Part shown: positions 1 through 64,000 of the stretch, piece by piece
Layout of the letters: each line of letters begins with the position of its first letter
Numbering within the stretch: the first letter of the stretch is position 1
IMG/VR virus record: IMGVR_UViG_3300045976_000096
Span: 48,423 to 112,422 of that record
From: a virus
Direction: 5' to 3' (one strand)
Length of the DNA: 64,000 nucleotides
The notes under the pieces: model-generated
Seen by the model: the letters and a program-made list of their open reading frames with translations, nothing else
What the model was told of the DNA's origin: nothing
The model's database searches: none
Translations under genes and position numbers: made by a program

Positions 1-121
1 ACACCAAGGCTACCCGCTGCCGCTGGCGACGCAATCGTCGAAGAACTTCTTCGGCTGGCGCCAGCACCGCGAACTGGTCGAGCACGAGATTTATCACACC
101 CACAACTAAGGAGAAGCACAG

Positions 122-379
122 ATGTTCACTTTTGGCAAGAAAACCACCGCAACCGTCCTGGCGTCGTTCAACCAAACCCTGGCCGACCTGCAGCAGGTGG
201 AGCAGGAGCACGCGATCGAAGCGGAAGCCAAGCGTGTCGAGGCTGACCAGGCGCTCGCCGCCTCGCTGGCCGCCGCCGAAGAAGCGAAGGCCGCACGTAC
301 CGTCGCCGGCCGCATCCAGGCCCTGCTGAACACCGAAGGCATCGCTGACGGCATCGGCGGCGCTGCTCCTGCCCTGTAA
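122..379 (+). CDS. hypothetical coiled-coil protein
   Basis: ORF with AAGGAG RBS, phage-like codon usage. Confidence 0.8.
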   Translation: MFTFGKKTTATVLASFNQTLADLQQVEQEHAIEAEAKRVEADQALAASLAAAEEAKAARTVAGRIQALLNTEGIADGIGGAAPAL

Positions 380-436
380 GACAAACACCGACCGCGGCGC
401 CGGGCGCCGCACCCACCACAATAACGAAAGCATCAC

Positions 437-1090
437 ATGGACTCGAACACCTATATCGCCAACGCCCTGCGCACCGAGAGCGTGCCGACGCAGCTGGACA
501 TCAATGAAGTGGCGCTGCACGCCATTCTCGAGCTGGCGATCGCCGCCGGCATCCTGGTCGACCAGGCCAAGCGCCGTCTGTACTACAACAGCGCCGCCAA
601 GACCGTCCTGCTGGACAAGGACAAGATGCTGGGCGCGCTGGCCACGCTGCACGGCCTGTCAGGCTTCCTGGGTCACGCGCTGCAAAACGACGAGATGGAC
701 TTCGACACGCGCCTGGAGCCGCAAGCGCTGACCGCCATGACCGAGGGCATGAAGGAGGGCGGCAACTTCCAGCTGGCCAACCTGGACGTGCGCCTGACCC
801 ACGCGGCGCTCGGCTGCTTTACCGAATCGGGCGAACTGCTGGAAGCGATCAAGGCCCAGTACGAGACCGGCATCATCGACCGCGTCAACTTCGGCGAGGA
901 AATCGGCGGTGACATCTCCTGGTATCAAGCCATCGGCATCGACGCGGCCGGTCTTGACCTCGACGACCAGCGTGCCAAAAACATCGAGAAACTGCGCATC
1001 CGGTTCCCGGACAAGTTCAGCTCCGAGAACGCCATCACGCGCGACTTGACTGCGGAACGCGCAGCACTGGAAGGCAAAGCAAGCACTTAA
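437..1090 (+). CDS. MazG-like nucleotide pyrophosphohydrolase
   Basis: HAALGCFTESGELLEAIK...EEIGGDISWY...NIEKLRIRFPDKFS motifs. Confidence 0.8.
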   Translation: MDSNTYIANALRTESVPTQLDINEVALHAILELAIAAGILVDQAKRRLYYNSAAKTVLLDKDKMLGALATLHGLSGFLGHALQNDEMDFDTRLEPQALTAMTEGMKEGGNFQLANLDVRLTHAALGCFTESGELLEAIKAQYETGIIDRVNFGEEIGGDISWYQAIGIDAAGLDLDDQRAKNIEKLRIRFPDKFSSENAITRDLTAERAALEGKAST

Positions 1091-1108
1091 CATTGAAGAA
1101 AGATAATT

Positions 1109-1408
1109 ATGGCAAAGAAGAAATTCCCAATCACGATGTTCCAGGTCACGCCCAGCATGAACATCAAGGAAGTCGTCCTGACCGGCAAGGCTATGCGCTC
1201 CGGCTGGGGTGGCACCTACGAAATGACCGGCTATGCGAAGGATGAAAAGGGACGCGAACATTATGTCGCCTCCCTGTTCGACAGCCGTGCCGCCGCGCTG
1301 GAAGCTGCCGAGCGTGCAGTCGTCGATCAGGAAGCGCGCCACAAGAAGGCGGGCGAGAACATCGCCAAGCGGCGCGCCAACCTGGAAAAGGCGAAAGGAG
1401 CCGCATAG
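1109..1408 (+). CDS. hypothetical protein
   Basis: ORF in operon. Confidence 0.75.
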   Translation: MAKKKFPITMFQVTPSMNIKEVVLTGKAMRSGWGGTYEMTGYAKDEKGREHYVASLFDSRAAALEAAERAVVDQEARHKKAGENIAKRRANLEKAKGAA

Positions 1409-1409
1409 C

Positions 1410-2045
1410 ATGATTGGCATTGTCGGCCCGCATCGATGTGGGAAATCAACACTGGCAAGGGCGTACGCGGACAAGAACGGCGCGACCTTCGTCGAGACTT
1501 CGGTCTCGGCGATGTTCAAGGATATGGGCTACAGCCCGTCCGGCACCTTCGACTTCGCGACGCGCCTGACCATCCAGGAGGAGATCCTCAAACGCATCGA
1601 CGTGGTCTACGCCGGCGTCAAGCCGGGCAGCTTTGCGATTACCGATCGCACGCCGCTGGACCTTCTTGGCTACACGATGGCCGAGGCGGCGGGCGACGCG
1701 GTGCCGGCCGCCCTGCAGGACCGCTTCGAGCAGTACGTCACCGACTGCTTCGATGTCCTGAACAAGCGCTTCTCGATGGTGGTCCTGGTCCAGCCCGGCA
1801 TCCCGCTGGTCGAAGCCGAGGGCAAGGCGGCGCTGAACCGCGCCTACATCGAGCACCTGTCGGCGATCATGTTCGGCCTGATGATGGGTGAACGTACGAA
1901 GTGCGCGCGCTTCTACATCCGGCGCCTGATGCTGGACCTGGACGAGCGCGTCGCGGCGCTGGAGTCGGCCGCGATGACGACCGAGCATCAGGTGCACCAG
2001 GAAATCAAGACCTACATCAACGCCACCGGCGGGCGGCTGCAGTAG
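1410..2045 (+). CDS. P-loop nucleotide kinase-like / AAA_28-type ATPase
   Basis: MIGIVGPHRCGKSTLA Walker A, ITDRTPLD motif; start re-set to ATG 1410. Confidence 0.75.
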   Translation: MIGIVGPHRCGKSTLARAYADKNGATFVETSVSAMFKDMGYSPSGTFDFATRLTIQEEILKRIDVVYAGVKPGSFAITDRTPLDLLGYTMAEAAGDAVPAALQDRFEQYVTDCFDVLNKRFSMVVLVQPGIPLVEAEGKAALNRAYIEHLSAIMFGLMMGERTKCARFYIRRLMLDLDERVAALESAAMTTEHQVHQEIKTYINATGGRLQ

Positions 2046-2062
2046 AGGCATGACGTCAGGCT

Positions 2063-2078
2063 AAGTCACCCATGACTT
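2063..2078. promoter_or_regulatory. AAGTCA-N4-TGACTT palindromic operator
   Basis: aagtca-ccca-tgactt, intergenic, one of about 18 copies. Confidence 0.8.
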
Positions 2079-2110
2079 GTAAGTCCTGACGTTCTTATTC
2101 ATACTGTGTA

Positions 2111-2127
2111 TGTCGCGATGTGCGACA
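2111..2127 (+). promoter_or_regulatory. leader hairpin TGTCGC-GATGT-GCGACA
   Basis: Repeated at 15317, 18031 and 27031, each just after a -10-like hexamer. Confidence 0.6.
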
Positions 2128-2147
2128 GACATTTAGAGAGACGCTCG

Positions 2148-2927
2148 ATGAGCCAAATGAAAACCCAAATCCTGACCGTCACCAAAGAGCTGGCGGATAA
2201 AATGCTCGAGTCCAACACCACGAACCGCGAAGTACGCCCGGCCAACGTGGAGAAGTACGTCAAGATCCTCAAGGCGGGCGAGTGGAAGCTGACCCATCAG
2301 GGAATCGCCTTCGACACCGACGGCAAGCTGGTCGACGGCCAGCACCGCTTGATGGCAATCTCGCAGACCGGCATCGAGGCGACGATGATGGTCACGCACG
2401 GCGTCGACCCGGAGACCTTCATGGTGCTCGATCAGGGCGCGCGCCGTAACGCCGCCGACATTCTGCACCTGAACCCGCGTGTCGCCGAAGTGATCAACCT
2501 GGCGGCGCGCGTGCTGACGCATGAGCAGTCGCCTTCGCCCGCGAGCCTCAAGAAGATGGAAGCGGCGATTCGTCCGATCGTCGAGCGATTGATGGCGAAA
2601 TGCAACCTGAACGCCATCTTCTTCTCGTCGGCGGCCATGAAGCTGGGCGCCGTTTCGCGCGTCCTGCTGGGCGAGGACGAGGATTACGTCTTCAACCTGT
2701 ACGCACAGCTGTGCCGCAGCGAGGTGGACCAGCTGCCGCCGGTGGCCGCCGCGTTGGTCAAGGCGCATCTGCAGGGCCGCACCAGCGCCGTCAACAAGAA
2801 TCAGACGATGGCCCAGGCGCTCTACGTGTTCACCCGCAGCAACGCCAATTTCAAACAGCTGCGCATCGACACGGCCGGCGCCGGCGATGTGATCCGCTTT
2901 GCGATCGCTACCGTGTACGGCCGCTAA
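2148..2927 (+). CDS. ParB/Srx-like DGQHR-domain protein
   Basis: N.NR...V.KY...GEW..THQGIAFD..G.LVDGQHRL motif. Confidence 0.8.
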   Translation: MSQMKTQILTVTKELADKMLESNTTNREVRPANVEKYVKILKAGEWKLTHQGIAFDTDGKLVDGQHRLMAISQTGIEATMMVTHGVDPETFMVLDQGARRNAADILHLNPRVAEVINLAARVLTHEQSPSPASLKKMEAAIRPIVERLMAKCNLNAIFFSSAAMKLGAVSRVLLGEDEDYVFNLYAQLCRSEVDQLPPVAAALVKAHLQGRTSAVNKNQTMAQALYVFTRSNANFKQLRIDTAGAGDVIRFAIATVYGR

Positions 2928-2943
2928 TGTTGCCTGGAGCGAT

Positions 2944-2959
2944 CAGTCAGTTATGACTT
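2944..2959. promoter_or_regulatory. AGTCA-N4-TGACT operator
   Basis: cagtca-gtta-tgactt. Confidence 0.75.
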
Positions 2960-3027
2960 GTCGCTCCTGATTCGCACCTGTAAGATGGTGCTTGTTACAA
3001 CTACGCGCATGTGCGCAGGGATGATCA

Positions 3028-3450
3028 ATGAGCGCCGTACCCGATCTTCGCGAGGAACTCGACCGTAAGTCGATGGAGACCATCGAATTCCTGTACACCG
3101 GACTGGACAATGGCAAGCTGACGCTGCCCCAGTTCTCGACCGGCCTGGACACCCTGTTCATGGCGGTTGCCGGTCTTGTCGACAAGGAAATTGTCGACTT
3201 CGTCAGCAACGGCAGCCTGATCGTTGCCAACGCCCCGGACCAGTTCTGCGCCAAGCGCGCGTTCCTGAACCCGGTCCAGACCGTCGCGCTGTGCCGCAAG
3301 CTGGGCGGCGACACCTTTACCGTGGACGTCTATCAGGGCGGCCACCTCGTCAAGCAGGAGCGCAAGGAATACCTGCTGGCCAAGCAGGCGACTGACGCCA
3401 TGAACACCCTTGCCGGCCGATTGCTGGCGGCGGGCTATATCGAAATTTAA
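3028..3450 (+). CDS. hypothetical protein
   Basis: ORF, codon usage. Confidence 0.75.
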   Translation: MSAVPDLREELDRKSMETIEFLYTGLDNGKLTLPQFSTGLDTLFMAVAGLVDKEIVDFVSNGSLIVANAPDQFCAKRAFLNPVQTVALCRKLGGDTFTVDVYQGGHLVKQERKEYLLAKQATDAMNTLAGRLLAAGYIEI

Positions 3451-3462
3451 TCAGGAGGAAAT

Positions 3463-4284
3463 ATGGCAAATAACAAGAATGCCGCCCACCCTATCGGACA
3501 GGTATCGCCCGCTATCGAACAGGCTGCGCCGGCCGGCTGGGCGAGCCGTCGAGTAGACAATGGCGAGTTCGGCAGTTGGCTGCACGCATCGAAGGAAGCC
3601 GCCGAGCGACACAGCGCGAACAACGGGCCAGCGGCACCGAAGTATGAACACGTTCCCGTCTACGCCGCCCCTGCCGCTGTCTCGCCTGCCGACGCGACGG
3701 GGAAAGCTACCGACCTGACTGACGCCGAGTTCCTGTCGAAGCGCCTCGCCCGCGTGGCAAGGGCGGCTGGCGTCAAGATACCCGAAGGCCCGCACGAGTT
3801 CATCGCTGGGGTGGCTGGGACGATTCTGGGCGAAATCGCGCGCAAGCTCGAATCCGCAACGGGGAAAGCCGACGATGCCAGTGCGGGCGGCGCGGAGCCT
3901 GAAGGTTGGCGTGAGTTCATCGAGAACATCGCAACGCCGTATAGCGAGCCAGTAAACAGCATGGTTGCCTATCGTGACCTGGCATCCCGACAGGAACACA
4001 TGCGCGATTTACGGGCCGCTGCCGCCGCACTGCTGACCAGCCACTCCCCCGCCACCAGCGCGTCTGCCGCGATGGACGCGACGCACGAGGCAATCCAGCG
4101 CGCGTGCCGTGATCTGCCCGACGACTACGAAATCTCCATTGAGCTTGAACGCGGCTCGGGGTGCGTCATGTGGCACGAACGCGGCGGCGACTGGAATGCA
4201 ATCGAGGGCGAAGGCTACCTCTGCGACGACATCCACAAGGCCATCGATTCGGCAATGGCGGCAAGCCGCAAGGGCACCAAATAA
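3463..4284 (+). CDS. hypothetical mosaic phage protein
   Basis: AGGAGG RBS; Ala-rich linkers between domains. Confidence 0.75.
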   Translation: MANNKNAAHPIGQVSPAIEQAAPAGWASRRVDNGEFGSWLHASKEAAERHSANNGPAAPKYEHVPVYAAPAAVSPADATGKATDLTDAEFLSKRLARVARAAGVKIPEGPHEFIAGVAGTILGEIARKLESATGKADDASAGGAEPEGWREFIENIATPYSEPVNSMVAYRDLASRQEHMRDLRAAAAALLTSHSPATSASAAMDATHEAIQRACRDLPDDYEISIELERGSGCVMWHERGGDWNAIEGEGYLCDDIHKAIDSAMAASRKGTK

Positions 4285-4308
4285 TTTTATTTAACCAAGG
4301 AGGAAAAC

Positions 4309-4551
4309 ATGAGCATCAGCAAAGACTTGAGCGTTGCCGTATTTGGCCGCGCCGGCACCGGCAAGAGCACGGTCGCCATCATCATCGCCGACGCCCTGAA
4401 GGCGGCCGGCATCAACGTTACCGTGCGCGACGAGGACACGCATCCCGAGGCGCTGGTGAACAATCAGGAATCGCGCCTGACGGTGTTGAAGGACCGCCTG
4501 AACGGCGACACCGTCGAAATCATGCAGGTTCAGCTGCCGCGGAGGACTTGA
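4309..4551 (+). CDS. small P-loop protein
   Basis: GRAGTGKST Walker A; AAGGAGG RBS. Confidence 0.7.
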   Translation: MSISKDLSVAVFGRAGTGKSTVAIIIADALKAAGINVTVRDEDTHPEALVNNQESRLTVLKDRLNGDTVEIMQVQLPRRT

Positions 4552-4552
4552 C

Positions 4553-5164
4553 ATGCCGACCGGATACACGCACGCGCTGACCGAGCGCGACCTGAGCTTC
4601 CAGGAATACGCACTGACCTGCGCGCGCGCCTTTGGCGCCTTCGTTCATATGCGCGACGAGCCGCTCGGCGCGCCGCTGCGCCCAGACACCGTCACGTCAT
4701 ACTACGACGACAAGCTGACCGAAGCCAAAGCCGACCTGGACAAGTTCCAGCACATGTCGCTGGAAGATGCGCGCGTCCTGTACAACGCCGAACGTGCCGA
4801 ACGGCGCACGCGTGCCGAGCAGCGCATCGAGGAAATGAAGGTGATCGAGGCGCGCTATCGCGCGCTCAAGGAAAAGATCGACGCCTGGGCGCCGCCGACA
4901 CCGGAACACCAGAGCCTCAAGCGCTTCATGCTGGAGCAGTTGATGGTATCGGCCAGCGATTACGACTCGTCCTATTACGCGGAAGACGCCGCCCTGGCGC
5001 CGACCGTGACCGACGCCGAAGCGAGCGAATGGGTGCAGGAAAAGATCCGGGCCGCCATCAAGCAGATTGGCTACTGCAGCGACCAGCGTCGCAAGGAGCA
5101 GGAGCGCGTCGACCAGCGCAACGAATGGGCGCGCCAACTGCAGGAGTCGTTGAAAGATGGATAA
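4553..5164 (+). CDS. hypothetical phage protein (MPTGYT N-terminus)
   Basis: ORF in operon. Confidence 0.8.
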   Translation: MPTGYTHALTERDLSFQEYALTCARAFGAFVHMRDEPLGAPLRPDTVTSYYDDKLTEAKADLDKFQHMSLEDARVLYNAERAERRTRAEQRIEEMKVIEARYRALKEKIDAWAPPTPEHQSLKRFMLEQLMVSASDYDSSYYAEDAALAPTVTDAEASEWVQEKIRAAIKQIGYCSDQRRKEQERVDQRNEWARQLQESLKDG

Positions 5165-5708
5165 AAAGGTTGAGCTGAAGGATTTCGTCGGCAAGGAGTT
5201 CGACCTGACGGCGGTCTCCACCGCCGAGGTCGTCGCCAACGATAAATATGGCGACTTCGCAAACGCCAGCACCATCACCTTCACGCTCGATGGCGTGACG
5301 TATCAGGCGGTGGAAGACCCGAGCGACGGCTACCGGTCCTCGCTTCGGGAAATCTTCATCTGCGACACGGAACCGGCAAACCGGTTTCCAGCCCAGCGCG
5401 TGAAGGCGACGTGGAAGGAGCCGGGTTCTTACGACAACGACACGGTCGAATTCCGTTCGGTCGCCTCGGACCTGATCGTGATGGAAGTCGGCACCGACCA
5501 TGTGAATGACTATTATCCATGCTTCGTCAGCAATTTCGAGCCGAAGAACATGGACATCAACCGCACGGACGACATCCGGCAGAAGATCGCGATGGAGGAA
5601 GCCAAGCGACTCGAGGACGAACGGCATGCCCAAGATGTGCGGGACAAGCTGAACGCCAAAGCAAAGCTGGACGCGCAGCGCGACGACGCAGGCTGGGGCA
5701 CCTTTTGA
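5157..5708 (+). CDS. hypothetical phage protein
   Basis: Overlapping start; EDPSDGYRSS motif. Confidence 0.8.
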   Translation: MDKKVELKDFVGKEFDLTAVSTAEVVANDKYGDFANASTITFTLDGVTYQAVEDPSDGYRSSLREIFICDTEPANRFPAQRVKATWKEPGSYDNDTVEFRSVASDLIVMEVGTDHVNDYYPCFVSNFEPKNMDINRTDDIRQKIAMEEAKRLEDERHAQDVRDKLNAKAKLDAQRDDAGWGTF

Positions 5709-5742
5709 CTTATCAGCCGGGCTGAACGCCCGGTTTTTGCTC

Positions 5743-5768
5743 TATAATGTGTAAGTCAGCAATGACTT
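5743..5768 (+). promoter_or_regulatory. -10 box (TATAAT) followed by AAGTCA-N4-TGACTT operator
   Basis: tataat 5743-5748; aagtca-gcaa-tgactt 5753-5768. Confidence 0.75.
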
Positions 5769-5788
5769 TTAATATAAACGAGGACAAC

Positions 5789-6322
5789 ATGACGCGAACC
5801 ATCCCGCAACTCGGCCATATCGTGCGCGACGCCACGACCGGCTTTACCGGCACTGCCACCCAGTACATCGAAATGCTGTCCGGCACCGTGCAGCTGGCGG
5901 TGCAGCCGATGCTGCCCGAAGGCTCCACCCACACCGGCGACGCGCTGGCGATTCCGACCGCGCTCTCCATCGACCTGCCGCAGCTGGACTACGTCAGCGC
6001 CGGCATCGCCAGCCGCGTGATCGCGCCGGCGCCGCAGACCATCAGGCTGGGCGAGGAAGTCGAGGACATCGTGACGGGCCTGCGCGGCATCACCGTGCAG
6101 CGCTCGACCTTCATCAACGGCTGCGTCTACTACAACGTGCAGCCGAAGCAGACCGCCAAGCAGAAGGAAGAAGGCACGTTCAGCGATACCGGCTTCGTCG
6201 CGGCGCAGCGCCTGGAAGTCGTCGGCGACGGCGTGGCGGCCAAGATGGCGCCGGCAACCGCGGCCCCGGCCGCCAAGCGCCCCGGCGGCCCGACCACCCG
6301 CGCACAGCGTCCGGGCTGCTGA
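5789..6322 (+). CDS. hypothetical protein with internal domain duplication
   Basis: LG..V.D..TG..G......G.V...VQP occurs twice; GAGGA RBS. Confidence 0.8.
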   Translation: MTRTIPQLGHIVRDATTGFTGTATQYIEMLSGTVQLAVQPMLPEGSTHTGDALAIPTALSIDLPQLDYVSAGIASRVIAPAPQTIRLGEEVEDIVTGLRGITVQRSTFINGCVYYNVQPKQTAKQKEEGTFSDTGFVAAQRLEVVGDGVAAKMAPATAAPAAKRPGGPTTRAQRPGC

Positions 6323-6672
6323 TGAAGACCCTGCACATTCCGCCGCTCGGCACCGAACTGACCCTGGCGGCCGACTGGACCTTCACCCTGTACGACGAGC
6401 ACCGCAACAGCGCCTTGTTCGCCGGCTTGAAGCTCAAGTTTCCGGTCGACGCCAGGGGTCATCGCCAGTGCTGGGGCGCCAACATGCTCAGCGTGCCGGC
6501 GACGCTCCCGGCCGGCACCGTGCTGACCGTGCGCCGCTACTACATCCGGCTGGGCCAGGGCGCGTTCGACAGCGTCACCTTCTCGGCCCGGATCGGCAAG
6601 AAGTCGCACCGCTTCTGGGTCAAGCTGGCGGACGCGAACCGCATCCAGCTGGCCGACGAGGAGGCGGCATGA
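6322..6672 (+). CDS. hypothetical protein
   Basis: Coupled start/stop. Confidence 0.75.
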   Translation: MKTLHIPPLGTELTLAADWTFTLYDEHRNSALFAGLKLKFPVDARGHRQCWGANMLSVPATLPAGTVLTVRRYYIRLGQGAFDSVTFSARIGKKSHRFWVKLADANRIQLADEEAA

Positions 6673-6923
6673 TCCGCGGTGCCTGGGAAGGCTTCAAGGC
6701 CGGTGTGCGCTGGTGCGTCACCACCTGGCCGTTCGGCTACCTGTGCGACTTCGAGTGGGGCCATCAGGGCCGCATCCGGGTCACGAAGGACTTGTGGGTG
6801 ATCGTCGGCGACAAGGGCGGCGGCACCGACGCGCTGCCGATCACCTTCTGCTCGCCGCAGCTGATCGCCCGCGTCGAGGAAGAACTGACGGGCCGCTGGT
6901 ACGCGCCAACGACCAAGAACTGA
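6669..6923 (+). CDS. hypothetical protein
   Basis: ATGA overlap, GGAGG RBS. Confidence 0.65.
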   Translation: MIRGAWEGFKAGVRWCVTTWPFGYLCDFEWGHQGRIRVTKDLWVIVGDKGGGTDALPITFCSPQLIARVEEELTGRWYAPTTKN

Positions 6924-7009
6924 ATCCGCGCACGCTCCAGATATGGGCGTGCATAATACCACCATGACAACAACGTCATGACTGACTTACTTAACCACAT
7001 GGAGAAAAT

Positions 7010-8158
7010 ATGTCCGAAACCATTCTGCAATCGAAGGCGGTGTTCTTCCGCGACGGCAACGACTTCACGATCGGCGACCGCGAGAACCTGCAAATGTCCG
7101 ACACGCTGCCGGTCGGCACCTACCGCCTGGATGCGGACATGCAGCGCGGCCTGTTCCTGACCAAGATCGAGAACATGACGACGCCGGCCAAGCTGTACGG
7201 TCACACCCGCGAGCAGGCCGAGCGCATCCTGGCCACGTTCAAGGATCGCCCGTACACCACCGGCGCCCTGCTGTCGGGCACCGCCGGCTCGGGCAAGACC
7301 ATGCTGTCCATGCTGATTTCGCAGATGGGCCTGCAGCAGGACTACATCACCATCGTGGTCAACCAGCGCCTGGTCGGCGAACAAGTGAATGCCTTCCTGA
7401 CCCAGATCAAGCAGCCGGCGATCATCCTGTTCGACGAGTTCGAGAAGATTTTCGACGCCGAAAGCCAGAACAAACTGCTGACGCTGCTGGACGGCTCGTT
7501 CAAGTCCAAGAAGCTGTACATCCTGACCGTGAACGACACGACCAAGGTCAACCGCTACATGACCAACCGGCCCGGTCGCCTGTTCTACGCGCTGGAATTC
7601 CGCGGTCTGGACAAGGACTTCATCAAGGAGTACTGCGACGACAAGCTGATCAACAAGGCCAACACGCTCGGCGTGATCATGGCGTCGCAATTCTTCTGGG
7701 AATTCTCCTTCGACATGCTGCAGGCGCTCGTCGAGGAAATGAACCGCTACAACGAGAACGCCACCCAGGCCATGAAGATGCTGAACATGCGCCCGCTGAA
7801 CTCGTCCTCGGGCACGTACGAAGTCCACCTGTACCACAATGGCAAGGAACTGAATGTGCGCAAGGGCCACGACACGACCATTGACGGCACGCCGATGGCC
7901 AAAGCGGAGCAGGAATACCAGCTGGACCTGTACCCGCCTGTCTACCGCGACAAGGACGGCAGCGCCGACTACTCCGGCAAGCAGGTCAAGGAAAACGACC
8001 TCAAGGAGCACATGTCCATCGTGATCGACAACGACAAGATGATCAAATACGACATGGACAAGGACGTGTTCATCTACAACACCGAGCACGACGGCTATCA
8101 GGTCCACTTCAAGCGCGTGAAGGCCCGCTCCACCTACTACAACTACGACGCCCTCTAA
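7010..8158 (+). CDS. AAA+ ATPase
   Basis: GTAGSGKT Walker A, IILFDEFEK Walker B, NRPGR arginine finger. Confidence 0.9.
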   Translation: MSETILQSKAVFFRDGNDFTIGDRENLQMSDTLPVGTYRLDADMQRGLFLTKIENMTTPAKLYGHTREQAERILATFKDRPYTTGALLSGTAGSGKTMLSMLISQMGLQQDYITIVVNQRLVGEQVNAFLTQIKQPAIILFDEFEKIFDAESQNKLLTLLDGSFKSKKLYILTVNDTTKVNRYMTNRPGRLFYALEFRGLDKDFIKEYCDDKLINKANTLGVIMASQFFWEFSFDMLQALVEEMNRYNENATQAMKMLNMRPLNSSSGTYEVHLYHNGKELNVRKGHDTTIDGTPMAKAEQEYQLDLYPPVYRDKDGSADYSGKQVKENDLKEHMSIVIDNDKMIKYDMDKDVFIYNTEHDGYQVHFKRVKARSTYYNYDAL

Positions 8159-8214
8159 CAACCCGCAAGGGCCGGCCCACGCCGGCCCACCCTCAACCTC
8201 AACTAGGAACCACG

Positions 8215-8529
8215 ATGTCCGACAATACCGTCACCGAAAAAGCCGAGACCTACAACCCGAATCACCTGCTGGACGTCCTGCTGGCCAAGATGCAGCTGAA
8301 AAACGACGCCGCGCTGTCGCGCATGCTGGAAGTGGCGCCGCCGGTGATCAGCAAGATTCGCCACAACAAGCTGCCAGTCGGCGCCAGCCTGCTGCTGCGC
8401 ATGCACGAAGTCACCGGCATTTCCGTGCGCGACCTGCGCGACCTGATGGGCGACCGCCGCCAGAAGTACCGCCTGTCCGACGCGCAGGGCAAGCCGAAGA
8501 CCACCGAATCCACCACCAACCAGGAGTAA
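8215..8529 (+). CDS. XRE/Cro-like helix-turn-helix protein
   Basis: KNDAALSRMLEVAPPVISKIRH HTH pattern. Confidence 0.7.
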   Translation: MSDNTVTEKAETYNPNHLLDVLLAKMQLKNDAALSRMLEVAPPVISKIRHNKLPVGASLLLRMHEVTGISVRDLRDLMGDRRQKYRLSDAQGKPKTTESTTNQE

Positions 8530-8532
8530 TCC

Positions 8533-8940
8533 ATGAGCAAAGTCATCATGTACAAGGCGAACGACGGTTCGCTGCACGAAACCCAGAAGGCGTGCGACGC
8601 CAAGAACATCGAACTGCGCACCGCGCCGCTGGTCGAGGAATTCGTCAACAGCCTGACCGCCGGCTCTGTCGGCGTAACCGCCGACAGCGGTCATGTCTAC
8701 ATCGACCTTGCCAACCTGCCGGACTTCCTGGTCGCGCATGCCGATGTTCTGCGCGCGCTGCTGAACCGCGCCGTGCAGCCGGCGGGTCGCCCGCGCAAGC
8801 CGCGTGATCCGAACACGCCGAAGGCGCAGCGCAAACCGCGCGCCAAGAAGACCGATGCGCCGCCGGCCCCGGTCGATACGCCCGCACCCGCCGGCGGCAT
8901 CGACGACGTCCTCAAGGATCTGGGCGGCGATGCGGCCTAG
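8533..8940 (+). CDS. hypothetical protein with basic Pro/Lys/Arg tail
   Basis: AGGAG RBS. Confidence 0.75.
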   Translation: MSKVIMYKANDGSLHETQKACDAKNIELRTAPLVEEFVNSLTAGSVGVTADSGHVYIDLANLPDFLVAHADVLRALLNRAVQPAGRPRKPRDPNTPKAQRKPRAKKTDAPPAPVDTPAPAGGIDDVLKDLGGDAA

Positions 8941-9176
8941 TGACGGCGGCAAGGGCGACGACCGTCGTCCCGAGGACAATGAGCGCTATCGGCAGAACCA
9001 CGACCGGGTCGACTGGTCGAAGAAGGTGCCGCCAGCGCCACCCAAGCCCCAGGCGTGCTCCCGCTGGCCATTCGATGTCCGCAGGATCGACGAATAGCCG
9101 GTCCCGCATCCTGACATAGCTTGGTATCATGTGCGTCAGTCAGCAATGACCGACGCACTTTTCATTTGAGGACAAC

Positions 9177-9464
9177 ATGGAAGACAAAAGTAAATCACCA
9201 ATTAAATCCGGGTGGCGCGGCGACCTGAATGGCTATGTTGAAAATTGCGACAATACGCATGTTGCGGTGTCGGAGATTACGCTGAAACTGGATGGCGGCA
9301 CCGCCTGGGCATTGTGCAATCTGCTGACCGATAGCCAGGTCGAAAACCACCCAATGCTGGAAAAGCACCAGCGTGAAAAGATGTCCACTCTTGGCGCCGC
9401 GCTGGGTCGCTTGATCGACCACGGCGCCGCAAACAACGGCAAACGCGAGGTTATCAAACCATGA
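9177..9464 (+). CDS. hypothetical protein
   Basis: GAGGA RBS; operator copy at 9137-9152 upstream. Confidence 0.7.
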   Translation: MEDKSKSPIKSGWRGDLNGYVENCDNTHVAVSEITLKLDGGTAWALCNLLTDSQVENHPMLEKHQREKMSTLGAALGRLIDHGAANNGKREVIKP

Positions 9465-10024
9465 CCTTCCTGATCAACGGCATCGATACCGAAACCACCG
9501 GCGTCGACCAGCCCAAAGGCGACCGCATCATCGAGGTCGCGATCCTGACCTTCGATTTCGCCACTCGCAAGATGGTGGACCGCTACGTGCAGCGGATTGA
9601 CCCCGAGCGTCCCATCGCCGCGGCCGCCCAGGCGGTACACGGCATTTCCTACAGCGACCTCGTCGGCCAGCCGAAATGGGAAGACGTGGCGCCCGAGGTT
9701 GGTCGCCGGCTGGACGCGGCGCCGCTGGCGATCGCGCACAACATGGATTTCGACGGCCCCTTCATCGCCGGCGAAATGGTGCGCGTGGGCCTGCCGCCGC
9801 CGAATCCGGTCGCCTTCTGCACCATGCGGAACGGGCGCTGGGCGACGTTCGACGGGAAAAGCCCGAAGCTGCAGGAATTGGCGTTCAGTCTTGGCGTCAA
9901 TTATGATCCGAAGCTCGCACACGCCGCCGAGTATGATGTTGCAATTATGATGGCGTGCTTCTTCCGCGCATACGATCGTGGCTTTTTCAAGCTGCCGGAA
10001 TCCCTTCTGGCGAAAGCAGCATGA
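9461..10024 (+). CDS. DEDDh 3'-5' exonuclease (DnaQ/epsilon-like)
   Basis: DTETTG, IIEVA, AHNMDFD, AHAAEYD motifs. Confidence 0.92.
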   Translation: MTFLINGIDTETTGVDQPKGDRIIEVAILTFDFATRKMVDRYVQRIDPERPIAAAAQAVHGISYSDLVGQPKWEDVAPEVGRRLDAAPLAIAHNMDFDGPFIAGEMVRVGLPPPNPVAFCTMRNGRWATFDGKSPKLQELAFSLGVNYDPKLAHAAEYDVAIMMACFFRAYDRGFFKLPESLLAKAA

Positions 10025-10779
10025 TCCCGGCGCAGCCTGGCATTTATGCCATCGTGAACCTGACCAACGGCCGGCACTATGTCGGCAGCGCCATCAACAT
10101 CAGAAAACGCAAGGCTGTCCACCTATGCGAGCTACGTAAGGGTAAGCACGATAACTCCAAACTGCAGCGCGCTTTCAACAAGTACGGCGAAGCCGAATTC
10201 AGGTTCGATGTGTTGGAGCTGGTAGCGGACACCACGCTGCTGATCGAGCGCGAGCAGTTCTGGATGGATTCAACCAGGCCCTTCTACAATATCCTGCGCG
10301 TCGCCGGCAGCTCGCTTGGTCGAAAGGCGACCGACGAAACCAAGGCGAAGATCGCGGCTAAAGCCCGTGGCAGGAAGTGCAATTTCACTGCCGAACATCG
10401 AGCGAACATCAGTAGGGCGACCAAGGGCAAGCGTCACGGACCACTGTCGGAAGCGCACCGGGCGCAGATCAGCGAGGTCCAAAAAGCCCGCTGGACCGAT
10501 GAAGAACGACAGCGGTATGGCGAGCGCGCAGCGACGCTATTTCTCGGCAAGGAGCACACCGAGGAGACCAAGCAGGCGCTGCGTGACGTCAAGGCGGTCT
10601 ACGACTACCTGATTACGGCGCCGGATGGCACCGAGCACCGGACCAACAGCATGACGAAGTTCTGCGCCGACCATCCCGAACTGCATGCCTGCGCCATGAT
10701 GCGGGTCGCGCACGGCAAGCAGAAGGCGCACAAGGGATGGACGGTCATAGCCACGCACAAGCCTGGCACCGTCGCGTAA
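10021..10779 (+). CDS. GIY-YIG homing endonuclease with NUMOD3-like repeats
   Basis: GIYAIVN...YVGSA...R...H, EREQFW, YN; start ATG 10021 overlapping exonuclease stop. Confidence 0.9.
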   Translation: MIPAQPGIYAIVNLTNGRHYVGSAINIRKRKAVHLCELRKGKHDNSKLQRAFNKYGEAEFRFDVLELVADTTLLIEREQFWMDSTRPFYNILRVAGSSLGRKATDETKAKIAAKARGRKCNFTAEHRANISRATKGKRHGPLSEAHRAQISEVQKARWTDEERQRYGERAATLFLGKEHTEETKQALRDVKAVYDYLITAPDGTEHRTNSMTKFCADHPELHACAMMRVAHGKQKAHKGWTVIATHKPGTVA

Positions 10780-10812
10780 GATGGTGTCAGTTACACAACA
10801 GGGAGAAAGAGC

Positions 10813-10977
10813 ATGACGAGAAAGCCAAAGCTGACCGGCTGGAAGGACGATCGAGCGCGCACTGACGACGCCGGTCGAAACGAAGAAAAGGAAGAAAACA
10901 TGAAGATGACTGAATGCTTCTGGCGCGGCCTGGATCGTGGCTTCTATCAGCTGCCGGAATCAAGGAGGGCAGCATGA
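10813..10977 (+). pseudogene. chimeric remnant: start of the 11248 gene joined to a diverged exonuclease C-terminus
   Basis: MTRKPKLTGWKDD...CFWRGLDRGFYQLPESRRAA* matches MAQQPKMTGWKDD (11248) and CFFRAYDRGFFKLPESLLAKAA* (exonuclease end). Confidence 0.7.
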
Positions 10978-11171
10978 TCGAAGCGCCGGTACTCAAAACG
11001 GCCAACGATTTCGACCACGCTGTTCTGGTCTGGGACGCGATGACCGACGTCGTCGGCGATGACGAAAGTCACCCGCTGTTTCCGATGATGATCCTGCTGA
11101 TGGAAAGTATCGGCGCATGGGAAAAGGCAGACCCGGAAGTGCAGACTTTCCTGAACAGCGAAGGCAAATGA
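10974..11171 (+). CDS. small protein resembling the N-terminal part of HigA antitoxins (no HTH)
   Basis: DFDHAVLVWDAMTDVVGDDESHPLFPMMILLMESIGAWE; AAGGAGG RBS. Confidence 0.55.
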   Translation: MIEAPVLKTANDFDHAVLVWDAMTDVVGDDESHPLFPMMILLMESIGAWEKADPEVQTFLNSEGK

Positions 11172-11247
11172 TCGTCGCCAGCTGAATCATCCGAACGGGC
11201 GCCGCGTGCGCCCGTTCATACTTGAGACTCAACAAAGGGAGAAATAC

Positions 11248-11514
11248 ATGGCGCAACAACCAAAAATGACCGGCTGGAAGGACGATCCACCACCGATGGT
11301 GGGCGAATATAACGCCAGTACCTGCTACGACAGGGACGTGCTGCGCTGGTGGAATGGCCGCACTTGGTCATCGCCGTACTGGCCGCACTGGGAAGATTGC
11401 CAGAAGCGCATTCGTCGTCGCATGGCGGCCCAGTCCAACATCAGCATCAAGTGGCGCGGCCTGGTCGAGAAGCCGGACTATCCATTCCCGCCCGGTCCAC
11501 TGGAGAAGCCGTGA
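11248..11514 (+). CDS. Trp-rich small protein, paralog 1
   Basis: P..G.Y...WWNGRTWS...WRGLVEKP. Confidence 0.75.
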   Translation: MAQQPKMTGWKDDPPPMVGEYNASTCYDRDVLRWWNGRTWSSPYWPHWEDCQKRIRRRMAAQSNISIKWRGLVEKPDYPFPPGPLEKP

Positions 11515-11759
11515 TGACGCGCACCACCGAAACACAATATTTCGACCCCGAAGTCAAGCCGGCCGTGGACGGCGTCTACAAGGTCAAGCACGACATCTGG
11601 TGGGGTGGCACGCGGTTCTCGCTGTGGAAGAACAGCCAATGGCACTTTGCAAGCAGTTCGCCGGATATCGCCGAACGCGAGACAATGCGTAGCATCCTGC
11701 TGTACGAGCGCGGCTTCGAGGGCTGGTGCGGCGTGATCGAGAAGCCGGAGTGGGCATGA
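11514..11759 (+). CDS. Trp-rich small protein, paralog 2
   Basis: P..GVY...WKNSQW...WCGVIEKP. Confidence 0.75.
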   Translation: MTRTTETQYFDPEVKPAVDGVYKVKHDIWWGGTRFSLWKNSQWHFASSSPDIAERETMRSILLYERGFEGWCGVIEKPEWA

Positions 11760-11980
11760 GCGAGTGGGCGGTCAGCGGCACGCCGGCGATCGGCGTACAC
11801 GAAACGGCGGTGGCCTACAGCGACGTCATCAAGCCCCGGCGCAAGCGCTACCAGCACTGGAACGGCCGCTTCTGGGGCGCCATCGGCACCACCCCGGAAC
11901 AGGCTCGCGCATACCGCGACGAGCCAACCCAATATCTGCCCGCGTACTGGCGGGCCATCGAGGAGGAAGTATTCGCATGA
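11756..11980 (+). CDS. Trp-rich small protein, paralog 3
   Basis: P.IGVH...WNGRFWG...YWRAIEE. Confidence 0.7.
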   Translation: MSEWAVSGTPAIGVHETAVAYSDVIKPRRKRYQHWNGRFWGAIGTTPEQARAYRDEPTQYLPAYWRAIEEEVFA

Positions 11981-12327
11981 AACTGAACTGCAAAGTCGGC
12001 GACCTGGCCTACGTGAAGACGTCGAAGAAGACGCCGGAACTGGTCGGACGCGTCGTCGTGGTCGTGCGCGCGGCGAACGAAACGGAAGAAATCTGCGGCA
12101 TCAAGGGGCGCTTGCCGAACCGGCCCGGCGACCAGTGGTGGATCATTCGCTCGGCGGTCGATGGTGAAAGCCTGCCGGCCCACATGCCACATGTCGATGG
12201 CCCGATCATCAAGATCATGCTGCCGGAGCGCCCGGTGCTGGATAGCCAGCTGCGTCCGATCAGGGACGGCGAAGGTCCGGACGAAACGATGGTGTGGAAG
12301 CGCCGCGAAGACAAGGTGACGGCATGA
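11977..12327 (+). CDS. hypothetical protein
   Basis: MKLNCKVGDLAYV...LRPIRD; ATGA overlap. Confidence 0.75.
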   Translation: MKLNCKVGDLAYVKTSKKTPELVGRVVVVVRAANETEEICGIKGRLPNRPGDQWWIIRSAVDGESLPAHMPHVDGPIIKIMLPERPVLDSQLRPIRDGEGPDETMVWKRREDKVTA

Positions 12328-12797
12328 GCGAGCGCGCCCCGATCTGCCCGTACTGTGGCCGGCCATCCAAGCTCGTCACCGGCGCCGCCATCTACACGCC
12401 CTGCCCGCCCGACCTCCTGGCGCGCTACTTCTGGCGATGCGATCCGTGCGACGCCCACGTGGGCTGCCACCGCGCCAACAACGGCATGCGCCAGACCTTC
12501 AACGACGGCAAGGTGCCGCTCGGGCGCCTGGCCAACCCCGAACTGCGCATGTGGAAGGGTAACGCGCATGCCGTGTTCGACGGTTACTGGCAACGCCGGC
12601 TCGACGCCGAGATTCGGTCGCGCGGCGGCCACGCGCCCAAGGGCATCAAGCAGCGCCACCGCACCGAAGCCTACAAGCGCCTGGCGCAAGACCTCAAGAT
12701 CGAGCAGGACCAGTGCCACATCGGCATGTTCGATGTGGATATGTGCAAACGTGTGGTGCGCGTCGTGCGTGCCTGGACAGGAGACAACCCGATATGA
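12324..12797 (+). CDS. zinc-finger protein (DUF3268-like)
   Basis: CPYCG...CDPCDAHVGCH...PLGRLAN...CHIGMFD. Confidence 0.8.
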   Translation: MSERAPICPYCGRPSKLVTGAAIYTPCPPDLLARYFWRCDPCDAHVGCHRANNGMRQTFNDGKVPLGRLANPELRMWKGNAHAVFDGYWQRRLDAEIRSRGGHAPKGIKQRHRTEAYKRLAQDLKIEQDQCHIGMFDVDMCKRVVRVVRAWTGDNPI

Positions 12798-13267
12798 AGA
12801 TCGACCTTCCCAAACTGCCTGAACTGAACGGCGGCGGCTATTCCGCCGACGCCCTGGCCCGGATGCTGACCGACTACGCCGAGAAGGCGGTGCGGCTGGA
12901 GCGCGAAAGGCTGCTCGGCCCGGCGGTCGACGAGCCGGTCGACCTGACCCAGGCGAAGCGCCTGATCGTCCAGTTGCGCGGGCGGGTGGCCGACCTGAAC
13001 GCCGCCCTGGCCGCGCCGATCAACCTGAACTCGCGCGCCAGCGTCACGCTGTCGGCCAATGGCGCCGAAGTGTTCAACGCCTACTACGACCGCCTGTACG
13101 CGCTGATGCCGCCGGCGGCCCAGGAATACAAGCCGGCGCGCGCCGCAGCCGGCCATGTGCATGAGGACCAGTTGTGGAGCATCCTGCAGATTTTCGGGCC
13201 GAACATCATCATGGGCATGGCTTCGCCGTTCGATCCGAATGGCATCACGATCCTCAAGCGCGTGTAG
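12794..13267 (+). CDS. hypothetical protein
   Basis: ATGA overlap. Confidence 0.7.
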   Translation: MKIDLPKLPELNGGGYSADALARMLTDYAEKAVRLERERLLGPAVDEPVDLTQAKRLIVQLRGRVADLNAALAAPINLNSRASVTLSANGAEVFNAYYDRLYALMPPAAQEYKPARAAAGHVHEDQLWSILQIFGPNIIMGMASPFDPNGITILKRV

Positions 13268-13359
13268 GCGCGCTGCGCGGCGGGTGCGCGTTGGCCACAC
13301 CAGCGCCGCATGCCCGCTGCGATAATGCATTCATCGACAACAACCCAAAAGGGAAAATC

Positions 13360-13572
13360 ATGCAGCAGACCACCCGCGCGGCCCAGCCCGCCACGCCCAT
13401 CACCGACCCGAGCTTCGCTTACGTGTCGTCGGCGGCGACCGACATCACGGCGACCCTCAAGCGCTTCGGCTGGACCGAGCCGGATCGCGAACGCCAGCGC
13501 GCCACCAAGCGCCGCCTGAACCCGATTGACGAGACGGGCCTGGGCGAGCAGCTGGTCGACGCGCGCCTGTAA
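13360..13572 (+). CDS. hypothetical protein
   Basis: GATAAT box and AAGGGA RBS upstream. Confidence 0.7.
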   Translation: MQQTTRAAQPATPITDPSFAYVSSAATDITATLKRFGWTEPDRERQRATKRRLNPIDETGLGEQLVDARL

Positions 13573-13598
13573 CGGTCAGTCACAACTGAGAGAGCAAC

Positions 13599-14045
13599 AT
13601 GGCAACAGTCTTATACCTGGACCACGACGGCAACCGGATCAGCCTTGAGCAGTACAAGGCGCATCAGGCCGACCCGACCTACACGCAGGTACACGCCTAC
13701 GACAACGGTCGTGTGCGCGCCGTCGTGACCTGGATCGGCCGCATCGTCGACCCCGGCTCGACCTTCCCGGACTACTACAAGCTGTTCAAGGTGGAAGTCT
13801 GGAACTACACCGAGGGCGGCGAGCTGGCGAAAGATCCTGGCTATCCGAAATTCTTCCCGACCAGGGACAAGGCGGTCGAGGAATACAACTTCTTCGTCGC
13901 GCGCTGGAGCGAATCCGAGCTGGATGACGAGGGGCAGCTGATCGAGGCGGGCAACACCCTGACACCTCCGCCACCACCCAACCCGGACGCGCCAAGCTCG
14001 GCGCCGCCGGCCGACGACGACATTGCAGGAGTAGGAGCATGGTAA
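13599..14045 (+). CDS. hypothetical protein, Pro-rich acidic tail ending GAW
   Basis: ORF, codon usage. Confidence 0.75.
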   Translation: MATVLYLDHDGNRISLEQYKAHQADPTYTQVHAYDNGRVRAVVTWIGRIVDPGSTFPDYYKLFKVEVWNYTEGGELAKDPGYPKFFPTRDKAVEEYNFFVARWSESELDDEGQLIEAGNTLTPPPPPNPDAPSSAPPADDDIAGVGAW

Positions 14046-14380
14046 GCAAATCGATCAAGGATAGCGACATCCTGAAGGAGGCGCGCAAGCACATCGAGCA
14101 GGACAAGTACATCGTCCTGTGCGTGGCGATCAGAAATTCATTCAGGTACTGCGGCGTCATCGAGCGCCACGCCAAGCTGATCGCCTGGATCGAGAAGATG
14201 CTCGGCCCGCACTTCTACTACTCGCACTGGCTGAAGGCAAACCATCCGGCCTTCTACCACAAACAGTACCGCAAGTGGAAGATGGGTGGCCGCTGCGGCT
14301 CGCCCTGGAAGGAAGGCCGGCTCGCCTGGCTCGACTGGATGATCGCCGAGTGCGAAAGGGAGGAGACCCAGCATGGCTAA
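14039..14380 (+). CDS. hypothetical protein
   Basis: Coupled ORF; RLAWLDWMI motif. Confidence 0.75.
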   Translation: MVSKSIKDSDILKEARKHIEQDKYIVLCVAIRNSFRYCGVIERHAKLIAWIEKMLGPHFYYSHWLKANHPAFYHKQYRKWKMGGRCGSPWKEGRLAWLDWMIAECEREETQHG

Positions 14381-14594
14381 GAAGGCGAACTACTCGGCGT
14401 CGAAGCGTATCAACGACGTCATCGTGGCCCTGATCCGGGCGGGCTGGGAATACCTCGGACGCAACAAGCATTCGCGCGTGCGCAGCCCGGACGGCAAGAC
14501 CACGATCACGGTGCCATTCAAGATGAGCGACCACCGCGCGGAGCTGAACTGGATCAGCCAGCTTCGCCGCATGGGTGTGGAGGTGCCAGCATGA
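14373..14594 (+). CDS. HicA-like (dsRBD-fold) toxin/RNase
   Basis: ALIRAGWEYLGRNKHSRVRSPDGKTTITVP...SDHRA pattern. Confidence 0.65.
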   Translation: MAKKANYSASKRINDVIVALIRAGWEYLGRNKHSRVRSPDGKTTITVPFKMSDHRAELNWISQLRRMGVEVPA

Positions 14595-14989
14595 GCAAGG
14601 AACTGCAGAAGATCCTGAAACCGGGCGACCAGATCATCGCCATCGAGGACGCCCGGTTCCCGGCGCATATCTCGAAGGAGCGCCACTACTCCCAGCGCAT
14701 CGGCGACATCCTGATGGTGAACAACCCGAGGGCCTGGTCGAACAGCGTCGGCGGCACCCACCTGAACGGCCATTCGTACGACGGCCGGCCCTCCATCGGA
14801 CTGGGTGGATTGCTGAATATCGGCACCTTCCGCATGGCCACGCCGGACGATCCCGGCTTCATGGCCACACGCGCGCAGTGGGCGGACATCCGCGACGCCG
14901 AGATTCGTCGGCTGCGTGACATGAACTTCGTGCTCGGCGCATGTCTGCTCACCTGCATCGGTCTGGTCATCCTTCCCTGCCTTCGCTGA
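14591..14989 (+). CDS. hypothetical protein with C-terminal TM helix
   Basis: FVLGACLLTCIGLVILPCL hydrophobic tail. Confidence 0.7.
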   Translation: MSKELQKILKPGDQIIAIEDARFPAHISKERHYSQRIGDILMVNNPRAWSNSVGGTHLNGHSYDGRPSIGLGGLLNIGTFRMATPDDPGFMATRAQWADIRDAEIRRLRDMNFVLGACLLTCIGLVILPCLR

Positions 14990-14993
14990 AGGT

Positions 14994-15017
14994 GGCGCCT
15001 GCGGGCGCCTTTTCTTT
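14994..15017 (+). terminator. intrinsic terminator
   Basis: ggcgcc-tgcg-ggcgcc-ttttcttt. Confidence 0.75.
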
Positions 15018-15360
15018 CGGCCCGGCGCCGCCTTGGCGATCCTCGGCGCTGACGCGGACCACTGCAGCCATCCTGACCCGCGCCGCACATGGCGTGATAC
15101 GCGCGGGCGCGCATTTTCATCTACCCGCCTGCCCGGCCCAGGCAACGTGCAGCGCCGACCTGGCCCCGCCGCGAAACCCGCTATGCACGCCTGATCTGGA
15201 CCCGTAAAGTTCACCCATCGACGCAGCGTACAGAGCGCAGCGAACGACGCAGCAAGGGCAGCGCAGCGGGCCACGAAATTGTCCCTATCGCCATACACCG
15301 ACCTGCATACTTGACCTGTCGCGATGTGCGACACCACCAAACCTTTTTATGGAGTTTGAC

Positions 15361-16428
15361 ATGGCAGCGAAAAAGAACAAAGCGACGGACGGCAACCTGA
15401 ACGTGGCGAGCGACACCGTCGCGGGGCCGGAAGACGCGGTGCTGGCGGGGCTGCTCGAAGAACTGGAAGTGGCCGATCCGACCGTGCAGCCCGACGGCGC
15501 GAGCGGCGACGAAATCCTGGAAATCGAACCCGATGCCTCAGCGGTGGGTGTCGCCGACGAACTGATCGGCGAGGTGAGCGCGCAAGCCGCCGACACCGTG
15601 GTCGCCCTGAATGCCGAAGTCGACGCCGACGACACCGACACCCCGGTCGCCGACGTGGTCATCGGCCAGCCCGAAGCGTTCGCCGCAGCTGACGACGCCG
15701 GCATCGACTCCCTGCTCGACGACGTGGCGGGCGAACTGCACGCCGATGGCGCCGCCCAACCCGACGCCGACCCGCTCGATTCCCTGCTCGAGGATGTCGC
15801 CAGCGACGCCGCGCGCATCGAAGCCAAGCAAAAGCTCTACGCGGAACAGGAAGCGCCCGCTGCCGCCGGCGAGGGCGACACGCCGCAGGAGGCCGCACCG
15901 GGCAAGAAGGGCGGCAAGAAGAAGGACGCGGCGCCGAAAGAGCCGAAGGCACCCGCTCCGTCCAAGGTGACGCACAAGCGCGGCGACCTGCTGCTCGCCA
16001 AGCTGGGCGCGAAGGTCGGCGACTACCTCGTATTCGATGCCGATCCCGCCATCAACGACATGAAGCGCGACGCCTTCATCGAGCGCATGAACGACAACAA
16101 GGCGATCGCCGACAAGGTGCGCGACAAGATCCTGATGCTCATGACGTGGATGGCCAACGGCCGCGCGCCGAGCGAACTGAACGAGGTTCTGCGCCGGGCG
16201 TTCACGGTCCTGCACGAACAGGGCGAACTCACCAGCGGAGATAAAGGCAATCTCCAGCTCAATCTTCTGGAGAAGCCGTACTCGATCGGGACTAGCCGGA
16301 GCCAGGCTTCGCAAATCTTCATGCTCTTGCCTGAACTCGACATGGTTGTAAAAACCAAAGGCAAGATGGTGCCGAATCCCAACAGTGTCATGCTCCAGGC
16401 GGTAAATCATCAGCTCGGACTGGTATAA
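15361..16428 (+). CDS. hypothetical protein, acidic N-terminus plus conserved C-terminal domain (paralog of 28411 gene)
   Basis: Asp/Glu/Ala-rich N-half; PYSIGTSRSQASQ motif. Confidence 0.8.
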   Translation: MAAKKNKATDGNLNVASDTVAGPEDAVLAGLLEELEVADPTVQPDGASGDEILEIEPDASAVGVADELIGEVSAQAADTVVALNAEVDADDTDTPVADVVIGQPEAFAAADDAGIDSLLDDVAGELHADGAAQPDADPLDSLLEDVASDAARIEAKQKLYAEQEAPAAAGEGDTPQEAAPGKKGGKKKDAAPKEPKAPAPSKVTHKRGDLLLAKLGAKVGDYLVFDADPAINDMKRDAFIERMNDNKAIADKVRDKILMLMTWMANGRAPSELNEVLRRAFTVLHEQGELTSGDKGNLQLNLLEKPYSIGTSRSQASQIFMLLPELDMVVKTKGKMVPNPNSVMLQAVNHQLGLV

Positions 16429-16458
16429 GGCGAGGGCGGGCCTCGCGCCCGCCCAAAT

Positions 16459-16503
16459 AAGTCACGAAGGACTGTTGACACGGACTCGGCGGCATCCTAC
16501 GAT
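16459..16503 (+). promoter_or_regulatory. operator plus sigma70 promoter of GIY-YIG gene
   Basis: aagtca-cgaa-ggactg then TTGACA-17bp-TACGAT. Confidence 0.7.
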
Positions 16504-16530
16504 AGGGTTTTACTTTCTAGGAACAGCAAG

Positions 16531-17409
16531 ATGACAAGTGGCGTCTACTCCATCACCAACACCGTCAGCGGCAAACGGTACATTGGTAGCTCGCAGAAGA
16601 TCGCGACACGCTGGCGCATCCACCGTAACGATCTGCGAAACGGCAAGCACCACAGCCGGCATCTGCAGCACGCCTGGAACCTGGATGGCGAGGATGCCTT
16701 CGTATTTGAAATCCTGCTCGAGTGTGGCGTCGACGATCTGTTACGTGAGGAGCAGCGACTGATGGATGAAAGGCGCGCAAGGGAAGGCAACCACGGCTAC
16801 AACACGGCACCCGTTGCTGGCTCCCGTCGTGGTGTTCCGCATTCGCCCGAGGTGCGCGCCAGGATGAGTGAGAAGGCACGCGCTCGCCCGCCAATGAAGG
16901 ATGAACATCGCAAGGCGCTATCTGCCGCACTGCGTAAGGCACGATCGGAGGGTCGTCTGTTCACCGACGAGCATCGACGCAAGATTTCGGAGTCACTCAC
17001 CGGAAGGCAGTATTCGGATGAAACCCGCGCGAAGATCGGCGCCGCCGGCCGCGGTCGTCCGGTATCGGACGAAACGAAGGAGAAGCTGCGTGCCGCCTTG
17101 AAGGGCAAGCCGCTCTCCGACGAGAACTACCAGCGGCTCTTGGAGCGCAGCCGCACGACCAATGTGATCACGCCTGAAATTCGAGCCAAGATGGTCGAAT
17201 CGCGCAAGGCAACACTGGCCGCCAGGCGCAAGGAGGTCGCCGCACAAATCATCGCGCTCAAGGAGGAAGGGCTGTCGTTCTCCAAGATCGCGAAGCGTCT
17301 CACCGAGGATAAGGTGCCGACGCTGAATAGCAGGAAAGAAGGCGCGGAGCCAAGCTATAACTGGTTTCCCGCCATTGTTATCAAAATCTATAACGAGGCA
17401 ACACCATGA
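16531..17409 (+). CDS. GIY-YIG homing endonuclease, NUMOD3 repeats, C-terminal recombinase-like DNA-binding domain
   Basis: GVYSITN...YIGSS; S.ETRAKI repeats; EGLSFSKIAKRLTEDKVPT...W...V.KI. Confidence 0.88.
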   Translation: MTSGVYSITNTVSGKRYIGSSQKIATRWRIHRNDLRNGKHHSRHLQHAWNLDGEDAFVFEILLECGVDDLLREEQRLMDERRAREGNHGYNTAPVAGSRRGVPHSPEVRARMSEKARARPPMKDEHRKALSAALRKARSEGRLFTDEHRRKISESLTGRQYSDETRAKIGAAGRGRPVSDETKEKLRAALKGKPLSDENYQRLLERSRTTNVITPEIRAKMVESRKATLAARRKEVAAQIIALKEEGLSFSKIAKRLTEDKVPTLNSRKEGAEPSYNWFPAIVIKIYNEATP

Positions 17410-17747
17410 ACGACAAACTGAAGGCATTACCGGACGACGCGCTGGTTCGCCTCAAGGAGCAGGTGGACGAGGAATTCAAGCGCCGGCGCAACCACCTGTT
17501 CGCCATCGGCAAGCACGCCACCTTCTTCTCGGAGCGGTATGGGCGCGAAGTGCGCATCCTGATCACCGGGCGCGGCCCGAAGAACCTCGTCGGCTTCGAG
17601 TGCGACGAGTACGGCAACAAGGTCGGCCCGCAATGGCGCTGCCACCCCAGCGCGCTGACGCCGGTGCTGCCGAAACCGAAGCCCGTCGCGCCGACGGTGG
17701 GCGTGGGCCGCGACGCGCCCGCGTCGGCAATGGCGGGATCGTTTTAA
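17406..17747 (+). CDS. hypothetical protein
   Basis: ATGA overlap. Confidence 0.75.
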   Translation: MNDKLKALPDDALVRLKEQVDEEFKRRRNHLFAIGKHATFFSERYGREVRILITGRGPKNLVGFECDEYGNKVGPQWRCHPSALTPVLPKPKPVAPTVGVGRDAPASAMAGSF

Positions 17748-17752
17748 GGAAG

Positions 17753-17774
17753 GGCGCCGCGGGCGCCTTTTCTT
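17753..17774 (+). terminator. intrinsic terminator
   Basis: ggcgcc-gcg-ggcgcc-ttttctt. Confidence 0.7.
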
Positions 17775-17980
17775 CGCGCCGGCCAAGCGCCTAGGACCGG
17801 GCCGCGATACTGGGCACCCAGCGTGCGCGTCGCCCGCGCACGACCCGCGCATGCCTGCCCACAGAACGCGCTGTACGCGCTTGGATCAGTCCCGCCCATA
17901 CCCGCGCACCAGTCGCGCATCCGGCCGCCCAGAACGCGCGCTATGCGTTTCGCGGCAATGGGCATTGGCTGTTCGGCTAT

Positions 17981-17996
17981 AAGTCAGCCCTGACTT
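17981..17996. promoter_or_regulatory. AAGTCA-N4-TGACTT operator
   Basis: aagtca-gccc-tgactt. Confidence 0.8.
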
Positions 17997-18062
17997 GCAG
18001 GCGAGTGGCAGGACGACGTACCATTCTGTTGTCGCGATGTGCGACGCAACCGGGAAATCCAA

Positions 18063-18368
18063 ATGTCGAATTTCACAACACCCGCCGACGCGGGCGCGGG
18101 CTTCCGCACCCGCCTGACCATCTTCAACGCCGACGTGCATGTCAGCTTCCACGTCGCGCGCGACGGCTCGGGCCTGGGCAAGATGGTGGTGATGCCGCTG
18201 AATCGCGTGGGCGGCACGGTGTACTACTGCAATCTGCGCCAGCAGAACCACTACGCCAATGAGGTCAACTACCGCCTGCTCAACGACGAGGGTTTGTCGA
18301 GCGCTTCCTACGAGGGCATTGTCGCCTGGCTCGACACGCACGAAGCGCTGGTCAAGGAGAGGGCGTGA
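18063..18368 (+). CDS. hypothetical protein
   Basis: ORF after leader hairpin. Confidence 0.7.
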   Translation: MSNFTTPADAGAGFRTRLTIFNADVHVSFHVARDGSGLGKMVVMPLNRVGGTVYYCNLRQQNHYANEVNYRLLNDEGLSSASYEGIVAWLDTHEALVKERA

Positions 18369-18814
18369 TGGGCAAGATCCACGAGCGCTTCAAGAGCCAG
18401 GCGACGCGCCAGCACACGATCATGGTGGACGCACGCGTGGCCCAGGCGGCCGCCAACCAGAAACCCGACACCGCGCGCCGCATGAGCGTCTTCATGGCCG
18501 ACCTCGACCGCGTGCGCGCCGACCGTACGCTCGATACCGCGGCGCGCCACTTCACGATGGATCGCCTGGCCGAGGAGGCGCGGGCGCTGGGTCTCAAGGG
18601 TCGCTGGAACCTGCTGTGCAACCGGGCCCAGTGCCTGCGCACGCCGGCGACGTGGTACAACCGCGGCAGCTACGCCTTTTACTGCGCCGACTGCGCGCGC
18701 GACCTGAGCGCCGACCGGTTCAACCGGCGCGAAGCCGAGAGACTGTTTGGCGGGTCGCTGTGCATCAACATCGGCAGTGCCGAAGAAGCAGCCGAGCTGC
18801 ACGTAATGCCATGA
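18368..18814 (+). CDS. hypothetical Cys-containing protein
   Basis: CNRAQC...YCADCA possible zinc site. Confidence 0.75.
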   Translation: MGKIHERFKSQATRQHTIMVDARVAQAAANQKPDTARRMSVFMADLDRVRADRTLDTAARHFTMDRLAEEARALGLKGRWNLLCNRAQCLRTPATWYNRGSYAFYCADCARDLSADRFNRREAERLFGGSLCINIGSAEEAAELHVMP

Positions 18815-19068
18815 TCACGCCATTTCCGTACCCGGTGGGCCACAAGGTCCGCCGCCTGACCGAAAAGCCGAAGCTGTACCGCGGCTGGACGATCTACGCC
18901 TACCAGACATGGTGTCAGCAGTACGGTGCCGCGCACGGCGAGTGGCACGACCTGGCGCTGGCGTGCAAGACAGGCGCGCCGGTGATCGCCGGCGTGGGCG
19001 ACCTGTACAAGGCAATCGACCAGGCGGTCGAGACGGGCCAGCCACCCGCCGCACTCTGGGCGTCATAA
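18811..19068 (+). CDS. hypothetical protein
   Basis: ATGA overlap. Confidence 0.6.
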   Translation: MITPFPYPVGHKVRRLTEKPKLYRGWTIYAYQTWCQQYGAAHGEWHDLALACKTGAPVIAGVGDLYKAIDQAVETGQPPAALWAS

Positions 19069-19103
19069 TAGCTTTACCGCAACAACGTAATAAGGGAACA
19101 ACG

Positions 19104-19373
19104 ATGGACGACAATATCAAGTGGCGCGATTTCACGCGCACGCACAAGGCGATCGGGCAGTTCAAGGCGACGCAGGGTCAGCGCAACGGCTTGTGGAACA
19201 CGGTCGAATGCATCGCCGACATCGAGAAAGCGGACGCCGCCGAGCGCGCCGCGCTGCAGCTGGTGCAGGACGCCTTTTACCAGGATACGGCCGACATCAA
19301 CCGCCTGGACGACTGCCGGCTCCTGCAAGTGCAAGACATCATCCACATGACCGACTGGAAGGCACCGGCATGA
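19104..19373 (+). CDS. hypothetical protein
   Basis: CATAAT box and AAGGGA RBS. Confidence 0.7.
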   Translation: MDDNIKWRDFTRTHKAIGQFKATQGQRNGLWNTVECIADIEKADAAERAALQLVQDAFYQDTADINRLDDCRLLQVQDIIHMTDWKAPA

Positions 19374-19999
19374 GCGCGTTCCTGAACCTCACCGATCCGG
19401 GCGTGCGCGCCGCGCTGCGTCACCCGGCCCTGGCCGGCAAGAAGCGCATCGGGCGCGGCGGCTTCTGCGCCGTGTACGACAACGGCGACACGGTCCTGAA
19501 ACTCACCGCCGACGGCGTCGCGCACGACTTCGCGGCGTCTGCGTGGCGCCCGCAGGGCGAGCACTTCCCGCGTCTGGTCGACAGTCACTTCTGCATCGGC
19601 GAAACCAGCGGCGGCGATCTGCTCTACCTGTACGAGGCGGAAAAGCTGCAGCCGATCGGCCGCGACAGCCTGTACCACATCAAGAAGGCGGTCAAGGATC
19701 TGAACGTGAAGGTTGGCGCGACCTACGCCAATCAAGAGTTCAGAGGCCACAACACCGAGGTTTACAACAGCAGCCGCGCGTGCGAGGAATTGGCCCAGAA
19801 CGTGTCGCTGCCGGATACCATGCGCGACGCATTCAGCCAGCTGGCCACGTTCATCGCCAGCTGGAATGCCGCGCTCGACTTCCACAGCAAGAATGTCATG
19901 CTGCGCGGCGACACCATCGTCCTGAACGACCCGATCGTCGGCGCCGACGCCATCAAGAAATACCGCGACTTGAACCGGAAGAACCGGTTCGGCTACTGA
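19370..19999 (+). CDS. protein kinase-like protein
   Basis: IGRGGFCAVY Gly-loop, VLK, DFHSKNVM catalytic loop, LNDP. Confidence 0.75.
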   Translation: MSAFLNLTDPGVRAALRHPALAGKKRIGRGGFCAVYDNGDTVLKLTADGVAHDFAASAWRPQGEHFPRLVDSHFCIGETSGGDLLYLYEAEKLQPIGRDSLYHIKKAVKDLNVKVGATYANQEFRGHNTEVYNSSRACEELAQNVSLPDTMRDAFSQLATFIASWNAALDFHSKNVMLRGDTIVLNDPIVGADAIKKYRDLNRKNRFGY

Positions 20000-20006
20000 G
20001 GGCACC

Positions 20007-20264
20007 ATGAAGATACTCGCCAAGCTGTACCTGCCGCCTGGCCCGCACAAGACCGGCGAAATGCATCTGTTCGAGGACAGCATGTATGCGGCGCGTGACC
20101 GCGTCGCCGCCAGTCTTGCGCTGATCGACTGGATGACGGAAGAAAACTGGTGCGTATGCTCCGGCGCGCTGGACGCGCCGCGCATCCTGCACTACCGCAT
20201 GAAGAAGGGCGACGACACCGCCTACTTCACACTTCGCAATTTGGATCACGTTTGGGAGGAATAA
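20007..20264 (+). CDS. hypothetical protein
   Basis: ORF in operon. Confidence 0.65.
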   Translation: MKILAKLYLPPGPHKTGEMHLFEDSMYAARDRVAASLALIDWMTEENWCVCSGALDAPRILHYRMKKGDDTAYFTLRNLDHVWEE

Positions 20265-20464
20265 TGCAGATCATCATCACCGAGCACATCAGGAAACCCG
20301 GACGCGGCTGGCTGCGCGGCCGCCAGGCACCCGCCACCGACCCGCACTGGAGCGCGGGCGACAAGCTGTGGATCAACCAGCTGGTCGAATCCGGCGACAC
20401 CGTCCTGACCGTGGGCGACACCATGTACCAGGCCCAGCTGGTGCGCGGCGAGGTGGCGTCATGA
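20264..20464 (+). CDS. hypothetical protein
   Basis: GGAGG RBS, TAATG overlap. Confidence 0.65.
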   Translation: MQIIITEHIRKPGRGWLRGRQAPATDPHWSAGDKLWINQLVESGDTVLTVGDTMYQAQLVRGEVAS

Positions 20465-20655
20465 GCGCCGCGCCGATGACCCAGACCGACTACGTGGCGA
20501 TGGATGGCGGCTGCTGCCCGTTTTGCGGCGGCACCGACATCGTCGGCGGCGTGATCACGATCGCGGAAGGCGCGGCGCACCAGGAGGTCGGCTGCAACGA
20601 ATGCGACCGCGAGTGGAACGACACCTACAAGCTGACCGGCTACCAGGAGATATGA
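20461..20655 (+). CDS. small zinc-ribbon protein
   Basis: CPFCG...CNEC. Confidence 0.7.
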   Translation: MSAAPMTQTDYVAMDGGCCPFCGGTDIVGGVITIAEGAAHQEVGCNECDREWNDTYKLTGYQEI

Positions 20656-20694
20656 TGGCGGGAAGTCTGAAGCCCGCGCGCGGCGCGCGCCAGC

Positions 20695-21075
20695 ATGCCC
20701 ATCGAGGCGATCGAGGTCGGCGAGGACATCGTCGGCTGCGGTTACTGCGGCGGGCAGCTGCTGCTGATCGAAATGATGCCGGACGGCCACCACGAAATCT
20801 GCAACGACTGCGGACAGCACTACCATGTGACGGACGAAGGCGAGAGTGCCGAGGACATCACAGCGGCGTTGGCCGCCGACATCGAAATCGTGGACGACGC
20901 CACCGGCGAGGTGGTCGGCACCACCGCGCCCGGCATGACCCACCCGTCCGAGCTGGACCGCCTGCTGCAGGAGCTGGGCGGCGAGGTGCCGATGGCCAGC
21001 GCCGCGGACCTGAACCACCTGTTCGGCATCAAGGACAAGCCCTGCCCGTATGGCGACGAGTTTGGCTCATTCTGA
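20695..21075 (+). CDS. acidic zinc-ribbon protein
   Basis: CGYCG...CNDCG. Confidence 0.7.
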   Translation: MPIEAIEVGEDIVGCGYCGGQLLLIEMMPDGHHEICNDCGQHYHVTDEGESAEDITAALAADIEIVDDATGEVVGTTAPGMTHPSELDRLLQELGGEVPMASAADLNHLFGIKDKPCPYGDEFGSF

Positions 21076-21156
21076 CGCGCCGCGCACACGCCGCAGTTGC
21101 GCAACGATAATAACTACATCGCAAGTTCGCGATGACACGAAAGGGAGAAGGACAAA

Positions 21157-21420
21157 ATGTTAACGGCGCAGATTCACGACGTCACGCTCGGCAAGTACGA
21201 CATGCCGCAGATTCACTTCAGCCTGCACGACGGCGAGGACACCGGCATGGTGTCGTTCGAGGACACGATCGGGTTGGCGCATGCGACCTTCCTGATCGAG
21301 CACTCGATCGTCACCGCCAACAACGCCTACGGCCGCATGCTCAACGCCTTCATCGGTGCCGATCACCCGCAGGGCCTGGTTGGCCAGGAATTCATCGATG
21401 TCGAGGAGAACGAGGAATGA
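21157..21420 (+). CDS. hypothetical protein
   Basis: GATAAT box, AAGGA RBS. Confidence 0.7.
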   Translation: MLTAQIHDVTLGKYDMPQIHFSLHDGEDTGMVSFEDTIGLAHATFLIEHSIVTANNAYGRMLNAFIGADHPQGLVGQEFIDVEENEE

Positions 21421-21677
21421 AAACCATCGAATGCAAGCGCGTCGACCTGTGGGACGGCGGCGAGCGGCACAACTTCGGCTACCGGGTCAACATCGGCGTG
21501 CCGGACGGACTGATCGAACTGCGCGATCCGCATTGCAACATCACGAAGGAAGTGATCACCGTTTTTGACAGCCTCGCCGAAGTCGACGACAACAGCGTCG
21601 CCAAGCTGCGCAAGAGCGCCTGGAACAAGCTGACCCCGCAGGAACGCCAAGCCCTGAACATGAAGGAGCCGACATGA
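21417..21677 (+). CDS. hypothetical protein
   Basis: ends AWNKLTPQERQAL. Confidence 0.7.
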   Translation: MKTIECKRVDLWDGGERHNFGYRVNIGVPDGLIELRDPHCNITKEVITVFDSLAEVDDNSVAKLRKSAWNKLTPQERQALNMKEPT

Positions 21678-22102
21678 GCCGCCACACCATCGCCATCACC
21701 ATCGACAGTCCCGCCGACATGAGCGCAAACCAGGCGACCGCGTTTGTCGCCGGCGCGATCGACACTGTGCGTGGCAACTACCTTGCCATGCAGCGCACCG
21801 GCATGCTGAACGGCAGCGCCGACAAGTTCGCCGAGAACCTCGGCGGCAGCGTGATCGTCACGGCGCTGCAAAGTCCGATGCGCGCCAAATTCGCGCTGGA
21901 GGTTGGCGCGGAACTGCAGAACGACATCGCCAAGCTAATCGAGGAAAAGGACGGCATGCTGCCGGCGCCGGCCCGCGGCCTGGCGCAGGACATCATCGAC
22001 ATCGTGATGCGCAGCCAGCTGGTTCACCCGGAAGCGCGCGCGCTGTACGAAGTGATGCCGGACACGGCCGGCTCGGTGCCGCGAACCCAGAAGGCGGACT
22101 GA
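21674..22102 (+). CDS. hypothetical protein
   Basis: AAGGAG RBS. Confidence 0.7.
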   Translation: MSRHTIAITIDSPADMSANQATAFVAGAIDTVRGNYLAMQRTGMLNGSADKFAENLGGSVIVTALQSPMRAKFALEVGAELQNDIAKLIEEKDGMLPAPARGLAQDIIDIVMRSQLVHPEARALYEVMPDTAGSVPRTQKAD

Positions 22103-22194
22103 AACCCAGCCTCGTTGCCAAATTGCACTGCCTGTGTTGCGTTGCGATAATGACTCTATCGACACAACGCGCACAGCGCAGAAAGGGAAACATC

Positions 22195-22494
22195 ATGCAG
22201 CAAGTCAAGACCTTATTTCCGCCCGCCAGCCTGCAGCGCGACGCCTGGTTCGGGTACGCGCCGCAGCTGGTCGCCGCCTACCGCGCCGGCCAGTACCGCG
22301 CCGGTCCCGCCTTCTACACCCGCAAGGCGGGCGAGGACGCGGTCGAGGAAGCGTTCGACCTGTCCAACAACCCGTCGCGCCAGGACGAGCGCGACCTCGT
22401 GTTCGGCGACCACCGCAGCGTTTCGGTTGGCGACATCGTGGAGGTGGGTAGTGATGCCTACCTGTGCAAATCCTCGGGCTGGGAGAAACTGTGA
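22195..22494 (+). CDS. hypothetical protein (YodL-like RSVSVGDIV motif)
   Basis: EEAFDLSN...RSVSVGDIVEV...YLC...GW. Confidence 0.7.
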   Translation: MQQVKTLFPPASLQRDAWFGYAPQLVAAYRAGQYRAGPAFYTRKAGEDAVEEAFDLSNNPSRQDERDLVFGDHRSVSVGDIVEVGSDAYLCKSSGWEKL

Positions 22495-22811
22495 TGCTGT
22501 GGATGATCACCGGCGACAAACTGCACAGGGACGGCCCGAACCTGATCGGCCGCTGCGGCGACGACCTGTGCGCGAGCCTGGGCGACATTCGCGTGCCGCC
22601 CACCCGGCAGCCCGGCATCAAGGCGGACTGCAACTACGATTTCCGTCTGCTCGATGGCGACGGCGAGCATTGCTTCACCGGCGTGTGCAAGGATCTCGAC
22701 GACCAGGATGGCGACGCCGCCTTCGAGCCGCTCGACATGTTCATGCACGGCTTCGGCGTGGTGGAAATGCAGTACCGGAAGAAAGGCGAGAAAGAATGGA
22801 AAACACTGTGA
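22494..22811 (+). CDS. hypothetical protein
   Basis: FRLLDGDGE motif; coupled. Confidence 0.7.
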   Translation: MLWMITGDKLHRDGPNLIGRCGDDLCASLGDIRVPPTRQPGIKADCNYDFRLLDGDGEHCFTGVCKDLDDQDGDAAFEPLDMFMHGFGVVEMQYRKKGEKEWKTL

Positions 22812-23044
22812 ACCCCGCCGAGCGCATCACCGACACCATGCTGCAGGCAGCGCTCGGCGTCGACGACCTCGACGAGGCGATCGGCACCATCATGGAGCAG
22901 GTCGGCATTACCGATGGCGGCATCGCCGGGATGGTATTCTCGGGCGCCTACAACCACGACTGGTGGCGCGAAGCTGACCGTCAGGACCGCTTGTGGAAGC
23001 TGTGCGAGTGGCGCGACTACGAACAGACGCTCGCCTGCATTTAA
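22808..23044 (+). CDS. hypothetical protein
   Basis: GTGA overlap. Confidence 0.65.
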   Translation: MNPAERITDTMLQAALGVDDLDEAIGTIMEQVGITDGGIAGMVFSGAYNHDWWREADRQDRLWKLCEWRDYEQTLACI

Positions 23045-23099
23045 CGGATTTTTACAATGACCGGCATACCGCCGGTCACTTTACCAAGAGGAAGTGAAG

Positions 23100-23483
23100 A
23101 TGTGCCAAACTGAAAACAAAACCCCGGCCCTGTCGCTGGAAGCGAACCTGCTGGCTGCCCTGCTGGGTCGCGGCATCGCCCTCGACGTGGCCCAGGCGGC
23201 GACCAAGGACGTGATCACCACCTTCGCCAACAGCGAGGTGGCGCACCCGTGCTGGGCCGATCAGGTGCGCGGCATTGCGCCGGCGGAGAGCATCGAGGAA
23301 AAAGAGACCACCCAGGCCAGCATCGACCCGGACGGCACGATGGAGCTGTTTCCCGGCGTACGCGTGCAAGTCGTGCGCATCGGCGAGGACGACAAGCCGG
23401 AAGACGTCACTGCCGGCATGCCAGAGAGCCTGAAGGCGGTGTTGCGCGGCATTGCCACGACGCTGGAGGCGCGCCGCAAGTAA
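23100..23483 (+). CDS. hypothetical protein
   Basis: GAGGA RBS. Confidence 0.7.
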   Translation: MCQTENKTPALSLEANLLAALLGRGIALDVAQAATKDVITTFANSEVAHPCWADQVRGIAPAESIEEKETTQASIDPDGTMELFPGVRVQVVRIGEDDKPEDVTAGMPESLKAVLRGIATTLEARRK

Positions 23484-23511
23484 CCCACAGACAACTTGAC
23501 ACTTAGGCAAG

Positions 23512-23537
23512 AAAAGCAGGCTTCACGCCTGCTTTTT
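23512..23537. terminator. bidirectional intrinsic terminator
   Basis: aaaagcagg-cttcacg-cctgcttttt. Confidence 0.75.
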
Positions 23538-23859
23538 GCGTGATAAAATCCCTCCTAGGAAAAGTTCTTTGAAATCAAGGACTTACGCCAATCTTATTGC
23601 GGAGTAAGTGCGGGCCTAACGCTGAACTCCTGCAACCACAAACCAGCACAGCAGGTCAGCACGCGCGACACCGTCGGAAAGGGCATCAGAACGCGCTACA
23701 AGCGCTTGGATTGACCCGGTTGATACCCGCACACCACCCAGCGCAAAAACGTCTCAAAAGCCCGATTTTGCGTTTTCAGGCTTGACCATTGCCGGGCACA
23801 ATCCGCGCACCGGGCGCTACACTTGCGTATCGAGTACTCAACCATACGAGGAGAGCAGG

Positions 23860-24138
23860 ATGAACGGCTACCGGGTAGCGAACGACATGGAGTACAAGCT
23901 GTACCAGGAGATTACCGGCCCGAGCGTGGCCATGATGGAGAACGGTGCCGGCATGCGGGAACTGGAGCGGGCGGTGAAAATCGCGGAAGCCCGGCTCGAG
24001 CGCCTCGGCATGGTGACGACCCAGGCGGGCCTGCTGGTGCGCGACGACCAGGACATCTTGGATACCGACGACCTGACCGCCGCGGCAGCACGACTGAAGA
24101 TGTTCGACATCCTCAACAGGGTCATGCAGGCTCCCTAA
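23860..24138 (+). CDS. hypothetical protein
   Basis: GAGGAG RBS. Confidence 0.65.
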   Translation: MNGYRVANDMEYKLYQEITGPSVAMMENGAGMRELERAVKIAEARLERLGMVTTQAGLLVRDDQDILDTDDLTAAAARLKMFDILNRVMQAP

Positions 24139-24275
24139 GAACGCGACCTACCGGCGCAAGGAAATTATAGCCCGGATTGCAATCGACGCAACTTATCGCG
24201 CCGCAACGCTTCCGAAAATAATTGTTTAAGCTGTAGAAGTATGAAATACCTATAGAAAGCAGAGGAGAGTGATAA

Positions 24276-24581
24276 GTGAACGCACCGGCCCCAAGTCCAC
24301 GCCCGCCGCTACATTTCATCGTGTGGCGCGTGACCTACAGCAGCGGCAGGACCACCGTCTCGGCGATCGACAAGAACCAGTTCGAGGCGCACATGGAGGA
24401 AAGCCCCGACTACCTCGACGGCTCGGCCTGTGTGAAAGCAATCAGCATCGCCGAGGCGGAAGACCTCGCGCGTGATCCGAACCTGTGGGAACCGATCCCG
24501 GCCCACGTAATCGAACAGGCACAAGAGCAACACCGGCAAGCAAAACTCGCGGCCAAGGCCCATTACCCGGCCGCATGGTAA
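24276..24581 (+). CDS. hypothetical protein
   Basis: GAGGAG RBS, GTG start. Confidence 0.6.
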   Translation: MNAPAPSPRPPLHFIVWRVTYSSGRTTVSAIDKNQFEAHMEESPDYLDGSACVKAISIAEAEDLARDPNLWEPIPAHVIEQAQEQHRQAKLAAKAHYPAAW

Positions 24582-24612
24582 GCGAAACCACCAGGCCACA
24601 ACAAGGAAAACC

Positions 24613-24978
24613 ATGAAACCCGAATACGAACAGGCCTTGAAGGAAGTCGCCGACCTGCACAACGAAATGTACCGGATGCGGCGGCAAGCGGACAACAAGC
24701 TGCGGCAACTCGTCAACGACCTCGTCAAGGAAGACAACCCGCACACGATCATGGAAATGCTCAGGAAGATCCCACCAGGCCCATACCGCATGGAACTGAG
24801 CATTCACCACGCCGACCGGCTTCAGGACAAGAACTACCGGCACCGCAGCGAACAGGCAGCAATCAACCTGCCCAACGCACGCACGCAATGGAACAACGCA
24901 GTGAAAGGACTGCTGCACGGCACACCAAACGGCATCATGACCACATACACGGGAGGAACAGGAACACCACGACGGTAG
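24613..24978 (+). CDS. hypothetical protein
   Basis: AAGGA RBS; T-poor coding strand. Confidence 0.65.
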   Translation: MKPEYEQALKEVADLHNEMYRMRRQADNKLRQLVNDLVKEDNPHTIMEMLRKIPPGPYRMELSIHHADRLQDKNYRHRSEQAAINLPNARTQWNNAVKGLLHGTPNGIMTTYTGGTGTPRR

Positions 24979-25162
24979 ACAGACATCATGACCACCATAC
25001 CGGTCCTCACATACACATCACATGCCTGTGTAGAGACAAGGATTGCATGGGCACATGGAAGGATCGCCTGGCGACGTATTGCCTCCTTCAATCCACCCGC
25101 AATCCCGGCTTTCCTTCCGTTCTCCCTATGAGAACACCCCGTTGCCAAGGCGGTAGCGGGTA

Positions 25163-25178
25163 TGTTTCACGTGAAACA
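25163..25178. other. parS: parS site (chromosomal ParB/Spo0J consensus)
   Basis: Perfect TGTTTCACGTGAAACA palindrome, intergenic. Confidence 0.88.
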
Positions 25179-25579
25179 TCGCTATAAGGATCGATCCTCG
25201 GCCCGCCTTGGCCCTATAAGAACGCGGCTTTCATCCTATAAGGACACTCTTATACTTTGACCCGAAATCCTATAAGGATGGGGTTGCGCCTAGGCGAAAA
25301 CGACTCTTATACATTATATCGCGACAGCAAACGGCAGCTGCGGCGACGGGTAATCCGAAGTTTCGCGCGGGCGCGCGGAAGGGCCAAGGATCGCCTAGGA
25401 ACCCACCCGGCCACGGCGTGCCGAGGCTTTCCTAGGCCCAGGGAGCGGACGATGCCTGCGGTGCGCCAAGGATTTCCTAGGCCCTCGCCTGGTCGGTGAG
25501 ACGGGCGTGAACGAGCCACCCACGCGCCGCACCTGCGCGGTCATACTACGTTCTCACCAACCACACATGAAAGCACAGC

Positions 25580-25870
25580 ATGACCCTCTTACACATCACC
25601 ACGGGCGCCGAGACCGAAACCGAAGGCACGATGGTTGTCGTCTTCAACGTCACCGAGAACGGTAAGCCTTACGCCCAGATCGCGACCGAGTCCAACAATG
25701 ACGACCAGTGGGCCAAGATGCAGGTCACGCTCGCCGCGGGCGTCTACGTCGATCCGCTGTGGGTGCAGGTCGAAGCGATGAAGGCGGTGTACGACGTCCT
25801 GAACCGCGACGGGTACAGCACCTTCGCCGACCTGTTCGCCGAGGTCGGGCACATCGTCTTCGAGATGTAA
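25580..25870 (+). CDS. hypothetical protein
   Basis: CATACT box upstream. Confidence 0.7.
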   Translation: MTLLHITTGAETETEGTMVVVFNVTENGKPYAQIATESNNDDQWAKMQVTLAAGVYVDPLWVQVEAMKAVYDVLNRDGYSTFADLFAEVGHIVFEM

Positions 25871-26029
25871 GGCGATCACACCGGTTCGCACCGGTGTTTG
25901 TCTCCCAGGCCATGCCAAGGCTTGCCAAGGCTTGCCGGCCACCCTTGAGGACGCTGCGAACAAGCCACCCACCCGCCTGTGTCGGGTGGGCATAATGGTG
26001 TTTCTTCAACGACACATGAAAGGGACATC

Positions 26030-26374
26030 ATGCACCATGTACAGGCCACCATCACCCATTACAGCAATGCCCAGGCGCGCAACCAAGCTGTCGGCTTATC
26101 GGCCTTGCGCGCGCTTGCGCACGACCCGGCCTGCAAATTCTACGCGCACGACGGGAACGACTACCTGATCGTCGAGACCGAGCTTGCGGGCGCGCCTCTG
26201 TACACCTTGATCGTGCTGACCAACCTGATCGACATCGGCGCGCACAACGGGATGCAGAAAGTCGAGACCGGCCTGGGCGACGTCATCGCGCTGTTCAGCA
26301 CAGGCATCTACCACGAAGCGCTTGCTGAGGCGCTGCAGATCATGAAAGACGATGCAGGCCTGCACGACGAATAA
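26030..26374 (+). CDS. hypothetical protein
   Basis: CATAAT box, AAGGGA RBS. Confidence 0.7.
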   Translation: MHHVQATITHYSNAQARNQAVGLSALRALAHDPACKFYAHDGNDYLIVETELAGAPLYTLIVLTNLIDIGAHNGMQKVETGLGDVIALFSTGIYHEALAEALQIMKDDAGLHDE

Positions 26375-26573
26375 AGTACAAGGCGGTTGTGAGGCCCAGT
26401 GCTGACCTGGGCCTCGAAACGCTGACCTAAAATTGCCTAGGCGACAATGGGTCCGCACGCCAACGCTGACCCAATGCTGACCGGCGTGCTGAAGGAAGGC
26501 TGACCTGGGCCACGCACACGCCTCACCTGGCTTGCGACAATGGGTCTTCACCAACCACACAGCAGAGGTTTTC

Positions 26574-26801
26574 ATGTCCAAGTTCTACAACTTCCGTCCC
26601 GAAACCATCAACGGCGTGACCATCCCGGCCGGCACCGCCTTACGCGACCTTGGCGACGGCGCCATGCCCCAGATGCTCCGCTTTGAATTGCCGACCAGCC
26701 TGCACCACTGCGGCATGCGCCACATCGACCTGTATCCACATCAGGTCGGTGACAGCGCCTTGTATGACGAGTTCGCGGCAGCGATGCGCGACCGGCCGTA
26801 A
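26574..26801 (+). CDS. hypothetical protein
   Basis: GAGGT RBS, terminator at about 26811-26832. Confidence 0.65.
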   Translation: MSKFYNFRPETINGVTIPAGTALRDLGDGAMPQMLRFELPTSLHHCGMRHIDLYPHQVGDSALYDEFAAAMRDRP

Positions 26802-27068
26802 CAAGCCACAGGCGCCCACCAGGCGCCTTTTGTATTGACCGGGCCACGCCAAGGCTTTCCTAGGCCGTTACGAGGCCGTACGCCGGCCACCAGGCGCAAG
26901 CCAGGCCACCAGGCTTGCCGAGGCCACAGCCAGGCCATAGGCCGTGCGGCGGGCGCGGGATGGACACGGGTATGGATGATGTGACCGGGCCAGCCACCCG
27001 CCGCAGCTGCGTCGTCATACTGTGGTCTCTGCTGCGATGTGCAGCGCAACCCACCCTAGAAAGAGACC

Positions 27069-27263
27069 ATGAGCACCTTACTGACCTGCCTCGCGACCCT
27101 GATGCACGCCCAGCGCACCCGTACCGTACCGGCATGCGTCGACGTGCGTGAAAGCACCCATCTGGTCCTGTGCAACGACAGCGGGCGCGTGCTGGGCCTG
27201 CAGCGCAGTGTCACTATGCAGGGCCGCACCTTCTCCGCCGCCATCGAGCAGGTGATCGCATGA
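27069..27263 (+). CDS. hypothetical protein
   Basis: Follows leader hairpin at 27031. Confidence 0.6.
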   Translation: MSTLLTCLATLMHAQRTRTVPACVDVRESTHLVLCNDSGRVLGLQRSVTMQGRTFSAAIEQVIA

Positions 27264-27436
27264 ACGGCTACAGCCTCACCGACTTCGACCCGACCCCGCG
27301 CCTGTTCTACTCGCAGCGCGCCAGGGTATGCCACGGTTACACGTTCTGCCAAGGTCCGTTCGTGACAGACGACTTCGGCAACAGCGTGCGGGTCAGCAAC
27401 GACAGCCTGACGCACTACCTGCGCCAGAGCCATTAA
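27260..27436 (+). CDS. hypothetical protein
   Basis: ATGA overlap; terminator at about 27457-27481. Confidence 0.55.
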   Translation: MNGYSLTDFDPTPRLFYSQRARVCHGYTFCQGPFVTDDFGNSVRVSNDSLTHYLRQSH

Positions 27437-27673
27437 GCCAGCCGCATAGCCACATCAAGGGCGCCGACCGGGCGCCCTTTATATTGCGCCACCCAGTTGC
27501 CAAGGAAGCGCCTGTCACTGCGCTGCAGGAACACCATGCGAGCACGCCTTGGCAACGCCAGCCGCGGCGAAGGTATTCCGTGGACGTTCCGCTTTCAACG
27601 CCAGCTGCGGCGACGTCATATGCAGGATTTGTCGCGCCGCCCTCGCGCCTTGGCATGCCGGTCGCGACAGAGG

Positions 27674-27883
27674 ATGATTCACATGCGAACCATTCACATG
27701 CTAATAGTTCGTAACCTAACCATTTGCGTGCTAATGATTCGCATACACATAGTTCGCATACGAACCATTCACATGCTAATGATTCGTATGCTAATCGTTC
27801 ACATGCTAATCGTTCGCGTGCTAATGATTCGTATGCTAATCGTTCGCATGTGAACAGTTGACGTATCAACAGTTGAATACGCA
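27674..27883. repeat. 15-bp tandem array (12 clear + 2 degenerate units)
   Basis: Units such as atgattcgtatgcta, atcgttcacatgcta, accattcacatgcta at exact 15-bp period. Confidence 0.92.
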
Positions 27884-28231
27884 AGTAACCCGAATCGGGT
27901 TTAGCTCACCTGTGACTGACCTTGTCAATAGGTCATTGACCAATGCACAAACAAATTTCTTGCGCAAGCTGTGCATTTGTACAGTAAAAACCACTCTTGT
28001 ATAAGACATGGTCAAACTGACAATTTTAACGCTTGTAAGTCATTGATTTTAAAGCGAACCCTCTAGGTTCAACGAACAGACAGGTCCCGGTATGGTTCTA
28101 TCAACAAAGGGAAAAACCTCACCACGGGCTTAAAAAGGGCATTTGCGGGCATATATTTTTGCGTGATGTTTTTGTGCGTCTACATGACATCAGAATCTAA
28201 TTTCACGCATAAAAAAAATCACGCAAAAGTA

Positions 28232-28260
28232 TTGACCTGGCAATTTTCGATCTGTATAGT
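28232..28260 (+). promoter_or_regulatory. strong sigma70-type promoter with A-rich UP element
   Basis: TTGACC-17bp-TATAGT, A8 tract upstream. Confidence 0.8.
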
Positions 28261-28410
28261 TCTATTCATGCACTGACGAACACAACGATTCGCAGCGCTG
28301 CGCAAGCAAGTGGTTACATAACCCGCGCGCCCGGTACTGTGGTTCGCTCTCGCAGATACTGACCGGGCAAACAAAATACTCTTTCACAACATTATATAAA
28401 GGTAACTATC

Positions 28411-29097
28411 ATGGGTAAGCAATTGAAAGCTGCAACTATCGTTAACAAACTGGGCGCAGCAGTCGCACAGCGCGTGCAAGCGCTGAAAGACAACGAGACG
28501 CACGTCGCGACCGAGTTTAAGGGCATCTTAGCGTGCTACGCGCCCGACGGTAACAATCGCGGTTCGTTCGAGCGTGCAATCGAAAGCGTGAAAGATCAGA
28601 TCGATTTTGACTTCTTAATCAAGATCATCGGTAAGCACGCAGAAACGGGCAAGAACGACCCGAACTATGTGCAAGCAAAAACGATTGTGAAAATCAATCG
28701 CTTGCTATTCGGTCTCGCAACGAAAGACATGCGCGCGCTCGACAACCATTCGCGCTCGTTGATCGTGAATGCAACGCTGAATGGTAAGCTCTCTAGCAAA
28801 GCAGCGTTCGCAACGCTGGTACGTGTTCAATGGGGGGAAGAGATCGAAGAAGCGCTGCGCGAGCGTAACAACTACAGCGCGGGTACGGGTTCGACGCAAC
28901 TCTCTAGCACAAAAGAAATGATGCGCGTTTTGGGATTAAGCGACAACCCGAAGGGCACGAAAAACGCAGACTTCGCTTTCACCGACGAAGCTCGTACGCT
29001 ACTGTGCGAACGGTTCGCGCGTCTCGCAGAACTGGTCAAGACCGCTGACAAGATCGATGCAGAGCTTGACGCAGCAATCGAAGAAGCAGCAGAGTAA
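28411..29097 (+). CDS. hypothetical protein, probable immediate-early gene (paralog of 15361 C-domain)
   Basis: AAAGGT RBS; NYSAGTGSTQLSS motif; atypical codon usage. Confidence 0.85.
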   Translation: MGKQLKAATIVNKLGAAVAQRVQALKDNETHVATEFKGILACYAPDGNNRGSFERAIESVKDQIDFDFLIKIIGKHAETGKNDPNYVQAKTIVKINRLLFGLATKDMRALDNHSRSLIVNATLNGKLSSKAAFATLVRVQWGEEIEEALRERNNYSAGTGSTQLSSTKEMMRVLGLSDNPKGTKNADFAFTDEARTLLCERFARLAELVKTADKIDAELDAAIEEAAE

Positions 29098-29100
29098 ATC

Positions 29101-29130
29101 ACAAGGGCGCACTACGGTGCGCCCTTGTTT
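29101..29130 (+). terminator. hairpin/terminator overlapping parS
   Basis: acaagggcgcac-tacg-gtgcgcccttgt-tt. Confidence 0.75.
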
Positions 29131-29141
29131 CACGTGAAACA
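29126..29141. other. parS: parS site (second perfect copy)
   Basis: TGTTTCACGTGAAACA. Confidence 0.88.
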
Positions 29142-29156
29142 CACAAGGGAAACATC

Positions 29157-29330
29157 ATGCACAAGATCGAAGAATACGACGAGCAAAGCGACGAATTCAC
29201 GGTGCGCGCACCTGACGGGACGCGTTATTTCGCTAACGCAGAAACACTCGCGCATATGCTGAATCATTACGACGAACCGAGCGCGTTTCTTGGTATGCAG
29301 TTCACTACAACCATTAAGGTGCAAGCATGA
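29157..29330 (+). CDS. hypothetical protein (57 aa)
   Basis: AAGGGA RBS; MHKIEEYDEQ...IKVQA; below ORF-track cutoff. Confidence 0.65.
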   Translation: MHKIEEYDEQSDEFTVRAPDGTRYFANAETLAHMLNHYDEPSAFLGMQFTTTIKVQA

Positions 29331-29593
29331 AAAGCGAATATCTGAAACAGCAGCGCGCGACGCGCAACGACGAGATCACGCTGTGCGTCGTCGCGCTGCT
29401 GTGTGTCGTGCTGTGCATGGGCGTGCTGATTAACGCAGCAATTGAGAGTGAACAGCGCGCAGCGCAGCGCGCGAGCGACGCACGGTTAGCGCGTACGGGT
29501 TCGCGCTTATGCTTGCAAGACGGTCGCACGATTGACCAAATGCGGTTTGACGAACCCGTACGCGCGATGTCTGCGCGTTGGTGCAAACGTTAA
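29327..29593 (+). CDS. small membrane protein
   Basis: ITLCVVALLCVVLCMGVLI TM segment. Confidence 0.7.
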   Translation: MKSEYLKQQRATRNDEITLCVVALLCVVLCMGVLINAAIESEQRAAQRASDARLARTGSRLCLQDGRTIDQMRFDEPVRAMSARWCKR

Positions 29594-29603
29594 GGGGAAA
29601 GAC

Positions 29604-29831
29604 ATGACTGACTTAGAAAAAGCAATGCAAGAGTTCGCAGCGCGTAACGGTGTGACGCAATGCGCACCCGTCACGAGCGCGAAGCAAGCAAACGAGCTTG
29701 CGAAAGCGCGACGCGTCGAACAGCGCGAACGCGAACGTGCAGAACGCGCTGCGCGCTGCGCAGAACAGAACGCAGAGAACGCGCGCTATGATCGCGAAGG
29801 TGTGTGGTACGTGGGCGGGTTCGCATCGTAG
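29604..29831 (+). CDS. hypothetical protein
   Basis: AAGGGG RBS; hairpin at 29848-29875 downstream. Confidence 0.7.
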   Translation: MTDLEKAMQEFAARNGVTQCAPVTSAKQANELAKARRVEQRERERAERAARCAEQNAENARYDREGVWYVGGFAS

Positions 29832-30051
29832 CACATACGCAACAGTAGCACGCACCGCTTGACACGGTGCGTGCGATATGCGATGTCTTAGAAAAATTTT
29901 CAACCCGAGGAGGCCCTGCCTTCCTCGACTTCCGGTCTCCGAACACCCTTCCTTACAGAATCCTGGGCGGCCGCAAAAGCCAATCCTTATACATCCAAGA
30001 TCCAAACATCCACGATCCAGGATTCCACATTTCCCCACTTATCCCCGCAAT

Positions 30052-30456
30052 TCACCAGTTATCCACAATCCCCTTGGGCCGATCCTTCGACGCCAGGCGC
30101 GAGCCATCGAAACGCCCGGCCGGCGCTGCCGCGCCTCGCCGGGGTACGTCCTGCGCGCGTGGAATGATTGCCGCCTGAATGAACAGAGGCTGGACCTCCC
30201 ATTCTGCTTTCGACTCGAATGACCGGTTGCCGCTTGGGACCAGCGCCAGGTAATTTTCCCACGACAGGTCGCGATCCTTCTGCAGGGCCAGGCACTTGCC
30301 GACCAGCTCCTTGATGATGCGCTTTTGCTCTAACGGCCAGACGCCATCCCACCTATGGGCAGGCATGTCGCCGTTCTCCTGCTCGCCCAGCTGACGCCGA
30401 AGGTACAGGTAGTCCTCGTAGTTCGGGAAGGACAGGATTTTCGCCAGGTCTCTCAC
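30052..30456 (-). CDS. small protein, two Y..Y...W helical repeats, tail SKDRPKGIVDNW
   Basis: GTG start coupled to upstream stop. Confidence 0.7.
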   Translation of the reverse strand: MRDLAKILSFPNYEDYLYLRRQLGEQENGDMPAHRWDGVWPLEQKRIIKELVGKCLALQKDRDLSWENYLALVPSGNRSFESKAEWEVQPLFIQAAIIPRAQDVPRRGAAAPAGRFDGSRLASKDRPKGIVDNW

Positions 30457-30656
30457 CAGATCACCTCCACGACGGTTTGCGGCCTGTCCGAGCCGGCGGC
30501 GCCTTGCGTTCTCGGGGTGCGCCGCACTTCCTCGCGCAGCTCCTCCATCATGTCCATCCGTGCTTTCAGGGGCATGGCGCGCCAGACGGCCTCTGAAATC
30601 GGCTCGTACTTGAGCGCCAGCGACAGCTCCACGTAGCGCTGGTAGGTGTTCACCAT
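30453..30656 (-). CDS. small protein, tail SDRPQTVVEVIW
   Basis: MVNTYQRYVEL...; coupled. Confidence 0.75.
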   Translation of the reverse strand: MVNTYQRYVELSLALKYEPISEAVWRAMPLKARMDMMEELREEVRRTPRTQGAAGSDRPQTVVEVIW

Positions 30657-30871
30657 ACGACGTCCACCGGGGTTTGCGGTTGATCGCCCTTCGGTTGGGC
30701 GGTGGCGCGCGCACGGTCGCGCATGACGCGCTGCTGGTGCTGTAGAACGTTGATCGTGATCTTGCGCATGATGGGCTTCATGTCGGTCCAGGCGTTGGCA
30801 TCGATGCAGACTTCGTTGTCGAAGTGCCCGGCCAGCCAGGTGCGCATGTAGTCGTCGTAGGAGATGTTCAC
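30650..30871 (-). CDS. small protein, tail GDQPQTPVDVVW
   Basis: MNISYDDYMR...; coupled. Confidence 0.75.
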   Translation of the reverse strand: MNISYDDYMRTWLAGHFDNEVCIDANAWTDMKPIMRKITINVLQHQQRVMRDRARATAQPKGDQPQTPVDVVW

Positions 30872-31056
30872 CAGTGGTCTCCGCCAAAACGTTCCAGTTC
30901 CTTGTTGCGTCGGTCGACGGCAGCCTGCATCTGGGCCACCATGCTCTCCTGCGCCTTCTGATCACAGCCATTCCAGACGTGCTCTGCAATAAGGCCGAAA
31001 TCGTCGTCGAACCCGGCTTCCACGCGCAGTCGGCGGTAGCGCTGGTACAGGCTCAT
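30868..31056 (-). CDS. small protein, tail FGGDHW
   Basis: MSLYQRYRRL...; coupled. Confidence 0.75.
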   Translation of the reverse strand: MSLYQRYRRLRVEAGFDDDFGLIAEHVWNGCDQKAQESMVAQMQAAVDRRNKELERFGGDHW

Positions 31057-31244
31057 GCGTCACCCCGCTGCCAGGCGATGAAGTCCTCGGTGCCGTCGGC
31101 AAAGCCGCGCTCCCAGGCCTCGACCAGCACGGGTGTAGTGTACGGACAGGCCGGCACTTCCGTGACCAGTTCGTAGCGCCCGGTGCGCCAGCCGGCATCG
31201 AGACCGTCGGCATAAGCGTCGGCGTCAGCGGTCCACTTCACCAT
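31053..31244 (-). CDS. small protein (G..AG...CPY...AW..GF, Rmf/CrpP-like pattern)
   Basis: AYADGLDAG...CPY...AWERGF. Confidence 0.65.
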   Translation of the reverse strand: MVKWTADADAYADGLDAGWRTGRYELVTEVPACPYTTPVLVEAWERGFADGTEDFIAWQRGDA

Positions 31245-31582
31245 ACCACCTCCACCGTGGTCTTCGGCGTGTCGCCCTTGCCGGTAAGCCGGTCAATCTC
31301 GTCCTGCGACGCCTCGCGCCACTCGCCGGCGCGCACGCTGGTGTCGATCGTCACGGTGGTATAGGTGATGTGCGGCACGGCACGCCCATCCCGGAACATC
31401 AGTCGCCCGGTATGGGTATCGTGACCCGGCTCGAAGTCGATGCAGATGGCGCGCAAGGTGTCGCGCCAGGTGCCGTGCGGACCCTGCACGAAGTAGCGTT
31501 TCATCACGTTCTTGCGCTGGCCACTGTCGTCGGCAGGCCTGCCGGCGCCGGCCACGCCGAGCCAGTCGATATTCGTCACCAT
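31238..31582 (-). CDS. small protein, tail GDTPKTTVEVVW
   Basis: Coupled; MKRYFV domain paralogous to the 32099 gene. Confidence 0.7.
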   Translation of the reverse strand: MVTNIDWLGVAGAGRPADDSGQRKNVMKRYFVQGPHGTWRDTLRAICIDFEPGHDTHTGRLMFRDGRAVPHITYTTVTIDTSVRAGEWREASQDEIDRLTGKGDTPKTTVEVVW

Positions 31583-31782
31583 GCGTCCACCCCGTCGGTC
31601 TTGGGTTTGTCGCCTCTTGGTGTGCCGGGGTCGACCTGGGCCTGCTTGGCCAGCGCCACGATGACGTTGCGGCGTTCCTCCTCGGGAACCAGATCGTTCC
31701 AGATCTCGTACGTGGCGGGCCTGTCCGCGCGCTTGGCCAGCCGGCACAGGCGCAGGTAGTTGTCGTAGCTGGTGTCTACCAT
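31576..31782 (-). CDS. small protein, tail GDKPKTDGVDAW
   Basis: MVDTSYDNYLRL...; coupled. Confidence 0.75.
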   Translation of the reverse strand: MVDTSYDNYLRLCRLAKRADRPATYEIWNDLVPEEERRNVIVALAKQAQVDPGTPRGDKPKTDGVDAW

Positions 31783-32099
31783 GCTCCGCCCTCCACTTCG
31801 GTTTGCGGCACGTCGGGCAGACGCACGCGCGCGCCGGCCGCCATCTTCAGCTGGTACTCGCTCGGCTCGAAGTAGGCGTTTTCGTTGTTAGGCTCCTGCA
31901 GCACCTCGATCATGGTGCCGGATTCGACGTGGCTCATCACGTCCTTGAAGCTCCACGGGCAGTGTACGGCGACGCTGCCATCGTGCTTGATGCCGCGCCG
32001 CGTCGTGATCGCGCCTTCTCCTTCGCCGAAGTCGAACTCGATGTGGTGAATGCGGTCGTTGATCGGCTTGGCGCCTGGCAGCATGAACACGCGCTTCAT
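31776..32099 (-). CDS. small protein, tail PDVPQTEVEGGAW
   Basis: MKRVFML...; ATGA overlap. Confidence 0.75.
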   Translation of the reverse strand: MKRVFMLPGAKPINDRIHHIEFDFGEGEGAITTRRGIKHDGSVAVHCPWSFKDVMSHVESGTMIEVLQEPNNENAYFEPSEYQLKMAAGARVRLPDVPQTEVEGGAW

Positions 32100-32377
32100 G
32101 GCGTCACCAGCGCCTCGACCTGGGCCAGCGCCTCGGGCGGCAGCGTGCGCAGCTTGGCGGCAAGCTCGCGCGCGCGGGTGCGGGCATCCAGCTTGTGCTG
32201 GCGCCGGGCCGCGAAGATGTGGTCGACATTGTCCAGTCCGCCGATGATGTCGAGCATGACCTCGATCGCCTCGCCCTGCGTCAGCTTGTGGGTCTTGGCC
32301 AGCTGGTTCAGATGCTCGCGCGCTTCGGCGCTCAGGTCGATGGTGTAGCGCGGGCGCGCCGGGTTGGTGGTGCCCAT
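32096..32377 (-). CDS. putative ribbon-helix-helix DNA-binding protein
   Basis: RYTIDLSAEAREHLNQLAKTHKLTQGEAIEVMLD; TATAAT and GGAGA upstream. Confidence 0.65.
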   Translation of the reverse strand: MGTTNPARPRYTIDLSAEAREHLNQLAKTHKLTQGEAIEVMLDIIGGLDNVDHIFAARRQHKLDARTRARELAAKLRTLPPEALAQVEALVTP

Positions 32378-32440
32378 GTTGTTTTCTCCCTATAAGGTTC
32401 AGTGACAACTGATTATAACGCACGCGCAAACTTATCACGC

Positions 32441-32466
32441 AAAAAAAGCGCCCCGAAGGGCGCTTG
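32441..32466 (-). terminator. intrinsic terminator
   Basis: aagcgccc-ttcg-gggcgc-ttttttt on minus strand. Confidence 0.8.
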
Positions 32467-32489
32467 AAAGGCACTACATGGGAAAGGAG

Positions 32490-32693
32490 TCAGGCGATGT
32501 CGGCGGTGAAACCGATCGGCTTCGAGTCGTCATCGTCGTCGCCGCCCTGCACCATGAAGCGGGGCAGCTCGGGGCCGTGCGCGTCCATCTGCAGAAAGGT
32601 CAGCGCCAAGAGCGCCAGCGGGTTCTGCAGCCAGACGACCACGGCCAGGATGGCCAGGACAATCATAACATTAACGGCCAGGGTGGATTTCAT
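32490..32693 (-). CDS. small membrane protein with acidic tail
   Basis: Hydrophobic N-half; DDDDDSKPIGF; AAGGA RBS. Confidence 0.7.
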   Translation of the reverse strand: MKSTLAVNVMIVLAILAVVVWLQNPLALLALTFLQMDAHGPELPRFMVQGGDDDDDSKPIGFTADIA

Positions 32694-32756
32694 GATGGTC
32701 CTTGGATAAGTCAGCGGTGAACCAACGGTAACACGCCGGCGCCGGCTGCGCAACCC

Positions 32757-34496
32757 CTACGCGGCCGTCATCAAGACGGGAAAGCCCAGCGCCGCCAGGT
32801 CCACATCGCGCCCGTGCTCGTGGATGAAGCGGTCGAACCCGGCAGTCTCCTTGATGATGCTCTGGCGCTGCTTGGCGTGCAGTTTCAGATGGTCGTTAAA
32901 GTCGTCGGCGAAGTCGGTCACGAAACACAGGTTCGGCCCCTTCTTTTTCGCCCGCAGGCCGCGCCCGATGCGCTGCCTGAGCGCCACCTCGGCCTTGCCG
33001 CCGCCGGCCAGGCAGACATGGCCCACGGCCGGCACGTCCACGCCCACGTCGAGGATCGTGGTGCCGATCAGGACGTCGATGTCGCCGGCGGCCAGGCGCG
33101 CAAGCGCGCGCTTCCGCTCGTCCTGGTCGTTCTCGCCGCGGATGAAGCACACGCGCAGGCCGGCCGCGCGCATGGCGGCTTCCAGCACGTCGCCATGCTT
33201 GGTCTGCTGGATCAGAACCATCGAGGTCAGGCCGTGGCGCGCGAACATGCTGCAGCGGTCCACGATGATGTCGTTGCGGTATTCGTTCTCGACGATGCCG
33301 ATCCGGTACGCGCTCTGCCAGCCGGTGCCGCGAAACAGCTTGGCCGGCTTGTGGCGCAGCTGGATGAAGGTGAAGTGCGGCTGCGCCAGGATGCCGCGGT
33401 CGATCAGCATTTCCTCGCTGATCTTGATGGCGATCGGGCCGGAGCACGCCATCAGGCGCATGTTCGATTCCTGGTCGCCCTTCATGAACGGCGTGCCGGT
33501 CAGCGCCAGGCGGTAATAGGCGTTCTTGCAGTGTTTCAGGATCTGGTAGTAGCTCTCGCCCGACGCCTCGTGCGCTTCTTCGAGAATCACGAGACCGAAA
33601 CGCTCCAGCAGGGCAATTACGCGCGCGCGCTCGCGCATATGTTCGTTCACCTTCACCGCGGCATCGGCGCGCAGGCTGGCCGCGATCTTCTTGCGCTCGA
33701 TTTCCTGGTTTTGCTCGAATTCCTTGAGCAGGCGACGCTTTTCCGCCGGCGGCGTGCGCAATAAACCGAGCTTCGTCTCGTATTCCTTGTAGTCCTTGAG
33801 TTCTTTCTTGACGCGCGCGTCCATCATTTTTTCGAGTTCGCCCTCGACGGTCTTCTCCTCGACGCGCGCGGCGAGCGTCTGCACCATGCCGACGCAGATT
33901 TTGCGCACCGCGCGCCCGCCGCCCGCCGTCTCGTGCCCGAACTGGCCGTCGCCCAGCACGGAGCAGGCGGTGCCCATTTCCTCGAACGCGTCCTTCATCT
34001 GGTACATCAGGATGCCGCGCGTGGTCAGGAACAGGGTCGGCAGGTTGATCGAAGCGTAGGCCATGCGCGCGATGCGGCTCTTGCCGCCGCCAGTGGCCAC
34101 GCGCGCGATGATCTGGCCGTGCTTGCGCAACTGCTTGACCACCTCCGGCTGGTAGTCGTAGCGCGGATCGTAGCCGAACGAGTCGATGTCGGGACGCTCC
34201 GGCCCCTGCGGCTCGGGCAGGGGGCGCTTGACGTGGCGCACCTGATAGCCTTGCGCGCGCAGCTTGGCCGAGACGTAATGCACGAAGCCGGCCGGGAAGG
34301 TGCCGGCGCGAAAGTCCAGGAACGAGCTGCGGCCATCCCAGTTGCCCTTCTTGAAGGACATGACGTGCTCGGCGCCGGCAACCGCGTACGAGAGAATCTC
34401 CTGGACCGCCAGCTTGACCACCCGGTCGGGGTCGTGCAACTTGGCGATGACGGCGTTACTGGCGATTGTGATTGTAAGGCTCATTGCGCTTGCCAT
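32757..34496 (-). CDS. superfamily 2 (DExH-type) helicase
   Basis: ATGGGKS, ILEEAH, LTGTP, GVDVP, QRIGRGLR motifs. Confidence 0.93.
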   Translation of the reverse strand: MASAMSLTITIASNAVIAKLHDPDRVVKLAVQEILSYAVAGAEHVMSFKKGNWDGRSSFLDFRAGTFPAGFVHYVSAKLRAQGYQVRHVKRPLPEPQGPERPDIDSFGYDPRYDYQPEVVKQLRKHGQIIARVATGGGKSRIARMAYASINLPTLFLTTRGILMYQMKDAFEEMGTACSVLGDGQFGHETAGGGRAVRKICVGMVQTLAARVEEKTVEGELEKMMDARVKKELKDYKEYETKLGLLRTPPAEKRRLLKEFEQNQEIERKKIAASLRADAAVKVNEHMRERARVIALLERFGLVILEEAHEASGESYYQILKHCKNAYYRLALTGTPFMKGDQESNMRLMACSGPIAIKISEEMLIDRGILAQPHFTFIQLRHKPAKLFRGTGWQSAYRIGIVENEYRNDIIVDRCSMFARHGLTSMVLIQQTKHGDVLEAAMRAAGLRVCFIRGENDQDERKRALARLAAGDIDVLIGTTILDVGVDVPAVGHVCLAGGGKAEVALRQRIGRGLRAKKKGPNLCFVTDFADDFNDHLKLHAKQRQSIIKETAGFDRFIHEHGRDVDLAALGFPVLMTAA

Positions 34497-34518
34497 TTCT
34501 CTTAGGAAGGAATAAAGT

Positions 34519-34538
34519 ATAAGTCACGACTGACTTAT
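34519..34538. promoter_or_regulatory. perfect ATAAGTCA-N4-TGACTTAT operator between divergent genes
   Basis: ataagtca-cgac-tgacttat. Confidence 0.85.
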
Positions 34539-34555
34539 CCGCAATCTCTCTGCAC

Positions 34556-35206
34556 ATGCCCACCACTCTCCTGCAGGACATCGACCCCCGGCTGCTGCAG
34601 CCGAACCCCTGGAACACGAACGTCGTGTCGCCTGACAACGAAGCCAAGATCGACGCCTCGGTCAAGCGTCTCGGCATGTTCAAACCCATCATCGTGCGCA
34701 CCCTCCCTGACGGCACCCTGCAAATTCTCGGCGGCGCGCACCGGCGCGATTCCGCGATCCGCCTGCACATGACCACCGTCCCGGTGATCAACCTCGGCAT
34801 CATCGACGACAAGAAAGCCAAGGAAGTCGGTATCGTCGACAACGGCCGCTACGGCGAAGACGACACGCTGGGCCTGGCCGAATTGCTGGAATCGCTGGGT
34901 TCGCCCGGCGAGCTGGCCGAATTCATGCCGTTCACGAACGCGGATTTCGAGTCGATCTTCGCTTCAAGCAATATAGCACTCGACGAGCTGGATTTGCCCG
35001 ACGAATCCGGTTCGCCGGCACCGTCGCCTGCAACCAAGCCTGCCCAGACCCACGTCGTCATGCGCTTCAAGGTGCCACTGGGCGACGACGGCATGATCGC
35101 CGACGCCATCGCGCAGGTGCAGAAGCAGCAGGGCTTCACCGACGAGGACGCGCTGTCCAACGCCGGCAACGCCCTGGTCCACATCTTCAAGAGGGCGGGG
35201 TACTGA
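34556..35206 (+). CDS. ParB/Srx N-terminal domain protein
   Basis: PNPWNTN...G...PIIVR...ILGGAHR. Confidence 0.88.
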   Translation: MPTTLLQDIDPRLLQPNPWNTNVVSPDNEAKIDASVKRLGMFKPIIVRTLPDGTLQILGGAHRRDSAIRLHMTTVPVINLGIIDDKKAKEVGIVDNGRYGEDDTLGLAELLESLGSPGELAEFMPFTNADFESIFASSNIALDELDLPDESGSPAPSPATKPAQTHVVMRFKVPLGDDGMIADAIAQVQKQQGFTDEDALSNAGNALVHIFKRAGY

Positions 35207-35207
35207 C

Positions 35208-35375
35208 ATGCCCAAGGCCCGCTTTGAATTCTGTGACGCCTGCGTCAACAGCGAAATTCCCTACGAGTGCGTGACCTGCAAGGACGGCAGCAAGTTCGAG
35301 GCGGCCGACGCCGTCGAGGAGCTGACCGTCCACGAGCTGCGCATGATGACCATCCCCACCGAAGACGACGAATAA
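35208..35375 (+). CDS. small Cys-rich protein
   Basis: CDAC...CVTC. Confidence 0.6.
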   Translation: MPKARFEFCDACVNSEIPYECVTCKDGSKFEAADAVEELTVHELRMMTIPTEDDE

Positions 35376-35674
35376 TGGACAACCAACACAGAAAAATTCG
35401 TGGCTACCGCGAGCTGTCGCAGGCTGAAATCGACCTGATGAACAAGATCAAGGAACAAGGCCTGGCCCTGGCAGCGCTGATCACCGAGGTCCAGCTGCAC
35501 CACAAGGCCCAGCGCGCGGCGTGCACCCAGACGCCGACTGCCGCCGGCGACGAGCAAGAGCAGGAGCGCCTGCGCCTGGCCGAGCCGGAGCGCTGGGCCT
35601 CGATTGGCCGCACCCACTTCCAGGAAGGTCTGATGGCCTTGACGCGCAGCGTGGCGCAGCCGGGGTTCTTCTGA
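35375..35674 (+). CDS. acb2: Acb2-family anti-CBASS cyclic-nucleotide sponge
   Basis: MDNQHRKIRGYRELSQAEIDLMNKIKE...AEPERWASIGRTHFQEGLMALTRSVAQP, recognisable Acb2 pattern. Confidence 0.88.
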   Translation: MDNQHRKIRGYRELSQAEIDLMNKIKEQGLALAALITEVQLHHKAQRAACTQTPTAAGDEQEQERLRLAEPERWASIGRTHFQEGLMALTRSVAQPGFF

Positions 35675-35792
35675 TGACGCCCGCTGACGTATTCGTCTGG
35701 ACCTGCACGATCACGACATGCTGCCTGGTTGTCGGGGCCGGCGTGGGCCTGCTGGCGCTTGGCTTTAACGCGCTCGAAAAGGAGATTTTCAA

Positions 35793-35975
35793 ATGATCGC
35801 CTGGTGGATTCTACCGCTGGCCATCAGCGTGTCCTGCCTGCTTACGATCGCCTGGTGGTGTGACGAGAACATGCCCTACCGCAGCCTGATGGCGGCCGTC
35901 GCAGTATTCCTCGCCATCGTGCCGAACGCCATCGTCTGGGTGTTTGCCTTCCTGATTTCCCGAATGATGCCATGA
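35793..35975 (+). CDS. small two-TM membrane protein
   Basis: Hydrophobic; AAGGAG RBS. Confidence 0.6.
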   Translation: MIAWWILPLAISVSCLLTIAWWCDENMPYRSLMAAVAVFLAIVPNAIVWVFAFLISRMMP

Positions 35976-36619
35976 CCGACCACAACATCCAGATGTGGGA
36001 CACCTCCCGTCCCAAACCCTACGCGCTGAACGCCAAGATTCACGACGACGCGCAGGTGACGAAGATCGCCGCCTCGATCCAGAAGTTCGGTTGGCGCGGC
36101 AATCCCATCGTCGTCGACGAGAACGAGGTGATCCTGGCCGGCCACGGCCGCCGCCTGGCCGCCCTGAAGCTGGGCCTGAAGCAGGTGCCGGTGGTCCAGA
36201 TGAAGGACATGACCGAGGACGAGAAGCGCGCGTATCGTCTGGCCGACAACCGCGTCGCCATCTCGAACCTGGACGCCGACATCCTGGCTCAGGAAATCGA
36301 GGGCCTGGACTTCGACCTGAACGAGTTCTTCGACGCCAAGGAAATCAGCTTCGTCACCGCCGACCTCGGCACCCTGAACGAAAGCGCCTTCGTGGCCGAC
36401 CTGGACGCGGAAATCGACGCCCAGAGCGCCGAGACGACGGCAACGATCGCCGCGGCCGCCGACAAGCCGGTGCCGGTCGCCAAGGCGCTCGGCTTCAAGA
36501 CCATCAAGGGGGCCGACGAACGGGCCGTGGCGCGCTTCATGGCCACGATCGAGGCCGACACCGGCAAGACCGGCGTCGACGCCTTCATGGCCTTCGTACG
36601 TAGCGTGGTGGGCAAATGA
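35972..36619 (+). CDS. ParB/Srx N-terminal domain protein (phage methylase-associated type)
   Basis: PYALNAKIH...SIQKFGW...PIVVD...ILAGHGR..AA...YRLADNR. Confidence 0.9.
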   Translation: MTDHNIQMWDTSRPKPYALNAKIHDDAQVTKIAASIQKFGWRGNPIVVDENEVILAGHGRRLAALKLGLKQVPVVQMKDMTEDEKRAYRLADNRVAISNLDADILAQEIEGLDFDLNEFFDAKEISFVTADLGTLNESAFVADLDAEIDAQSAETTATIAAAADKPVPVAKALGFKTIKGADERAVARFMATIEADTGKTGVDAFMAFVRSVVGK

Positions 36620-36777
36620 GGGACGACGTCTGCTTCTGGATTGCCCGCCATCTGCCGCGGCGCCTGGTGTACTGGTGCGCGGTGCGTCTGATGGCGCATG
36701 GCGCCGCCGCCAACCCGACCCGCGAAGTGCCGGCGATGACCGGCATCGACTACCTGATGGCTTGGAGGAAGCGATGA
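36616..36777 (+). CDS. hypothetical small protein
   Basis: WIARHLPRRLVYWC; coupled both ends. Confidence 0.6.
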   Translation: MRDDVCFWIARHLPRRLVYWCAVRLMAHGAAANPTREVPAMTGIDYLMAWRKR

Positions 36778-36956
36778 CCGAGCTGAAACGCGGCCGCCTG
36801 ACCATCAGGGGCAACCAGACCACGAAGGGCTTCGGCTGCCACTGCAGTGGCCCGGCCTACGGCACCGAGTTCTGCCTGTGCGAACTGGCCCGGATGCAGG
36901 CCGAGCAGGAGGAGCGCGGTGACGATGACGACGATTACGAGGATCGCAAGAAATGA
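36774..36956 (+). CDS. small Cys-rich protein
   Basis: CHCSGP...CLC. Confidence 0.55.
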   Translation: MTELKRGRLTIRGNQTTKGFGCHCSGPAYGTEFCLCELARMQAEQEERGDDDDDYEDRKK

Positions 36957-37609
36957 CCACTTTTACCATCGACAAGCGCTTCCACACGACCGTGGAGCGC
37001 ACCGACCGCGTGCTGGAAATCGCCGAAGCGTTCGGCCTGGGCCTGGACGACAAGGAATTCGTCGTGTTCGACCAGCAGCCGATCGACATCGAGCAGGGTG
37101 ACGTCGTCTACGTGACGGGCCAGTCGGGCGCCGGCAAATCCACCGTGCTGCGCGAGCTGGCGGCCCAGATGCAGGCCGCCGGCCTGGCCGTGACCGACAT
37201 CGACGCCATCCCGCTGCTGGACAAGCCGCTGATCGACCAGATCGGCAAGACCACCCAGGAGGCGCTGAACTTCCTGTCGATCGCCGGCCTGAATGACGCC
37301 TACCTGTTCATCAGGAAGCCGGCCGAGCTGTCCGACGGCCAGCGCTACCGCTTCCGCCTGGCCAAGCTGATCGAGTCGGGCGCGCGCGTCTGGGTCGCCG
37401 ACGAGTTCCTGGCCGTGCTCGACCGCACCACCGCCAAGGTGATCGCGTTCAACCTGCAAAAGACCGCGAGAAAGACCGGCGCCACCCTGATCGTGGCCAC
37501 CACCCACACCGACATGGTCGACGACCTGGCGCCCAACCTTTACGTGGAGAAGCGTTACAGGGAAAAGATCCAGATCATTCGCGCGCCAGAGGGCATGAAG
37601 AATGTCTAA
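36953..37609 (+). CDS. soluble ABC-type ATPase
   Basis: GQSGAGKS, LSDGQRYR signature, VADEF, ATTH; no permease nearby. Confidence 0.9.
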   Translation: MTTFTIDKRFHTTVERTDRVLEIAEAFGLGLDDKEFVVFDQQPIDIEQGDVVYVTGQSGAGKSTVLRELAAQMQAAGLAVTDIDAIPLLDKPLIDQIGKTTQEALNFLSIAGLNDAYLFIRKPAELSDGQRYRFRLAKLIESGARVWVADEFLAVLDRTTAKVIAFNLQKTARKTGATLIVATTHTDMVDDLAPNLYVEKRYREKIQIIRAPEGMKNV

Positions 37610-38159
37610 GGCGGGCATCTACCGGATCAGCAACCGCGAGAACGGCAAGTTCTATGTCGGCAGCGCGGTCAACCTGGAAAAGCGGTTCTACCTGCACCGC
37701 AACCAGCTCGACCTCGGCAAGCACCGGAACAGCCACCTGCAGCGCGCCTGGGACAAGCACGGCGCCGACGCCTTCGACTTTACGGTCCTGCAGTACGTCG
37801 AGGACAAGACGCAGCTGGTGGCGATCGAGCAGAACTGGATCGACACCCTGCGCGCTACCGAGCTCGGCTACAACATCTGCAAGGTGGCTAACAGCCGCCT
37901 GGGTGTGAAGGCCAGCGACGAGACCAAGGCGCGCATGTCGGCGGCAATGGCCGGGAAGACGCACACCGAAGAGACCCGAAAGAAAATGTCGGCCGCCAAG
38001 GCCGGCGTACCGAAACCACCACGATCGGCTGAGCATCGCGAAAAGCTCGGCGCCGTCCACCGCGGCAAGATCGTGTCCGAAGAAACGCGCGCAAAGCTGC
38101 GCGCCGCGCGAGCTGCACGCGAAGCACGTCGCGCACCCGAAGGAATGAAGAATGCATAA
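37602..38159 (+). CDS. GIY-YIG homing endonuclease with NUMOD3 repeats
   Basis: GIYRISN...YVGSA; H.EETRKKMS repeats. Confidence 0.9.
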   Translation: MSKAGIYRISNRENGKFYVGSAVNLEKRFYLHRNQLDLGKHRNSHLQRAWDKHGADAFDFTVLQYVEDKTQLVAIEQNWIDTLRATELGYNICKVANSRLGVKASDETKARMSAAMAGKTHTEETRKKMSAAKAGVPKPPRSAEHREKLGAVHRGKIVSEETRAKLRAARAAREARRAPEGMKNA

Positions 38160-38472
38160 CACCCACAACACCGCCTTTTTCGACGACGTGCTGAAGGCAT
38201 CCTACGCCGCGCCGGTCGTGGTCATGTTCCACGCCAGCTGGTGCGGCCCGTGCCGCGGCATGAAGCCGCTGGTCGAGGCCATGGCGGCCGAACTGGGCTT
38301 CACCCTGGTCGGCGTTGACGCCGGCGAGCAGCGCGACCTGGCTGCCATGGAAGGCGTGCGCGGCGTGCCGACCATCATCGTCTACAGAAACGCGGTCGCG
38401 GTCGGTCAGCCCTCGGTCGGCGGCAAGACCGAAGCCCAGCTGCGCAGCTTCCTGGCTGCGGCGGGGGTATGA
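38152..38472 (+). CDS. thioredoxin
   Basis: WCGPC active site, GVPT cis-Pro loop. Confidence 0.92.
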   Translation: MHNTHNTAFFDDVLKASYAAPVVVMFHASWCGPCRGMKPLVEAMAAELGFTLVGVDAGEQRDLAAMEGVRGVPTIIVYRNAVAVGQPSVGGKTEAQLRSFLAAAGV

Positions 38473-38530
38473 CCATGTTCCATACGCTCGCACACAAGCA
38501 GACCCGCCCGGTCGACACCAAGGAGAAGAA

Positions 38531-38884
38531 ATGACCGCCGACAATTTCGTCCACTGGCTGCAGGGCTTTTTCGACTGCATGGACGGCAAGCCGCTGCTGC
38601 CGGCCGACGTGGCCAAGATCCAGATGAAGATGGCCGAGATCGACAGCAAGCCGAGCCAGCACGTCAGCTTCCCGCCCGGTATCCGCGGCCTGGGCACCGG
38701 CGGGCCGGTCGCCACCGACCTGCTGTACCGGGGCGGCACCGTCGGCGTACCGTTCTCCACCTCGCGCGCACACCCGACCGACCCGAACATCGCCCTGTGC
38801 AGCTCCGGCGTCAGCGGCAGCCTGGTCGCCGCCGGCACGCTGGACGCATCCGCCGTGACCGCCTCGCGCGAGGTGGCGCAATGA
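38531..38884 (+). CDS. hypothetical protein
   Basis: MTADNFVHWLQGFF; AAGGAG RBS. Confidence 0.65.
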   Translation: MTADNFVHWLQGFFDCMDGKPLLPADVAKIQMKMAEIDSKPSQHVSFPPGIRGLGTGGPVATDLLYRGGTVGVPFSTSRAHPTDPNIALCSSGVSGSLVAAGTLDASAVTASREVAQ

Positions 38885-38992
38885 GCTGGATGGCCATCCT
38901 GATGATCATCTTCGGCGGAGGCAAGAAGTGAATACCGGCCTTCTAATTTTGGTGATTTTAGCAATCATGATCTGGTTTTTGAGGGGTCGCAA

Positions 38993-39970
38993 ATGACGAC
39001 CATCATCGACAACGCGGACGTGCGCATCGTGCGCCGCGCCATGCCTGCCAACCACACGCTGTCGCTTCTGGACCGCATCTACGTCGAGCGCGGCACCAAG
39101 GCGGACTGGGATCTGCTGCACGAGCTGCACTACAAGGCCGAGCGTCTCGGGATCGGCCCGAAAATCTACCGCTGCGTGCTCGATGGCCAGGTGATCGGCG
39201 TGGGTGTGATGACGGTGCCGAAAATGCTGCTTTCGGGCCGCAACGAGGCCATGCCGCACATGCGTCCCAACGTGGACGGGCGCGACACGCGCCTGATCAA
39301 CCGCACACGCGCGCTGTGGCTCAACGCGCACGCCTGCACCAACAGCCGCCTGGTGCTGGACACGATGTACCGCGGCGCCGGCATCGCGTACCGCATGCAG
39401 AACCTCATGATGCGCATGACCGGCTGCCGCTACGTCGAATTCCAGTCGTCGATGAGCAAATTCAACCCGTTCGCGGCGAAGGCCGGCATGCGCTTCACGA
39501 AACCCAAGCGCAGCTCCAACTACGAGAAGGGCCTGGCCTTTTTCCAGCGCTGGTTCGAGAGCGTGCCGATGGATTATGTCGGCATCAAGGCGGAAATCGA
39601 CGCCATGCCGCCGGCGGTACAGACAAAGTGCATCGCCGAGATGCGCAAGTTCTACTACACCTGCTCGTCGATGGAGAAATCCGGCGACAACCGCGCCAAT
39701 GGCACCACGCGCGTCGACGCGATGGCGGTCGGCTACCTCTTGAAAAGCCTGCAGCAGCTCGTGCTGGCCAGTCCGCTGTACGGGATTTTCGAGAACCCCG
39801 ATTTCTGCCACCCGCTGCCAGCGCGCCTGCCGCTGGTCGCGTTCGACAATCAATCCCTCGGGTCGCCACTCGATTTGGAAGCCGCCTACGTGCAAATGGG
39901 CCGCATTCCGGTCGTCGACGACCTGACCAACCCGGAAGACGAAGATGCACCTGACAGCCAAGCAGATTGA
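38993..39970 (+). CDS. GNAT-fold (Mom-like) acyltransferase, putative DNA modification enzyme
   Basis: LHELHYK, SRLVLDTMYRGAGIA acyl-CoA motif A, MSKFNPFAAKAGM. Confidence 0.7.
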   Translation: MTTIIDNADVRIVRRAMPANHTLSLLDRIYVERGTKADWDLLHELHYKAERLGIGPKIYRCVLDGQVIGVGVMTVPKMLLSGRNEAMPHMRPNVDGRDTRLINRTRALWLNAHACTNSRLVLDTMYRGAGIAYRMQNLMMRMTGCRYVEFQSSMSKFNPFAAKAGMRFTKPKRSSNYEKGLAFFQRWFESVPMDYVGIKAEIDAMPPAVQTKCIAEMRKFYYTCSSMEKSGDNRANGTTRVDAMAVGYLLKSLQQLVLASPLYGIFENPDFCHPLPARLPLVAFDNQSLGSPLDLEAAYVQMGRIPVVDDLTNPEDEDAPDSQAD

Positions 39971-40265
39971 ACTTTTGCGCGTGATCGGCGCCGGCGGGCC
40001 GGATGGTTCGTGCGACCTGGACGAAATTCTCGCCAACGTGCGCTACCAGACCACCAAGGCCAGCCTGCAGTTCTCGATCCGCGCGCTGGTCAACCACGGC
40101 CTGATCGAAAAGCTGGCGGTCGAGAAGCGCCGCGGGCGCCAGCGCCGGCCGATCGGCCTGACGGAAATGGGTCGCGCACTGGCCGGCACCGGCAAGAAGT
40201 CCGAAGCCGCGGTGTTGGTCGCGCCCGAGGATGACTTTCTGGACGAAATCATCGAGTTGTCATAA
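39945..40265 (+). CDS. winged-helix DNA-binding protein
   Basis: LTAKQIELL...SLQFSIRALVNHGLIEK...RGR...LTEMG. Confidence 0.75.
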   Translation: MHLTAKQIELLRVIGAGGPDGSCDLDEILANVRYQTTKASLQFSIRALVNHGLIEKLAVEKRRGRQRRPIGLTEMGRALAGTGKKSEAAVLVAPEDDFLDEIIELS

Positions 40266-40318
40266 TGGGTACGTTTTTACGATGTGAAAAACGTACTCAG
40301 GATGACAACACTCCCGCG

Positions 40319-40602
40319 ACTTATCTCACGCAGGATTTTGCGGGCGATAAGTACCAAAAGTTACCCGCTTCCGCGCGAGATAAGTACCAAAAGTTACTCC
40401 ATTCCGCGGTTTCTGCGTGAGATAAGTCGCCAAAAACAGTGGAAAAACGATGCTTTTTGGAACTTATCATTTCCCGGATGAAACTTATCACTCGGGGTCT
40501 CTTCTATAAAGTATTTAATACTTATAGAGAGTAAGAAGTAAGAAGTAAAAAGTATTTCGGAAAATCCGCGGAGTGATAAGTTTCCCGGATGCAATGATAA
40601 GT
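40319..40602. repeat. iteron-like GATAAGT/ACTTATC repeats around an AT-rich core (origin- or pac-like)
   Basis: 19-bp direct repeat 40346/40379; 13-bp inverted repeat 40481/40571; 8 GATAAGT cores. Confidence 0.7.
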
Positions 40603-40648
40603 CCGGGCGCGGAAGGATCGCGGAATGGAAAACCTGCGGCCCGAAAAT

Positions 40649-40691
40649 AAGTCATCACTGACTTGACACCGGACCCCGGACGGGTTACAGT
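40649..40691 (+). promoter_or_regulatory. operator overlapping sigma70 promoter of packaging genes
   Basis: aagtca-tcac-tgactt overlapping TTGACA-17bp-TACAGT. Confidence 0.8.
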
Positions 40692-40709
40692 GCGTCCATA
40701 TTGTTCTCC

Positions 40710-40743
40710 AATGGGCGCCCTTCTCCCAGCGCCCATTTTTTTT
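40710..40743 (+). terminator. terminator in leader of terminase operon
   Basis: aatgggcgc-ccttctccca-gcgcccatt followed by a T tract. Confidence 0.65.
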
Positions 40744-40762
40744 GCCTTGAAGGAATAGAACA

Positions 40763-41410
40763 GTGACAGCAGCACCGAAGACCACGAAACACCGCCTGTC
40801 CGCGAAGCAGTGGGCCGAGGCGGAAGCGCTCTGGGAGAGCGGCACCGTCACGTACGAAGACCTGATGAAGAAGTTCGGCCTGGCCCAGTCCAGCTTCGAG
40901 CGCCACTTCAAGAAGACCGGCACGGTCAAGGGTGCGCGCGCCGCCGCCATCAAGGCGAAGGTCGACGAGAAGCTGGCTACGGCCGCGATCGACGAAGCCA
41001 CCGTCATCGCCGCCCGCATCAAGGAGACCAAGGAGCAGCACTACACGATGTCGGCCAACCTGTCCAAGCTGGCCTACGCGGAAATCCTGCAGGCGAAGAA
41101 GGACGGGCACCCGGTCGCGGTGGCGCTAAACAACCTGAAAGCCCTCGACAAGGCGATGGACGTGCTGGCCAAGGGTCGCGCCGAGCGTTACGCGATCCTC
41201 GGTCTGGACCGCCCGGACGCCGTCAACCCGGACGAGCTGCCGGAACTGGTCATTTCCGAACTGACCGCGGAGCAGATCGAGGAGCTGCGCAAACGCGACG
41301 AGGCGGACCTGGACGAGGTGCCGACCGGCGCCAACCAGAACGCGGTGCAGGCGGACGAGGTCGATGACGACCTCGAGGACGACGGCGACGCCGTGGTCGA
41401 GGAGTCCTGA
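40763..41410 (+). CDS. terS: putative terminase small subunit
   Basis: N-terminal HTH, directly upstream of and coupled to terL. Confidence 0.7.
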   Translation: MTAAPKTTKHRLSAKQWAEAEALWESGTVTYEDLMKKFGLAQSSFERHFKKTGTVKGARAAAIKAKVDEKLATAAIDEATVIAARIKETKEQHYTMSANLSKLAYAEILQAKKDGHPVAVALNNLKALDKAMDVLAKGRAERYAILGLDRPDAVNPDELPELVISELTAEQIEELRKRDEADLDEVPTGANQNAVQADEVDDDLEDDGDAVVEES

Positions 41411-42675
41411 TGGCCGGCAAGGCGTCGCTCAAGCTGCACCCGAAGCAGATGATGGTGTACCGCTGCGAGAAGCGCTTTCGCGTGGTGGTCGCCGGTCGCC
41501 GCTGGGGCAAAACGGCGCTGTCGCGCGTCCTGATTATCACCCGCGCCAGGAAACGCAAGAGCAAAATCTGGTACGTCGCGCCGACCTACAAGATGGCCAA
41601 GCAGATCATGTGGAACGATCTGCTGGAAGCCGTGCCAAAGCGCTGGATCAGGAAGGTCAACGAGACGCGCCTGGAAATCACCCTCGTCAACGGCACCATC
41701 ATCGAGCTGAAAGGCGCCGACAAGGGCGACTCGCTGCGCGGCGTGGGCGTGGACTTCCTGGTGCTGGACGAATTCCAGGACATCGACCCCGAGACCTGGA
41801 CCAAGGTCTTGCGTCCGACCCTGGCCGACCGCCAGGGTCACGCGATCTTCATCGGCACGCCCAAGGCCTACAACTACCTGTACACGCTGTACCAGTACGG
41901 CCAGCGCGGCGACATCTACCTCGACGAGAACGGCCGCGAGCGCAAGAACCAGTGGGCGTCGTGGCAGTTTCCGACCATGACCTCGCCCTTCATTCCGCTG
42001 TCGGAAATCGAGGCGGCCAAGCAGGACATGGACGAGAAATCGTTCAACCAGGAGTTCAACGCCTCCTTCGAGACCATGAGCGGCCGGGTCTACTACCCGT
42101 TCGACCGCATGGAGCACGTCGGCAGCTACCCGTTCAATCCAAAGCTGCCGATCTGGGTCGGCATGGACTTCAACATCGACCCGATGTCCACCGTGATCTA
42201 CCAGCCGCAGAAGAACGGCGAGCTGTGGGCGGTGGATGAAATCGTGCTGTTTTCGTCCAACACCGAGGAAATCTGCGAGGAGCTGGAAAAGCGCTACTGG
42301 CGCCATCTGGTCCAGATCGTGATGTATCCCGACCCCGCCGGCGGCCAGCGCCAGCACGCGCGCGGCGAGACCGACCTCGATATCCTGCGCGAGAAAGGCT
42401 TCAAGCGCATCAAGTACCGCAAGAAGCACCCGGCCGTGGCCGACCGCGTCAACGCCGTGAACCGCATGCTGAAAGCGGCCGACGGCACCATCCGGCTGCG
42501 CGTGGACGAGAAGTGCAAGCATTTCATCAACGCCCTGGAGCAGACCATCTACAAGCCAGGCTCGCGCGACGTCGACAAGACCGGCGGCACCGAACACAGC
42601 GCCGACGCCGGCGGTTACTGCATCGAGCTGGAATTCCCGGTGCGTAAGGTGGAAATCGGCGGCATGTCGCGATAG
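41410..42675 (+). CDS. terL: terminase large subunit
   Basis: AGRRWGKT, LRG...LVLDE, GTPK, GMDFN, H.ADA motifs. Confidence 0.95.
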   Translation: MAGKASLKLHPKQMMVYRCEKRFRVVVAGRRWGKTALSRVLIITRARKRKSKIWYVAPTYKMAKQIMWNDLLEAVPKRWIRKVNETRLEITLVNGTIIELKGADKGDSLRGVGVDFLVLDEFQDIDPETWTKVLRPTLADRQGHAIFIGTPKAYNYLYTLYQYGQRGDIYLDENGRERKNQWASWQFPTMTSPFIPLSEIEAAKQDMDEKSFNQEFNASFETMSGRVYYPFDRMEHVGSYPFNPKLPIWVGMDFNIDPMSTVIYQPQKNGELWAVDEIVLFSSNTEEICEELEKRYWRHLVQIVMYPDPAGGQRQHARGETDLDILREKGFKRIKYRKKHPAVADRVNAVNRMLKAADGTIRLRVDEKCKHFINALEQTIYKPGSRDVDKTGGTEHSADAGGYCIELEFPVRKVEIGGMSR

Positions 42676-42677
42676 GC

Positions 42678-42707
42678 TTGACATATAAGTCACCACTGAA
42701 TTACCAT
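42678..42707 (+). promoter_or_regulatory. promoter with operator in spacer
   Basis: TTGACA-18bp-TACCAT enclosing aagtca-ccac-tgaatt. Confidence 0.7.
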
Positions 42708-42716
42708 CGGAATCCT

Positions 42717-44345
42717 ATGAGCACAGACCTGCAGATCACCAAGCCCGGCGCCACCGGCGTCATCGACCCGAAGGACGAAAGCAACTTCGCCGTGCCGGTG
42801 ATGACGGACGACCAGAAGCGCCTGCGCGCGCTGATCACCCGCCGCCATCCCGAGTATTCGGACAAGATGAAGCACTGGGAATTCCTGTGCGCCACCTACG
42901 AGGGTGGCCGCGACTGGTTCAAGGCTGGCAACATCTTCCGCTACATCAAGGAAGGCGACGGCGAGTATCGCGACCGCGTGGCGCGCTGCTACCGCTTCAA
43001 CCACTCGCGCGAGGTGGTCGACCTGCTCAACAAGTACCTGTTCAAGCAGAACATCACCCGCAGCACCGACGCCCCGGAAAGCGTCAAAGCATTCTGGGAC
43101 AAGTCCACCAAGAACGGGCTGGGGATTCGTGACTTCGTGCGCCAGGCGGGCAAGAAAGCGTCGGTATCGGGCCGGATCGGGGTCGTGATCGACAACAACG
43201 CGCAGGGTGACGTCGTCACCAAGGCGGACGAGAAGGAAGCTGGCGTGCGCACCTACGGCTACATCGTCAGTCCGACCCAACTGCTCGACTACGACTTCGA
43301 CGAAGACGGCGACCTGAACTGGATTCTCATCCAGGAAGTCGCGCGCGACGCCGCCGATCCGTTCACCTCCAGTGGCGCGCAGGTCGAGCGCTACCGCCTG
43401 TGGGACAAGCAGACCTGGCGCCTGTTCGAGGAGCGCCAGATCGGCCGCAGCGGCAAGACTCGCGTGGTCGAGATCGCCAACGGCGAGCATGGCCTGGGCG
43501 AAGTCCCGGTGATCCTGCACGACCACATCATCAGCGACGAGGACTACGCGCCGCAGGCCCTGATCGACGACATCGCCTACCTGGACCGCGCGGTCGCGAA
43601 CTACCTGTCCAACCTGGACGCGATCATCCAGGACCAGACCTTCTCGCAGCTGGCCATGCCGGCGCAGAACGTGCTGCCGGGCGAGGACAACTACAACAAG
43701 CTCTTGGAAATGGGCACCAAGCGCATCTTCCTGTACGACGGCGAAGGCGGCGCGCAGCCGTTCTACCTGTCGCCGGACCCGAAGCAGGCCCAGATGATCC
43801 TGGCGGTCATCAACAAGATCATCAACGAGATTTACCACACCGTCGGCCTGGCCGGCGAGCGCACCAAGCAGGACAACGCGCTCGGCATCGACAACAGCTC
43901 CGGTGTGGCCAAGGCGTATGACTTCGAGCGCGTCAACGCGCTGCTGCAAGCGAAAGCGGACAGCCTGGAAGTGCTCGAGAACCGGATCGTCCGGCTGGTC
44001 GCGCTGTGGAATGGCGAGGAGAACAAGGTCGACAAGCCCCTGGTTTCGTACCCGGACAACTTCGACACCCGCGGCCTCTACGACGAATTCGACATCGCGG
44101 CCCGCCTGATGCTGGTCGATGCGCCGAAGGAAGTGCGTCAGCACCAGATGGAAATGGTCATCGACAAGCTGTTCCCGCAGCTGGCCGAGGATCTGAAGAC
44201 CAAGATGCTCGACGCGCTCAAGGACTGGCCGGTAGACCCGGTCGAGCAGGCCGCCGCGATGGCACAAGCCACCGCCCCTGACCAGGCCGCGCTCCAGAAG
44301 GGCGCGGCCAAGCAGACGGCCGGCGAAACACTGAGCAACAACTAA
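42717..44345 (+). CDS. portal protein
   Basis: Position after terL, size, HPEY...YEGG, LGEVP, SGVAK motifs. Confidence 0.88.
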   Translation: MSTDLQITKPGATGVIDPKDESNFAVPVMTDDQKRLRALITRRHPEYSDKMKHWEFLCATYEGGRDWFKAGNIFRYIKEGDGEYRDRVARCYRFNHSREVVDLLNKYLFKQNITRSTDAPESVKAFWDKSTKNGLGIRDFVRQAGKKASVSGRIGVVIDNNAQGDVVTKADEKEAGVRTYGYIVSPTQLLDYDFDEDGDLNWILIQEVARDAADPFTSSGAQVERYRLWDKQTWRLFEERQIGRSGKTRVVEIANGEHGLGEVPVILHDHIISDEDYAPQALIDDIAYLDRAVANYLSNLDAIIQDQTFSQLAMPAQNVLPGEDNYNKLLEMGTKRIFLYDGEGGAQPFYLSPDPKQAQMILAVINKIINEIYHTVGLAGERTKQDNALGIDNSSGVAKAYDFERVNALLQAKADSLEVLENRIVRLVALWNGEENKVDKPLVSYPDNFDTRGLYDEFDIAARLMLVDAPKEVRQHQMEMVIDKLFPQLAEDLKTKMLDALKDWPVDPVEQAAAMAQATAPDQAALQKGAAKQTAGETLSNN

Positions 44346-44426
44346 CCCACCCGTGGCGCCCAGCGAACCGGCGCCACACAACCACCACCCACTGATGGCC
44401 GAGAGATAGGCCCGAAAGGTAAAACG

Positions 44427-45308
44427 ATGCACCCGAAATACTGGAAATTCCCTGGCGCGGCATACCGTGACGCAGCAACCGGCGACGAGGGCGGCAAGTC
44501 CGCGGGCGGCTCCGGCGGCAACGAGCCGAGCGACGCGGACAAGGCTGCGGCCGAAAAAGCTGCTGCCGAAAAGGCCGCCGCTGACGCCGCGGCGGCCGCC
44601 GGCAAGCCGACCGACGCGGAAGCCAAGCTGCTCAAGGAAGTCATGCAGAAGAAGGAAGCCCTGAAGGCGCTCGAAGCCGAGGCCGCAGCCGCCAAGGCGC
44701 GCCTGGCCGAATTCGACGGCGTCGACCCGGCCGAAATCAAGAAGCTGCTGGCCGAGCGCAAGAGCGCCGAGGAAGCGGCGCTGGCCGCCAAGGGCGACTT
44801 CGAGACGCTGAAGGCGCGTATGGCCGAGGAGCACACCAAGGTCACGTCCAGCCTGTCCGACCAGATCAAGGCGCTGCAGGAACAGCTGGCCGCCAAGGAC
44901 CGCGTGGTCGACGAGCTGTCGATCGGCAACCAGTTCGGGCAGTCGCAGTACATCACCAAGGAGCTGACCCTGACCCCGGCCAAGGCGCGCGCCCTGTATG
45001 GCGCCCACTTCGACCTGGAAGACGGCAAGGTGGTCGGCTACGACAAGCCGCGCGGCGCCGCCGGCCGCGCGCCGCTGGTCGACCAGCGCGGCGACGCGCT
45101 GCCGTTCGAGCAGGCGATGGCGCGCATCATCGAAGCGGACCCGGACAAGGATTCGCTGCTGCGCTCGAAGGTCAAGCCCGGCGCCGGCAGCCAGTCGGCC
45201 ACCAGCGCCAAGCCGGTCGACGCCAGTCGCTCGACCAACCTGGAACCGTCGGCCAAGATCGCGGCCGGCCTGGCCAGCCTGAATCTGCTGGGACAGGCGC
45301 CACTGTAA
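44427..45308 (+). CDS. capsid scaffolding protein
   Basis: Coiled coil, KPGAGS C-terminal motif, precedes capsid gene. Confidence 0.8.
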   Translation: MHPKYWKFPGAAYRDAATGDEGGKSAGGSGGNEPSDADKAAAEKAAAEKAAADAAAAAGKPTDAEAKLLKEVMQKKEALKALEAEAAAAKARLAEFDGVDPAEIKKLLAERKSAEEAALAAKGDFETLKARMAEEHTKVTSSLSDQIKALQEQLAAKDRVVDELSIGNQFGQSQYITKELTLTPAKARALYGAHFDLEDGKVVGYDKPRGAAGRAPLVDQRGDALPFEQAMARIIEADPDKDSLLRSKVKPGAGSQSATSAKPVDASRSTNLEPSAKIAAGLASLNLLGQAPL

Positions 45309-45323
45309 GGCCGAGTCGTGAGT

Positions 45324-45366
45324 AAGTCACCGGTGACTTGACAATTTCCTCAAAATAGGATATTGT
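45324..45366 (+). promoter_or_regulatory. operator overlapping capsid promoter
   Basis: aagtca-ccgg-tgactt overlapping TTGACA-17bp-TATTGT. Confidence 0.75.
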
Positions 45367-45445
45367 CTCGCCTCAACCGGTGACTAGAGCGACTTAGGCC
45401 CGAGTAACGAAACTCACTTTTTCTTTCTCTTTAAGGAATCGAAGA

Positions 45446-46378
45446 ATGCCTTTGCTGCGCACCGAAGCCGAGGGTTTGAGCAACAACCAGCTCATCTCCG
45501 GCGTCATCGACGAAATCATCGACCGCGATGATATGTTCGCCATCCTGCCTTTCGTTCGTACCGAAGGCAAGGCGTACATGTACAACCGCGAAAAGACCAA
45601 TGCCGGCGCCGACTGGCTCGACCCGAACGATCCGATCAATGAATCGGCATCGACCTTCCAGGAAGTCGTGGCGAAGCTGCGCATCCTGGCTGGCGACGTG
45701 GACATCGACAAGTTCCTGCAGGCGACCATGAGCGACACCAACAACCAGATGGCGACCCAGATCGCCAAAAAGGCCAAGGGTGTTGCGCGCGCGTTTCATA
45801 TCGCGATGGCCACCGGCGATTCGACCGTGGACCCGAAGGTGTTCGACGGTCTGCCGAAACTGCTGGCTGACGCGCAAGCCTACTCGGCCACGGCCGGCGG
45901 CTCGCAGATCGTCTCGGCTGGCGCCAATGGCAATCCGCTGACGCTGACGATGCTGGACGAACTGTGCGACGCGGTGCCGAACGGCGCCGACGTCATCGTG
46001 ATGCGTCGCGGCACGATCCGCGCCTTCCGCGCCCTGCTGCGCGCCACCTACGGCACCGACGCCGTGATGCAGCAGCTGGAGAACTTCGGTCGCCCGATGC
46101 TGACCCACAACGGCATCCCGGTCATCATGAACGAGTTCCTGGCCGGTAACGAGACCAAGGGTTCCAACAACAACACCTGCTCGGTCTACGCGCTGCGCCT
46201 GAACGAGACGGACGGTCTGCACGGCCTGTACGGCGGCGACAACGCCGGCATCGTGGTCGAGAACATCGGCACGGTGCAAAACAAGGACGCGACGCGCATC
46301 CGTCTGAAGTGGTACACCGGCATGGCCCTGAAGTCGACCCGCTCGATTGCCGGCCTGCAAGGCGTCACCAACATCTAA
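45446..46378 (+). CDS. major capsid protein (HK97 fold)
   Basis: LPF...YNRE...GDVDIDKF...FDGL...GIPV pattern; strong RBS; terminator after. Confidence 0.9.
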   Translation: MPLLRTEAEGLSNNQLISGVIDEIIDRDDMFAILPFVRTEGKAYMYNREKTNAGADWLDPNDPINESASTFQEVVAKLRILAGDVDIDKFLQATMSDTNNQMATQIAKKAKGVARAFHIAMATGDSTVDPKVFDGLPKLLADAQAYSATAGGSQIVSAGANGNPLTLTMLDELCDAVPNGADVIVMRRGTIRAFRALLRATYGTDAVMQQLENFGRPMLTHNGIPVIMNEFLAGNETKGSNNNTCSVYALRLNETDGLHGLYGGDNAGIVVENIGTVQNKDATRIRLKWYTGMALKSTRSIAGLQGVTNI

Positions 46379-46381
46379 TCG

Positions 46382-46438
46382 TTGCGACTCAGTCACGACT
46401 GATTTAGAATGAAAGGCGGGCTTCGGCCCGCCTTTTTC
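46382..46438 (+). promoter_or_regulatory. promoter with operator, overlapping the capsid terminator
   Basis: TTGCGA-17bp-TAGAAT with cagtca-cgac-tgattt; aaggcgggc-ttcg-gcccgccttttt. Confidence 0.7.
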
Positions 46439-46455
46439 ACATTCAAGGACCGAAC

Positions 46456-46908
46456 ATGAAAATCCGCCTGACCCAACCGGGTTATGAATCCTTCACCGGC
46501 CAGATGGGCACGGTGTTCTTCGAGAACGGCCTGTCGACGACCGATGTGCGCCCGAACGACGCCGTGCGCATGGCCGCCCAGTTCCTGTGCGAATGGGAGG
46601 ACGGCAGTACCGCCAGCGTGGCCCAGTCGATCCTGGACCACTCGCATGCGACCGTCCACACGATCGGCGTGGCGCAGAACGCCGACCAGGCCTTGTCCGC
46701 CGAAACCGCGTACGCGGCCCGGCTGGCCGGCGCCGAACTGCAGCCGGATGGCACGGAAGCTCCGGCGCACCGCTATACCGAGGACGAGCTGGCCGCGGTG
46801 GCCGACAAGGATGGCATCAAAGGTCTGCGCGCCATCGCCGACCCGCTCGGCATCAAGGGCAACGCGATCGCCGAGCTGATTCGCGCCATTCTGGCCAGGC
46901 AGGAGTAA
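46456..46908 (+). CDS. head-associated hypothetical protein
   Basis: Position; C-terminal HeH-like motif. Confidence 0.7.
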   Translation: MKIRLTQPGYESFTGQMGTVFFENGLSTTDVRPNDAVRMAAQFLCEWEDGSTASVAQSILDHSHATVHTIGVAQNADQALSAETAYAARLAGAELQPDGTEAPAHRYTEDELAAVADKDGIKGLRAIADPLGIKGNAIAELIRAILARQE

Positions 46909-46911
46909 TCG

Positions 46912-47754
46912 ATGAACGTGTTCTCCGCCGGCACCGACGTGACGATGTATGTGCCGCTCCAGGACGCCAGCGGCAACCTGCTGAACGTCACGGCGGTTCA
47001 GTACCGCGTGGTCGATCAGAATGGCAGCGAACTGGTTGCCAGTACGGCGCTGGATGCCTTCGCGCCTGGCAGTGAGACCGCCGACATCACCGTGCCGGCG
47101 GAGAGCAACGTTCTGGCGGCCGGCAGCGCGCGCGATCTGCGCGCCATCGAGCTGACCTGCGTCATCGACGACGTCAACACGATCGTCCTGCATGCGGCCT
47201 ACGCCATCCAGGTGGCCGACGCGCTGGTGGTCGGCGTCAACTCGTTCGCCACCTTCGTTCAGGCCCACTTCGCGGCGCTGTCGATCCCCGCCCTGGACGC
47301 CTGGAAGGCCGCGTCCGAGCAGGAACAGACCGAGGCCCTGATCGAGGCCAGGTCGCACATCGTCCGGCTCAACTTCGCGCCGCTCAACAGCAACATCAAC
47401 TGGGGCCAGGACAGCCTGAACTTCATCCCCGAGGGCGCGTACGACACCAACTACATCGGCAGCTCGGACATGTTCATGTTCAACGGCAGCCTGGAATTGC
47501 TGCGCCCGGACCAGTTCGCGAAACTGCCGTCGCGCTTCATCGAGGCGCTGATCAAGGCCCAGGTGGCCGAGGCCGATTACATCCTGGGTGGTGGCGACAT
47601 CGAGAAGAAGCGCCAGGATGGTCTGATCATGGACAACATCGGCGAGTCGCGCCAGAGTTTCAGGCAGGGCAAGCCGCTGCAGTTGCCGGTGTGCCGCAAG
47701 GCGCTCGGCTACCTATCCTACTTCGTCACCTTCAAACAACGCATCGGCCGATAA
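46912..47754 (+). CDS. head-tail adaptor/connector
   Basis: Position; NSFAT...W...ALIEA...AQVAEA. Confidence 0.65.
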   Translation: MNVFSAGTDVTMYVPLQDASGNLLNVTAVQYRVVDQNGSELVASTALDAFAPGSETADITVPAESNVLAAGSARDLRAIELTCVIDDVNTIVLHAAYAIQVADALVVGVNSFATFVQAHFAALSIPALDAWKAASEQEQTEALIEARSHIVRLNFAPLNSNINWGQDSLNFIPEGAYDTNYIGSSDMFMFNGSLELLRPDQFAKLPSRFIEALIKAQVAEADYILGGGDIEKKRQDGLIMDNIGESRQSFRQGKPLQLPVCRKALGYLSYFVTFKQRIGR

Positions 47755-48413
47755 TGGAATACGACCGTTTCGCATCCAGCCTGCGCGCCGACTATGCCGG
47801 CTTCGCCGCCAACCTCGTCGCCCGCTACCTGGCCGCAGCCGCCGCCGGGCGCGGGATCGAAGCGGTTTCCGGGTTTCGCGTACAGGGTCTCGCGGACATC
47901 AGCGCGCTCTTGGGGCGCGCCATCGCGCGCACCAACGACTACCTCGCCCCGCTGGGCGCGGCGACCATCACCGACGCGCGCGAGAAGCCCTTCCTGAATC
48001 AGCTGCGCCAGATCGCGCTCAAGAACCTGAACGACCTGATCGTGAAACTCATGGGCGGCGCCGGTCGCATGGCCGACGTCTTCAACCGGCCGGCGGGCGC
48101 CGTCGGCCTGCTGCTGCAAAAGAAGCTGGAAGCGCCGCCGCGCCTGCTTGTCCGCGACCGCGCCGGCCGCGCCTGGCAAGCCGAGACGTTCGTGGCCAGC
48201 CTGGCGCGCGATTTTGCCTACCAGAGCTACCTGGACAGCGTGATCGAGCGCCTGGACGCCGCCGGCGTCGACATGGTGCAGGTGGTCTACCCGGACCCGA
48301 CCCACGAGCACCACGGCATGCCACTCAGGCTCGACGAGGTCGGCCTGATCCGCAAGACCATCTTCCATCCGAATTCCAACGCCACGCTGGTGCCCTATGT
48401 TCAAGCCGAATAA
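47754..48413 (+). CDS. minor head/morphogenesis protein
   Basis: DRAGRAW...FHPNS motif; TAATG overlap. Confidence 0.65.
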   Translation: MEYDRFASSLRADYAGFAANLVARYLAAAAAGRGIEAVSGFRVQGLADISALLGRAIARTNDYLAPLGAATITDAREKPFLNQLRQIALKNLNDLIVKLMGGAGRMADVFNRPAGAVGLLLQKKLEAPPRLLVRDRAGRAWQAETFVASLARDFAYQSYLDSVIERLDAAGVDMVQVVYPDPTHEHHGMPLRLDEVGLIRKTIFHPNSNATLVPYVQAE

Positions 48414-48747
48414 GACCTGCCGCATCCAGCTCGCCTCGGGCAAGAACGACGTGTTCGGCCAGCCGATTCCCGGCCCGTTCGTGACCGAGCGCTGCGCCAT
48501 CGTCAAGCTGGAAGTGTCGAATGAAAAATCCAGCGTGCGCGCCGATTCGTCAGCCACACGCGGCAACGCGATCGAGGAGGAGGTCACGTCGGTGATCCTT
48601 CTGGCCCCGACCACGCGCGCCAACAAGAACGACATCATCGACGTGGCGGGCGTCAAGCTGCGCGTCGTCTTCAAGCACCCGCGCTTCGACGTCGGCGGCC
48701 GTCTGGACCACTACGAGGTGCGCGCAACCATGTGGAGTCAAGAATGA
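48397..48747 (+). CDS. head closure (stopper) protein
   Basis: Position, size, DVFGQP...HYEV. Confidence 0.65.
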   Translation: MFKPNKTCRIQLASGKNDVFGQPIPGPFVTERCAIVKLEVSNEKSSVRADSSATRGNAIEEEVTSVILLAPTTRANKNDIIDVAGVKLRVVFKHPRFDVGGRLDHYEVRATMWSQE

Positions 48748-49133
48748 ACGTCATGCCGCTGGCGAACCTGCTGGAAGGCGCGGGCCTGGCCAAGAAGGGC
48801 GAGACCCTGTTCGTCAACATGCTGCCGGCCGAGGCCAGGCAGGCGGTGCTGCTGAGAAGTCCACTGAATGGCACGCCGATCGACTACGAGCTGCCAGGCT
48901 ACTTCCACGCCCAGTTCACCGTCGTGGTCAGGACGCCGGCTGCCGACTACGAGGCCGGCCTGGAGCTGATCGACAGCGTCACGCAGGCCCTGACCCTGTC
49001 GGAAGCGCAGGTCGAGAACCAGTTCTACAACTACTGCCGCCCGAAAACGCTGCCCGTCACCTTCCCGCTGTCCAAGGGCAACCTGCTGGAAACCTCGATC
49101 CAGTTCGAGGCGAACTACGTGGAGTCGCCGTGA
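48744..49133 (+). CDS. tail terminator/completion protein
   Basis: Position, size. Confidence 0.6.
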   Translation: MNVMPLANLLEGAGLAKKGETLFVNMLPAEARQAVLLRSPLNGTPIDYELPGYFHAQFTVVVRTPAADYEAGLELIDSVTQALTLSEAQVENQFYNYCRPKTLPVTFPLSKGNLLETSIQFEANYVESP

Positions 49134-49606
49134 CCCTCGTCGTCGAAGGCATCCTTGGCGTCGAGCAGATGCTCCTGAACCTGGATACGCAGGGCCGAAA
49201 GCGCGTGGTCAAAAGCCTGTATGCCCAGGCGCTCAAGCTGCGCGACCTGGCCAGGAAGTTCGCCCCGGTCGACGATGGCAACCTGGAAAAGGCCATCCTG
49301 ATTCATCCCGAGAGACTGGAGGGCGCGATCCGCGATGAGCGCGGCCGCTTCGCGCGCCAGGAAATCGAGGTCTACATCGACATGGAGATGCCGGTCCCGG
49401 AGCGCCCCGGCAAGACGGTCGGCGACTATGCCTACGTGGTGCACGAGCATGTCACGCCCTACGGCCCCAAGAATCTCGGCCCGCTATCCGAGCTGAAGCA
49501 GGCCGGCCAGAGTGAAATCGTCGGCGGTGGCTTTCTCGAGCGCGCCGCCGAGGAAATCGAGGAGCAACTCGACGATGTTCTGCTGGACATTCTTCACGAC
49601 TTGTAG
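49130..49606 (+). CDS. HK97 gp10-like tail completion protein
   Basis: APVDDGNLEKAI, YAYVVHE, FLERA. Confidence 0.75.
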   Translation: MTLVVEGILGVEQMLLNLDTQGRKRVVKSLYAQALKLRDLARKFAPVDDGNLEKAILIHPERLEGAIRDERGRFARQEIEVYIDMEMPVPERPGKTVGDYAYVVHEHVTPYGPKNLGPLSELKQAGQSEIVGGGFLERAAEEIEEQLDDVLLDILHDL

Positions 49607-49632
49607 TATTAGCCAAATGGACTGAACTGTGG

Positions 49633-49661
49633 TATAGTCGCCGCTCAGTCATGACTGACTT
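49633..49661 (+). promoter_or_regulatory. extended -10 promoter plus operator
   Basis: TGG-TATAGT then cagtca-tgac-tgactt. Confidence 0.7.
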
Positions 49662-49686
49662 ATTCCCCTTTGCAAAGGAGCTGTAA

Positions 49687-50559
49687 ATGGCAAGTAACAC
49701 CAAGAACGTCAAGCTGGGCGTGTGCAAGGTGATCTACGACGGCGTGGATCTCGGCTACACCCAGGGCGGCGTCGAGGTTTCGGTGAAATCCGAAACCCAC
49801 AAGGTCAATGTCGACCAGTTCGGCAAGACCACGATCAACGAATACATCATGGGGCGCGACGTGACCGCCAAGGCGCCGCTGGCCGAGACGACCATCGACA
49901 ACATGGTCGCGATCATGCCGGGCGCCACGATGTCGACCACGGGCGGCACGGTGGCCACCGGCACCATCACGGTGACGACCAACCCGCTGACCGGCGACAC
50001 CATCATCGTCAACGGCGTGACCCTAACCTTCAAGACCGCGGCCGCGCTGCCGACCGAAGTGACGATCGGCGCCGCCGCCGCCAACACCGCCGCCAACCTG
50101 GCCGCCGTGCTGAACGCCTCGACCCTGCCGGGCCTGGCCGCCGCGTCGTACAGCGCCGCCGCCGCCGTCGTCACCGTCAAGTACGGCAACCAGCTGGTGT
50201 ACGGCACCGCGGGCAACCCGTCGGCCGACGGCAACGCCTTCACGCTGAACGCGGGCACGGCCGGCGCCAAAGTCACCATGTCGGGCGCGACCCTGGCCGG
50301 TGGCGCCGACGCCACCAGCCGCTCGGTGGTCGTGACCTCGGGCACCGGCGTGGACCTGCTGTCGATCGCCAAGGAGCTGCGTCTGCACCCGACCAACAAG
50401 CCGGACACCGACGTGTCGGAAGACTTCGTCATGCCGCTGGCGGCGACCTCGGGCGGCCTGAACTTCGCCTACAAGCTGGAAAACGAGCGTATCTACGACG
50501 TCGAGTTCACCGGCTACCCGGACCCGGTCACTGGCAAGCTGTTCACCGTCGGCGTATAA
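49687..50559 (+). CDS. major tail tube protein with inserted domain
   Basis: LGYTQGGV...VDQFG...PLAE; Thr/Ala-rich insertion. Confidence 0.85.
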   Translation: MASNTKNVKLGVCKVIYDGVDLGYTQGGVEVSVKSETHKVNVDQFGKTTINEYIMGRDVTAKAPLAETTIDNMVAIMPGATMSTTGGTVATGTITVTTNPLTGDTIIVNGVTLTFKTAAALPTEVTIGAAAANTAANLAAVLNASTLPGLAAASYSAAAAVVTVKYGNQLVYGTAGNPSADGNAFTLNAGTAGAKVTMSGATLAGGADATSRSVVVTSGTGVDLLSIAKELRLHPTNKPDTDVSEDFVMPLAATSGGLNFAYKLENERIYDVEFTGYPDPVTGKLFTVGV

Positions 50560-50585
50560 TTCAGTCACCACTGACTAACCCAAGC

Positions 50586-50615
50586 CAGGCCCGCAGTGAT
50601 GCGGGCCTGCTTTTA
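50586..50615 (+). terminator. intrinsic terminator
   Basis: caggcccgca-gtga-tgcgggcctg-ctttt. Confidence 0.75.
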
Positions 50616-50629
50616 TCAAGGACCATCCC

Positions 50630-50953
50630 GTGAAAATCCTGAACCTCGACAAGCTCGACACCAGCACCGGCCGCCAGCTGACCATCGACGGCAAGAATTA
50701 TCCGATCCACTCGATGAGCGTGGAAGACTTCATCGCCACGAGTCGCAAGGTCGACGAAATCATCGAGAAGAACGCCGGCGTGGCCGAGCAGCTGGAATCG
50801 ACCATTGACGCGATTCTGCGTCAGGTGCCGGACCTGTCGCGCGAGAAACTGGCTAAGTTTCCGCCGCAAACGCTGCAGACGATCGTCCAGTTCATCCAGG
50901 GCGAGGACGTCGAGGGCGCCGAGGAAGCCGCGGCCGAGGCAGCGGGAAAGTAG
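50630..50953 (+). CDS. tail assembly chaperone (gpG-like)
   Basis: Between tail tube and tape measure; ends in G GGA AAG TAG. Confidence 0.85.
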   Translation: MKILNLDKLDTSTGRQLTIDGKNYPIHSMSVEDFIATSRKVDEIIEKNAGVAEQLESTIDAILRQVPDLSREKLAKFPPQTLQTIVQFIQGEDVEGAEEAAAEAAGK

Positions 50954-51312
50954 ACGACCCGAAAGTGGAGGAACTCGACTTCGGGTTCTTCTTCTGTCGG
51001 GTCTCCCACTTCTATTCGATGGGTTACGGAGAGGTGATGCGCTTGCCGATTCGTACGTTCTGGCTGATGGCTTCCAACATCGACCGGATCGAAGCCCGCA
51101 AAGACATGCGCGCCATTACCGTCGCCCAGTTCGCCCAGGCGACGCCCGAAGGTGTGCAGCAGTTCCGCGACGCACTGGTGATCGAGGCCGGTTCCATCGT
51201 CAAAATGGACGATACCCCGACCGATCCGCGCGCAGCGAAGCGTGACGATGCCGGTTTCGCCGATTTGCGGCGCATGGCCGGAGAGAGTATTGGATCGCCA
51301 ACAATGAGGTAA
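50944..51312 (+). CDS. tail assembly chaperone gpT part, via -1 frameshift
   Basis: GGGAAAG slippery heptamer 50944-50950; -1 frame is open to 51312. Confidence 0.8.
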   Translation, partial: GKVDDPKVEELDFGFFFCRVSHFYSMGYGEVMRLPIRTFWLMASNIDRIEARKDMRAITVAQFAQATPEGVQQFRDALVIEAGSIVKMDDTPTDPRAAKRDDAGFADLRRMAGESIGSPTMR

Positions 51313-51315
51313 GTC

Positions 51316-54300
51316 ATGCCAGTAGGTAAGGAAATCAAAGTCAGTCTGTCGCTCGACGACAGCGGCTTTTCCGTCAAGGTAAAAGGCGCCGGCCAGGCCG
51401 CGCGTGATCTGCAACGCACCCTTGGCGGCCTTGCCGGGCAAACCGACAAGACCGAGGCTGCGGTTGGCGAACTGGCAAGCAGCTTCAAGGGCTTCACCGA
51501 GAATTTTGGAGCCATGCAAAAGCAGCTGGCGGCGTCGGTTGAAACATTGACCGGCGTCGTCACGCGCAGTTTTACCGACATGTCCGCGCGCACGCGCGCA
51601 AGTACGAAAGAAGCCGAGGATTCGGCCACCCGCCAGATCAACGCGCGCGAGCGCGTGCTGCGCAACGAAATCGACACCAACCGCAAGCTGATGGAGTCGC
51701 GTACCAAGATGTACGCTGACCTCAAGCGCGCCGAGAACGACGCTGTCAACCGCGCGCTGGCCGCGAAAAACGCAATCGACGCGCGTCGCGATTCCTACAT
51801 GAAGGCGCCGATCGGCTCGCCCGGCGCCAGCTATTCCAGCTATGCGGCCGACACCGAGGCGCTCCAGAAGGAAGTCGCGCTGCATGAGCGCAACGCCGCC
51901 GTCATTGGCCAGGAGGCTGCCAAGGCAAGTCAGCTGATCGCTGTCATGCGCGAGGAGCAGGCTGTGCGCAATGCCGGCCTGGGCGCGTTGCAGAAGGAAC
52001 GCGAGATGGCCAGCGTCACCGCGGCCATCGCCAAGTCGAACGCCGCCGAGGTTGCGCGCGTCAAGCAAATTGCCGCCGCGCGCGCCGCGCAGGCGGCGAG
52101 AGACGAGCAAAAGGGCGCGGAGGACGCTGCGCGCCTGGCCAAGCAGCTCTCCAACGAGCAGGTCGCCGGCAAGCGCGCCGAGGAGGCGGAAAAAACCCGT
52201 ATCGCCCGCGAGGCGGCGGCTGAACGCGCCCGCATCGCGCGCATGGAGGCGGAGCAGCAGCGCCGCGAAATGAAAGCCGTCGCCGACATGTGGAAGGGCA
52301 TGGCGGCGATGTATTCCGGCGCCAAGATCAGCGGCGGGCTGATAGCCGGCATCAAGGAAGCCGACGATTACGAGCGCGTCATGGAGCGCATGCGCGCCAT
52401 GAACATCGACGGCGCGCAGGGTCAGCGCAACACGCTGGCAATGGCCAAGCGCGTACAGGACGAAAACCCGAACATCTCCAAGACCGAGGCGCTGAAAGTC
52501 ACGCTGGCAACCACTGCCGGCGCGGTCACGACCGATCCGGCCATTGTCGGCCGCGTGGTGCCGGAAATCGCCAAGTTCACCACCGTCATGACCCGCCTGT
52601 TCCCCGAACAGGCGCACAACATCGAGCAGTTCACGCAGAACATGATGGGCGTGATGGAGGCGCGCGGCATCGCCAAAGACCCCGACAAGATGATCGCGGC
52701 GCTTGACAACCTGGCGCGCGCCCTGATTCTCACGCAGGGCAAAATCTCGGTGCAGGATTACGAGACGCTGTCGCGCCGCGGTGGCGCCGGCAATGCGCTG
52801 TTCAAAAACGACGAGTCGATCCTGTACGACGTCGCGGCGGCCAGCCAGCTCAAGTCGATGGGCGGTGGCGGCGGCGGTGGCGCGGGCGGCGTGTCGAGCT
52901 ATGCGACCATGATGCGTCAGGCCTCCAAGCGCGCGCAGGGTGGCGTCATGGAGAAGAAAAGCGCACTGGAAAATCTGGTGGAATTCGGCGTCATCGACAA
53001 GGATGAGCTGATGGCCGCCAACGGCAACAAGCCGATCACCCGCAATGGCAAGACGGTGCCATATGTCGGCGCCGAGAAGGCCGCCGACAACATGACGCTG
53101 TTCGCGATGGAATTCGCGGAAAAGATCAAGGCCAAGCTGGCCAAGCTGCCCGAGTCGGATACCCGCTTCTTCGCCAAGGGCGCCGACCGCAAGGACGACC
53201 TGGTGCAGGCCAAGGCGTACGGCCGCTGGCTTGACCAGTCGATCGGCAACACCAGCGCCAACGAGTTCTACAAGATGTTCGCCACCCACGGCGCGCAGGA
53301 GCGCATTCAGGCCGAGGTGGGCGCGGCCAAGAACGCGGAAAGCTATGGCGAGACCCAGAAAAAGGCGATGGAGTCGTGGGGCCTGGCCACCGACAAGATG
53401 GTCACGTCGGTCAAGAACCTTGGCAACACGATCGGCACGGCCCTGATTCCAGTCCTGCAGCCAGTGGTGGAATGGGTCACGAAGCTGACCGCCGACTTCG
53501 GCAAGTTCCTTGAGGAGAGCAATAACGGCTTGGCCGCGCTGACTGGAATCACGGCCGGCTTCAACGGCGTGATGTTGAGCGTGCGCGGCTTCGCGTCCAT
53601 GTTCGGCGCCCTCGGCCTGACCAAGCTGATCAAGGAACTGATCGGTGTTGGCGGCGGCCTGGGCAGCGCGCTGAAAATCCCGTTCGTGTCACTGGAAAGC
53701 TGGGCCAACTTCAAAATTCTGGTCAGCAACTTTGGCACGGCGATCGGCTCGGTGATGTCGAAAATCCCCGGCGTGGCCTCCGTGATGGGTCTGCTGACCA
53801 AGCACCTTGGCGCCGGCAGCCTGGCGTTCCGCGCCCTGGGCATGAGCGTGAAAAACCTTGGCTCGGTGATGATCGCGTTCGACATCGGCTACATGATCGG
53901 CACCTGGCTGTCGACCGTGAAGGTGGCCGGCGTCACCATCGGCGACCATGTGACCAACATGTTCACCCGAATCGAGGTTGCGCTCAAGCGCCTGATGATG
54001 GGCACCGAAGGCACCATGCTCAAGGTGCGCAACTTCCTGCACATCGACAGCGACGACGAAACCAAGAAGGCTACCGCCGACCTCGAGGCGCGCAAGAAGG
54101 CGCTCGACGAATACGCCAAGTTCATGATCGTCACCGAGGAGGACGTGAACAAGCGCGAGGCTGCCGCCACCGCGAAAGCTGCCGCCGACCGCGAAAAGGC
54201 CGCGGCGAAGGCGCGGATGGAGAAGGAGAAGAATAAGAAGAACGGGGCGCTTGGCGACTCGGGTCAGGATGAAAGCGAAGCCGATACCGGCACCGTCAAC

Positions 54301-56013
54301 ACCAAGGGCCTGTTCAAGGATACCGAGCGGCCGGATCGCGACCCGCTGGGCGCCGCGCTTGCCGCCGCCGAGGGCAAGGTCAACGAGCAGAAGGAAAAGC
54401 TGGGCGCGATCATCGCTGGCGCCGAGACCCTGGATTCGCTGCGACGCCAGGCCGCCGCGCGCATCGAGGGCAAGCGCATGGCGGACGACTACTCCGTTCT
54501 GCACCTGGCCAAGAATCGCCCGGCCGCCGACGACGCGCGCATCACCCAGCTGAAAGAGGCGACGTATCAGGAACTTCTGCTGACCGAGCAGACCAAGGCG
54601 CTCGACTTCGCCAAGCAGCGCGTGGCCGCGTCGACGCAGGAGGCTGATGCCGCAATGCAGCGCGTGGCGGACGCGGGCGCCCCGAAAGAGACCGACGCGT
54701 TCCGCGCGCTGAATCGCGAGCTGGAGCGCGCAGAGGTGCGTCTTGGCGCCGGCGCCCAGTCGTTCGACCGTTGGGCGGCAGCGAAGGCGCGCGCCCTGTT
54801 CGAGCAGTCCCGCGCCGACGCCGGCAACTATACGGCCGACCTGCACCAGTCCAACGACAAGAGCAAGATCGACTTGCAGGACACCGACCGGGAGCGCATC
54901 GAGGCCGAGCTGGCCGTCACGCGCAACCTGGAGGAGCAGAAGTACAAGGTGCGCAGCGATACGCTGGCCAAGAGCGCCAAGGATGCGCGCGACGCCGCAA
55001 TCAAGGAAGCCTACGCCTACGGCCCGCCCACCAAGGCCGCGCTGGAGGAAGTGACCAAGATCGACCGCGAGAACCAGGAAGCGCGCGACGCCCTGGATGC
55101 TGAATACGCCGAGCGTCGCCGCTTGCGCATCCTGGAGGAAGGGCGCGCGCGCGAAACCGCCATGCAGAAGCAGGCGCGCGAATGGAAGGACGTGGGCAAG
55201 CAGATGGACGACGTTGGCGCGCGCGCGGGCGAGAACTTCGTCGGCATGCTGACCTCCTCCCTCGGCACCGGCCGTATCGAGTTCGGCAAGTTCGTCAAGG
55301 ACGTGCTGGCCGACATCGCCAACGTCCAGCTGAAATCCGCCATCGCCGACCCGATGAACGCGATCATCCAGCAGGGCACCGACTGGATCAAGGAAAACCT
55401 GTTCGGCATGACCAAGGACATGAGCGCGGCGACCGCAGCGACAGCCAAGGCTGCGGCGGACACCAACGCGGCTGCGGCGTCGACCACCATGGCCGGCGTC
55501 ATCTACGGCGAGGTGATCCCGGCGCTGCACATGATGACGGCCAAGGCGTCCGGTGGCAGCGTCGGCAGCCTGTTCGGCGGCAGCACCTTCGACTACGCGG
55601 GCGCCGCCGGCGCAGCTGAAGCGAGCACCTCGACCGGTTCCATCGCCGAGTTCATGTTCGCCAACGGCGGCATCATGACCAGCATGGGACCGATGCAGCT
55701 GCGCAAGTACGCCAATGGCGGCGTCGCCAACAGCCCGCAGGTGGCCGTCTACGGCGAAGCCGGCCCGGAAGCCTACGTTCCGCTGCCGGACGGCCGCACG
55801 ATCCCGGTCACGATGAACGTCAAGGGCGCCGGCCAGCAACAGGCGCAGGCGCCGGCGGTGCAGGTCAATGTGATCAACCAGACGTCCAGCTCGGTCAACG
55901 CCAGCCAGGGCCAGCCGCGTTTTGACGGCAAGCAGATGATTCTCGATGTGGTGCTGACGGCGGCATCCCAGCCCGGCACCTTCCGCTCCGGCATGAAAGA
56001 GGCAATGAAATAA
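51316..56013 (+). CDS. tail tape measure protein
   Basis: 1565 aa helical Ala-rich; FANGG...GEAGPEA C-terminus. Confidence 0.93.
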   Translation: MPVGKEIKVSLSLDDSGFSVKVKGAGQAARDLQRTLGGLAGQTDKTEAAVGELASSFKGFTENFGAMQKQLAASVETLTGVVTRSFTDMSARTRASTKEAEDSATRQINARERVLRNEIDTNRKLMESRTKMYADLKRAENDAVNRALAAKNAIDARRDSYMKAPIGSPGASYSSYAADTEALQKEVALHERNAAVIGQEAAKASQLIAVMREEQAVRNAGLGALQKEREMASVTAAIAKSNAAEVARVKQIAAARAAQAARDEQKGAEDAARLAKQLSNEQVAGKRAEEAEKTRIAREAAAERARIARMEAEQQRREMKAVADMWKGMAAMYSGAKISGGLIAGIKEADDYERVMERMRAMNIDGAQGQRNTLAMAKRVQDENPNISKTEALKVTLATTAGAVTTDPAIVGRVVPEIAKFTTVMTRLFPEQAHNIEQFTQNMMGVMEARGIAKDPDKMIAALDNLARALILTQGKISVQDYETLSRRGGAGNALFKNDESILYDVAAASQLKSMGGGGGGGAGGVSSYATMMRQASKRAQGGVMEKKSALENLVEFGVIDKDELMAANGNKPITRNGKTVPYVGAEKAADNMTLFAMEFAEKIKAKLAKLPESDTRFFAKGADRKDDLVQAKAYGRWLDQSIGNTSANEFYKMFATHGAQERIQAEVGAAKNAESYGETQKKAMESWGLATDKMVTSVKNLGNTIGTALIPVLQPVVEWVTKLTADFGKFLEESNNGLAALTGITAGFNGVMLSVRGFASMFGALGLTKLIKELIGVGGGLGSALKIPFVSLESWANFKILVSNFGTAIGSVMSKIPGVASVMGLLTKHLGAGSLAFRALGMSVKNLGSVMIAFDIGYMIGTWLSTVKVAGVTIGDHVTNMFTRIEVALKRLMMGTEGTMLKVRNFLHIDSDDETKKATADLEARKKALDEYAKFMIVTEEDVNKREAAATAKAAADREKAAAKARMEKEKNKKNGALGDSGQDESEADTGTVNTKGLFKDTERPDRDPLGAALAAAEGKVNEQKEKLGAIIAGAETLDSLRRQAAARIEGKRMADDYSVLHLAKNRPAADDARITQLKEATYQELLLTEQTKALDFAKQRVAASTQEADAAMQRVADAGAPKETDAFRALNRELERAEVRLGAGAQSFDRWAAAKARALFEQSRADAGNYTADLHQSNDKSKIDLQDTDRERIEAELAVTRNLEEQKYKVRSDTLAKSAKDARDAAIKEAYAYGPPTKAALEEVTKIDRENQEARDALDAEYAERRRLRILEEGRARETAMQKQAREWKDVGKQMDDVGARAGENFVGMLTSSLGTGRIEFGKFVKDVLADIANVQLKSAIADPMNAIIQQGTDWIKENLFGMTKDMSAATAATAKAAADTNAAAASTTMAGVIYGEVIPALHMMTAKASGGSVGSLFGGSTFDYAGAAGAAEASTSTGSIAEFMFANGGIMTSMGPMQLRKYANGGVANSPQVAVYGEAGPEAYVPLPDGRTIPVTMNVKGAGQQQAQAPAVQVNVINQTSSSVNASQGQPRFDGKQMILDVVLTAASQPGTFRSGMKEAMK

Positions 56014-56387
56014 TGGCAAATCCGGTATTCCCCACACTGACCCTGGCCCGTGGCGGCCAGGACTCCCAGACCTACAGCGTGCAGCTGGAGGACGTGGCCA
56101 TCAAATCCGAAATGGAGGGCGGCTACGTCGTCTCGCGCGCCAGGCACACGCGCGCGCCCAGAAGGACGTTCAACGTCAACTACAAGGCGATCACCGACGC
56201 CGACAGGAAGACGCTGGAGACCTTCTACGGCACCACCGTGCGCGGCGGCTCGGTGATCTTCGACTGGACCGATCCGATCGATCTGCAGACCTGGCAGGTG
56301 CGCTTCCAGGGTGAATTGACCTTCGACTATGCCGGGGTTGGCGTCAGCAAGTTGTGGGATGTCACCTTCAAGGTCCAGCAGGCCTGA
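56013..56387 (+). CDS. distal tail protein (lambda gpM-like)
   Basis: Position; FDWTDP...VRF. Confidence 0.75.
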   Translation: MANPVFPTLTLARGGQDSQTYSVQLEDVAIKSEMEGGYVVSRARHTRAPRRTFNVNYKAITDADRKTLETFYGTTVRGGSVIFDWTDPIDLQTWQVRFQGELTFDYAGVGVSKLWDVTFKVQQA

Positions 56388-56392
56388 TTGAT

Positions 56393-56417
56393 AAGTAATC
56401 GGTGACTGATGTATAAT
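56393..56417 (+). promoter_or_regulatory. operator plus -10 box
   Basis: aagtaa-tcgg-tgactg then TATAAT. Confidence 0.65.
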
Positions 56418-56424
56418 CGGCGCC

Positions 56425-57057
56425 ATGACTACTTCCCTCTCCGTTGCCAGCATCATCGAGAAGAACCGGCTGTCGTCCGATGTTCCATGGCTGATCATGC
56501 TCGATGTCGACGTGGTCGACCCCGCCACGCTGGCGGTGGTCGAGACCATGCATCTTGTCCGCAACGTCGACCCGGTCACGTACAACGGCGTCACCTATCA
56601 GCCGGCCTCGTTCGACGTCGAACTCAAGACCAGCGCCGGCGAGCAGTCGACCATCAACCTGTCGATCAGGGATTACACGCTGGCGGTCCAGAAGAAGATG
56701 CAGGACTACGGTGGCGGCGTCGGCTTCAACGTCACCATCATGGTCGTCAACGCCGGCAACCTGACCCAAAGCCCCGAGGTGATCGAATACTTCCAGGTGG
56801 TCGGCGCTGAAACGGCCAACTACGTCTGCTCGTTCACGCTGGGCGCCGAGAACTACATCACCAAGGCGTTCCCGCGCCGGCGCCAGACCAAGGATTTCTG
56901 CCAGTTCCGCTACAAGGGGTCGGAGTGCGGCTACACCGGCCCGCTGCCGTCCTGTGACCTGTCCCTGAAGGGGCCGAACGGCTGCGCCGCGCACAACAAC
57001 ATCATCCACTTCGGCGCCTATCCAGGCATCAACACGCGCGACGTCCGCTATGGCTGA
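56425..57057 (+). CDS. minor tail protein (lambda gpL-like)
   Basis: C-terminal CQFRYKGSECGY...C...C..H...FG Cys cluster. Confidence 0.85.
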   Translation: MTTSLSVASIIEKNRLSSDVPWLIMLDVDVVDPATLAVVETMHLVRNVDPVTYNGVTYQPASFDVELKTSAGEQSTINLSIRDYTLAVQKKMQDYGGGVGFNVTIMVVNAGNLTQSPEVIEYFQVVGAETANYVCSFTLGAENYITKAFPRRRQTKDFCQFRYKGSECGYTGPLPSCDLSLKGPNGCAAHNNIIHFGAYPGINTRDVRYG

Positions 57058-57430
57058 TTTTTCCGATCTGGTCGGCGTGCCGTTCGCATACGGCGGCCGC
57101 GGCCCCGACGCGCTCGACTGCTATGGGCTGGTGATGGAGTGCGCGCGCCGCGAGGGCGTCGAACTGCCCGACTTCGGGCACTCGAAGGACCAGGCTGAAA
57201 TCATGGCGATGATGGTCGCCAGCCTGCCCCAGTGGCGCCAGATTGAACAACGCCACGGCGCGGTCGCCTTCATGCGCGTGGGTCGCACCACCCACGTCGG
57301 CTATGTGTTCGGCCCCAACCACATGATTCACGCCTGGGAAGACTCGGGTGGCGTCACGATCGTTCGCCTCGCGGACTGGCAGCACCGGATTTTAGGATTC
57401 TATGAGTATGTCGGAAAAGAAGCACCGTAA
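57050..57430 (+). CDS. NlpC/P60 tail assembly protein (gpK-like)
   Basis: GGRGPDALDCYGLV...HVG...IHA. Confidence 0.88.
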   Translation: MADFSDLVGVPFAYGGRGPDALDCYGLVMECARREGVELPDFGHSKDQAEIMAMMVASLPQWRQIEQRHGAVAFMRVGRTTHVGYVFGPNHMIHAWEDSGGVTIVRLADWQHRILGFYEYVGKEAP

Positions 57431-60400
57431 CGGCAGGCGCCGCCCGATGGACGGCACGGCGCGCCCGGTCGCGCGCCGTCACATGATCCCGGTGATTCGC
57501 ATCCTGAACCCGTTCGACGCGCGCCAGCAGGAGCGCACCGAGCTGGTTTGGCGCGCCAAGAGCACCCTTGCCGATTATTTCCCGCTGGTCGAGCGCGAGC
57601 AGGTGGTCGTGTCCGTGTCGGGCCGCATTGTGCAGGCCGAGCAGTTCGGTGTGACCTATCTGGACAAGACCGACAACATCGTGGTGTGCCCGGTTCCGGC
57701 CGGCGGCGGCGGCGGCAAGCAGATTCTTGCGGTCGTGGCTATGATTGCGGTCACGGTCATGGCGCCCTATGCGGCGGCTGCGATCAACAACGGCCTGGGT
57801 ATGGGCCTGGCTGCCGGCTCCACCGGCCTGGCGGCACTGACCGCAGGCGTATCGGTGGCCGGTTCGCTTCTGGTCAACGCCGTCTTTGCTCCGCCCAAGC
57901 CCACCAACAATGTCGGCGACACCAGCTCCTCATATGGCGTGGACGGCGCCAAGAACACTTCGGTCGAAGGCATCCCGGTGCCGGTTTGCTATGGCGAATT
58001 CCGCACCGCCGGCAATATCCTGGGCTTGTACACGACCACTGATGGCGACGACAACCAGACGCTGTACATGCTGATTTCGGCCGGCGAAGGCCCGGTCGCC
58101 TCGATCACCGACATCGAAATCAACGACAATCCGCTGACCGACTACCACGACGTTGAGGTCCAGACCCGCCTGGGCCTGGCCAACCAGACCATCATTCCGT
58201 GGTTCGACGACTCGATTCGCGCCATCAACAAGGGTCAGAAACTCACGACGGACTGGTTTTACAGCACCACCACGGCGGCGGTCGACAAGCTGCGTCTGGA
58301 CTTCACGGCGCCCTCCGGCCTGTGCGAAATCGACACCAAGAGTGGCGACACCAGGAACATCAGCGTCGACCTGGAGGTGGAATACCGCAAGGTCGGTGAT
58401 ACCAACTGGGCGACCCTGCCGCTGCAAACCGATATCGCCTCTTGGGAATACGCGACCTATGACGGTCACACCTGGAGCGGCCCGAGCGGCGACCCGGTCG
58501 ACGACCTGTTCACGCTCACCTATATTCAGGGTTCGGGCGCGGTGATCAGTACCGTCGATGGCGTCAAGGCGGCGCGCTACCCGGTCTACACCAATGGCGT
58601 GACCATGTCCGGCGCCAAGCGCTCGACTGTGCGCCGTTCGTACACCACCAACCAGCTCGACGCGGGCAACTACGAGGTGCGCGTGCGCCGCGTCACCGCC
58701 AAGTCGACCAAGGACAACGTCATCGACGACGTGTACCTGGCAGACATCAACGAAATCACGCTGGAGAACATTTCCTATCCGTACACGGCCCTGCTGGCGC
58801 TCAAGATCAAGATGACCGACCAGCTGTCCGGCCTGCCGACGGTGACGTTCATGAATGGCGGCAAGCTTGTCAGCACCTATGACGGCACCGGCTGGAGCCA
58901 GGATGCCTCGCAGAACCCGGCCTGGGTGACGTGGGACATTCTGACCAACACGCGCTATGGCGCCGCCATGCCGGCCGCGCGTCTGGATCTGGTGGCGTTC
59001 AAGGAATTCGCCGACTACTGCGACGCCAACAGCCTGACCTGGAATGGCCCGATCGAGACTGAAACCAACGTCTGGGACGCCTCCCAGATGGTGCTGCGCG
59101 TTGGCCACAGCCAGATCGTGCCGTTCGGCACGCGCTACACCGTTGTCACCGAAAAGCCGTCGATCCCGGTCATGATGTTCTCTGTGGCGAACATGATCGA
59201 GGGTTCCTACAAGGAGACCTGGCTCAATCGCGCCGACCGCGCCAACGAAATCGACGTCACATTCTTCGACAAGACGGACAAGTACCGGCAGCGCACCATC
59301 AAGGTCTACGATCCGGCCGCGCTGGCCGCCGGCGCGCCCCAGCGTTCCTCCGCCATCACCCTGTATGGCGTGGTCGACTATGACCGCGCCTACCGCGAGG
59401 CCCAGCTCCAGCTGAACCTGAACAATTACATCCTCAAGACCATCAGCTTCGGCGCCCCGCTCGAAGCGATCGCCTGTCGCGTGGGCGATCTGATCTATGT
59501 GCAGACCGACCTGACCGACTGGGCGCAGGCCGGGCGCTTCGAGGCCGGGTCCACCGCGTCGGTGATGAAGCTCGACCGTGCTGTGACGATGACGGCGGGC
59601 AAGAACTACAAGCTGCTGACGCTGCGTGACGCCATTCAGCGCGGCGCCTATACCATCGCCAACGTGATCGGCAACAGCGTGTTCCTGTCCGGCTTCGTGC
59701 CGGGCGCCAGCGTCAAACGCCTGCAGGTCGCCGGCATCGACGTCGGCATCGATAGCACCTTCAGCGGCGGCGTGATCGTGCAGAACAGCGCCGGCCTGGT
59801 CGCCGGCCAGGTCTGCTCGCTGTGGGACACCGACGTGATCGAGGAATACAGCGTCGTCAACGTGCCTGGCAGCGCCACCAGCGTGACCCTGCAGTCGCCC
59901 GCCAGCAGCGCCCCGAGCCAGTTTGGCCAGTGGATGTTCGGCGAAGCCGAGAAGGTCAAGAAACCATTTCGCGTCAAGATGATCACCGGCGACACTGAGT
60001 ACCGCCGCGACATCACCGCCATCGAATACCGCGAGGAGGTCTACGACAACAGCCGCTATGGCAGCAACACGCCGGTGACGCTGGACCCGAGCACGCCGAT
60101 CGGTCCTGTCTCCAGCCTGGCCGTCTACGAGGAAACCTATGTCGCCGGCAGCGAAGTGGTGTCCAGCGTGGTCGCCAGCTGGGCCGCCAGCGCGGTCGGC
60201 CTGTACGCCGGCGCCGACGTCTACGTGCAACGGAACGACGGCCCGGTCGAGAAGCTGACCACCGCCAAGAACCGCACCAGCGCCGTGATCGCGGCCTCGC
60301 GCGGCGATGTGCTGTCGGTGCGCGTGGTCGCCTATGACGTGTTCGGCAAGCGCAGCGCCTACGAGAGCGCGCCGATTGCAAGTTACACCGTGATCGGCGA

Positions 60401-62132
60401 GGCGCCCGGACTGGATGTTGGCAAGGCTACCGGCGCCGAATTCGTCTGGGCCGGGCGCGACTGCAAGATCAACTGGCGCTACAACTCGGTCACGCACAGC
60501 TACGAATTCGGCTCTGAACCGACAGGCGCCGATGCCGGTGCGCTCGATCCGCACTTCAAGGATTACGAGATTCGCGTGTACGAAGCCGACGGCACCACGC
60601 TGCGCCGTACCGAGTACACGACGGACAACAGCTACGTCTACATCTACGACAAGAATTTCTCGGACGGGCTGGCGCGCCGCCTGGTGTTCGAGATTCGCCA
60701 GCGCGACATCTTCAACAACCTCGGCAGCCCGGCGGTCCTGGACGCGTACAACCCGGCGCCGGTTCTGGTCTCGACCTCGGTCACGTCGTCGTTCGAGTCG
60801 GCCGCGTTCTCGTACATCCACTCGGACGATGCGGACTTTGCCGGCGCCAAGCTGTGGATTTCGCAGAACGCCGCCGACTTGAATGGCACGCCGAGCGACA
60901 CCTATCTGGTCTACAGCGGCCCCGATACGTCGTTTGTGGTGCCCGGCCTGATGTTCGCCGCTACCTACTACTACAAGATCGCCGCACTCGACGCCTTCGG
61001 CCCGACCGATCTTGTCGTGAGCGCGATCCAGAGCTTCACCACCACCAACCTGAACGTGAACGCGATCGCCAATGGCGTTCTCGCGGACTCCAAGCTGCTG
61101 CCGGCGCTCAAGACCCGTATCGACCTGATCGACGCCGCGGACACCGTGCCCGGCAGCGTCAACGCGCGCGTCAAGACCGTCAGCGACATGGTCAACGACC
61201 CGACCACCGGCCTGCCGGCGACAACCGCCAAGATCACCGCGATCGAGGACGTGTCGGCCACGTCAGCCTCGACCAACGCCAAGGCGCTGTACCAGCTCAA
61301 GGCCCAGGTCAACGACGCCGTCACCGGCCTGCCAGCAGCCACTGCGGCGATCACGCAGCTCAACAATGTGTCGGCCACGTCGACGTCGGCCGCGGCCCAG
61401 TCGATCTACCAGATCACCAGCCGCCTGAACAATGTGGGTGGCGTCACGATGGAGCAGCAGTTCACGACCAACGCGAACGCCATCAGCGGCCTGTCCGGCC
61501 AGTATTCGCTCAAGATCGACAACAACGGCTACATCGCCGGCTTCGGCCTGTCGTCCAGTTCCAGCATCGCCGACGGCAACACGTCCGAGTTCGTGATCTA
61601 CGCCGACAAGTTCGGCCTGACCATGCCGAGCTACCCGAACGTGCAGCCATTCACGGTCGGCGCTGTGAACGGCGTGCCGCGCGTGATCCTGTCGAACGCC
61701 CTGATCGGCGACGCCTCGATCTCGTCCGCGATGATCGGCGACGCCCAGATCAACACCCTGAAGCTGGCCGGCGAGGCGGTCACGGTGCCAATCGTCGTCA
61801 CCGCGCCGGACCGCCAGCGCAAGGGCGCCGGCGAAGGCACCTGGATCGTGGTCAACGAGGGCTACATGGCGATGCCGCAGGACGGCCTGGCCTACATCCT
61901 GGTCACGAGCGCGCAGGGCTTCGCCAACAACAGCCGCTACTGGTCGATCCGCATCAAGGTCGGTGGCGTCGTCGTGCGCGCGATCATGGGTCGCGTCGCC
62001 AACGACGCCCCGGTGTGCTCGGCGTCGGTCAAGCTGCCGACCGGCACCAGCAAGGTCGAAGTCGAATGGTCGGCCCACCCCGACGTCATCCTCGGCTACA
62101 ACGAAATCTTCATGATGGGCGTTAAGAAATGA
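57402..62132 (+). CDS. tail tip/host-specificity protein (gpI+gpJ-like fusion)
   Basis: GGGGKQIL + hydrophobic segment, PVPVCYGE, SQNPAW, FN3 and DUF1983-like regions; true start may be slightly downstream. Confidence 0.9.
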   Translation: MSMSEKKHRNGRRRPMDGTARPVARRHMIPVIRILNPFDARQQERTELVWRAKSTLADYFPLVEREQVVVSVSGRIVQAEQFGVTYLDKTDNIVVCPVPAGGGGGKQILAVVAMIAVTVMAPYAAAAINNGLGMGLAAGSTGLAALTAGVSVAGSLLVNAVFAPPKPTNNVGDTSSSYGVDGAKNTSVEGIPVPVCYGEFRTAGNILGLYTTTDGDDNQTLYMLISAGEGPVASITDIEINDNPLTDYHDVEVQTRLGLANQTIIPWFDDSIRAINKGQKLTTDWFYSTTTAAVDKLRLDFTAPSGLCEIDTKSGDTRNISVDLEVEYRKVGDTNWATLPLQTDIASWEYATYDGHTWSGPSGDPVDDLFTLTYIQGSGAVISTVDGVKAARYPVYTNGVTMSGAKRSTVRRSYTTNQLDAGNYEVRVRRVTAKSTKDNVIDDVYLADINEITLENISYPYTALLALKIKMTDQLSGLPTVTFMNGGKLVSTYDGTGWSQDASQNPAWVTWDILTNTRYGAAMPAARLDLVAFKEFADYCDANSLTWNGPIETETNVWDASQMVLRVGHSQIVPFGTRYTVVTEKPSIPVMMFSVANMIEGSYKETWLNRADRANEIDVTFFDKTDKYRQRTIKVYDPAALAAGAPQRSSAITLYGVVDYDRAYREAQLQLNLNNYILKTISFGAPLEAIACRVGDLIYVQTDLTDWAQAGRFEAGSTASVMKLDRAVTMTAGKNYKLLTLRDAIQRGAYTIANVIGNSVFLSGFVPGASVKRLQVAGIDVGIDSTFSGGVIVQNSAGLVAGQVCSLWDTDVIEEYSVVNVPGSATSVTLQSPASSAPSQFGQWMFGEAEKVKKPFRVKMITGDTEYRRDITAIEYREEVYDNSRYGSNTPVTLDPSTPIGPVSSLAVYEETYVAGSEVVSSVVASWAASAVGLYAGADVYVQRNDGPVEKLTTAKNRTSAVIAASRGDVLSVRVVAYDVFGKRSAYESAPIASYTVIGEAPGLDVGKATGAEFVWAGRDCKINWRYNSVTHSYEFGSEPTGADAGALDPHFKDYEIRVYEADGTTLRRTEYTTDNSYVYIYDKNFSDGLARRLVFEIRQRDIFNNLGSPAVLDAYNPAPVLVSTSVTSSFESAAFSYIHSDDADFAGAKLWISQNAADLNGTPSDTYLVYSGPDTSFVVPGLMFAATYYYKIAALDAFGPTDLVVSAIQSFTTTNLNVNAIANGVLADSKLLPALKTRIDLIDAADTVPGSVNARVKTVSDMVNDPTTGLPATTAKITAIEDVSATSASTNAKALYQLKAQVNDAVTGLPAATAAITQLNNVSATSTSAAAQSIYQITSRLNNVGGVTMEQQFTTNANAISGLSGQYSLKIDNNGYIAGFGLSSSSSIADGNTSEFVIYADKFGLTMPSYPNVQPFTVGAVNGVPRVILSNALIGDASISSAMIGDAQINTLKLAGEAVTVPIVVTAPDRQRKGAGEGTWIVVNEGYMAMPQDGLAYILVTSAQGFANNSRYWSIRIKVGGVVVRAIMGRVANDAPVCSASVKLPTGTSKVEVEWSAHPDVILGYNEIFMMGVKK

Positions 62133-62593
62133 CAATCCAATACACGGTGTACGACACCGCCACCGGCGCCATTCTGCGCACCGGCACCGCGATGACGGAG
62201 GCGTCCGCGCGGCTGCAGGGCAGCTCGCCTGGCACCAACGTGATCATCACCGGCTCGGACCCGGTCACGCAAGTGGTGGACGTCACCGCGATCCCGATCG
62301 GTGGCGACCTGCCCACCAAGGCGCGACCGCCGATCACGGTCAGCGGCACCCAGATCGCCGCCAACAAGACTTCGATCGTGGCCAATGGCGCCGACGCGCT
62401 CACGATCAGCCCGATCCCGAATGGCGCAACCTACCAGATCGACGTCCCGACCGGCGTCGGCATCGACCCGATCGCCAATGGCACCATCGGCGACGGCTCG
62501 CTGACGCTGACGACGACGGTAGCCGGCAGCTATACCGCGACCATCAAATATGGCACCAACCTCGACTTTGTGGTGAACTTCAATGCTGCTTAA
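62129..62593 (+). CDS. tail-associated hypothetical protein
   Basis: YDTATGAILRTG; coupled. Confidence 0.7.
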   Translation: MTIQYTVYDTATGAILRTGTAMTEASARLQGSSPGTNVIITGSDPVTQVVDVTAIPIGGDLPTKARPPITVSGTQIAANKTSIVANGADALTISPIPNGATYQIDVPTGVGIDPIANGTIGDGSLTLTTTVAGSYTATIKYGTNLDFVVNFNAA

Positions 62594-64000
62594 TATCCGC
62601 CCCGTTCCGGCGCCGACCCTGAATAACCTGACGGCCACGCCGAGCTTGCGCGCCGTCGTCCTGCTGTGGGATATGCCCACCGACACGACCTATGCCGGCG
62701 CCGAAATCTGGTCCAACTCGACCAACAACGTCGCCACCGCGACCAAGATCGGCACCGTCACGACCAACACCTTCACGGACTCGTCGACCAGCGTCAGCCC
62801 GGTCGCGAACCGCTACTACTGGGTGCGCGCGATCAACGTCTACGGCCGCACCGATGGCGCCTGGTCGAACTCGGCCGTGGCCAAATCTCTGCTGGCGACC
62901 AACCTGGACATTGCCGCCGGCGCCGTGCAGGCGTCGAACCTGTCGGTGGCGGCAATCGATCCGGTGACGGGCCAGCTGGCATCGGGGGCCGTTTCCACGA
63001 CCAAGTTCGCCAGCGGCATCGAGCCAGTGTCGATCGTGTCGGCCTTGCCGGCGACCTCCGGCTATACGGGGCCGAAGGTGGTCATGCTCACGACCGACGG
63101 CAAGCTGTACCGTTACAGCGGCGGCGCGTGGGTGAATGCCACGGCCGCGGCCGACATTTCCGGCACGCTCACCAGCAGCCAGATCGCCTCGGTCGACAGC
63201 TCCAAGCTGGTTGGTGCCCTGACCAGCGCGCAGATCGCATCCATCGATGCGGCCAAGTTGGTCGGCAAGATCACCAGCGCCCAGATCAACACGTTGTCGG
63301 CGACGCAGCTGATTGGCGCACTGACCAGCGCCCAGATCAGTTCCCTGTCGGCGGGCCAGATTACGGGTCAGCTCACCAGCGCCCAGATCGCCTCCCTGCA
63401 GGCAAGCCAGATCACCGGCCAGATCACCAGCAACCAGATCGCCTCGCTGTCTGCCAGCCAGATTGCCGGCACACTGACGAGCGCCCAGATTGCATCGGTC
63501 GACGCCACCAAGTTGATCGGTCAGGTGACGTCAGCTCAGGTGGCGTCGCTCGCCGCCACGCAGATCACCGGCCAGCTGACGGCATCGCAGATCGCGTCGC
63601 TGCAAGCGAGCCAGATCACGGGCACGCTGACCAGCAACCAGATTTCCTCGCTCAATGCGAGCCAGATCGCGGGCGCCCTCACCAGCGCGCAGATCGCGTC
63701 GATGGACGTGACCAAGCTGGTCGGCCAGGTCACGAGCACGCAGATCACCGACAGCGCGATCACGACAGCCAAGCTCGGCGCCGGCGCGGTCACGGCTGCC
63801 AAGATCCTCGCCGGGACGATCACCGGCAACGAAATCGCGGGCACGACGATCACCGCCGCCAATATTCTGGGTCGAACCATCACCGCTGCACAGATCGCCG
63901 CAGGCACGGTAACCGCCAATGAGATTGCAGCGCGTACTATTGCCGCAAACAATATCATTGCTGGAGCTATCACGGGCAATGAGATTGCGGCCAATACCAT
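62583..64000 (+). CDS. tail fibre/adhesin-like protein (partial; FN3 domain + 17-aa repeats)
   Basis: MLLNIRPVPAP...RYYWVRAIN; repeats like GQLTSAQIASLQASQIT; open to window end. Confidence 0.8.
   Translation, partial: MLLNIRPVPAPTLNNLTATPSLRAVVLLWDMPTDTTYAGAEIWSNSTNNVATATKIGTVTTNTFTDSSTSVSPVANRYYWVRAINVYGRTDGAWSNSAVAKSLLATNLDIAAGAVQASNLSVAAIDPVTGQLASGAVSTTKFASGIEPVSIVSALPATSGYTGPKVVMLTTDGKLYRYSGGAWVNATAAADISGTLTSSQIASVDSSKLVGALTSAQIASIDAAKLVGKITSAQINTLSATQLIGALTSAQISSLSAGQITGQLTSAQIASLQASQITGQITSNQIASLSASQIAGTLTSAQIASVDATKLIGQVTSAQVASLAATQITGQLTASQIASLQASQITGTLTSNQISSLNASQIAGALTSAQIASMDVTKLVGQVTSTQITDSAITTAKLGAGAVTAAKILAGTITGNEIAGTTITAANILGRTITAAQIAAGTVTANEIAARTIAANNIIAGAITGNEIAANT

Follow-up and report, generated by a model that had tools for sequence, protein, structure and literature searches.

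The window analysed here is a 64-kb stretch of a 112,422-bp viral record. Within it lies an island of 2233 bp (27675-29907) in which the degenerate tetranucleotide HGGM (H = A, C or T; M = A or C) or its complement KCCD occurs only once. The island opens with a 15-bp tandem array of 11.6 copies (27677-27850), which also has a 45-bp superperiod and sits in an additional 0.57-kb motif-free stretch absent from relatives. A plus-strand sigma70-type promoter follows (TTGACC-17-TATAGT, 28232-28260), with the sole surviving word (TGGC, 28238) in its spacer. Four genes on the same strand encode a 228-aa helical protein (28411-29097), a 57-aa ORF with homologs in the relatives L007 and L008 (29157-29330), an 88-aa small protein with a hydrophobic stretch (29327-29593), and a 75-aa ORF (29604-29831); most Massilia-type relatives have a small hydrophobic ORF at the position of the 88-aa gene. 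Searches of Pfam, NCBIfam and PHROG assigned no function to any island gene, and an Rfam search returned sub-threshold chance matches only. A plus-strand hairpin with a 12-bp stem (29101-29128) lies 3' of the 228-aa gene, next to a perfect parS copy (29126-29141).

The array, the promoter and the parS site had been listed in a first-pass annotation of this DNA, and all three were located in the island. However, parS proved not to be part of the shared feature, as it is found in just 2 of 10 Massilia-type islands (this window and L007); spreading of ParB from parS was therefore rejected as a general cause. Another perfect parS copy (TGTTTCACGTGAAACA, 25163-25178) is situated further left, in the region (25144-27654) where early-gene intergenic DNA carries arrays of an 8-bp palindrome, KCC(W/N)(W/N)GGM, in which two inverted copies of the purged word abut.

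The right edge of the island (29885-29925) is marked by a GTCYTAGA pseudo-palindrome (29885-29892), which folds as a hairpin in some loci only, followed by a block, GGCCCTGCCTTCCT (29912-29925), that is invariant among the nine loci of alignment A3. CTTCCG and two TCCTTATA boxes lie downstream of this block, and GTCTTAGA marks the right edge in the phages nickie and RHEph10 as well. The conserved element at this edge is dense in the purged word and is succeeded by iteron-like ATCCA repeats, to which this window adds a perfect DnaA box (TTATCCACA, 30059-30067); repeats and box together span 29991-30070. The iterons at this position differ by lineage, being CCCAATTCCCC in relatives and CCCCTTACACAACCA in nickie. 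A convergent operon of small genes occupies the minus strand (30052-34496) and is headed by an SF2 (UvsW/RecG-like) helicase (32757-34496, minus strand). At a greater distance, a conserved cluster encoding two ParB_N proteins, an ABC-ATPase and a thioredoxin, with orthologs in nickie, is located 5-10 kb from the island, and the terminase genes and likely cos region lie 10-14 kb away.

Local loss of one degenerate word

HGGM/KCCD occurs 5140 times in the window (0.080 per bp), and the genome-wide rate predicts ~179 copies in the island against the 1 observed. The flanking words lie at 27671 and 29908, and the lone TGGC splits the interval into gaps of 567 and 1670 bp; the largest gap elsewhere is 111 bp in the window and 139 bp in the whole record. 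Thus, the desert that the first-pass annotation had picked out by eye is real and stronger than first noted. Mononucleotide shuffles of the 2233 bp give 105.5 +/- 9.2 words, a first-order Markov model 70.1 +/- 8.3, and a second-order model 15.7 +/- 4.3. Each of the six word pairs is observed 0-1 times against 14-71 expected, while GGGC, GGGA, GGT and GGG persist at about their expected counts, and 126 GG/CC dinucleotides remain in the island. GC content is 50% in the island versus 62.6% elsewhere, but this difference does not explain the loss.

The coding sequences show the same rule. Recoding the 228-aa gene with genome codon usage yields 52 words (minimum 39). When the synonymous codons already in the gene are permuted among themselves, 24.2 +/- 3.3 words are expected (minimum 14), against 0 observed; because even the latter test leaves so wide a gap, codon usage provides no explanation. 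An artefact of AT-richness or codon usage, already doubted at first pass, is ruled out by these permutations together with the shuffles and Markov models. The codon peculiarities described at that stage also hold on count: none of the 63 Ala codons in the island is GCC, GGC and GGA are used only when preceded by G, Trp is followed only by G or T, and TCC is absent. Moreover, the ribosome-binding sites of all four island genes read AAGGT or AGGG(G)A in place of AGGA/GGAG.

The depletion is thus DNA-level selection on both strands, in coding and non-coding DNA alike, so that the missing word discloses what some DNA reader recognises. This much of the earlier interpretation stands; its two further proposals, a mark on virion DNA and a genome end, gained no support. 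Among the records and assembled contigs, none has the island at its start or in two copies.

One-off hypermutation is ruled out, since working alternatives have taken the place of the usual ribosome-binding sites and codons, and relatives have kept the island. A related reading, that the island is the footprint of a cytosine deaminase acting in CC context on often single-stranded DNA, or reflects protection from one, is barely credible. The fall in GC content from 62.6% to 50% and a uracil-DNA glycosylase domain fused to the phage polymerase would fit it; however, the replacements (AGGT and AGGG in ribosome-binding sites, GCA/GCG for Ala) are not simple C-to-T products, GGG/CCC and ACC are spared, and the edges are sharp and placed at functional elements.

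Conservation, palindrome arrays and the island protein

A comparable desert was found in Massilia-type, Nickievirus and RHEph10 loci. It is present in all nine syntenic Massilia-type relatives, down to 28% protein identity, and nine islands pooled (10.8 kb) contain 5 HGGM against ~807 expected; the remaining NGGN words stand at 0.5-1.2 of expectation, with TGGG lowest at 0.28. In four Pseudomonas Nickievirus phages, ~1.1 kb lacks any GG/CC, and the island proteins (183-192 residues) contain no Gly, Pro or Trp. The purge is shown to come at a price in codons, in ribosome-binding sites and even in the amino-acid make-up of the protein. The Rhizobium phage RHEph10 also has an island; SSU5, Cyrano and ANB28, when examined, had none. 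The carriers are ~110-kb SSU5-related siphoviruses and phage-plasmids. Purging of the same core in phages of Beta-, Gamma- and Alphaproteobacteria points to a reader passed down within the phage lineage and away from an enzyme specific to a host strain.

Several architectural features recur. The islands combine a sigma70-type promoter with one gene, whose product measures 185-230 aa. In 10 of 12 lineages the island spans ~1.03-1.2 kb irrespective of what it contains; the one in this window is 2.2 kb. The spacer between the -35 and -10 boxes carries words in 5 of 10 loci, and no words occur 3' of the -10 box until the island ends. Purged DNA continues beyond terminator hairpins and non-coding sequence as far as the conserved right-edge element. 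Among 401 genomes of the host's order, the only match was a Massilia isolate (Massilia sp. TN1-12), which carries a related element on a separate ~113-kb contig equal in size to a whole phage genome. Searches of an annotated phage collection, by blastn with the region and by tblastn with the 228-aa protein and two remote homologs, found nothing.

The GG/CC-free form in Nickievirus and RHEph10 raises the question of whether these islands might be free of protospacer-adjacent motifs for type I-F CRISPR-Cas, whose PAM is CC. A dinucleotide purge on both strands is what the loss of every CC PAM should look like, and in T5 CRISPR sensitivity is limited to the first-entering DNA (10.1101/866236). 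Nevertheless, a 1-kb patch would protect only if the rest of the genome were shielded, and PAM loss is highly improbable for these islands. For the window it is rejected because 126 GG/CC, hence plentiful CC PAMs, remain.

The purged word is also the building block of the palindrome arrays. Examples in the window are found at 25383-25437, 25465-25482, 25914-25931, 26848-26865 and 27499-27654, and the palindromes within them are often spaced exactly 10 bp apart. Of the 45 genomic copies of KCCWWGGM, 18 fall between 23.5 and 27.65 kb of the window. Across nine loci, 74% of the NCCNNGGN words in array regions belong to the K..M class, versus 36% in the background, and 51% have a WW centre, versus 17%. 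In every Massilia-type relative, arrays immediately precede the island promoter, and GCCNNGGC arrays are found near the islands of nickie and RHEph10. These phased arrays, the conserved right-edge element and the wider GG/CC-free form in other genera had not featured in the first-pass annotation.

The 228-aa protein is predicted to be winged-helix-like over residues ~95-207. Its residues 95-217 gave VIA Z scores of 5.6-7.7 to MarR, PadR, ORC-WH, TubR and AspA, a range that the tool calls common. A Foldseek search against the PDB returned no match at E<=0.001, the protein matches no Pfam or NCBIfam family, and its structural look-alikes in the Atlas are all annotated as 'hypothetical protein'. 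A PDB sequence search with the 325-aa neighbour also gave nothing. All 17 close homologs retain GTGSTQLSST(K)E unchanged, and a Ser/Thr/Gln-rich helix is kept across ~130 clusters of the wider family, whose invariant positions (R, K, T, Q and K, with no acidic residue and no His) would suit a binder better than an enzyme. RHEph10 encodes a clear family member too; its gene lies 2 kb away from the island and carries the word at normal density. The ORF within the RHEph10 island, on the opposite strand, and the nickie island protein have no detectable homology to the family; indeed, comparisons of the island-position ORFs of nickie, RHEph10 and ANB28 with the family or with one another by hhalign and BLASTP were not significant.

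Candidate readers and comparison with known systems

The explanation we favour, tentatively, is that a DNA-binding protein encoded by the phage lineage reads the word, and that the island is kept free of its 4-bp half-site. Such a protein, possibly the island's own product, would occupy the KCCWWGGM arrays as dimers. At the high local concentration created there, single half-sites might also become occupied, by spreading or as roadblocks, and a transcription unit that must stay open beside the arrays would then lose every half-site, as would the flank of the origin-like element. Several observations speak for this proposal: the HGGM definition is exact (5 versus ~807 in nine islands); the arrays, which lie in intergenic regulatory DNA, use the same degenerate half-site at 10-bp spacing; words are allowed in the promoter spacer and never past the -10 box; and the genome encodes a winged-helix-like island product and no canonical methyltransferase or transglycosylase. 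Against it, a 4-bp half-site should bind weakly, so that total loss needs the assumed spreading or roadblocking, and elsewhere in the genome, even in genes that need expression, a word occurs every 12 bp. Furthermore, the family member of RHEph10 lies outside its island, the island proteins of nickie and RHEph10 are not detectably homologous, the winged-helix Z-scores fall in the common range, and a near-constant length in 10 of 12 lineages would better fit a physical or length-based cause.

The reading proposed by the first-pass annotation, in which a bulky mark at HGGM on virion DNA leaves the island unmarked for immediate transcription by host RNA polymerase, now appears very unlikely. Phage base-modifying enzymes typically use short degenerate motifs, the island has a host-type promoter, and the conserved ParB_N/ParB_N/ABC-ATPase/thioredoxin cluster lies within 10 kb. 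However, the 112-kb genome lacks the N6/N4 and C5 DNA methyltransferase families (PF01555 and PF00145) and the TGT/DpdA transglycosylase family (PF01702), and the remaining phage genes would need to be transcribed from modified DNA.

A nuclease could also exert such pressure. Here, the island would be a T5-like pre-early or terminal segment that is in the cell, or must be kept intact, while a frequent CCD-like cutter or nicker is active. Such an enzyme might be encoded by the phage to degrade host DNA, or be a nuclease common among hosts; late entry or an island-made function would shield all other phage DNA. In T5, sensitivity to EcoRI and CRISPR is confined to the first-step-transfer segment (10.1101/866236, section 4.1.5), and target sites there are therefore selected against. 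In both phages, a short segment combines promoters for host RNAP with a handful of small early genes and is bordered by untranslated repeats, palindromes and DnaA boxes, which in T5 make up the injection stop region (10.1101/866236). In the window, the host-type promoter and small genes adjoin the 15-bp array, the palindromes and TTATCCACA at 30059. Chlorovirus Nt.CviPII is a frequent nicking enzyme with a near-identical 3-bp degenerate site, ^CCD, of which KCCD is a subset (PMC3017599). A purge that overrides Shine-Dalgarno sequences and leaves the Nickievirus protein devoid of Gly, Pro and Trp looks like the outcome of lethal cleavage, and a near-constant ~1.1-kb length would fit as well.

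Nevertheless, we consider this account unlikely. The T5 segment extends over ~10 kb, has been mapped as a terminal repeat, and is depleted of particular 6-bp sites, whereas the island measures ~1.1-2.2 kb and is purged of a degenerate 4-bp word or a whole dinucleotide. The island neither starts any record or contig nor occurs twice, the terminase genes and likely cos region are 10-14 kb off, and the Massilia isolate holds its related element on a contig of its own. Homologs of T5 A1, A2 and dmp were not found among the island genes in Pfam, NCBIfam or PHROG. Searches for known families detected no nuclease in or beside the island and no protecting methylase, although a novel enzyme may have escaped them; the invariant positions of the wider family likewise include no acidic residue or His. 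Restriction-site avoidance and the Nt.CviPII/M.CviPII system share with the island a strand-symmetric loss of a short word (PMC3017599). In contrast to both, however, the loss is confined to one cassette, with the rest of the genome at normal density, no nuclease or methylase gene was detected, and the word also forms phased, binding-site-like arrays that cleavage leaves unexplained.

Primase start sites are similarly short; that of T7 primase is 5'-GTC-3'. KCCD might accordingly be the start site of the phage's DnaG-type primase, with a pppGGM primer laid down from 5'-KCC-3' and D as the cryptic base, such that ~1.1 kb beside an origin- or terminus-like element would be unprimable on both strands, for example to remain single-stranded during initiation or concatemer formation. 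We know of no earlier description of a zone without primase sites. Replication genes of the phage itself include those for a DnaB-like helicase, DnaG-type primase (a DNAG_N domain protein at genome positions 16137-17240), Pol III alpha and ligase. The word, a trinucleotide with a possible cryptic base, resembles the sites of AtTwinkle, 5'-(G/C)GGA-3' (PMC5737085), and Aquifex aeolicus primase, CCC/GCC (PMC2532735). The purge is strand-symmetric irrespective of gene orientation (RHEph10), iterons and a DnaA box adjoin the island, and its length is near constant. Yet the island-less SSU5, Cyrano and ANB28 have orthologous primases (41-46% identity), neither KCCD nor HGGM is skewed between the strands near the putative origin, the palindrome arrays are unexplained, and the advantage of an unprimable zone is conjectural. 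Overall, a priming rule is improbable.

Phylogenetic profiling of ORFs between island-bearing and island-less genomes gave no clean candidate reader. It is possible, if doubtful, that the islands together report an undescribed reader of a GG/CC core, whether a primase, a binder that spreads, or an enzyme that frequently nicks or cuts, from which a single ~1.1-kb cassette is absolutely protected. Local, complete and deeply conserved word loss is an unusually clean genomic signature, which yields the exact specificity of an undescribed protein, marks the DNA that needs to escape it, and demonstrates that a rule acting on DNA can determine what a protein is made of, the Nickievirus proteins without Gly, Pro or Trp being an example. 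Because the signature is found in cultured phages (Pseudomonas syringae Nickievirus and Rhizobium RHEph10-like) and in a cultured Massilia isolate, all rival models are directly testable. Whichever holds (an insulator, nuclease immunity, or a primase-free or modification-free zone), it would represent a new design principle in phage early regulation or replication. Should the cassette enter or act first, it would constitute a second, independent case of T5-like staged infection, with a target word readable from sequence. Scanning for such gaps could be applied to other genomes to find readers of short words.

Two further known systems resemble the island in part. As in iteron plasmid replicons, the gene for a ~230-aa winged-helix-like protein adjoins direct repeats and a DnaA box, and the Massilia isolate carries its element on a separate ~113-kb contig; unlike in such replicons, the protein matches no Rep_3 or other initiator family in Pfam, NCBIfam or fold searches beyond a generic winged helix, and the purge is without counterpart in known replicons. 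Bacterial chromosomes also contain zones without SlmA or Noc binding sites, in which motifs of 12-16 bp are missing over hundreds of kb. Although the island differs in scale, with a 4-bp word and a 1-kb zone, the function of the zone would in both cases rest on the absence of a binding protein's motif.

Selection against a single DNA word

Matches to HGGM/KCCD (H = A/C/T, M = A/C; KCCD is the complement) number 5140 in the 64-kb window, or one per 12.5 bp. The sole match lying between positions 27671 and 29908 is TGGC at 28238, and the next-longest gaps are 111 bp in the window and 139 bp across all 112,422 bp of the viral record; the near-total purge reported by the first-pass annotation was thus borne out, with one match in the 2233 bp of this island (27675-29907). 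Six word pairs (AGGA, AGGC, CGGA, CGGC, TGGA, TGGC, and their complements) were each observed zero times or once versus 14-71 expected, and GGGA, GGGC, GGGG, NGGT, and NGGG occurred in close to expected numbers. For 2233 bp, mononucleotide shuffling, a first-order model, and a second-order model predicted 105.5 ± 9.2, 70.1 ± 8.3, and 15.7 ± 4.3 matches, respectively. The main island gene (28411-29097, + strand), encoding a 228-aa protein, contains none; resampling its codons at genome usage gave 52 words, and permuting its own synonymous codons gave 24.2 ± 3.3 (minimum of 14), placing the depletion beyond codon composition. The codon preferences described in the annotation also proved accurate: GCC serves for none of 63 Ala codons, GGC and GGA occur solely after G, Trp codons are followed only by G or T, and TCC is absent from the island genes. 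All four ribosome-binding sites read AAGGT or AGGG(G)A, never AGGA or GGAG. Together, the shuffle and model counts and these codon and ribosome-binding-site choices establish that selection acts on the DNA word, and that neither base composition nor ordinary codon bias is responsible. Avoidance of a deaminase, a highly improbable explanation, mismatches the replacement pattern of the codons and ribosome-binding sites.

Loss of type I-F PAMs, to which we likewise attach very little credence, can be ruled out for this window, which retains 126 GG/CC.

Homologs of the 228-aa protein (n = 16, 45-84% identity) led to eight distinct loci from metagenomes, viral contigs, and a Massilia genome, all syntenic with the window. 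Seven contain one gap of 1.06-1.2 kb centered on the homolog, with other gaps of at most 230 bp; the word-free stretch at a locus cut by a contig end is at least 857 bp, and the leakiest locus (L006) holds three words over about 0.94 kb. A remote homolog at another syntenic locus (L015, 28% identity) lies in an HGGM gap of 1,030 bp, and a comparable desert thus accompanies relatives of the gene at the recovered loci. When nine islands (10.8 kb) were pooled, 5 HGGM words were observed versus about 807 expected; observed/expected ratios of the remaining NGGN words were 0.5-1.2, and TGGG had the lowest, 0.28. These counts define the purged word precisely as H-G-G-M.

The phage and the anatomy of its locus

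The window forms the terminal 64 kb of a 112-kb viral record rated complete. By its portal, terminase, tape measure, and tail genes, the phage belongs among SSU5-related siphoviruses and phage-plasmids, with portal identities of 52-56% to SSU5, Cyrano, Pseudomonas phage nickie, and Rhizobium RHEph10-like phages. A close relative in the isolate Massilia sp. TN1-12 constitutes a separate 112,962-bp contig, indicating Oxalobacteraceae as hosts of the lineage, which probably persists there as a plasmid prophage. In a third, independent soil metagenome run (X3), short contigs are identical to portions of window 25962-28932 (island and left flank); the same phage was therefore present in a second study.

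Massilia-type loci share a common order. Small early genes on the + strand are followed by arrays of 8-bp palindromes (e.g., GCCAAGGC, TCCTAGGC, and GCCATGGC), often spaced by exactly 10 bp, each of which is KCCD+HGGM, that is, the purged word in two abutting inverted copies. Among NCCNNGGN words, K..M ends account for 74% in array regions versus 36% in the background, and WW centers for 51% versus 17%; 18 of the 45 KCCWWGGM copies in the genome lie within 4 kb left of the island. A sigma70-type promoter then precedes the island gene; its spacer tolerates words in 5 of 10 loci, and none occurs after the -10 box. A leader of ~170 nt, the gene, and a hairpin lead into non-coding DNA only or into zero to three small ORFs, usually one for a small hydrophobic protein. 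The island stops at a conserved element comprising a GTCYTAGA pseudo-palindrome, an invariant block (GGCCCTGCCTTCCT..CTTCCG), two TCCTTATA boxes, and iterons that differ by lineage; in the window, this element includes a perfect DnaA box (30059). Beyond it lies a convergent operon beginning with an SF2 (UvsW-like) helicase gene. At L015, the island runs 235 bp past a strong intrinsic terminator, and the transcript alone therefore does not set its extent. Upstream, the window alone has a further 0.57 kb free of the motif, in which a 15-bp array lies. The parS site noted in the first-pass annotation is indeed present within the island; it recurs inside the island of only one relative (L007) and thus falls outside the conserved feature. 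A promoter-like element without a TTGACA-like -35 box, GCCACCC-N16-17-CATA(C/A)T, is common to the early genes on the left side of the island; copies at 25516-25553, 25961-25996, and 26990-27025 each lie 50-130 bp downstream of a palindrome array.

The phage encodes a DnaB-like helicase, a DnaG-type primase, a ligase, a ribonucleotide reductase, and a Pol III alpha subunit with a fused UDG domain. This subunit (1180 aa; own genome 27411-30953, L058:7411-10953, outside the window) bears the uracil-DNA glycosylase superfamily domain PF03167 at its C-terminus (residues 1031-1164). Adjoining genes in the replication module (own genome 22465-25779, L058:2465-5779) encode a CobT-like VWA protein (661 aa) and a MoxR/CbbQ-type AAA+ ATPase (429 aa). 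The phage's own primase, and a word shaped like known primase sites (PMC5737085, PMC2532735), would suit a primase-free zone; we consider this unlikely, however, given the orthologous primases of island-less relatives and the absence of strand skew. The earlier proposal of a modification-free, first-expressed genome end appears very unlikely, weakened by a 112-kb genome in which neither PF01555 or PF00145 methyltransferases nor TGT/DpdA were found.

A conserved cluster immediately upstream of terS/terL (window 34556-40262; nickie 3383-7187, L056) encodes two ParB_N proteins, one of them labeled 'DNA methyltransferase' in the nickie annotation, a 218-aa ABC ATPase, a thioredoxin, a 325-aa protein of no family (PHROG 886), and a small HTH protein; Pfam detected no GNAT/Mom-like domain in it. 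Between the two ParB_N-domain genes, 35237-35671 (+ strand) encodes 145 aa that include an Acb2/Tad1 hairpin domain (PF24729, E 5e-17); the product is likely a nucleotide sponge of the anti-CBASS/anti-Thoeris kind. Inserted between the ABC-type ATPase and thioredoxin genes is a homing-endonuclease-like gene of the GIY-YIG + NUMOD3 type (37602-38159, + strand).

Deserts in other genera and the island protein

Whole-genome gap-scans revealed one HGGM desert each in nickie (103936-105098, 1,162 bp) and RHEph10 (99008-100081, 1,073 bp); SSU5, Cyrano, and Stenotrophomonas phage ANB28 had none. The island-equivalent place in ANB28 (PQ434692.1 105500-107750, L019) is mildly depleted (O/E 0.44-0.6), which could represent a relic or a weaker form of the island; this stretch adjoins AAGCTGAACG iterons and an GTCTTAGG element. 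In the nickie zone, GG and CC are absent over 1,137 bp (about 150 expected), and the body of the RHEph10 zone retains one ACCA; the few GGG/CCC-type words remaining at the right ends of both zones are permitted by the HGGM rule. Nickie, ZY21, Nican01, and hairong, with DNA identity down to about 66%, each retain 1,083-1,137 bp devoid of GG and CC, and the protein encoded there (183-192 aa) lacks Gly, Pro, and Trp in all four. The RHEph10 zone ORF (188 aa; 1 Gly, 0 Pro, 0 Trp) lies on the opposite strand, with transcription running away from a GTCTTAGA element. Both the nickie and RHEph10 zones end at GTCTTAGA followed by iterons, with GCCNNGGC arrays nearby. Ten of 12 lineages have islands of about 1.03-1.2 kb, independent of content. 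Two deposited RHEph10 genes appear miscalled: gp097 (NC_034248.1 99105-99785) on the wrong strand, the actual ORF being on the - strand with a GAGAGAAACGATC-ATG start (L055:4696-5262), and gp103 (96170-97060, L055) in the wrong frame, its family homolog occupying another (96345-96950).

Neither Pfam nor NCBIfam holds a family for the 228-aa protein, and a profile search gathered about 130 clusters. Its AlphaFold2 model (mean pLDDT of 84.7) gave no significant Foldseek match; residues ~95-207 resemble winged-helix binders (MarR, PadR, ORC-WH, TubR, AspA) at Z scores of 5.6-7.7, a commonly seen range. The wide family alignment contains invariant R21, K94, T159, Q163, and K181 and a conserved helix, GT(G/A)STQxSST(K/R)E, whose Gly becomes Ser or Ala in Gly/Pro/Trp-poor members; this pattern suits a DNA binder more than an enzyme. 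The 147 family proteins retrieved have a median G+P+W content of 5.9%; six contain no more than two of these residues and two lack them altogether, so the trait is widespread in the family. In RHEph10, a gene 2 kb away from the island, with ordinary word density, encodes a protein that clearly belongs to the family (hhalign, 96%), and homology of the nickie and RHEph10 island ORFs to the family was not detectable. The island is thus a property of the locus, not strictly bound to a single gene family.

Candidate readers and known systems

Established here are strong, strand-symmetric selection against one short word within one cassette, conservation of the island across phages of three proteobacterial classes, phased arrays of the doubled word beside the cassette, and a conserved origin- or terminus-like element at its opposite boundary. 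Phages of unrelated hosts share the word core, so the reader of the word is most simply a phage-lineage product or a universal host factor; a strain-specific restriction enzyme is unlikely. Our preferred reading, held tentatively and at less than even expectation, is a site-free zone: a putative DNA-binding protein would sit on the palindrome arrays, and the island would be held free of its half-sites. Only this reading draws on both the palindromes and the binder-like nature of the island protein. Its weak point is that spreading or roadblocking would be required for single 4-bp half-sites to count.

A pre-early or terminal segment immune to a frequent nuclease, a possible but doubtful alternative, gives the best account of why the purge is so severe and the island length so constant, and has precedents in T5 and Nt.CviPII, whose site is ^CCD (PMC3017599). 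In T5, EcoRI and CRISPR sensitivity is limited to first-step-transfer DNA, which has repeats, palindromes, and DnaA boxes at its border (10.1101/866236). Against this alternative, the analysis turned up neither a nuclease or methylase nor a genome end. Cultured phages should allow the site-free zone and its rivals to be separated.

No description of such a word-free island was found in the literature searched. T5 already provides an example of sites being avoided locally, in an early segment of a phage genome, and phages commonly avoid restriction sites genome-wide. In contrast to both, the word here is a degenerate tetranucleotide or an entire dinucleotide, its loss is complete, and the patch is small, constant in size, and conserved across genera, with visible effects on protein composition.

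Follow-up and report, generated by a model that had tools for sequence, protein, structure and literature searches.

Why should a word that is nearly missing from one stretch of a phage genome be packed densely at that stretch's very edge? The question is raised by a virus record of 112,422 bp and 62% G+C (IMG/VR IMGVR_UViG_3300045976_000096), of which the window, meaning the whole stretch of DNA analyzed here (64,000 nucleotides), is the final 64 kb. The large terminase is about 61% identical to its counterparts in Salmonella phage SSU5, Rhizobium phage RHEph10 and Pseudomonas phage nickie, and the phage belongs to the SSU5/nickie-like siphophages of about 100-120 kb, a group whose SSU5-type members include phage-plasmids. 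The word is HGGM/KCCD, and the features that frame the question are the following (window coordinates throughout, unless stated otherwise):

27672..29882, + strand: motif-free early cassette (promoter region, winged-helix-like gene and three small ORFs), closed by the element described below
28411..29097, + strand: main cassette gene, 228 aa, here called DesA, with a winged-helix-like C-terminal half
29848..29874, + strand: 10-bp GC-rich hairpin without a U-tract after the last cassette ORF, read from the sequence
29908..30027, + strand: the flagged patch, with 18 HGGM/KCCD words (14 KCCD and 4 HGGM on the top strand)
30052..30714, - strand: last ORF of the convergent operon, with its stop at 30052

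Between 27672 and 29907, a single HGGM/KCCD word is present where about 180 are expected (about 80 per kb elsewhere), and this is the sole word-poor stretch of the 112,422-bp genome. The related words NGGG, NGGT and GGGM occur within it at normal rates. The motif-free stretch is one transcription unit with an AT-rich promoter region, and it faces an operon that begins at a UvsW-like helicase (32757-34496) and runs in the opposite direction. The gap in which the two converge, from the stop of the last + strand ORF at 29831 to that of the - strand ORF at 30052, holds the patch, just as the original prediction had placed it.

Several other sequence features accompany the cassette. A strong sigma-70-like promoter (TTGACC-17-TATAGT, 28232-28260) serves the cassette gene, flanked by a 21-nt inverted repeat (28153-28173 and 28212-28232, 90% complementary) that looks like an operator pair. 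About 13 tandem near-palindromic 15-bp units (RTTCRYATGCTAATS) are present at the left edge of the desert (27677-27886). Palindromes of the form GCCWWGGM, each an inverted pair of the avoided word, are clustered immediately to the left of the desert (27480-27670), as they also are at the left desert flank of relatives L001, L002, L015, L028, L031 and L033. The genome has only two perfect palindromes of the chromosomal parS type (TGTTTCACGTGAAACA), one at 25163-25178 beside a second cluster of boxes (see below) and one at 29126-29141, immediately behind the main cassette gene; L024, L025 and L029 also have this palindrome after their cassette gene. Further away, two GIY-YIG/NUMOD3 homing-endonuclease genes are found (9955-10779 and 37602-38159), the second of which interrupts a ParB-ParB-ABC ATPase-thioredoxin cluster ahead of the terminase genes.

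The patch itself was first noticed as a run of about 18 words, mostly KCCD on the top strand, and a recount gives exactly 18, of which 14 are top-strand KCCD. The ATCCA run noted within it starts at 29993, 30000, 30008 and 30015, with ATTCCA at 30022. The words exceed what local composition predicts (18 observed against 5.6 in mononucleotide and 7.9 in dinucleotide shuffles, p<0.001) and their density exceeds the intergenic mean, the comparison by which the prediction was to be judged. Set against the genome, the excess is smaller: the whole window averages 9.6 words per 120 nt (sd 3.5) and a crude set of intergenic DNA likewise 9.6 (sd 3.7), such that 1.4% and 2.8% of 120-nt segments, respectively, reach 18 and the patch stands only about 2 SD over either background. 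Thus, the description of a passage from none to saturation is correct in that a near-empty desert adjoins a dense patch, and overstated in that 1.4-2.8% of segments are as dense. The densest stretch of the window in HGGM/KCCD words is 26802-27068 (26 words in 120 nt at 26842), about 800 nt to the left of the desert.

Strand asymmetry is a stronger signal than word density. The patch has 54% G+C, and the tract that overlaps it is, with 47 C and 14 G, the joint most C>G-skewed 120-nt segment of the 112,422-bp genome. Three features describe this composition:

29937..30056, + strand: C-rich, G-poor tract (C47, G14), on the RNA-like strand for the cassette
29993..30027, + strand: four ATCCA and one ATTCCA, a lineage-specific short repeat array with a spacing of 7-8 bp
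29958..29966 (left arm) and 30017-30025 (right arm), + strand: 9-bp inverted repeat GAATCCTGG that brackets box 2 (below) and the ATCCA repeats, as examined in this genome

The arms of the inverted repeat pair in the predicted RNA fold of this genome. The + strand fold has a minimum free energy of -32 kcal/mol (z -2.1 versus shuffled sequence) and consists of one local hairpin and one long-range pairing.

The patch is best understood through its relatives, for which 47 loci were fetched around homologs of the neighboring UvsW-like helicase. In most of these, 0.8-1.7 kb of motif-free DNA is located downstream of the helicase, at a distance of a few kb and with a G+C content that ranges from 38 to 62%, and the order of cassette, element and convergent helicase operon is kept. 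At the helicase-side edge of the motif-free stretch, the loci share a non-coding element which is composed of an anchor, a variable spacer of about 20 nt, a 23-nt block, a C-rich run and two CCTTAYA boxes. The parts of the element at this locus are:

29883..29892, + strand: anchor ATGTCTTAGA, family consensus CGAAGTCYTAGA, (C)GAAGTCYTAGA, at the exact end of the motif-free stretch
29912..29934, + strand: 23-nt block, GGCCCTGCCTTCCTCGACTTCCG at this locus and GGCCCTGCCTTCCTCRACTTCCG among the shared element parts
29950..29957, + strand: box 1, TCCTTACA, at +67 from the anchor
29984..29992, + strand: box 2, TCCTTATAC, at +101 from the anchor

The anchor occurs once per locus, at the desert edge and in constant orientation, and its AGTC and TAG are invariant in an alignment of 19 lineages. 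The homologous motif-free cassettes of relatives terminate at it. The 23-nt block is near-identical in L001, L028, L033, L006 and L044 and recognizable in most lineages, and in most lineages examined the first CCTTAYA box is at +66 to +70 from the anchor and the second at +98 to +109. About half of the lineages have short repeats of their own after box 2, also spaced by 7-8 bp (e.g., TGGAA x5, TTGCCCAA x3 and TTGGGA x3). The C>G skew follows the anchor in about 20 lineages, where it is among the strongest of each locus even if the sequence has diverged (z 3-5 in L005, L008, L036, L038 and nickie). A scan of IMG/VR with the composite pattern of anchor and boxes finds 51 contigs, many of about 100-112 kb, with one copy each. 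Among isolates, nickie has the anchor at 105063 with boxes at matching offsets, and B1VFA has it at 43246 with a C>G patch and boxes of a different sequence; in both, the anchor is the end of a stretch without any CC or GG. SSU5 itself has neither the anchor nor an HGGM desert within 86-103 kb. The patch forms the C-rich core of a boundary element of about 150-190 bp that is non-coding, conserved and present in single copy. The presence of this element at the same desert edge in relatives supports the earlier claim of a boundary under positive selection, and the relatives that have the desert also have the cluster.

Whether the element acts as a structured RNA was also considered. Hairpins comparable to the one at 29848..29874 are found upstream of or around the anchor in relatives. 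Single-sequence folds place the anchor in a hairpin loop, on a stem of varying sequence, in about 10 of 19 lineages (L001, L002, L015, L024, L025, L027, L028, L029, L031 and L033), and this arrangement is absent from the present genome, nickie, L005 and L008. A comparison with Rfam 15 yields no hit in the window that reaches the gathering score and none of relevance in 27400-30400 at E<=5, and RNAalifold finds no consensus structure for the element. The structured-RNA reading is rejected on these two results. No tRNA is found within the window, and a reading of the junction as a tRNA or attachment site is rejected as well.

The cassette that the element closes is less constant. Homologs of DesA (190-266 aa) lie upstream of the anchor in many relatives, sometimes together with the small ORFs; across the contigs that carry the element, the cassette gene family varies. 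The AlphaFold model of DesA has a pLDDT of 85.6, and its C-terminal half resembles a winged-helix DNA-binding fold, with matches of middling quality (Z 6-7.9); a Foldseek search of the protein against the PDB gives no convincing match. The DesA family is absent from lineages that allow TCC. No similarity of the cassette to deposited phages is found at the DNA or protein level, and a scan for close relatives by peptide words returned nothing.

The avoided word differs between lineages. It is KCC, BCC, VCC, SCC, all CC or none, as judged upstream of the anchor at loci that include L059, L099, L102, L050 (nickie), L106 (B1VFA), L036, L038, L065 and L064/L082/L091. GCC and TCC are absent in this genome and some other lineages, and CCC, GCC and TCC in others. 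L059 has no ACC, CCC or GCC and keeps TCC, L099 is similar with CCC merely reduced, and L102 lacks CCC and GCC only. Every CC is absent in nickie, B1VFA (over a CC-free stretch of 851 nt), L036, L038, L065 and others, and some lineages have no depletion at all. Wherever a motif-free stretch exists, the anchor is its end; in L059, the stretch runs from -1275 to +14. The element is also found in lineages without any desert.

The composition of the element follows that of the cassette. TCC is present in the element at 2.4 times the density of the locus where the cassette avoids TCC and at 0.94 times where it does not (Mann-Whitney p=0.0003, kinship ignored), and ACC has the same trend (p=0.03, kinship ignored). 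Where a locus has a mixed set, enrichment in the element is higher for avoided than for allowed words in 13 of 16 cases (Wilcoxon p=0.001, kinship ignored). By contrast, the enrichment of CCC and GCC in the element is independent of what the lineage avoids. The boxes themselves contain TCC in lineages that avoid GCC and TCC, CCC in L059 and L102, and two copies of ACC in L099; where the avoided set is partial, each box has a first base that makes one of the words avoided by that lineage. Thus, the element, boxes included, is likely built from the avoided word of each lineage, with statistics that are uncorrected for phylogeny and a key contrast that is carried by few lineages (L059, L099 and L102).

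The preferred reading, to which a probability of about 40% is assigned, is that the element stops transcription that leaves the cassette, and insulates the cassette, via a factor that reads the word. The RNA of the cassette would enter the tract with the joint highest C>G skew of the genome, a composition typical of Rho-loading (rut) sites, and the packing of this tract, on one strand, with the CC-word purged from the cassette would allow a word-reading factor to bind or act there and make the stop. Candidates for such a reader are a modifying enzyme and a DNA-binding protein, the latter perhaps the winged-helix protein that the cassette encodes, and the element would shield the cassette from the convergent helicase operon. 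The element, its conservation, the skew and the correspondence of avoided with enriched words are observed in the sequences; termination, or a roadblock, and the identity of the reader are what we infer. A role in transcription is proposed because the cassette has the element at its 3' end, where two operons converge and no intrinsic terminator is present, and because the C-rich strand is that of the transcript; a word reader is proposed to act at the element because the word changes between lineages in the cassette and the element together.

The evidence in favor of a word-dependent stop and insulator includes the location of the element, which in every lineage follows the cassette immediately on its 3' side and occupies a convergent junction with no canonical intrinsic terminator, and the joint-extreme C>G skew on the RNA-like strand, which is conserved beyond the sequence itself. 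The word excess over composition, the fixed blocks and box spacing found once per contig in the 51 IMG/VR contigs, the enrichment of the element for the word that its own lineage avoids, and the winged-helix-like cassette protein whose family is missing where TCC is allowed all point the same way. Several points count against it. A rut site can do without a 10-nt anchor, block conservation or constant distances between boxes, the + strand RNA has some structure, lineages that lack a desert retain the element, and the covariation figures ignore kinship and lean on L059, L099 and L102.

Part of this evidence would also fit a simpler account, in which the tract is a plain Rho-dependent terminator beside unrelated conserved sites and the word density is a by-product of C-richness and shared ancestry. 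The tract follows a gene, and on the transcript it is rich in C and poor in G for no less than the roughly 80 nt expected of a rut site; the extreme and conserved skew on the RNA-like strand, the lack of an intrinsic terminator, the independence of CCC and GCC enrichment from avoidance, and the persistence of the element without a desert are all consistent with this account. It is nonetheless considered rather unlikely, as the words exceed even the dinucleotide-shuffle expectation, the avoided set of a lineage is mirrored in the TCC and ACC content of its element and in the base with which its boxes begin, and a rut site would not call for the conserved blocks and spacing.

A further difficulty for the preferred stop-and-insulator reading comes from a second set of boxes to the left of the cassette:

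25183..25278, - strand: second box cluster (TCCTTATAG x3 and TTCTTATAG), inverted, 4.7 kb to the left, beside a parS-like palindrome

The CCTTAYA boxes of this genome are found at these two loci only. The left cluster duplicates the boxes alone, with the rest of the element absent, and it has no outgoing transcription unit to terminate. Because the left cluster has nothing to terminate, the boxes alone are better explained as insulators, outward promoters or boundaries of terminal repeats. Several relatives also have inverted box clusters, located 2.6-4.9 kb to the left of their anchors, and an analogous pair is present in B1VFA. The interval between the two clusters is occupied by ORFans, several of which have promoter-like sites of their own. 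A recurrent site of this kind consists of GCCACNCACNCGCC, about 13 nt and then CATAAT or CATACT, and precedes small + strand genes; it is located at 25515, 25964, 26509 and 26989, and also at 6925, 13294 and 21079, and is distinct from the CCTTAYA boxes.

The paired, inverted clusters also count in favor of a T5-like alternative. Here the element would be a terminase site, a repeat-boundary site or an injection stop signal, placed at the inner end of either a long direct terminal repeat or the DNA that enters first, and the motif-free cassette would be the part present in the cell when a word-specific phage activity acts on all remaining DNA. Long terminal repeats are known from two relatives, of which Nican01 is listed as 'DTR (long)' (PMC11256456) and B1VFA has fixed termini with a 3,605-bp repeat (PMC12509600). 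In T5, the stop-signal repeat is a conserved non-coding sequence that recurs in inverted form 1.9-4.3 kb to its left, with variable genes in the interval, and the first-entering DNA is proposed to be without sites for the pre-early A1 nuclease, with EcoRI sites tolerated only outside it (10.1101/866236). The inverted cluster at 2.6-4.9 kb fits the size of the repeat and resembles the inverted copy of T5; B1VFA combines a long repeat with the anchor, the 851-nt CC-free stretch and a C>G patch; and the bracketed ORFans with their own promoters and the short 7-8-bp repeat arrays are in keeping with such a region.

Contig ends have a similar bearing. Among metagenomic relatives, 3 of 45 have a contig end no more than 100 bp from the anchor, where 0.38 would be expected (P=0.007), and of the ends within 5 kb, 20 are to the left and 8 to the right of it, both as a repeat boundary would predict; a strain-variable cassette would equally give contig breaks at the anchor. 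The contigs that end within about 60 nt of the anchor are L006, L058 and L019, at -59, -35 and about +30. The ends of the present contig (genome 1-660 and 111779-112422, the latter equal to window 63357-64000) are 80% identical over about 645 nt of a tail-fiber repeat, and the final ~130 nt are identical to genome 530-660. They are rejected as physical ends, being two 80%-identical versions of the tail-fiber repeat, and it looks as if two fiber variants broke a circular assembly.

Other observations count against a T5-like arrangement. The cassette is transcribed towards the element and not away from a leading end, the paired DnaA boxes of T5 have no conserved equivalent (a strict box in 1 of 39 lineages), and a repeat boundary or injection signal by itself leaves the avoided-word make-up of the element unexplained. 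The records of Nican01 and B1VFA carry no annotated terminal-repeat coordinates. The analogy is circumstantial, drawn from the long terminal repeats of two relatives, the inverted second box cluster and the contig ends at the anchor, and the T5-like alternative is regarded as a serious competitor, of lower probability than the word-dependent stop. A more elaborate version, which is doubtful, would unite delivery and word. The patch would be the stop signal of a two-step T5-like delivery, and a phage-encoded reader of the 3-4-nt CC-word (a nuclease, silencer or modifier) would act on all other DNA in the cell and spare the word-free first-entering cassette; the specificity of this reader would have switched several times (KCC, BCC, VCC, SCC and all CC), with the cassette purged and the stop element rebuilt each time.

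The boxes may instead be outward promoters, with CCTTAYA as a -10-like TATACT from which rightward transcripts would run antisense to the helicase operon or express downstream accessory genes; a related proposal is a CsrA/RsmA-type sponge RNA from the - strand. Box 2 is often TATACT or TATAGT, both clusters face outward from the bracket, and a + strand gene begins shortly after the boxes in nickie, L025, L029 and L008; no such ORF follows them in this genome. A 251-aa protein (genome 25806-26561, outside the window) matches Sigma-70 region 2 weakly (E 0.0016, which falls short of the curated cut-off); it is a possible phage sigma-like factor and would suit such promoters. No match to a T7-type RNA polymerase is found here, but control genomes gave none either. 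A sigma-70 consensus scan of 29880-30060 detects no -35/-10 pair at 16-18 bp, and the boxes are merely -10-like TATAC(T) without a -35 element; their confinement to two loci also argues against a general promoter class. For the sponge RNA, 11-12 GGA motifs were counted by eye on the - strand of the patch. The predicted fold of this strand is no more stable than that of shuffled sequence (z -0.04), searches for a promoter, a terminator or an Rfam family of a discrete small RNA found none on it, and the lack of an Rfam match or consensus RNA structure for the element further weighs against a small RNA. Promoters and sponge RNA are together judged improbable.

Least credible of all is a plasmid- or lytic-type replication origin, which is suggested by one further feature:

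30059..30067, + strand: perfect DnaA box TTATCCACA, within the coding 3' end of the - strand ORF and attributed to chance

A variant, TTATCCCCG, lies 19 nt upstream of this box, repeat arrays are nearby and SSU5-type relatives are phage-plasmids, all of which would suit an origin. The box is the sole perfect one of the genome, where about 0.9 are expected, and 1 of 39 lineages has a strict box, where 0.62 are expected; the DnaA/oriC reading is rejected as these counts are at chance level. Moreover, the single box is inside a coding 3' end, the patch has no AT-rich unwinding element, and the array of 15-bp units is 2 kb away at the other desert edge.

The original prediction also described the patch as heavily marked, and in this respect it finds no backing: no modification enzyme is tied to the word. 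Modification by 7-deazaguanine is rejected, as TGT/DpdA and QueC are absent from the genome. A GNAT-like 325-aa protein (38993-39970) was considered as the writer of a mark and rejected, since it is encoded in 10 of 10 relatives with and without the desert and its presence does not explain the desert; a difference in its specificity is a possible cause.

If the coupling of element and word holds, the first-acting DNA of these phages would be kept free of sites used by the phage's own early machinery, an arrangement that for T5 has been no more than a proposal, and a dedicated cis element would mark where the protected stretch ends. Lineages in which the word has changed and the architecture has remained constant would provide natural specificity swaps for finding the reader and for testing how the boundary is recognized, and isolates of the family exist (nickie, Nican01 and B1VFA). 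The anchor and boxes are also a landmark for the early cassette in uncultured contigs of a widespread group that includes relatives of the SSU5 phage-plasmids. A limited literature search did not find the element or its coupling to a lineage-variable avoided word.

Among known systems, the frequent-cutter systems of chlorella viruses, such as the CviPII CCD nickase and methylase, are similar in that a viral activity on a 3-nt CC-word would explain a genome-wide word that is absent from one stretch; they are unlike the present case in that no such nuclease or methyltransferase is found in the parts of the window examined here. T7 reportedly has runs of ~7-bp imperfect repeats beside its terminal repeats (SRL/SRR, said to have been described by Dunn and Studier in 1983), and the arrays of the present family are similarly imperfect ~7-bp repeats near a genome landmark, ahead of or after early promoters; they differ in being found in only about half of the lineages, with varying sequence and strand. 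The injection stop signal of T5 (repeat region 3 of the left terminal repeat) shares with the element its conserved non-coding short and inverted repeats beside a variable early coding segment, and a second inverted copy a few kb to the left, which consists here of the boxes only. There is no sequence similarity between the two, the paired DnaA boxes of T5 are absent here, and the avoided word is instead a 3-4-nt CC-word that changes between lineages. Rho-dependent terminators (e.g., lambda tR1, at the end of the immediate-early unit) likewise have a C-rich, G-poor tract of ~100 nt after an early unit without an intrinsic terminator. By contrast with these, the blocks, anchor and box spacing of the present element are conserved across phages whose helicases are ~45-80% identical, and its word content covaries with the motif avoided upstream.

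Follow-up and report, generated by a model that had tools for sequence, protein, structure and literature searches.

The window analyzed here, i.e., the whole stretch of 64,000 nucleotides spanning positions 48,423 to 112,422 of IMG/VR record IMGVR_UViG_3300045976_000096, belongs to the 112,422-bp genome of an uncultured phage and contains an RHH-like gene (G0) followed by eight overlapping small genes (G1 to G8), all on the minus strand. A terminator-like hairpin with a T run (32446..32465, minus strand), located 3′ of a small membrane-protein gene, forms the boundary between a helicase unit and this RHH-led array. A TATAAT box is discernible by eye only at 32417-32412, and a promoter scan of the array region yielded no sigma-70-type promoter. 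G0 (32096..32377; 93 amino acids) is the first gene of the array and carries no tail, and the first-gene position of its homologues is conserved in relatives. Its sole match is phrog_3203 (1.6e-6), a family of which the function is not known, and Pfam gave no RHH match at E ≤1. Beyond this assignment and a weak, sub-threshold RMF-like match of G4 in Pfam, searches of G0 to G8 against Pfam and PHROGs assigned no family; among cultured phages, neither blastn with the array nor tblastn with two tagged proteins returned a match.

The genes and C-termini listed in the initial annotation are all present on the minus strand, and the tail described for seven of the eight genes following the RHH-like gene was confirmed: six end in a long form, D-x-P-[KQ]-[TG]-x(4-6)-W, one ends in the short form G-D-H-W, and one has neither. 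G1 (31776..32099; 107 amino acids) combines a beta-type body with the long tail P-D-V-P-Q-T...G-A-W, which is retained in its homologue P0002; a word-indexed homology search with G1 produced two matches only. G2 (31576..31782; 68 amino acids) belongs to a three-helix family and has a long tail, for which K-P-K-T..W is kept in P0042 and P0059. G3 (31238..31582; 114 amino acids) has a beta-type body and a long tail, and G4 (31053..31244; 63 amino acids), which ends in G-D-A, is the sole array member without a Trp tail. The three-helix family is further represented by G5 (30868..31056; 62 amino acids), with the short tail G-G-D-H-W, by G6 (30650..30871; 73 amino acids) and G7 (30453..30656; 67 amino acids; compare P0040), both with long tails, and by the N-terminal half of the last gene, G8 (30052..30456; 134 amino acids), in which a long Pro/Gly/Ala/Arg linker leads to the tail D-R-P-K-G..W. 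Neither a coupled gene nor an ORF of at least 40 codons follows 3′ of G8; as originally described, the last gene keeps its tail in the absence of a downstream partner.

The bodies had been divided into two paralogue groups, a division that is borne out only partially. A three-helix profile, constructed from outside homologues with G5 as its sole array sequence, recovers G7 (1e-11), G2 (3e-5), G6 (6e-4), and, in its first half, G8 (4e-6). The second group is less distinct, G1 and G3 being only weakly alike (E 0.002-0.01 directly and 2e-4 via the L034 homologue), and the second three-helix copy proposed for G8 was not detected by the profile. The three-helix family comprises 60 clusters at 50% identity, almost all of which end in the G-[DE]-x-W or W-G-x-W type. 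AF2 predicted the three-helix body with a pLDDT of 91 and the tail with low confidence, and a fold search with this body gave no significant match (best, HMG box, E 1.9). For P0027, no relative was found in IMG/VR.

The strict pattern D.P[KQ][TG].{2,7}W$ has six matches among the 1,866 stop-to-stop ORFs of at least 30 amino acids in the whole genome, and these are exactly the six array ORFs. The matching DNA pattern occurs ten times in the window as against 2.84 expected, and six of the ten lie in the array. The last three or four codons of the array genes are dual-coded: they also provide the next gene with its Shine-Dalgarno (SD) sequence and, as ATGGTGA or CTGGTGA, with an overlapping start. 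Overlaps are found at seven of the eight array junctions: five are ATGGTGA or CTGGTGA (ATGGTGA at both G2/G3 and G3/G4), one is ATGGTAG, in which the TAG stop of G1 overlaps the ATG of G2, and one is ATGA (G4/G5); the GTG start of G6 sits within the TGGTGA at the end of G5. GGAGG-type SDs lie 5-9 nt upstream at the junctions, as is characteristic of translational coupling, and are spelled by GTGGAGGTG and GGAGGTGATC, the latter comprising the last codons of G7 and providing an extended SD for G8. The G-D-A end of G4 has the same GGTGACGCATG context without the Trp, and TGGTGA is enriched in the window (48 vs 25 expected). Since G-[DE]-x-W-stop is also the encoded product of an SD (GGNGA) and an overlapping start, the last residues in the array are confounded, and part of the Trp enrichment in coupled arrays could be translational.

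Tails of this kind are not confined to the array. Related D-x-P tails end two unlinked proteins at genome positions 41760-42059 and 42745-43329, which have TAA stops and gaps of 13 nt and 79 nt, respectively, to the next gene. On the plus strand of the window, an unrelated 183-amino-acid protein (5157..5708) ends in the sister tag W-G-T-F, a 113-amino-acid protein (17406..17747) has a D-x-P tail with a Phe end (D-A-P-A-S...G-S-F), a 126-amino-acid protein (20695..21075) ends in D-K-P...F-G-S-F, and a 101-amino-acid protein (24276..24581) ends in Y-P-A-A-W, its counterpart in genome G001 ending in Y-P-E-V-W. Furthermore, a 148-amino-acid protein (13599..14045, plus strand) consists of a folded domain, a poly-Pro linker, and an acidic tail ending in G-V-G-A-W, which is kept in four genomes; its AF2 model has an overall pLDDT of 71, with the linker and tail below 50. 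All tagged genes lie outside the structural module, in the replication, recombination, and accessory modules.

Aromatic-ended tails are found on non-structural proteins in every relative examined except T5. Five further IMG/VR genomes show them clearly, as do the phages nickie, ANB28, and RHEph10, whereas in pJN2-26 they are marginal; the tail-bearing relatives range from 41 to 62% GC. Nickie-, ANB28-, and RHEph10-like phages, about 110 kb in size, carry such tags on many of their non-structural proteins. Per genome, 8-14 proteins out of about 114-152 called have Trp as the final residue, the overall Trp content being about 1.2% (p 4e-4 to 9e-9 per genome). In nickie, 17 of 151 proteins instead have Trp at one of their three final positions (p 3e-5), and the residue after it is A or S. 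The wording of the tail varies by lineage: eight of the nine genes in an ANB28 array, which follows the same helicase and has both 1-nt and 11-14-nt overlaps, end in Y-G-x-W, and the RHEph10 tag reads F-G-R-F. The tail is retained, in wording that shifts from one lineage to another, by orthologues of a protein encoded between Rad50-like and RuvC-like genes. The G5 orthologue in genome L034 ends in G-G-D-H-W and is the last gene before AT-rich non-coding DNA. The array motif is one dialect of clade-wide aromatic-ended tags, [FWY]-G-x-[WF], and the operon-only view taken initially is too narrow for what is a genome-wide and clade-wide system.

Several explanations that leave the peptide without a role of its own were considered. 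The overlaps, the SDs spelled by terminal codons, the matching context of G4, and the excess of TGGTGA all favor the view that the whole tail represents the RBS of the next gene and a start/stop overlap. However, SD and overlap explain only the last three or four residues, i.e., the terminal W-stop and part of V-E-V, and not D-x-P-K/Q-T; this distinction, drawn at the outset, is correct. The latter element varies at synonymous sites, as had been claimed, with Asp encoded by GAC or GAT, Pro by CCG or CCC, and the x codon free. Across four genomes, the Pro codon of D-x-P tails is CCG, CCC, CCA, or CCT, and the genes stop with TAA, TAG, or TGA. The tail DNA motif does not serve as an upstream element for other genes, and several real tailed genes have no overlapping start, the SD of the next gene following the stop, a gap of 50-80 nt intervening, or the operon ending there. 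Loss of the tail where coupling is absent had been named in advance as the outcome that would count against a peptide-level tag; the tail persists with TAA/TAG stops, in last-in-operon genes, and in the AT-rich relative G005 (41% GC), in which the listed genes with K-P-K-T...W tails stop with TAA or TAG, not TGA. The pure nucleotide by-product is largely refuted and is considered highly improbable, and selection on the tail motif operates on the protein. A second proposal, that conserved junction DNA mediates the shuffling of small genes, is suggested by the strong variation in array content among relatives, and the region is hyperplastic on this account: the array comprises eight genes here and two in L034 as in L029, while in addition to a SLOG-like gene there are four in L002 and one in L003. 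T4 PeSL-type mobile regulatory cassettes, in which small ORFs are flanked by near-identical promoter and stem-loop DNA repeats, would be the precedent. Unlike these, the array junctions are 31-73% identical with a longest shared exact run of 9 nt, no promoter-like site, hairpin, or stem-loop repeat was found between array genes, and the tag also occurs on single genes distant from any array; the recombining junction of the initial annotation is disfavored and has hardly any likelihood left. Only marginally more credible is a relic inherited by duplication from one ancestor without function of its own. Five or six array genes are paralogues of the one three-helix family, as such descent would produce, but the tail is also attached to unrelated beta-type bodies and to unrelated proteins elsewhere in the genome. 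Moreover, a protein encoded upstream of NrdA has a BLAST match in its N-terminal ~30 residues only, the remainder having diverged and changed in length, and yet keeps the tail motif.

Two further explanations assign the peptide a role other than docking. The aromatic C-terminus may flag these early or accessory proteins as substrates of a host or phage protease, which would degrade or process them on schedule and clear the set together. C-terminal degrons such as the ssrA tag and the MuA C-terminus are similarly positioned at the extreme C-terminus on a flexible linker, and the tagged proteins are non-structural, many of them small and accessory; in addition, the residue after Trp in nickie is A or S, and therefore a free Trp carboxylate is not required. 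By contrast, the PF00227 (proteasome/HslV) search was negative in all genomes tested, including nickie, despite the HslV-family peptidase annotated in the nickie record. To our knowledge, the tags are unlike ClpX, Lon, or Tsp motifs, and across long distances they are kept on conserved proteins syntenic with replication and recombination genes, which recruitment would fit at least equally well; we regard turnover as unlikely. Sorting, in which the tail loads proteins into the capsid for injection or directs them to another compartment or export route, appears more doubtful still. Terminal targeting peptides do exist for capsid-like shells, as in the T4 capsid-targeting sequence and encapsulin cargo peptides. 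An invariant C-terminal Trp also docks McdB on carboxysome shells (PMC11321042). However, the structural module contains no tagged gene, it would be unusual for the cargo to number ten to twenty species, and no protease-site pattern was found beside the tag.

The tail is probably a docking motif, a short peptide that is borne on a flexible linker and by which unrelated accessory proteins would be tethered to one putative hub. A shared docking or targeting tag was among the initial suggestions and is the best-supported reading, given the uncoupled, TAA/TAG-stopped, and last-in-operon tails; the hub itself is putative. The array would then encode small accessory proteins built on two unrelated bodies, a confidently predicted three-helix body and a beta-rich 'MKRxF' body, each followed by a Pro/Gly/Ala/Arg/Thr-rich linker and by a motif that may be formulated as D-x-P-K/Q-[TSG]-x(2-6)-[DE]-x-W-COOH or, in the short form, G-D-x-W. 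The exposed tail is envisaged to plug its terminal Trp and D-x-P-K/Q-T element into one common partner, such that, during infection, the putative hub may recruit or handle many unlike proteins or have them compete for it. The tags differ considerably between the D-x-P...W, W-G-S-W, and Y-G-x-W classes, and one reader for all three is an assumption of this model.

Candidate hubs include a sliding clamp and members of the phage replication and recombination apparatus, namely a gp32-like SSB, a RecA/UvsX-like protein, and a DnaE-type polymerase with a host clamp. The gp32-like SSB of the phage has no such tail. Besides its DnaE-type polymerase, the phage encodes a DnaQ-like exonuclease and an AAA+ ATPase that is weakly similar to clamp loaders. 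A further candidate is a conserved pair of CobT-like vWA and CobS-like AAA+ proteins, present in this genome (G000) as CobT_C/vWA and AAA_5/CbbQ_C; the vWA-MoxR peptide-capture systems with which such a pair would be compared are defined by a vWA protein with a MIDAS site, an AAA+ partner ATPase, and a ligand peptide. CobT_C was found in every tag-bearing genome searched and is absent from T5, which likewise has no tags; since these phages are related, the co-occurrence is not independent evidence, and the AAA_5 search covered five genomes, the nickie CobT being taken from its annotation. Canonical SSB and DnaN were rejected as hub, PF00436 being absent from the genome and PF02768 giving no clamp match, and HslV/proteasome was rejected as reader on the PF00227 results. 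The 148-amino-acid protein with the D-D-D-I..W tail was likewise rejected as an SSB: Foldseek gave no match at E ≤0.001, and VIA matches to WGR and PH-like folds reached only Z 5-6, below the meaningful level. A clamp hidden beside DnaE was also rejected, the 417-amino-acid neighbor appearing UvsY-like and the 218-amino-acid neighbor being helical and unassigned; a PurA-like partner gene is absent, and a 359-amino-acid protein (15349-16428) had no match in a PDB sequence search. More speculatively, and with low probability in our estimation, the lineage-specific, aromatic-ended C-terminal code (D-x-P-[KQ]-T..W, [FWY]-G-x-W, F-G-R-F) might constitute a private protein-addressing system read by one phage-encoded hub, for which the CobT-like vWA and CobS-like AAA+ pair is the most intriguing candidate; this hub might collect, remodel, or pass on accessory and recombination proteins of a shifting repertoire, with the RHH-led array as the entry point of new clients.

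If the tail is a docking label, a dozen or more ORFan proteins per genome would be joined in one functional network, which would offer a handle on proteins that homology searches leave unexplained and a simple route to the hub in a group of ~110-kb phages that has received little study. Among its members are candidates for the biocontrol of Pseudomonas syringae and Stenotrophomonas, as well as relatives of pJN2-26, a phage-plasmid of Klebsiella. The docking-tag idea is testable because nickie, ANB28, and RHEph10 are cultured. As a practical warning, C-termini in overlapping operons are dual-coded, and motif claims therefore need uncoupled controls.

Among known systems, bacterial SSB with its C-terminal tip (D-D-D-I-P-F-COOH) and phage T7 gp2.5 and gp4 with their acidic tails ending in Phe are similar in that a short peptide at the extreme C-terminus follows a disordered linker and combines acidic residues with a terminal aromatic plug; in the 148-amino-acid protein, D-D-D-I...G-A-W even follows a poly-Pro linker. 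In those systems, one hub carries the tail and many proteins read it, whereas here the carriers are many and unrelated, with three-helix and beta-rich bodies in place of the PF00436 OB fold. The terminal aromatic residue is present; however, the tails have no more than one or two acidic residues, and their long form, which ends in Trp, includes a basic K (or Q) and a D-x-P-x-T element. Clamp-binding motifs, i.e., bacterial QL[SD]LF, the PIP box Q-x-x-[LIVM]-x-x-[FYW]-[FYW], and the C-terminal tails that bind T4/RB69 gp45, resemble the present case, as envisaged, in that a single hub reads one C-terminal peptide common to many unrelated proteins. In G6 and G7, the tail (Q-T-x-V-[DE]-V-[VI]-W) has the spacing of the PIP box, although position 7 is aliphatic and many tails are shorter or have K for Q. 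No array tail fits the QL[SD]LF/QLxLxL consensus, another conserved stretch, Q-x-E-L-[ML]-P-G-[LI], is found in the phage DnaE (Q-x-E-L-M-P-G-L in the polymerase), and, in contrast to the clamp systems, the PF02768 search found no clamp gene here. Finally, McdB is a single adaptor of a ParA-type positioning system that targets a shell and bears no sequence relation to the phage proteins; the resemblance lies in a terminal Trp on a disordered tail, which in McdB is the key docking residue (PMC11321042).

The IMG/VR record, of which the window comprises bases 48423-112422, is 112,422 bp long and is rated complete. Its UvsW-like helicase (window 32757-34496, minus strand) shares 43-46% identity with the counterparts in Stenotrophomonas phage ANB28, Pseudomonas phage nickie, and Rhizobium phage RHEph10; for several Klebsiella phages, including pJN2-26, the value is about 40%. 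A small membrane-protein gene lies 3′ of the helicase gene and is separated by a terminator-like hairpin (32465-32446) from an RHH-like gene (32377-32096), which is followed on the minus strand by eight small genes, i.e., G1 (32099-31776), G2 (31782-31576), G3 (31582-31238), G4 (31244-31053), G5 (31056-30868), G6 (30871-30650), G7 (30656-30453), and G8 (30456-30052), the array ending at 30052. Seven of the eight array junctions overlap, the next start being placed within ATGGTGA, CTGGTGA, ATGGTAG, or ATGA, and Shine-Dalgarno (SD) words of the GGAGG type fall within the final codons of the preceding gene. Directly 3′ of the G8 stop (29980-30051, minus strand), TGGAT and TGGA words are dense. 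At another locus (L029:2699-3009), the G1 homologue is apparently frameshifted, since its body runs in one frame to about 2953 and a D-x-P..W tail, which closes at 3009, is in a different frame, and the RHH gene upstream of it is cut down to 40 aa.

As the initial annotation had reported, a tryptophan-ended tail is shared within the array: D-x-P-[KQ]-[TG]-x(4-6)-W terminates six products, G-G-D-H-W terminates G5, and G4 carries no tail. Among the 1,866 stop-to-stop ORFs of the whole genome, the strict pattern matches these six array ORFs only, and no other gene uses the matching DNA pattern in its upstream region. The segments preceding the array tails are Pro-, Gly-, Ala-, Arg-, and Thr-rich. 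The proposed division of the bodies into two families stood for the helical members, as G7, G2, G6, and G8 in its first half are united by a profile that was derived from outside homologues and contained G5 as its sole array sequence; G1 and G3 are only weakly related, and the second repeat claimed for G8 was not detected. The tailless G4 (31053-31244, minus strand), unique in the array in this respect, hit ribosome modulation factor at a score below threshold (PF04957, E 9.4e-5, 22.8 bits; cut-off 27.9).

The terminal residues are confounded with translational coupling, as had been cautioned, in that GGNGAN NNN TGG TGA, an SD word plus an overlapping start, encodes G-[DE]-x-W-stop; G4 has the same DNA context, yet no Trp. 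The reading of the tail as a pure by-product of ribosome binding and gene overlap, devoid of a peptide role, is nevertheless largely refuted because uncoupled tails exist, and six lines of evidence from sequence comparison show that the whole tail is selected as a peptide. Two unlinked proteins, neighbours of the Rad50-like, RuvC-like, and NrdA genes, carry D-I-P-Q-S..W and D-R-P-Q-N..W ends, and their genes have TAA stops, the next gene having its own post-stop SD or being 79 nt away. In the D-x-P-type tails of four related complete genomes, all three stop codons are in use, Pro is encoded by CCG, CCC, CCA, and CCT, the x codon is free, and several tail-bearing genes have no overlapping start. 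In the closest relative, whose helicase is 80% identical, the G5 orthologue closes its operon and keeps the G-G-D-H-W end, and G8, the last gene here, likewise keeps its tail without a downstream partner, as previously stated. Furthermore, the relative G005 (41% GC) has K-P-K-T...W and L-G-S-W tails, and the stops of its listed tailed genes are TAA or TAG. An exhaustive profile search with the three-helix family, to which G5 belongs, yielded 60 clusters at 50% identity, nearly all with ends of the H-G-E-V-W, G-D-A-W, G-W-G-x-W, or K-P-K-T..W type, and the long tail form is retained in close homologues of G2 and G7.

The earlier suggestion that the conserved DNA marks recombining cassette junctions is in keeping with the hyperplastic content of the array among relatives, but it fails because identity among the junctions is 31-73% and their shared runs do not exceed 9 nt. 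A relic of duplication fails as well, because the tag is also found on unrelated bodies and unlinked genes. On the sequence evidence, a degron or a sorting or packaging signal is a possible but less probable reading of the selected peptide.

The tag is a clade-wide system. Trp is the last residue of 8-14 of about 114-152 proteins per genome, an excess over its overall frequency of about 1.2% (p between 4e-4 and 9e-9), as counted on calls from a simple codon-usage caller, the source of all gene calls outside the array. The wording of the tail forms dialects: [FWY]-G-[ST]-[WF], D-x-P-x-T..W, and G-x-G-A-W in the present genome and four IMG/VR relatives (G000-G004), Y-G-x-W in ANB28, F-G-x-W plus one extra A or S, which supplies the ATGA overlap, in nickie, and F-G-R-F in RHEph10. 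In pJN2-26, W-A-T-W tails are few and the enrichment of W ends is marginal (p 0.05), and no such tails were found in T5. ANB28 has nine consecutive small genes 3′ of its helicase (L071:23966-26662; record 100370-103066), eight ending in Y-G-x-W and the ninth in D-S-I-W; half have a 1-nt (TAATG) overlap, for the remainder the following start falls within the Y-G codons, and overlaps of 11-14 nt also occur. A protein encoded between the Rad50-like gene and the RuvC-like gene has orthologues throughout G000-G004 (E 5e-67 to 5e-7), which retain a tail of drifting wording; in RHEph10 and pJN2-26, the protein at the corresponding syntenic position bears the dialect of its own phage. Every tagged gene belongs to the replication, recombination, or accessory regions, and the structural module contains none.

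Regarding structure, the G5-type body was predicted by AlphaFold2 from a 30-sequence alignment as three helices (mean pLDDT 91) with low-confidence final residues, and it has no significant fold match, the best being an HMG box (E 1.9). In a 148-aa protein (13599-14045), a poly-Pro linker joins a folded domain to an acidic Trp-ended tail; linker and tail are below pLDDT 50, and the fold search with this protein returned weak matches, WGR-like at about Z 5. These predicted bodies and low-confidence ends, together with the composition of the pre-tail segments, point to a common build of body, flexible linker, and terminal plug. We infer that the tail is most likely a short linear docking motif tethering unlike proteins to one partner.

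This reader could be a host protein or any of several products of the present genome (G000): a DnaB-like helicase, primase, DnaQ-like exonuclease, gp32-like SSB, DnaE-type polymerase with a fused UDG-like domain, RecA/UvsX-like, UvsY-like, Mre11/Rad50-like, and RuvC-like recombination proteins, NrdAB, an AAA+ ATPase with weak clamp-loader similarity, and a CobT-like vWA plus CobS-like AAA+ pair. Canonical SSB, DnaN, and the proteasome/HslV family gave no match, and no hidden clamp was found among the proteins probed. The CobT-like protein (661 aa) adjoins the CobS/CbbQ-like AAA+ protein (429 aa), whose C-terminus has a conserved Q-R-[IV]-F-[GA], at G000 22465-25779 (L073:2465-5779). CobT_C occurs in all tag-bearing genomes examined (G000-G003, ANB28, RHEph10, and pJN2-26, and by annotation only in nickie) and is absent from T5, and the CobS-like partner was found by AAA_5 search in five of the five genomes covered (G000-G003 and ANB28); because the genomes are related, this co-occurrence makes the pair only a lead as the reader. 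The DnaE-type Pol III alpha (L073:7411-10953; G000 27411-30953) has its UDG-superfamily domain at the C-terminus, and the intervening stretch, D-Q-x-E-L-[ML]-P-G-[LI], which is conserved in eight genomes and different from the tails, may be a clamp-binding-type motif. In the same region, the gene between those of DnaE and the gp32-like SSB (L073:11037-12290) encodes a 417-aa protein that is UvsY-like in its C-terminal part (ESM Atlas structure search, TM 0.81 by the hit), and a 251-aa product encoded just 3′ of the CobS-like gene (L073:5806-6561) hits a PHROG whose annotation is RNA polymerase sigma factor (7e-10) and may be a phage sigma-like factor. Two GIY-YIG + NUMOD3 homing-endonuclease-like genes (window 9955-10779 and 16531-17409, plus strand) also lie in the replication region.

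The principle of a terminal peptide read by a hub is already known, examples being the SSB tip, the T7 gp2.5 and gp4 tails, and clamp-binding motifs. The terminal Trp of McdB (PMC11321042) is a further example. The literature searched contained neither the present tail wording nor its occurrence on many unrelated phage proteins.
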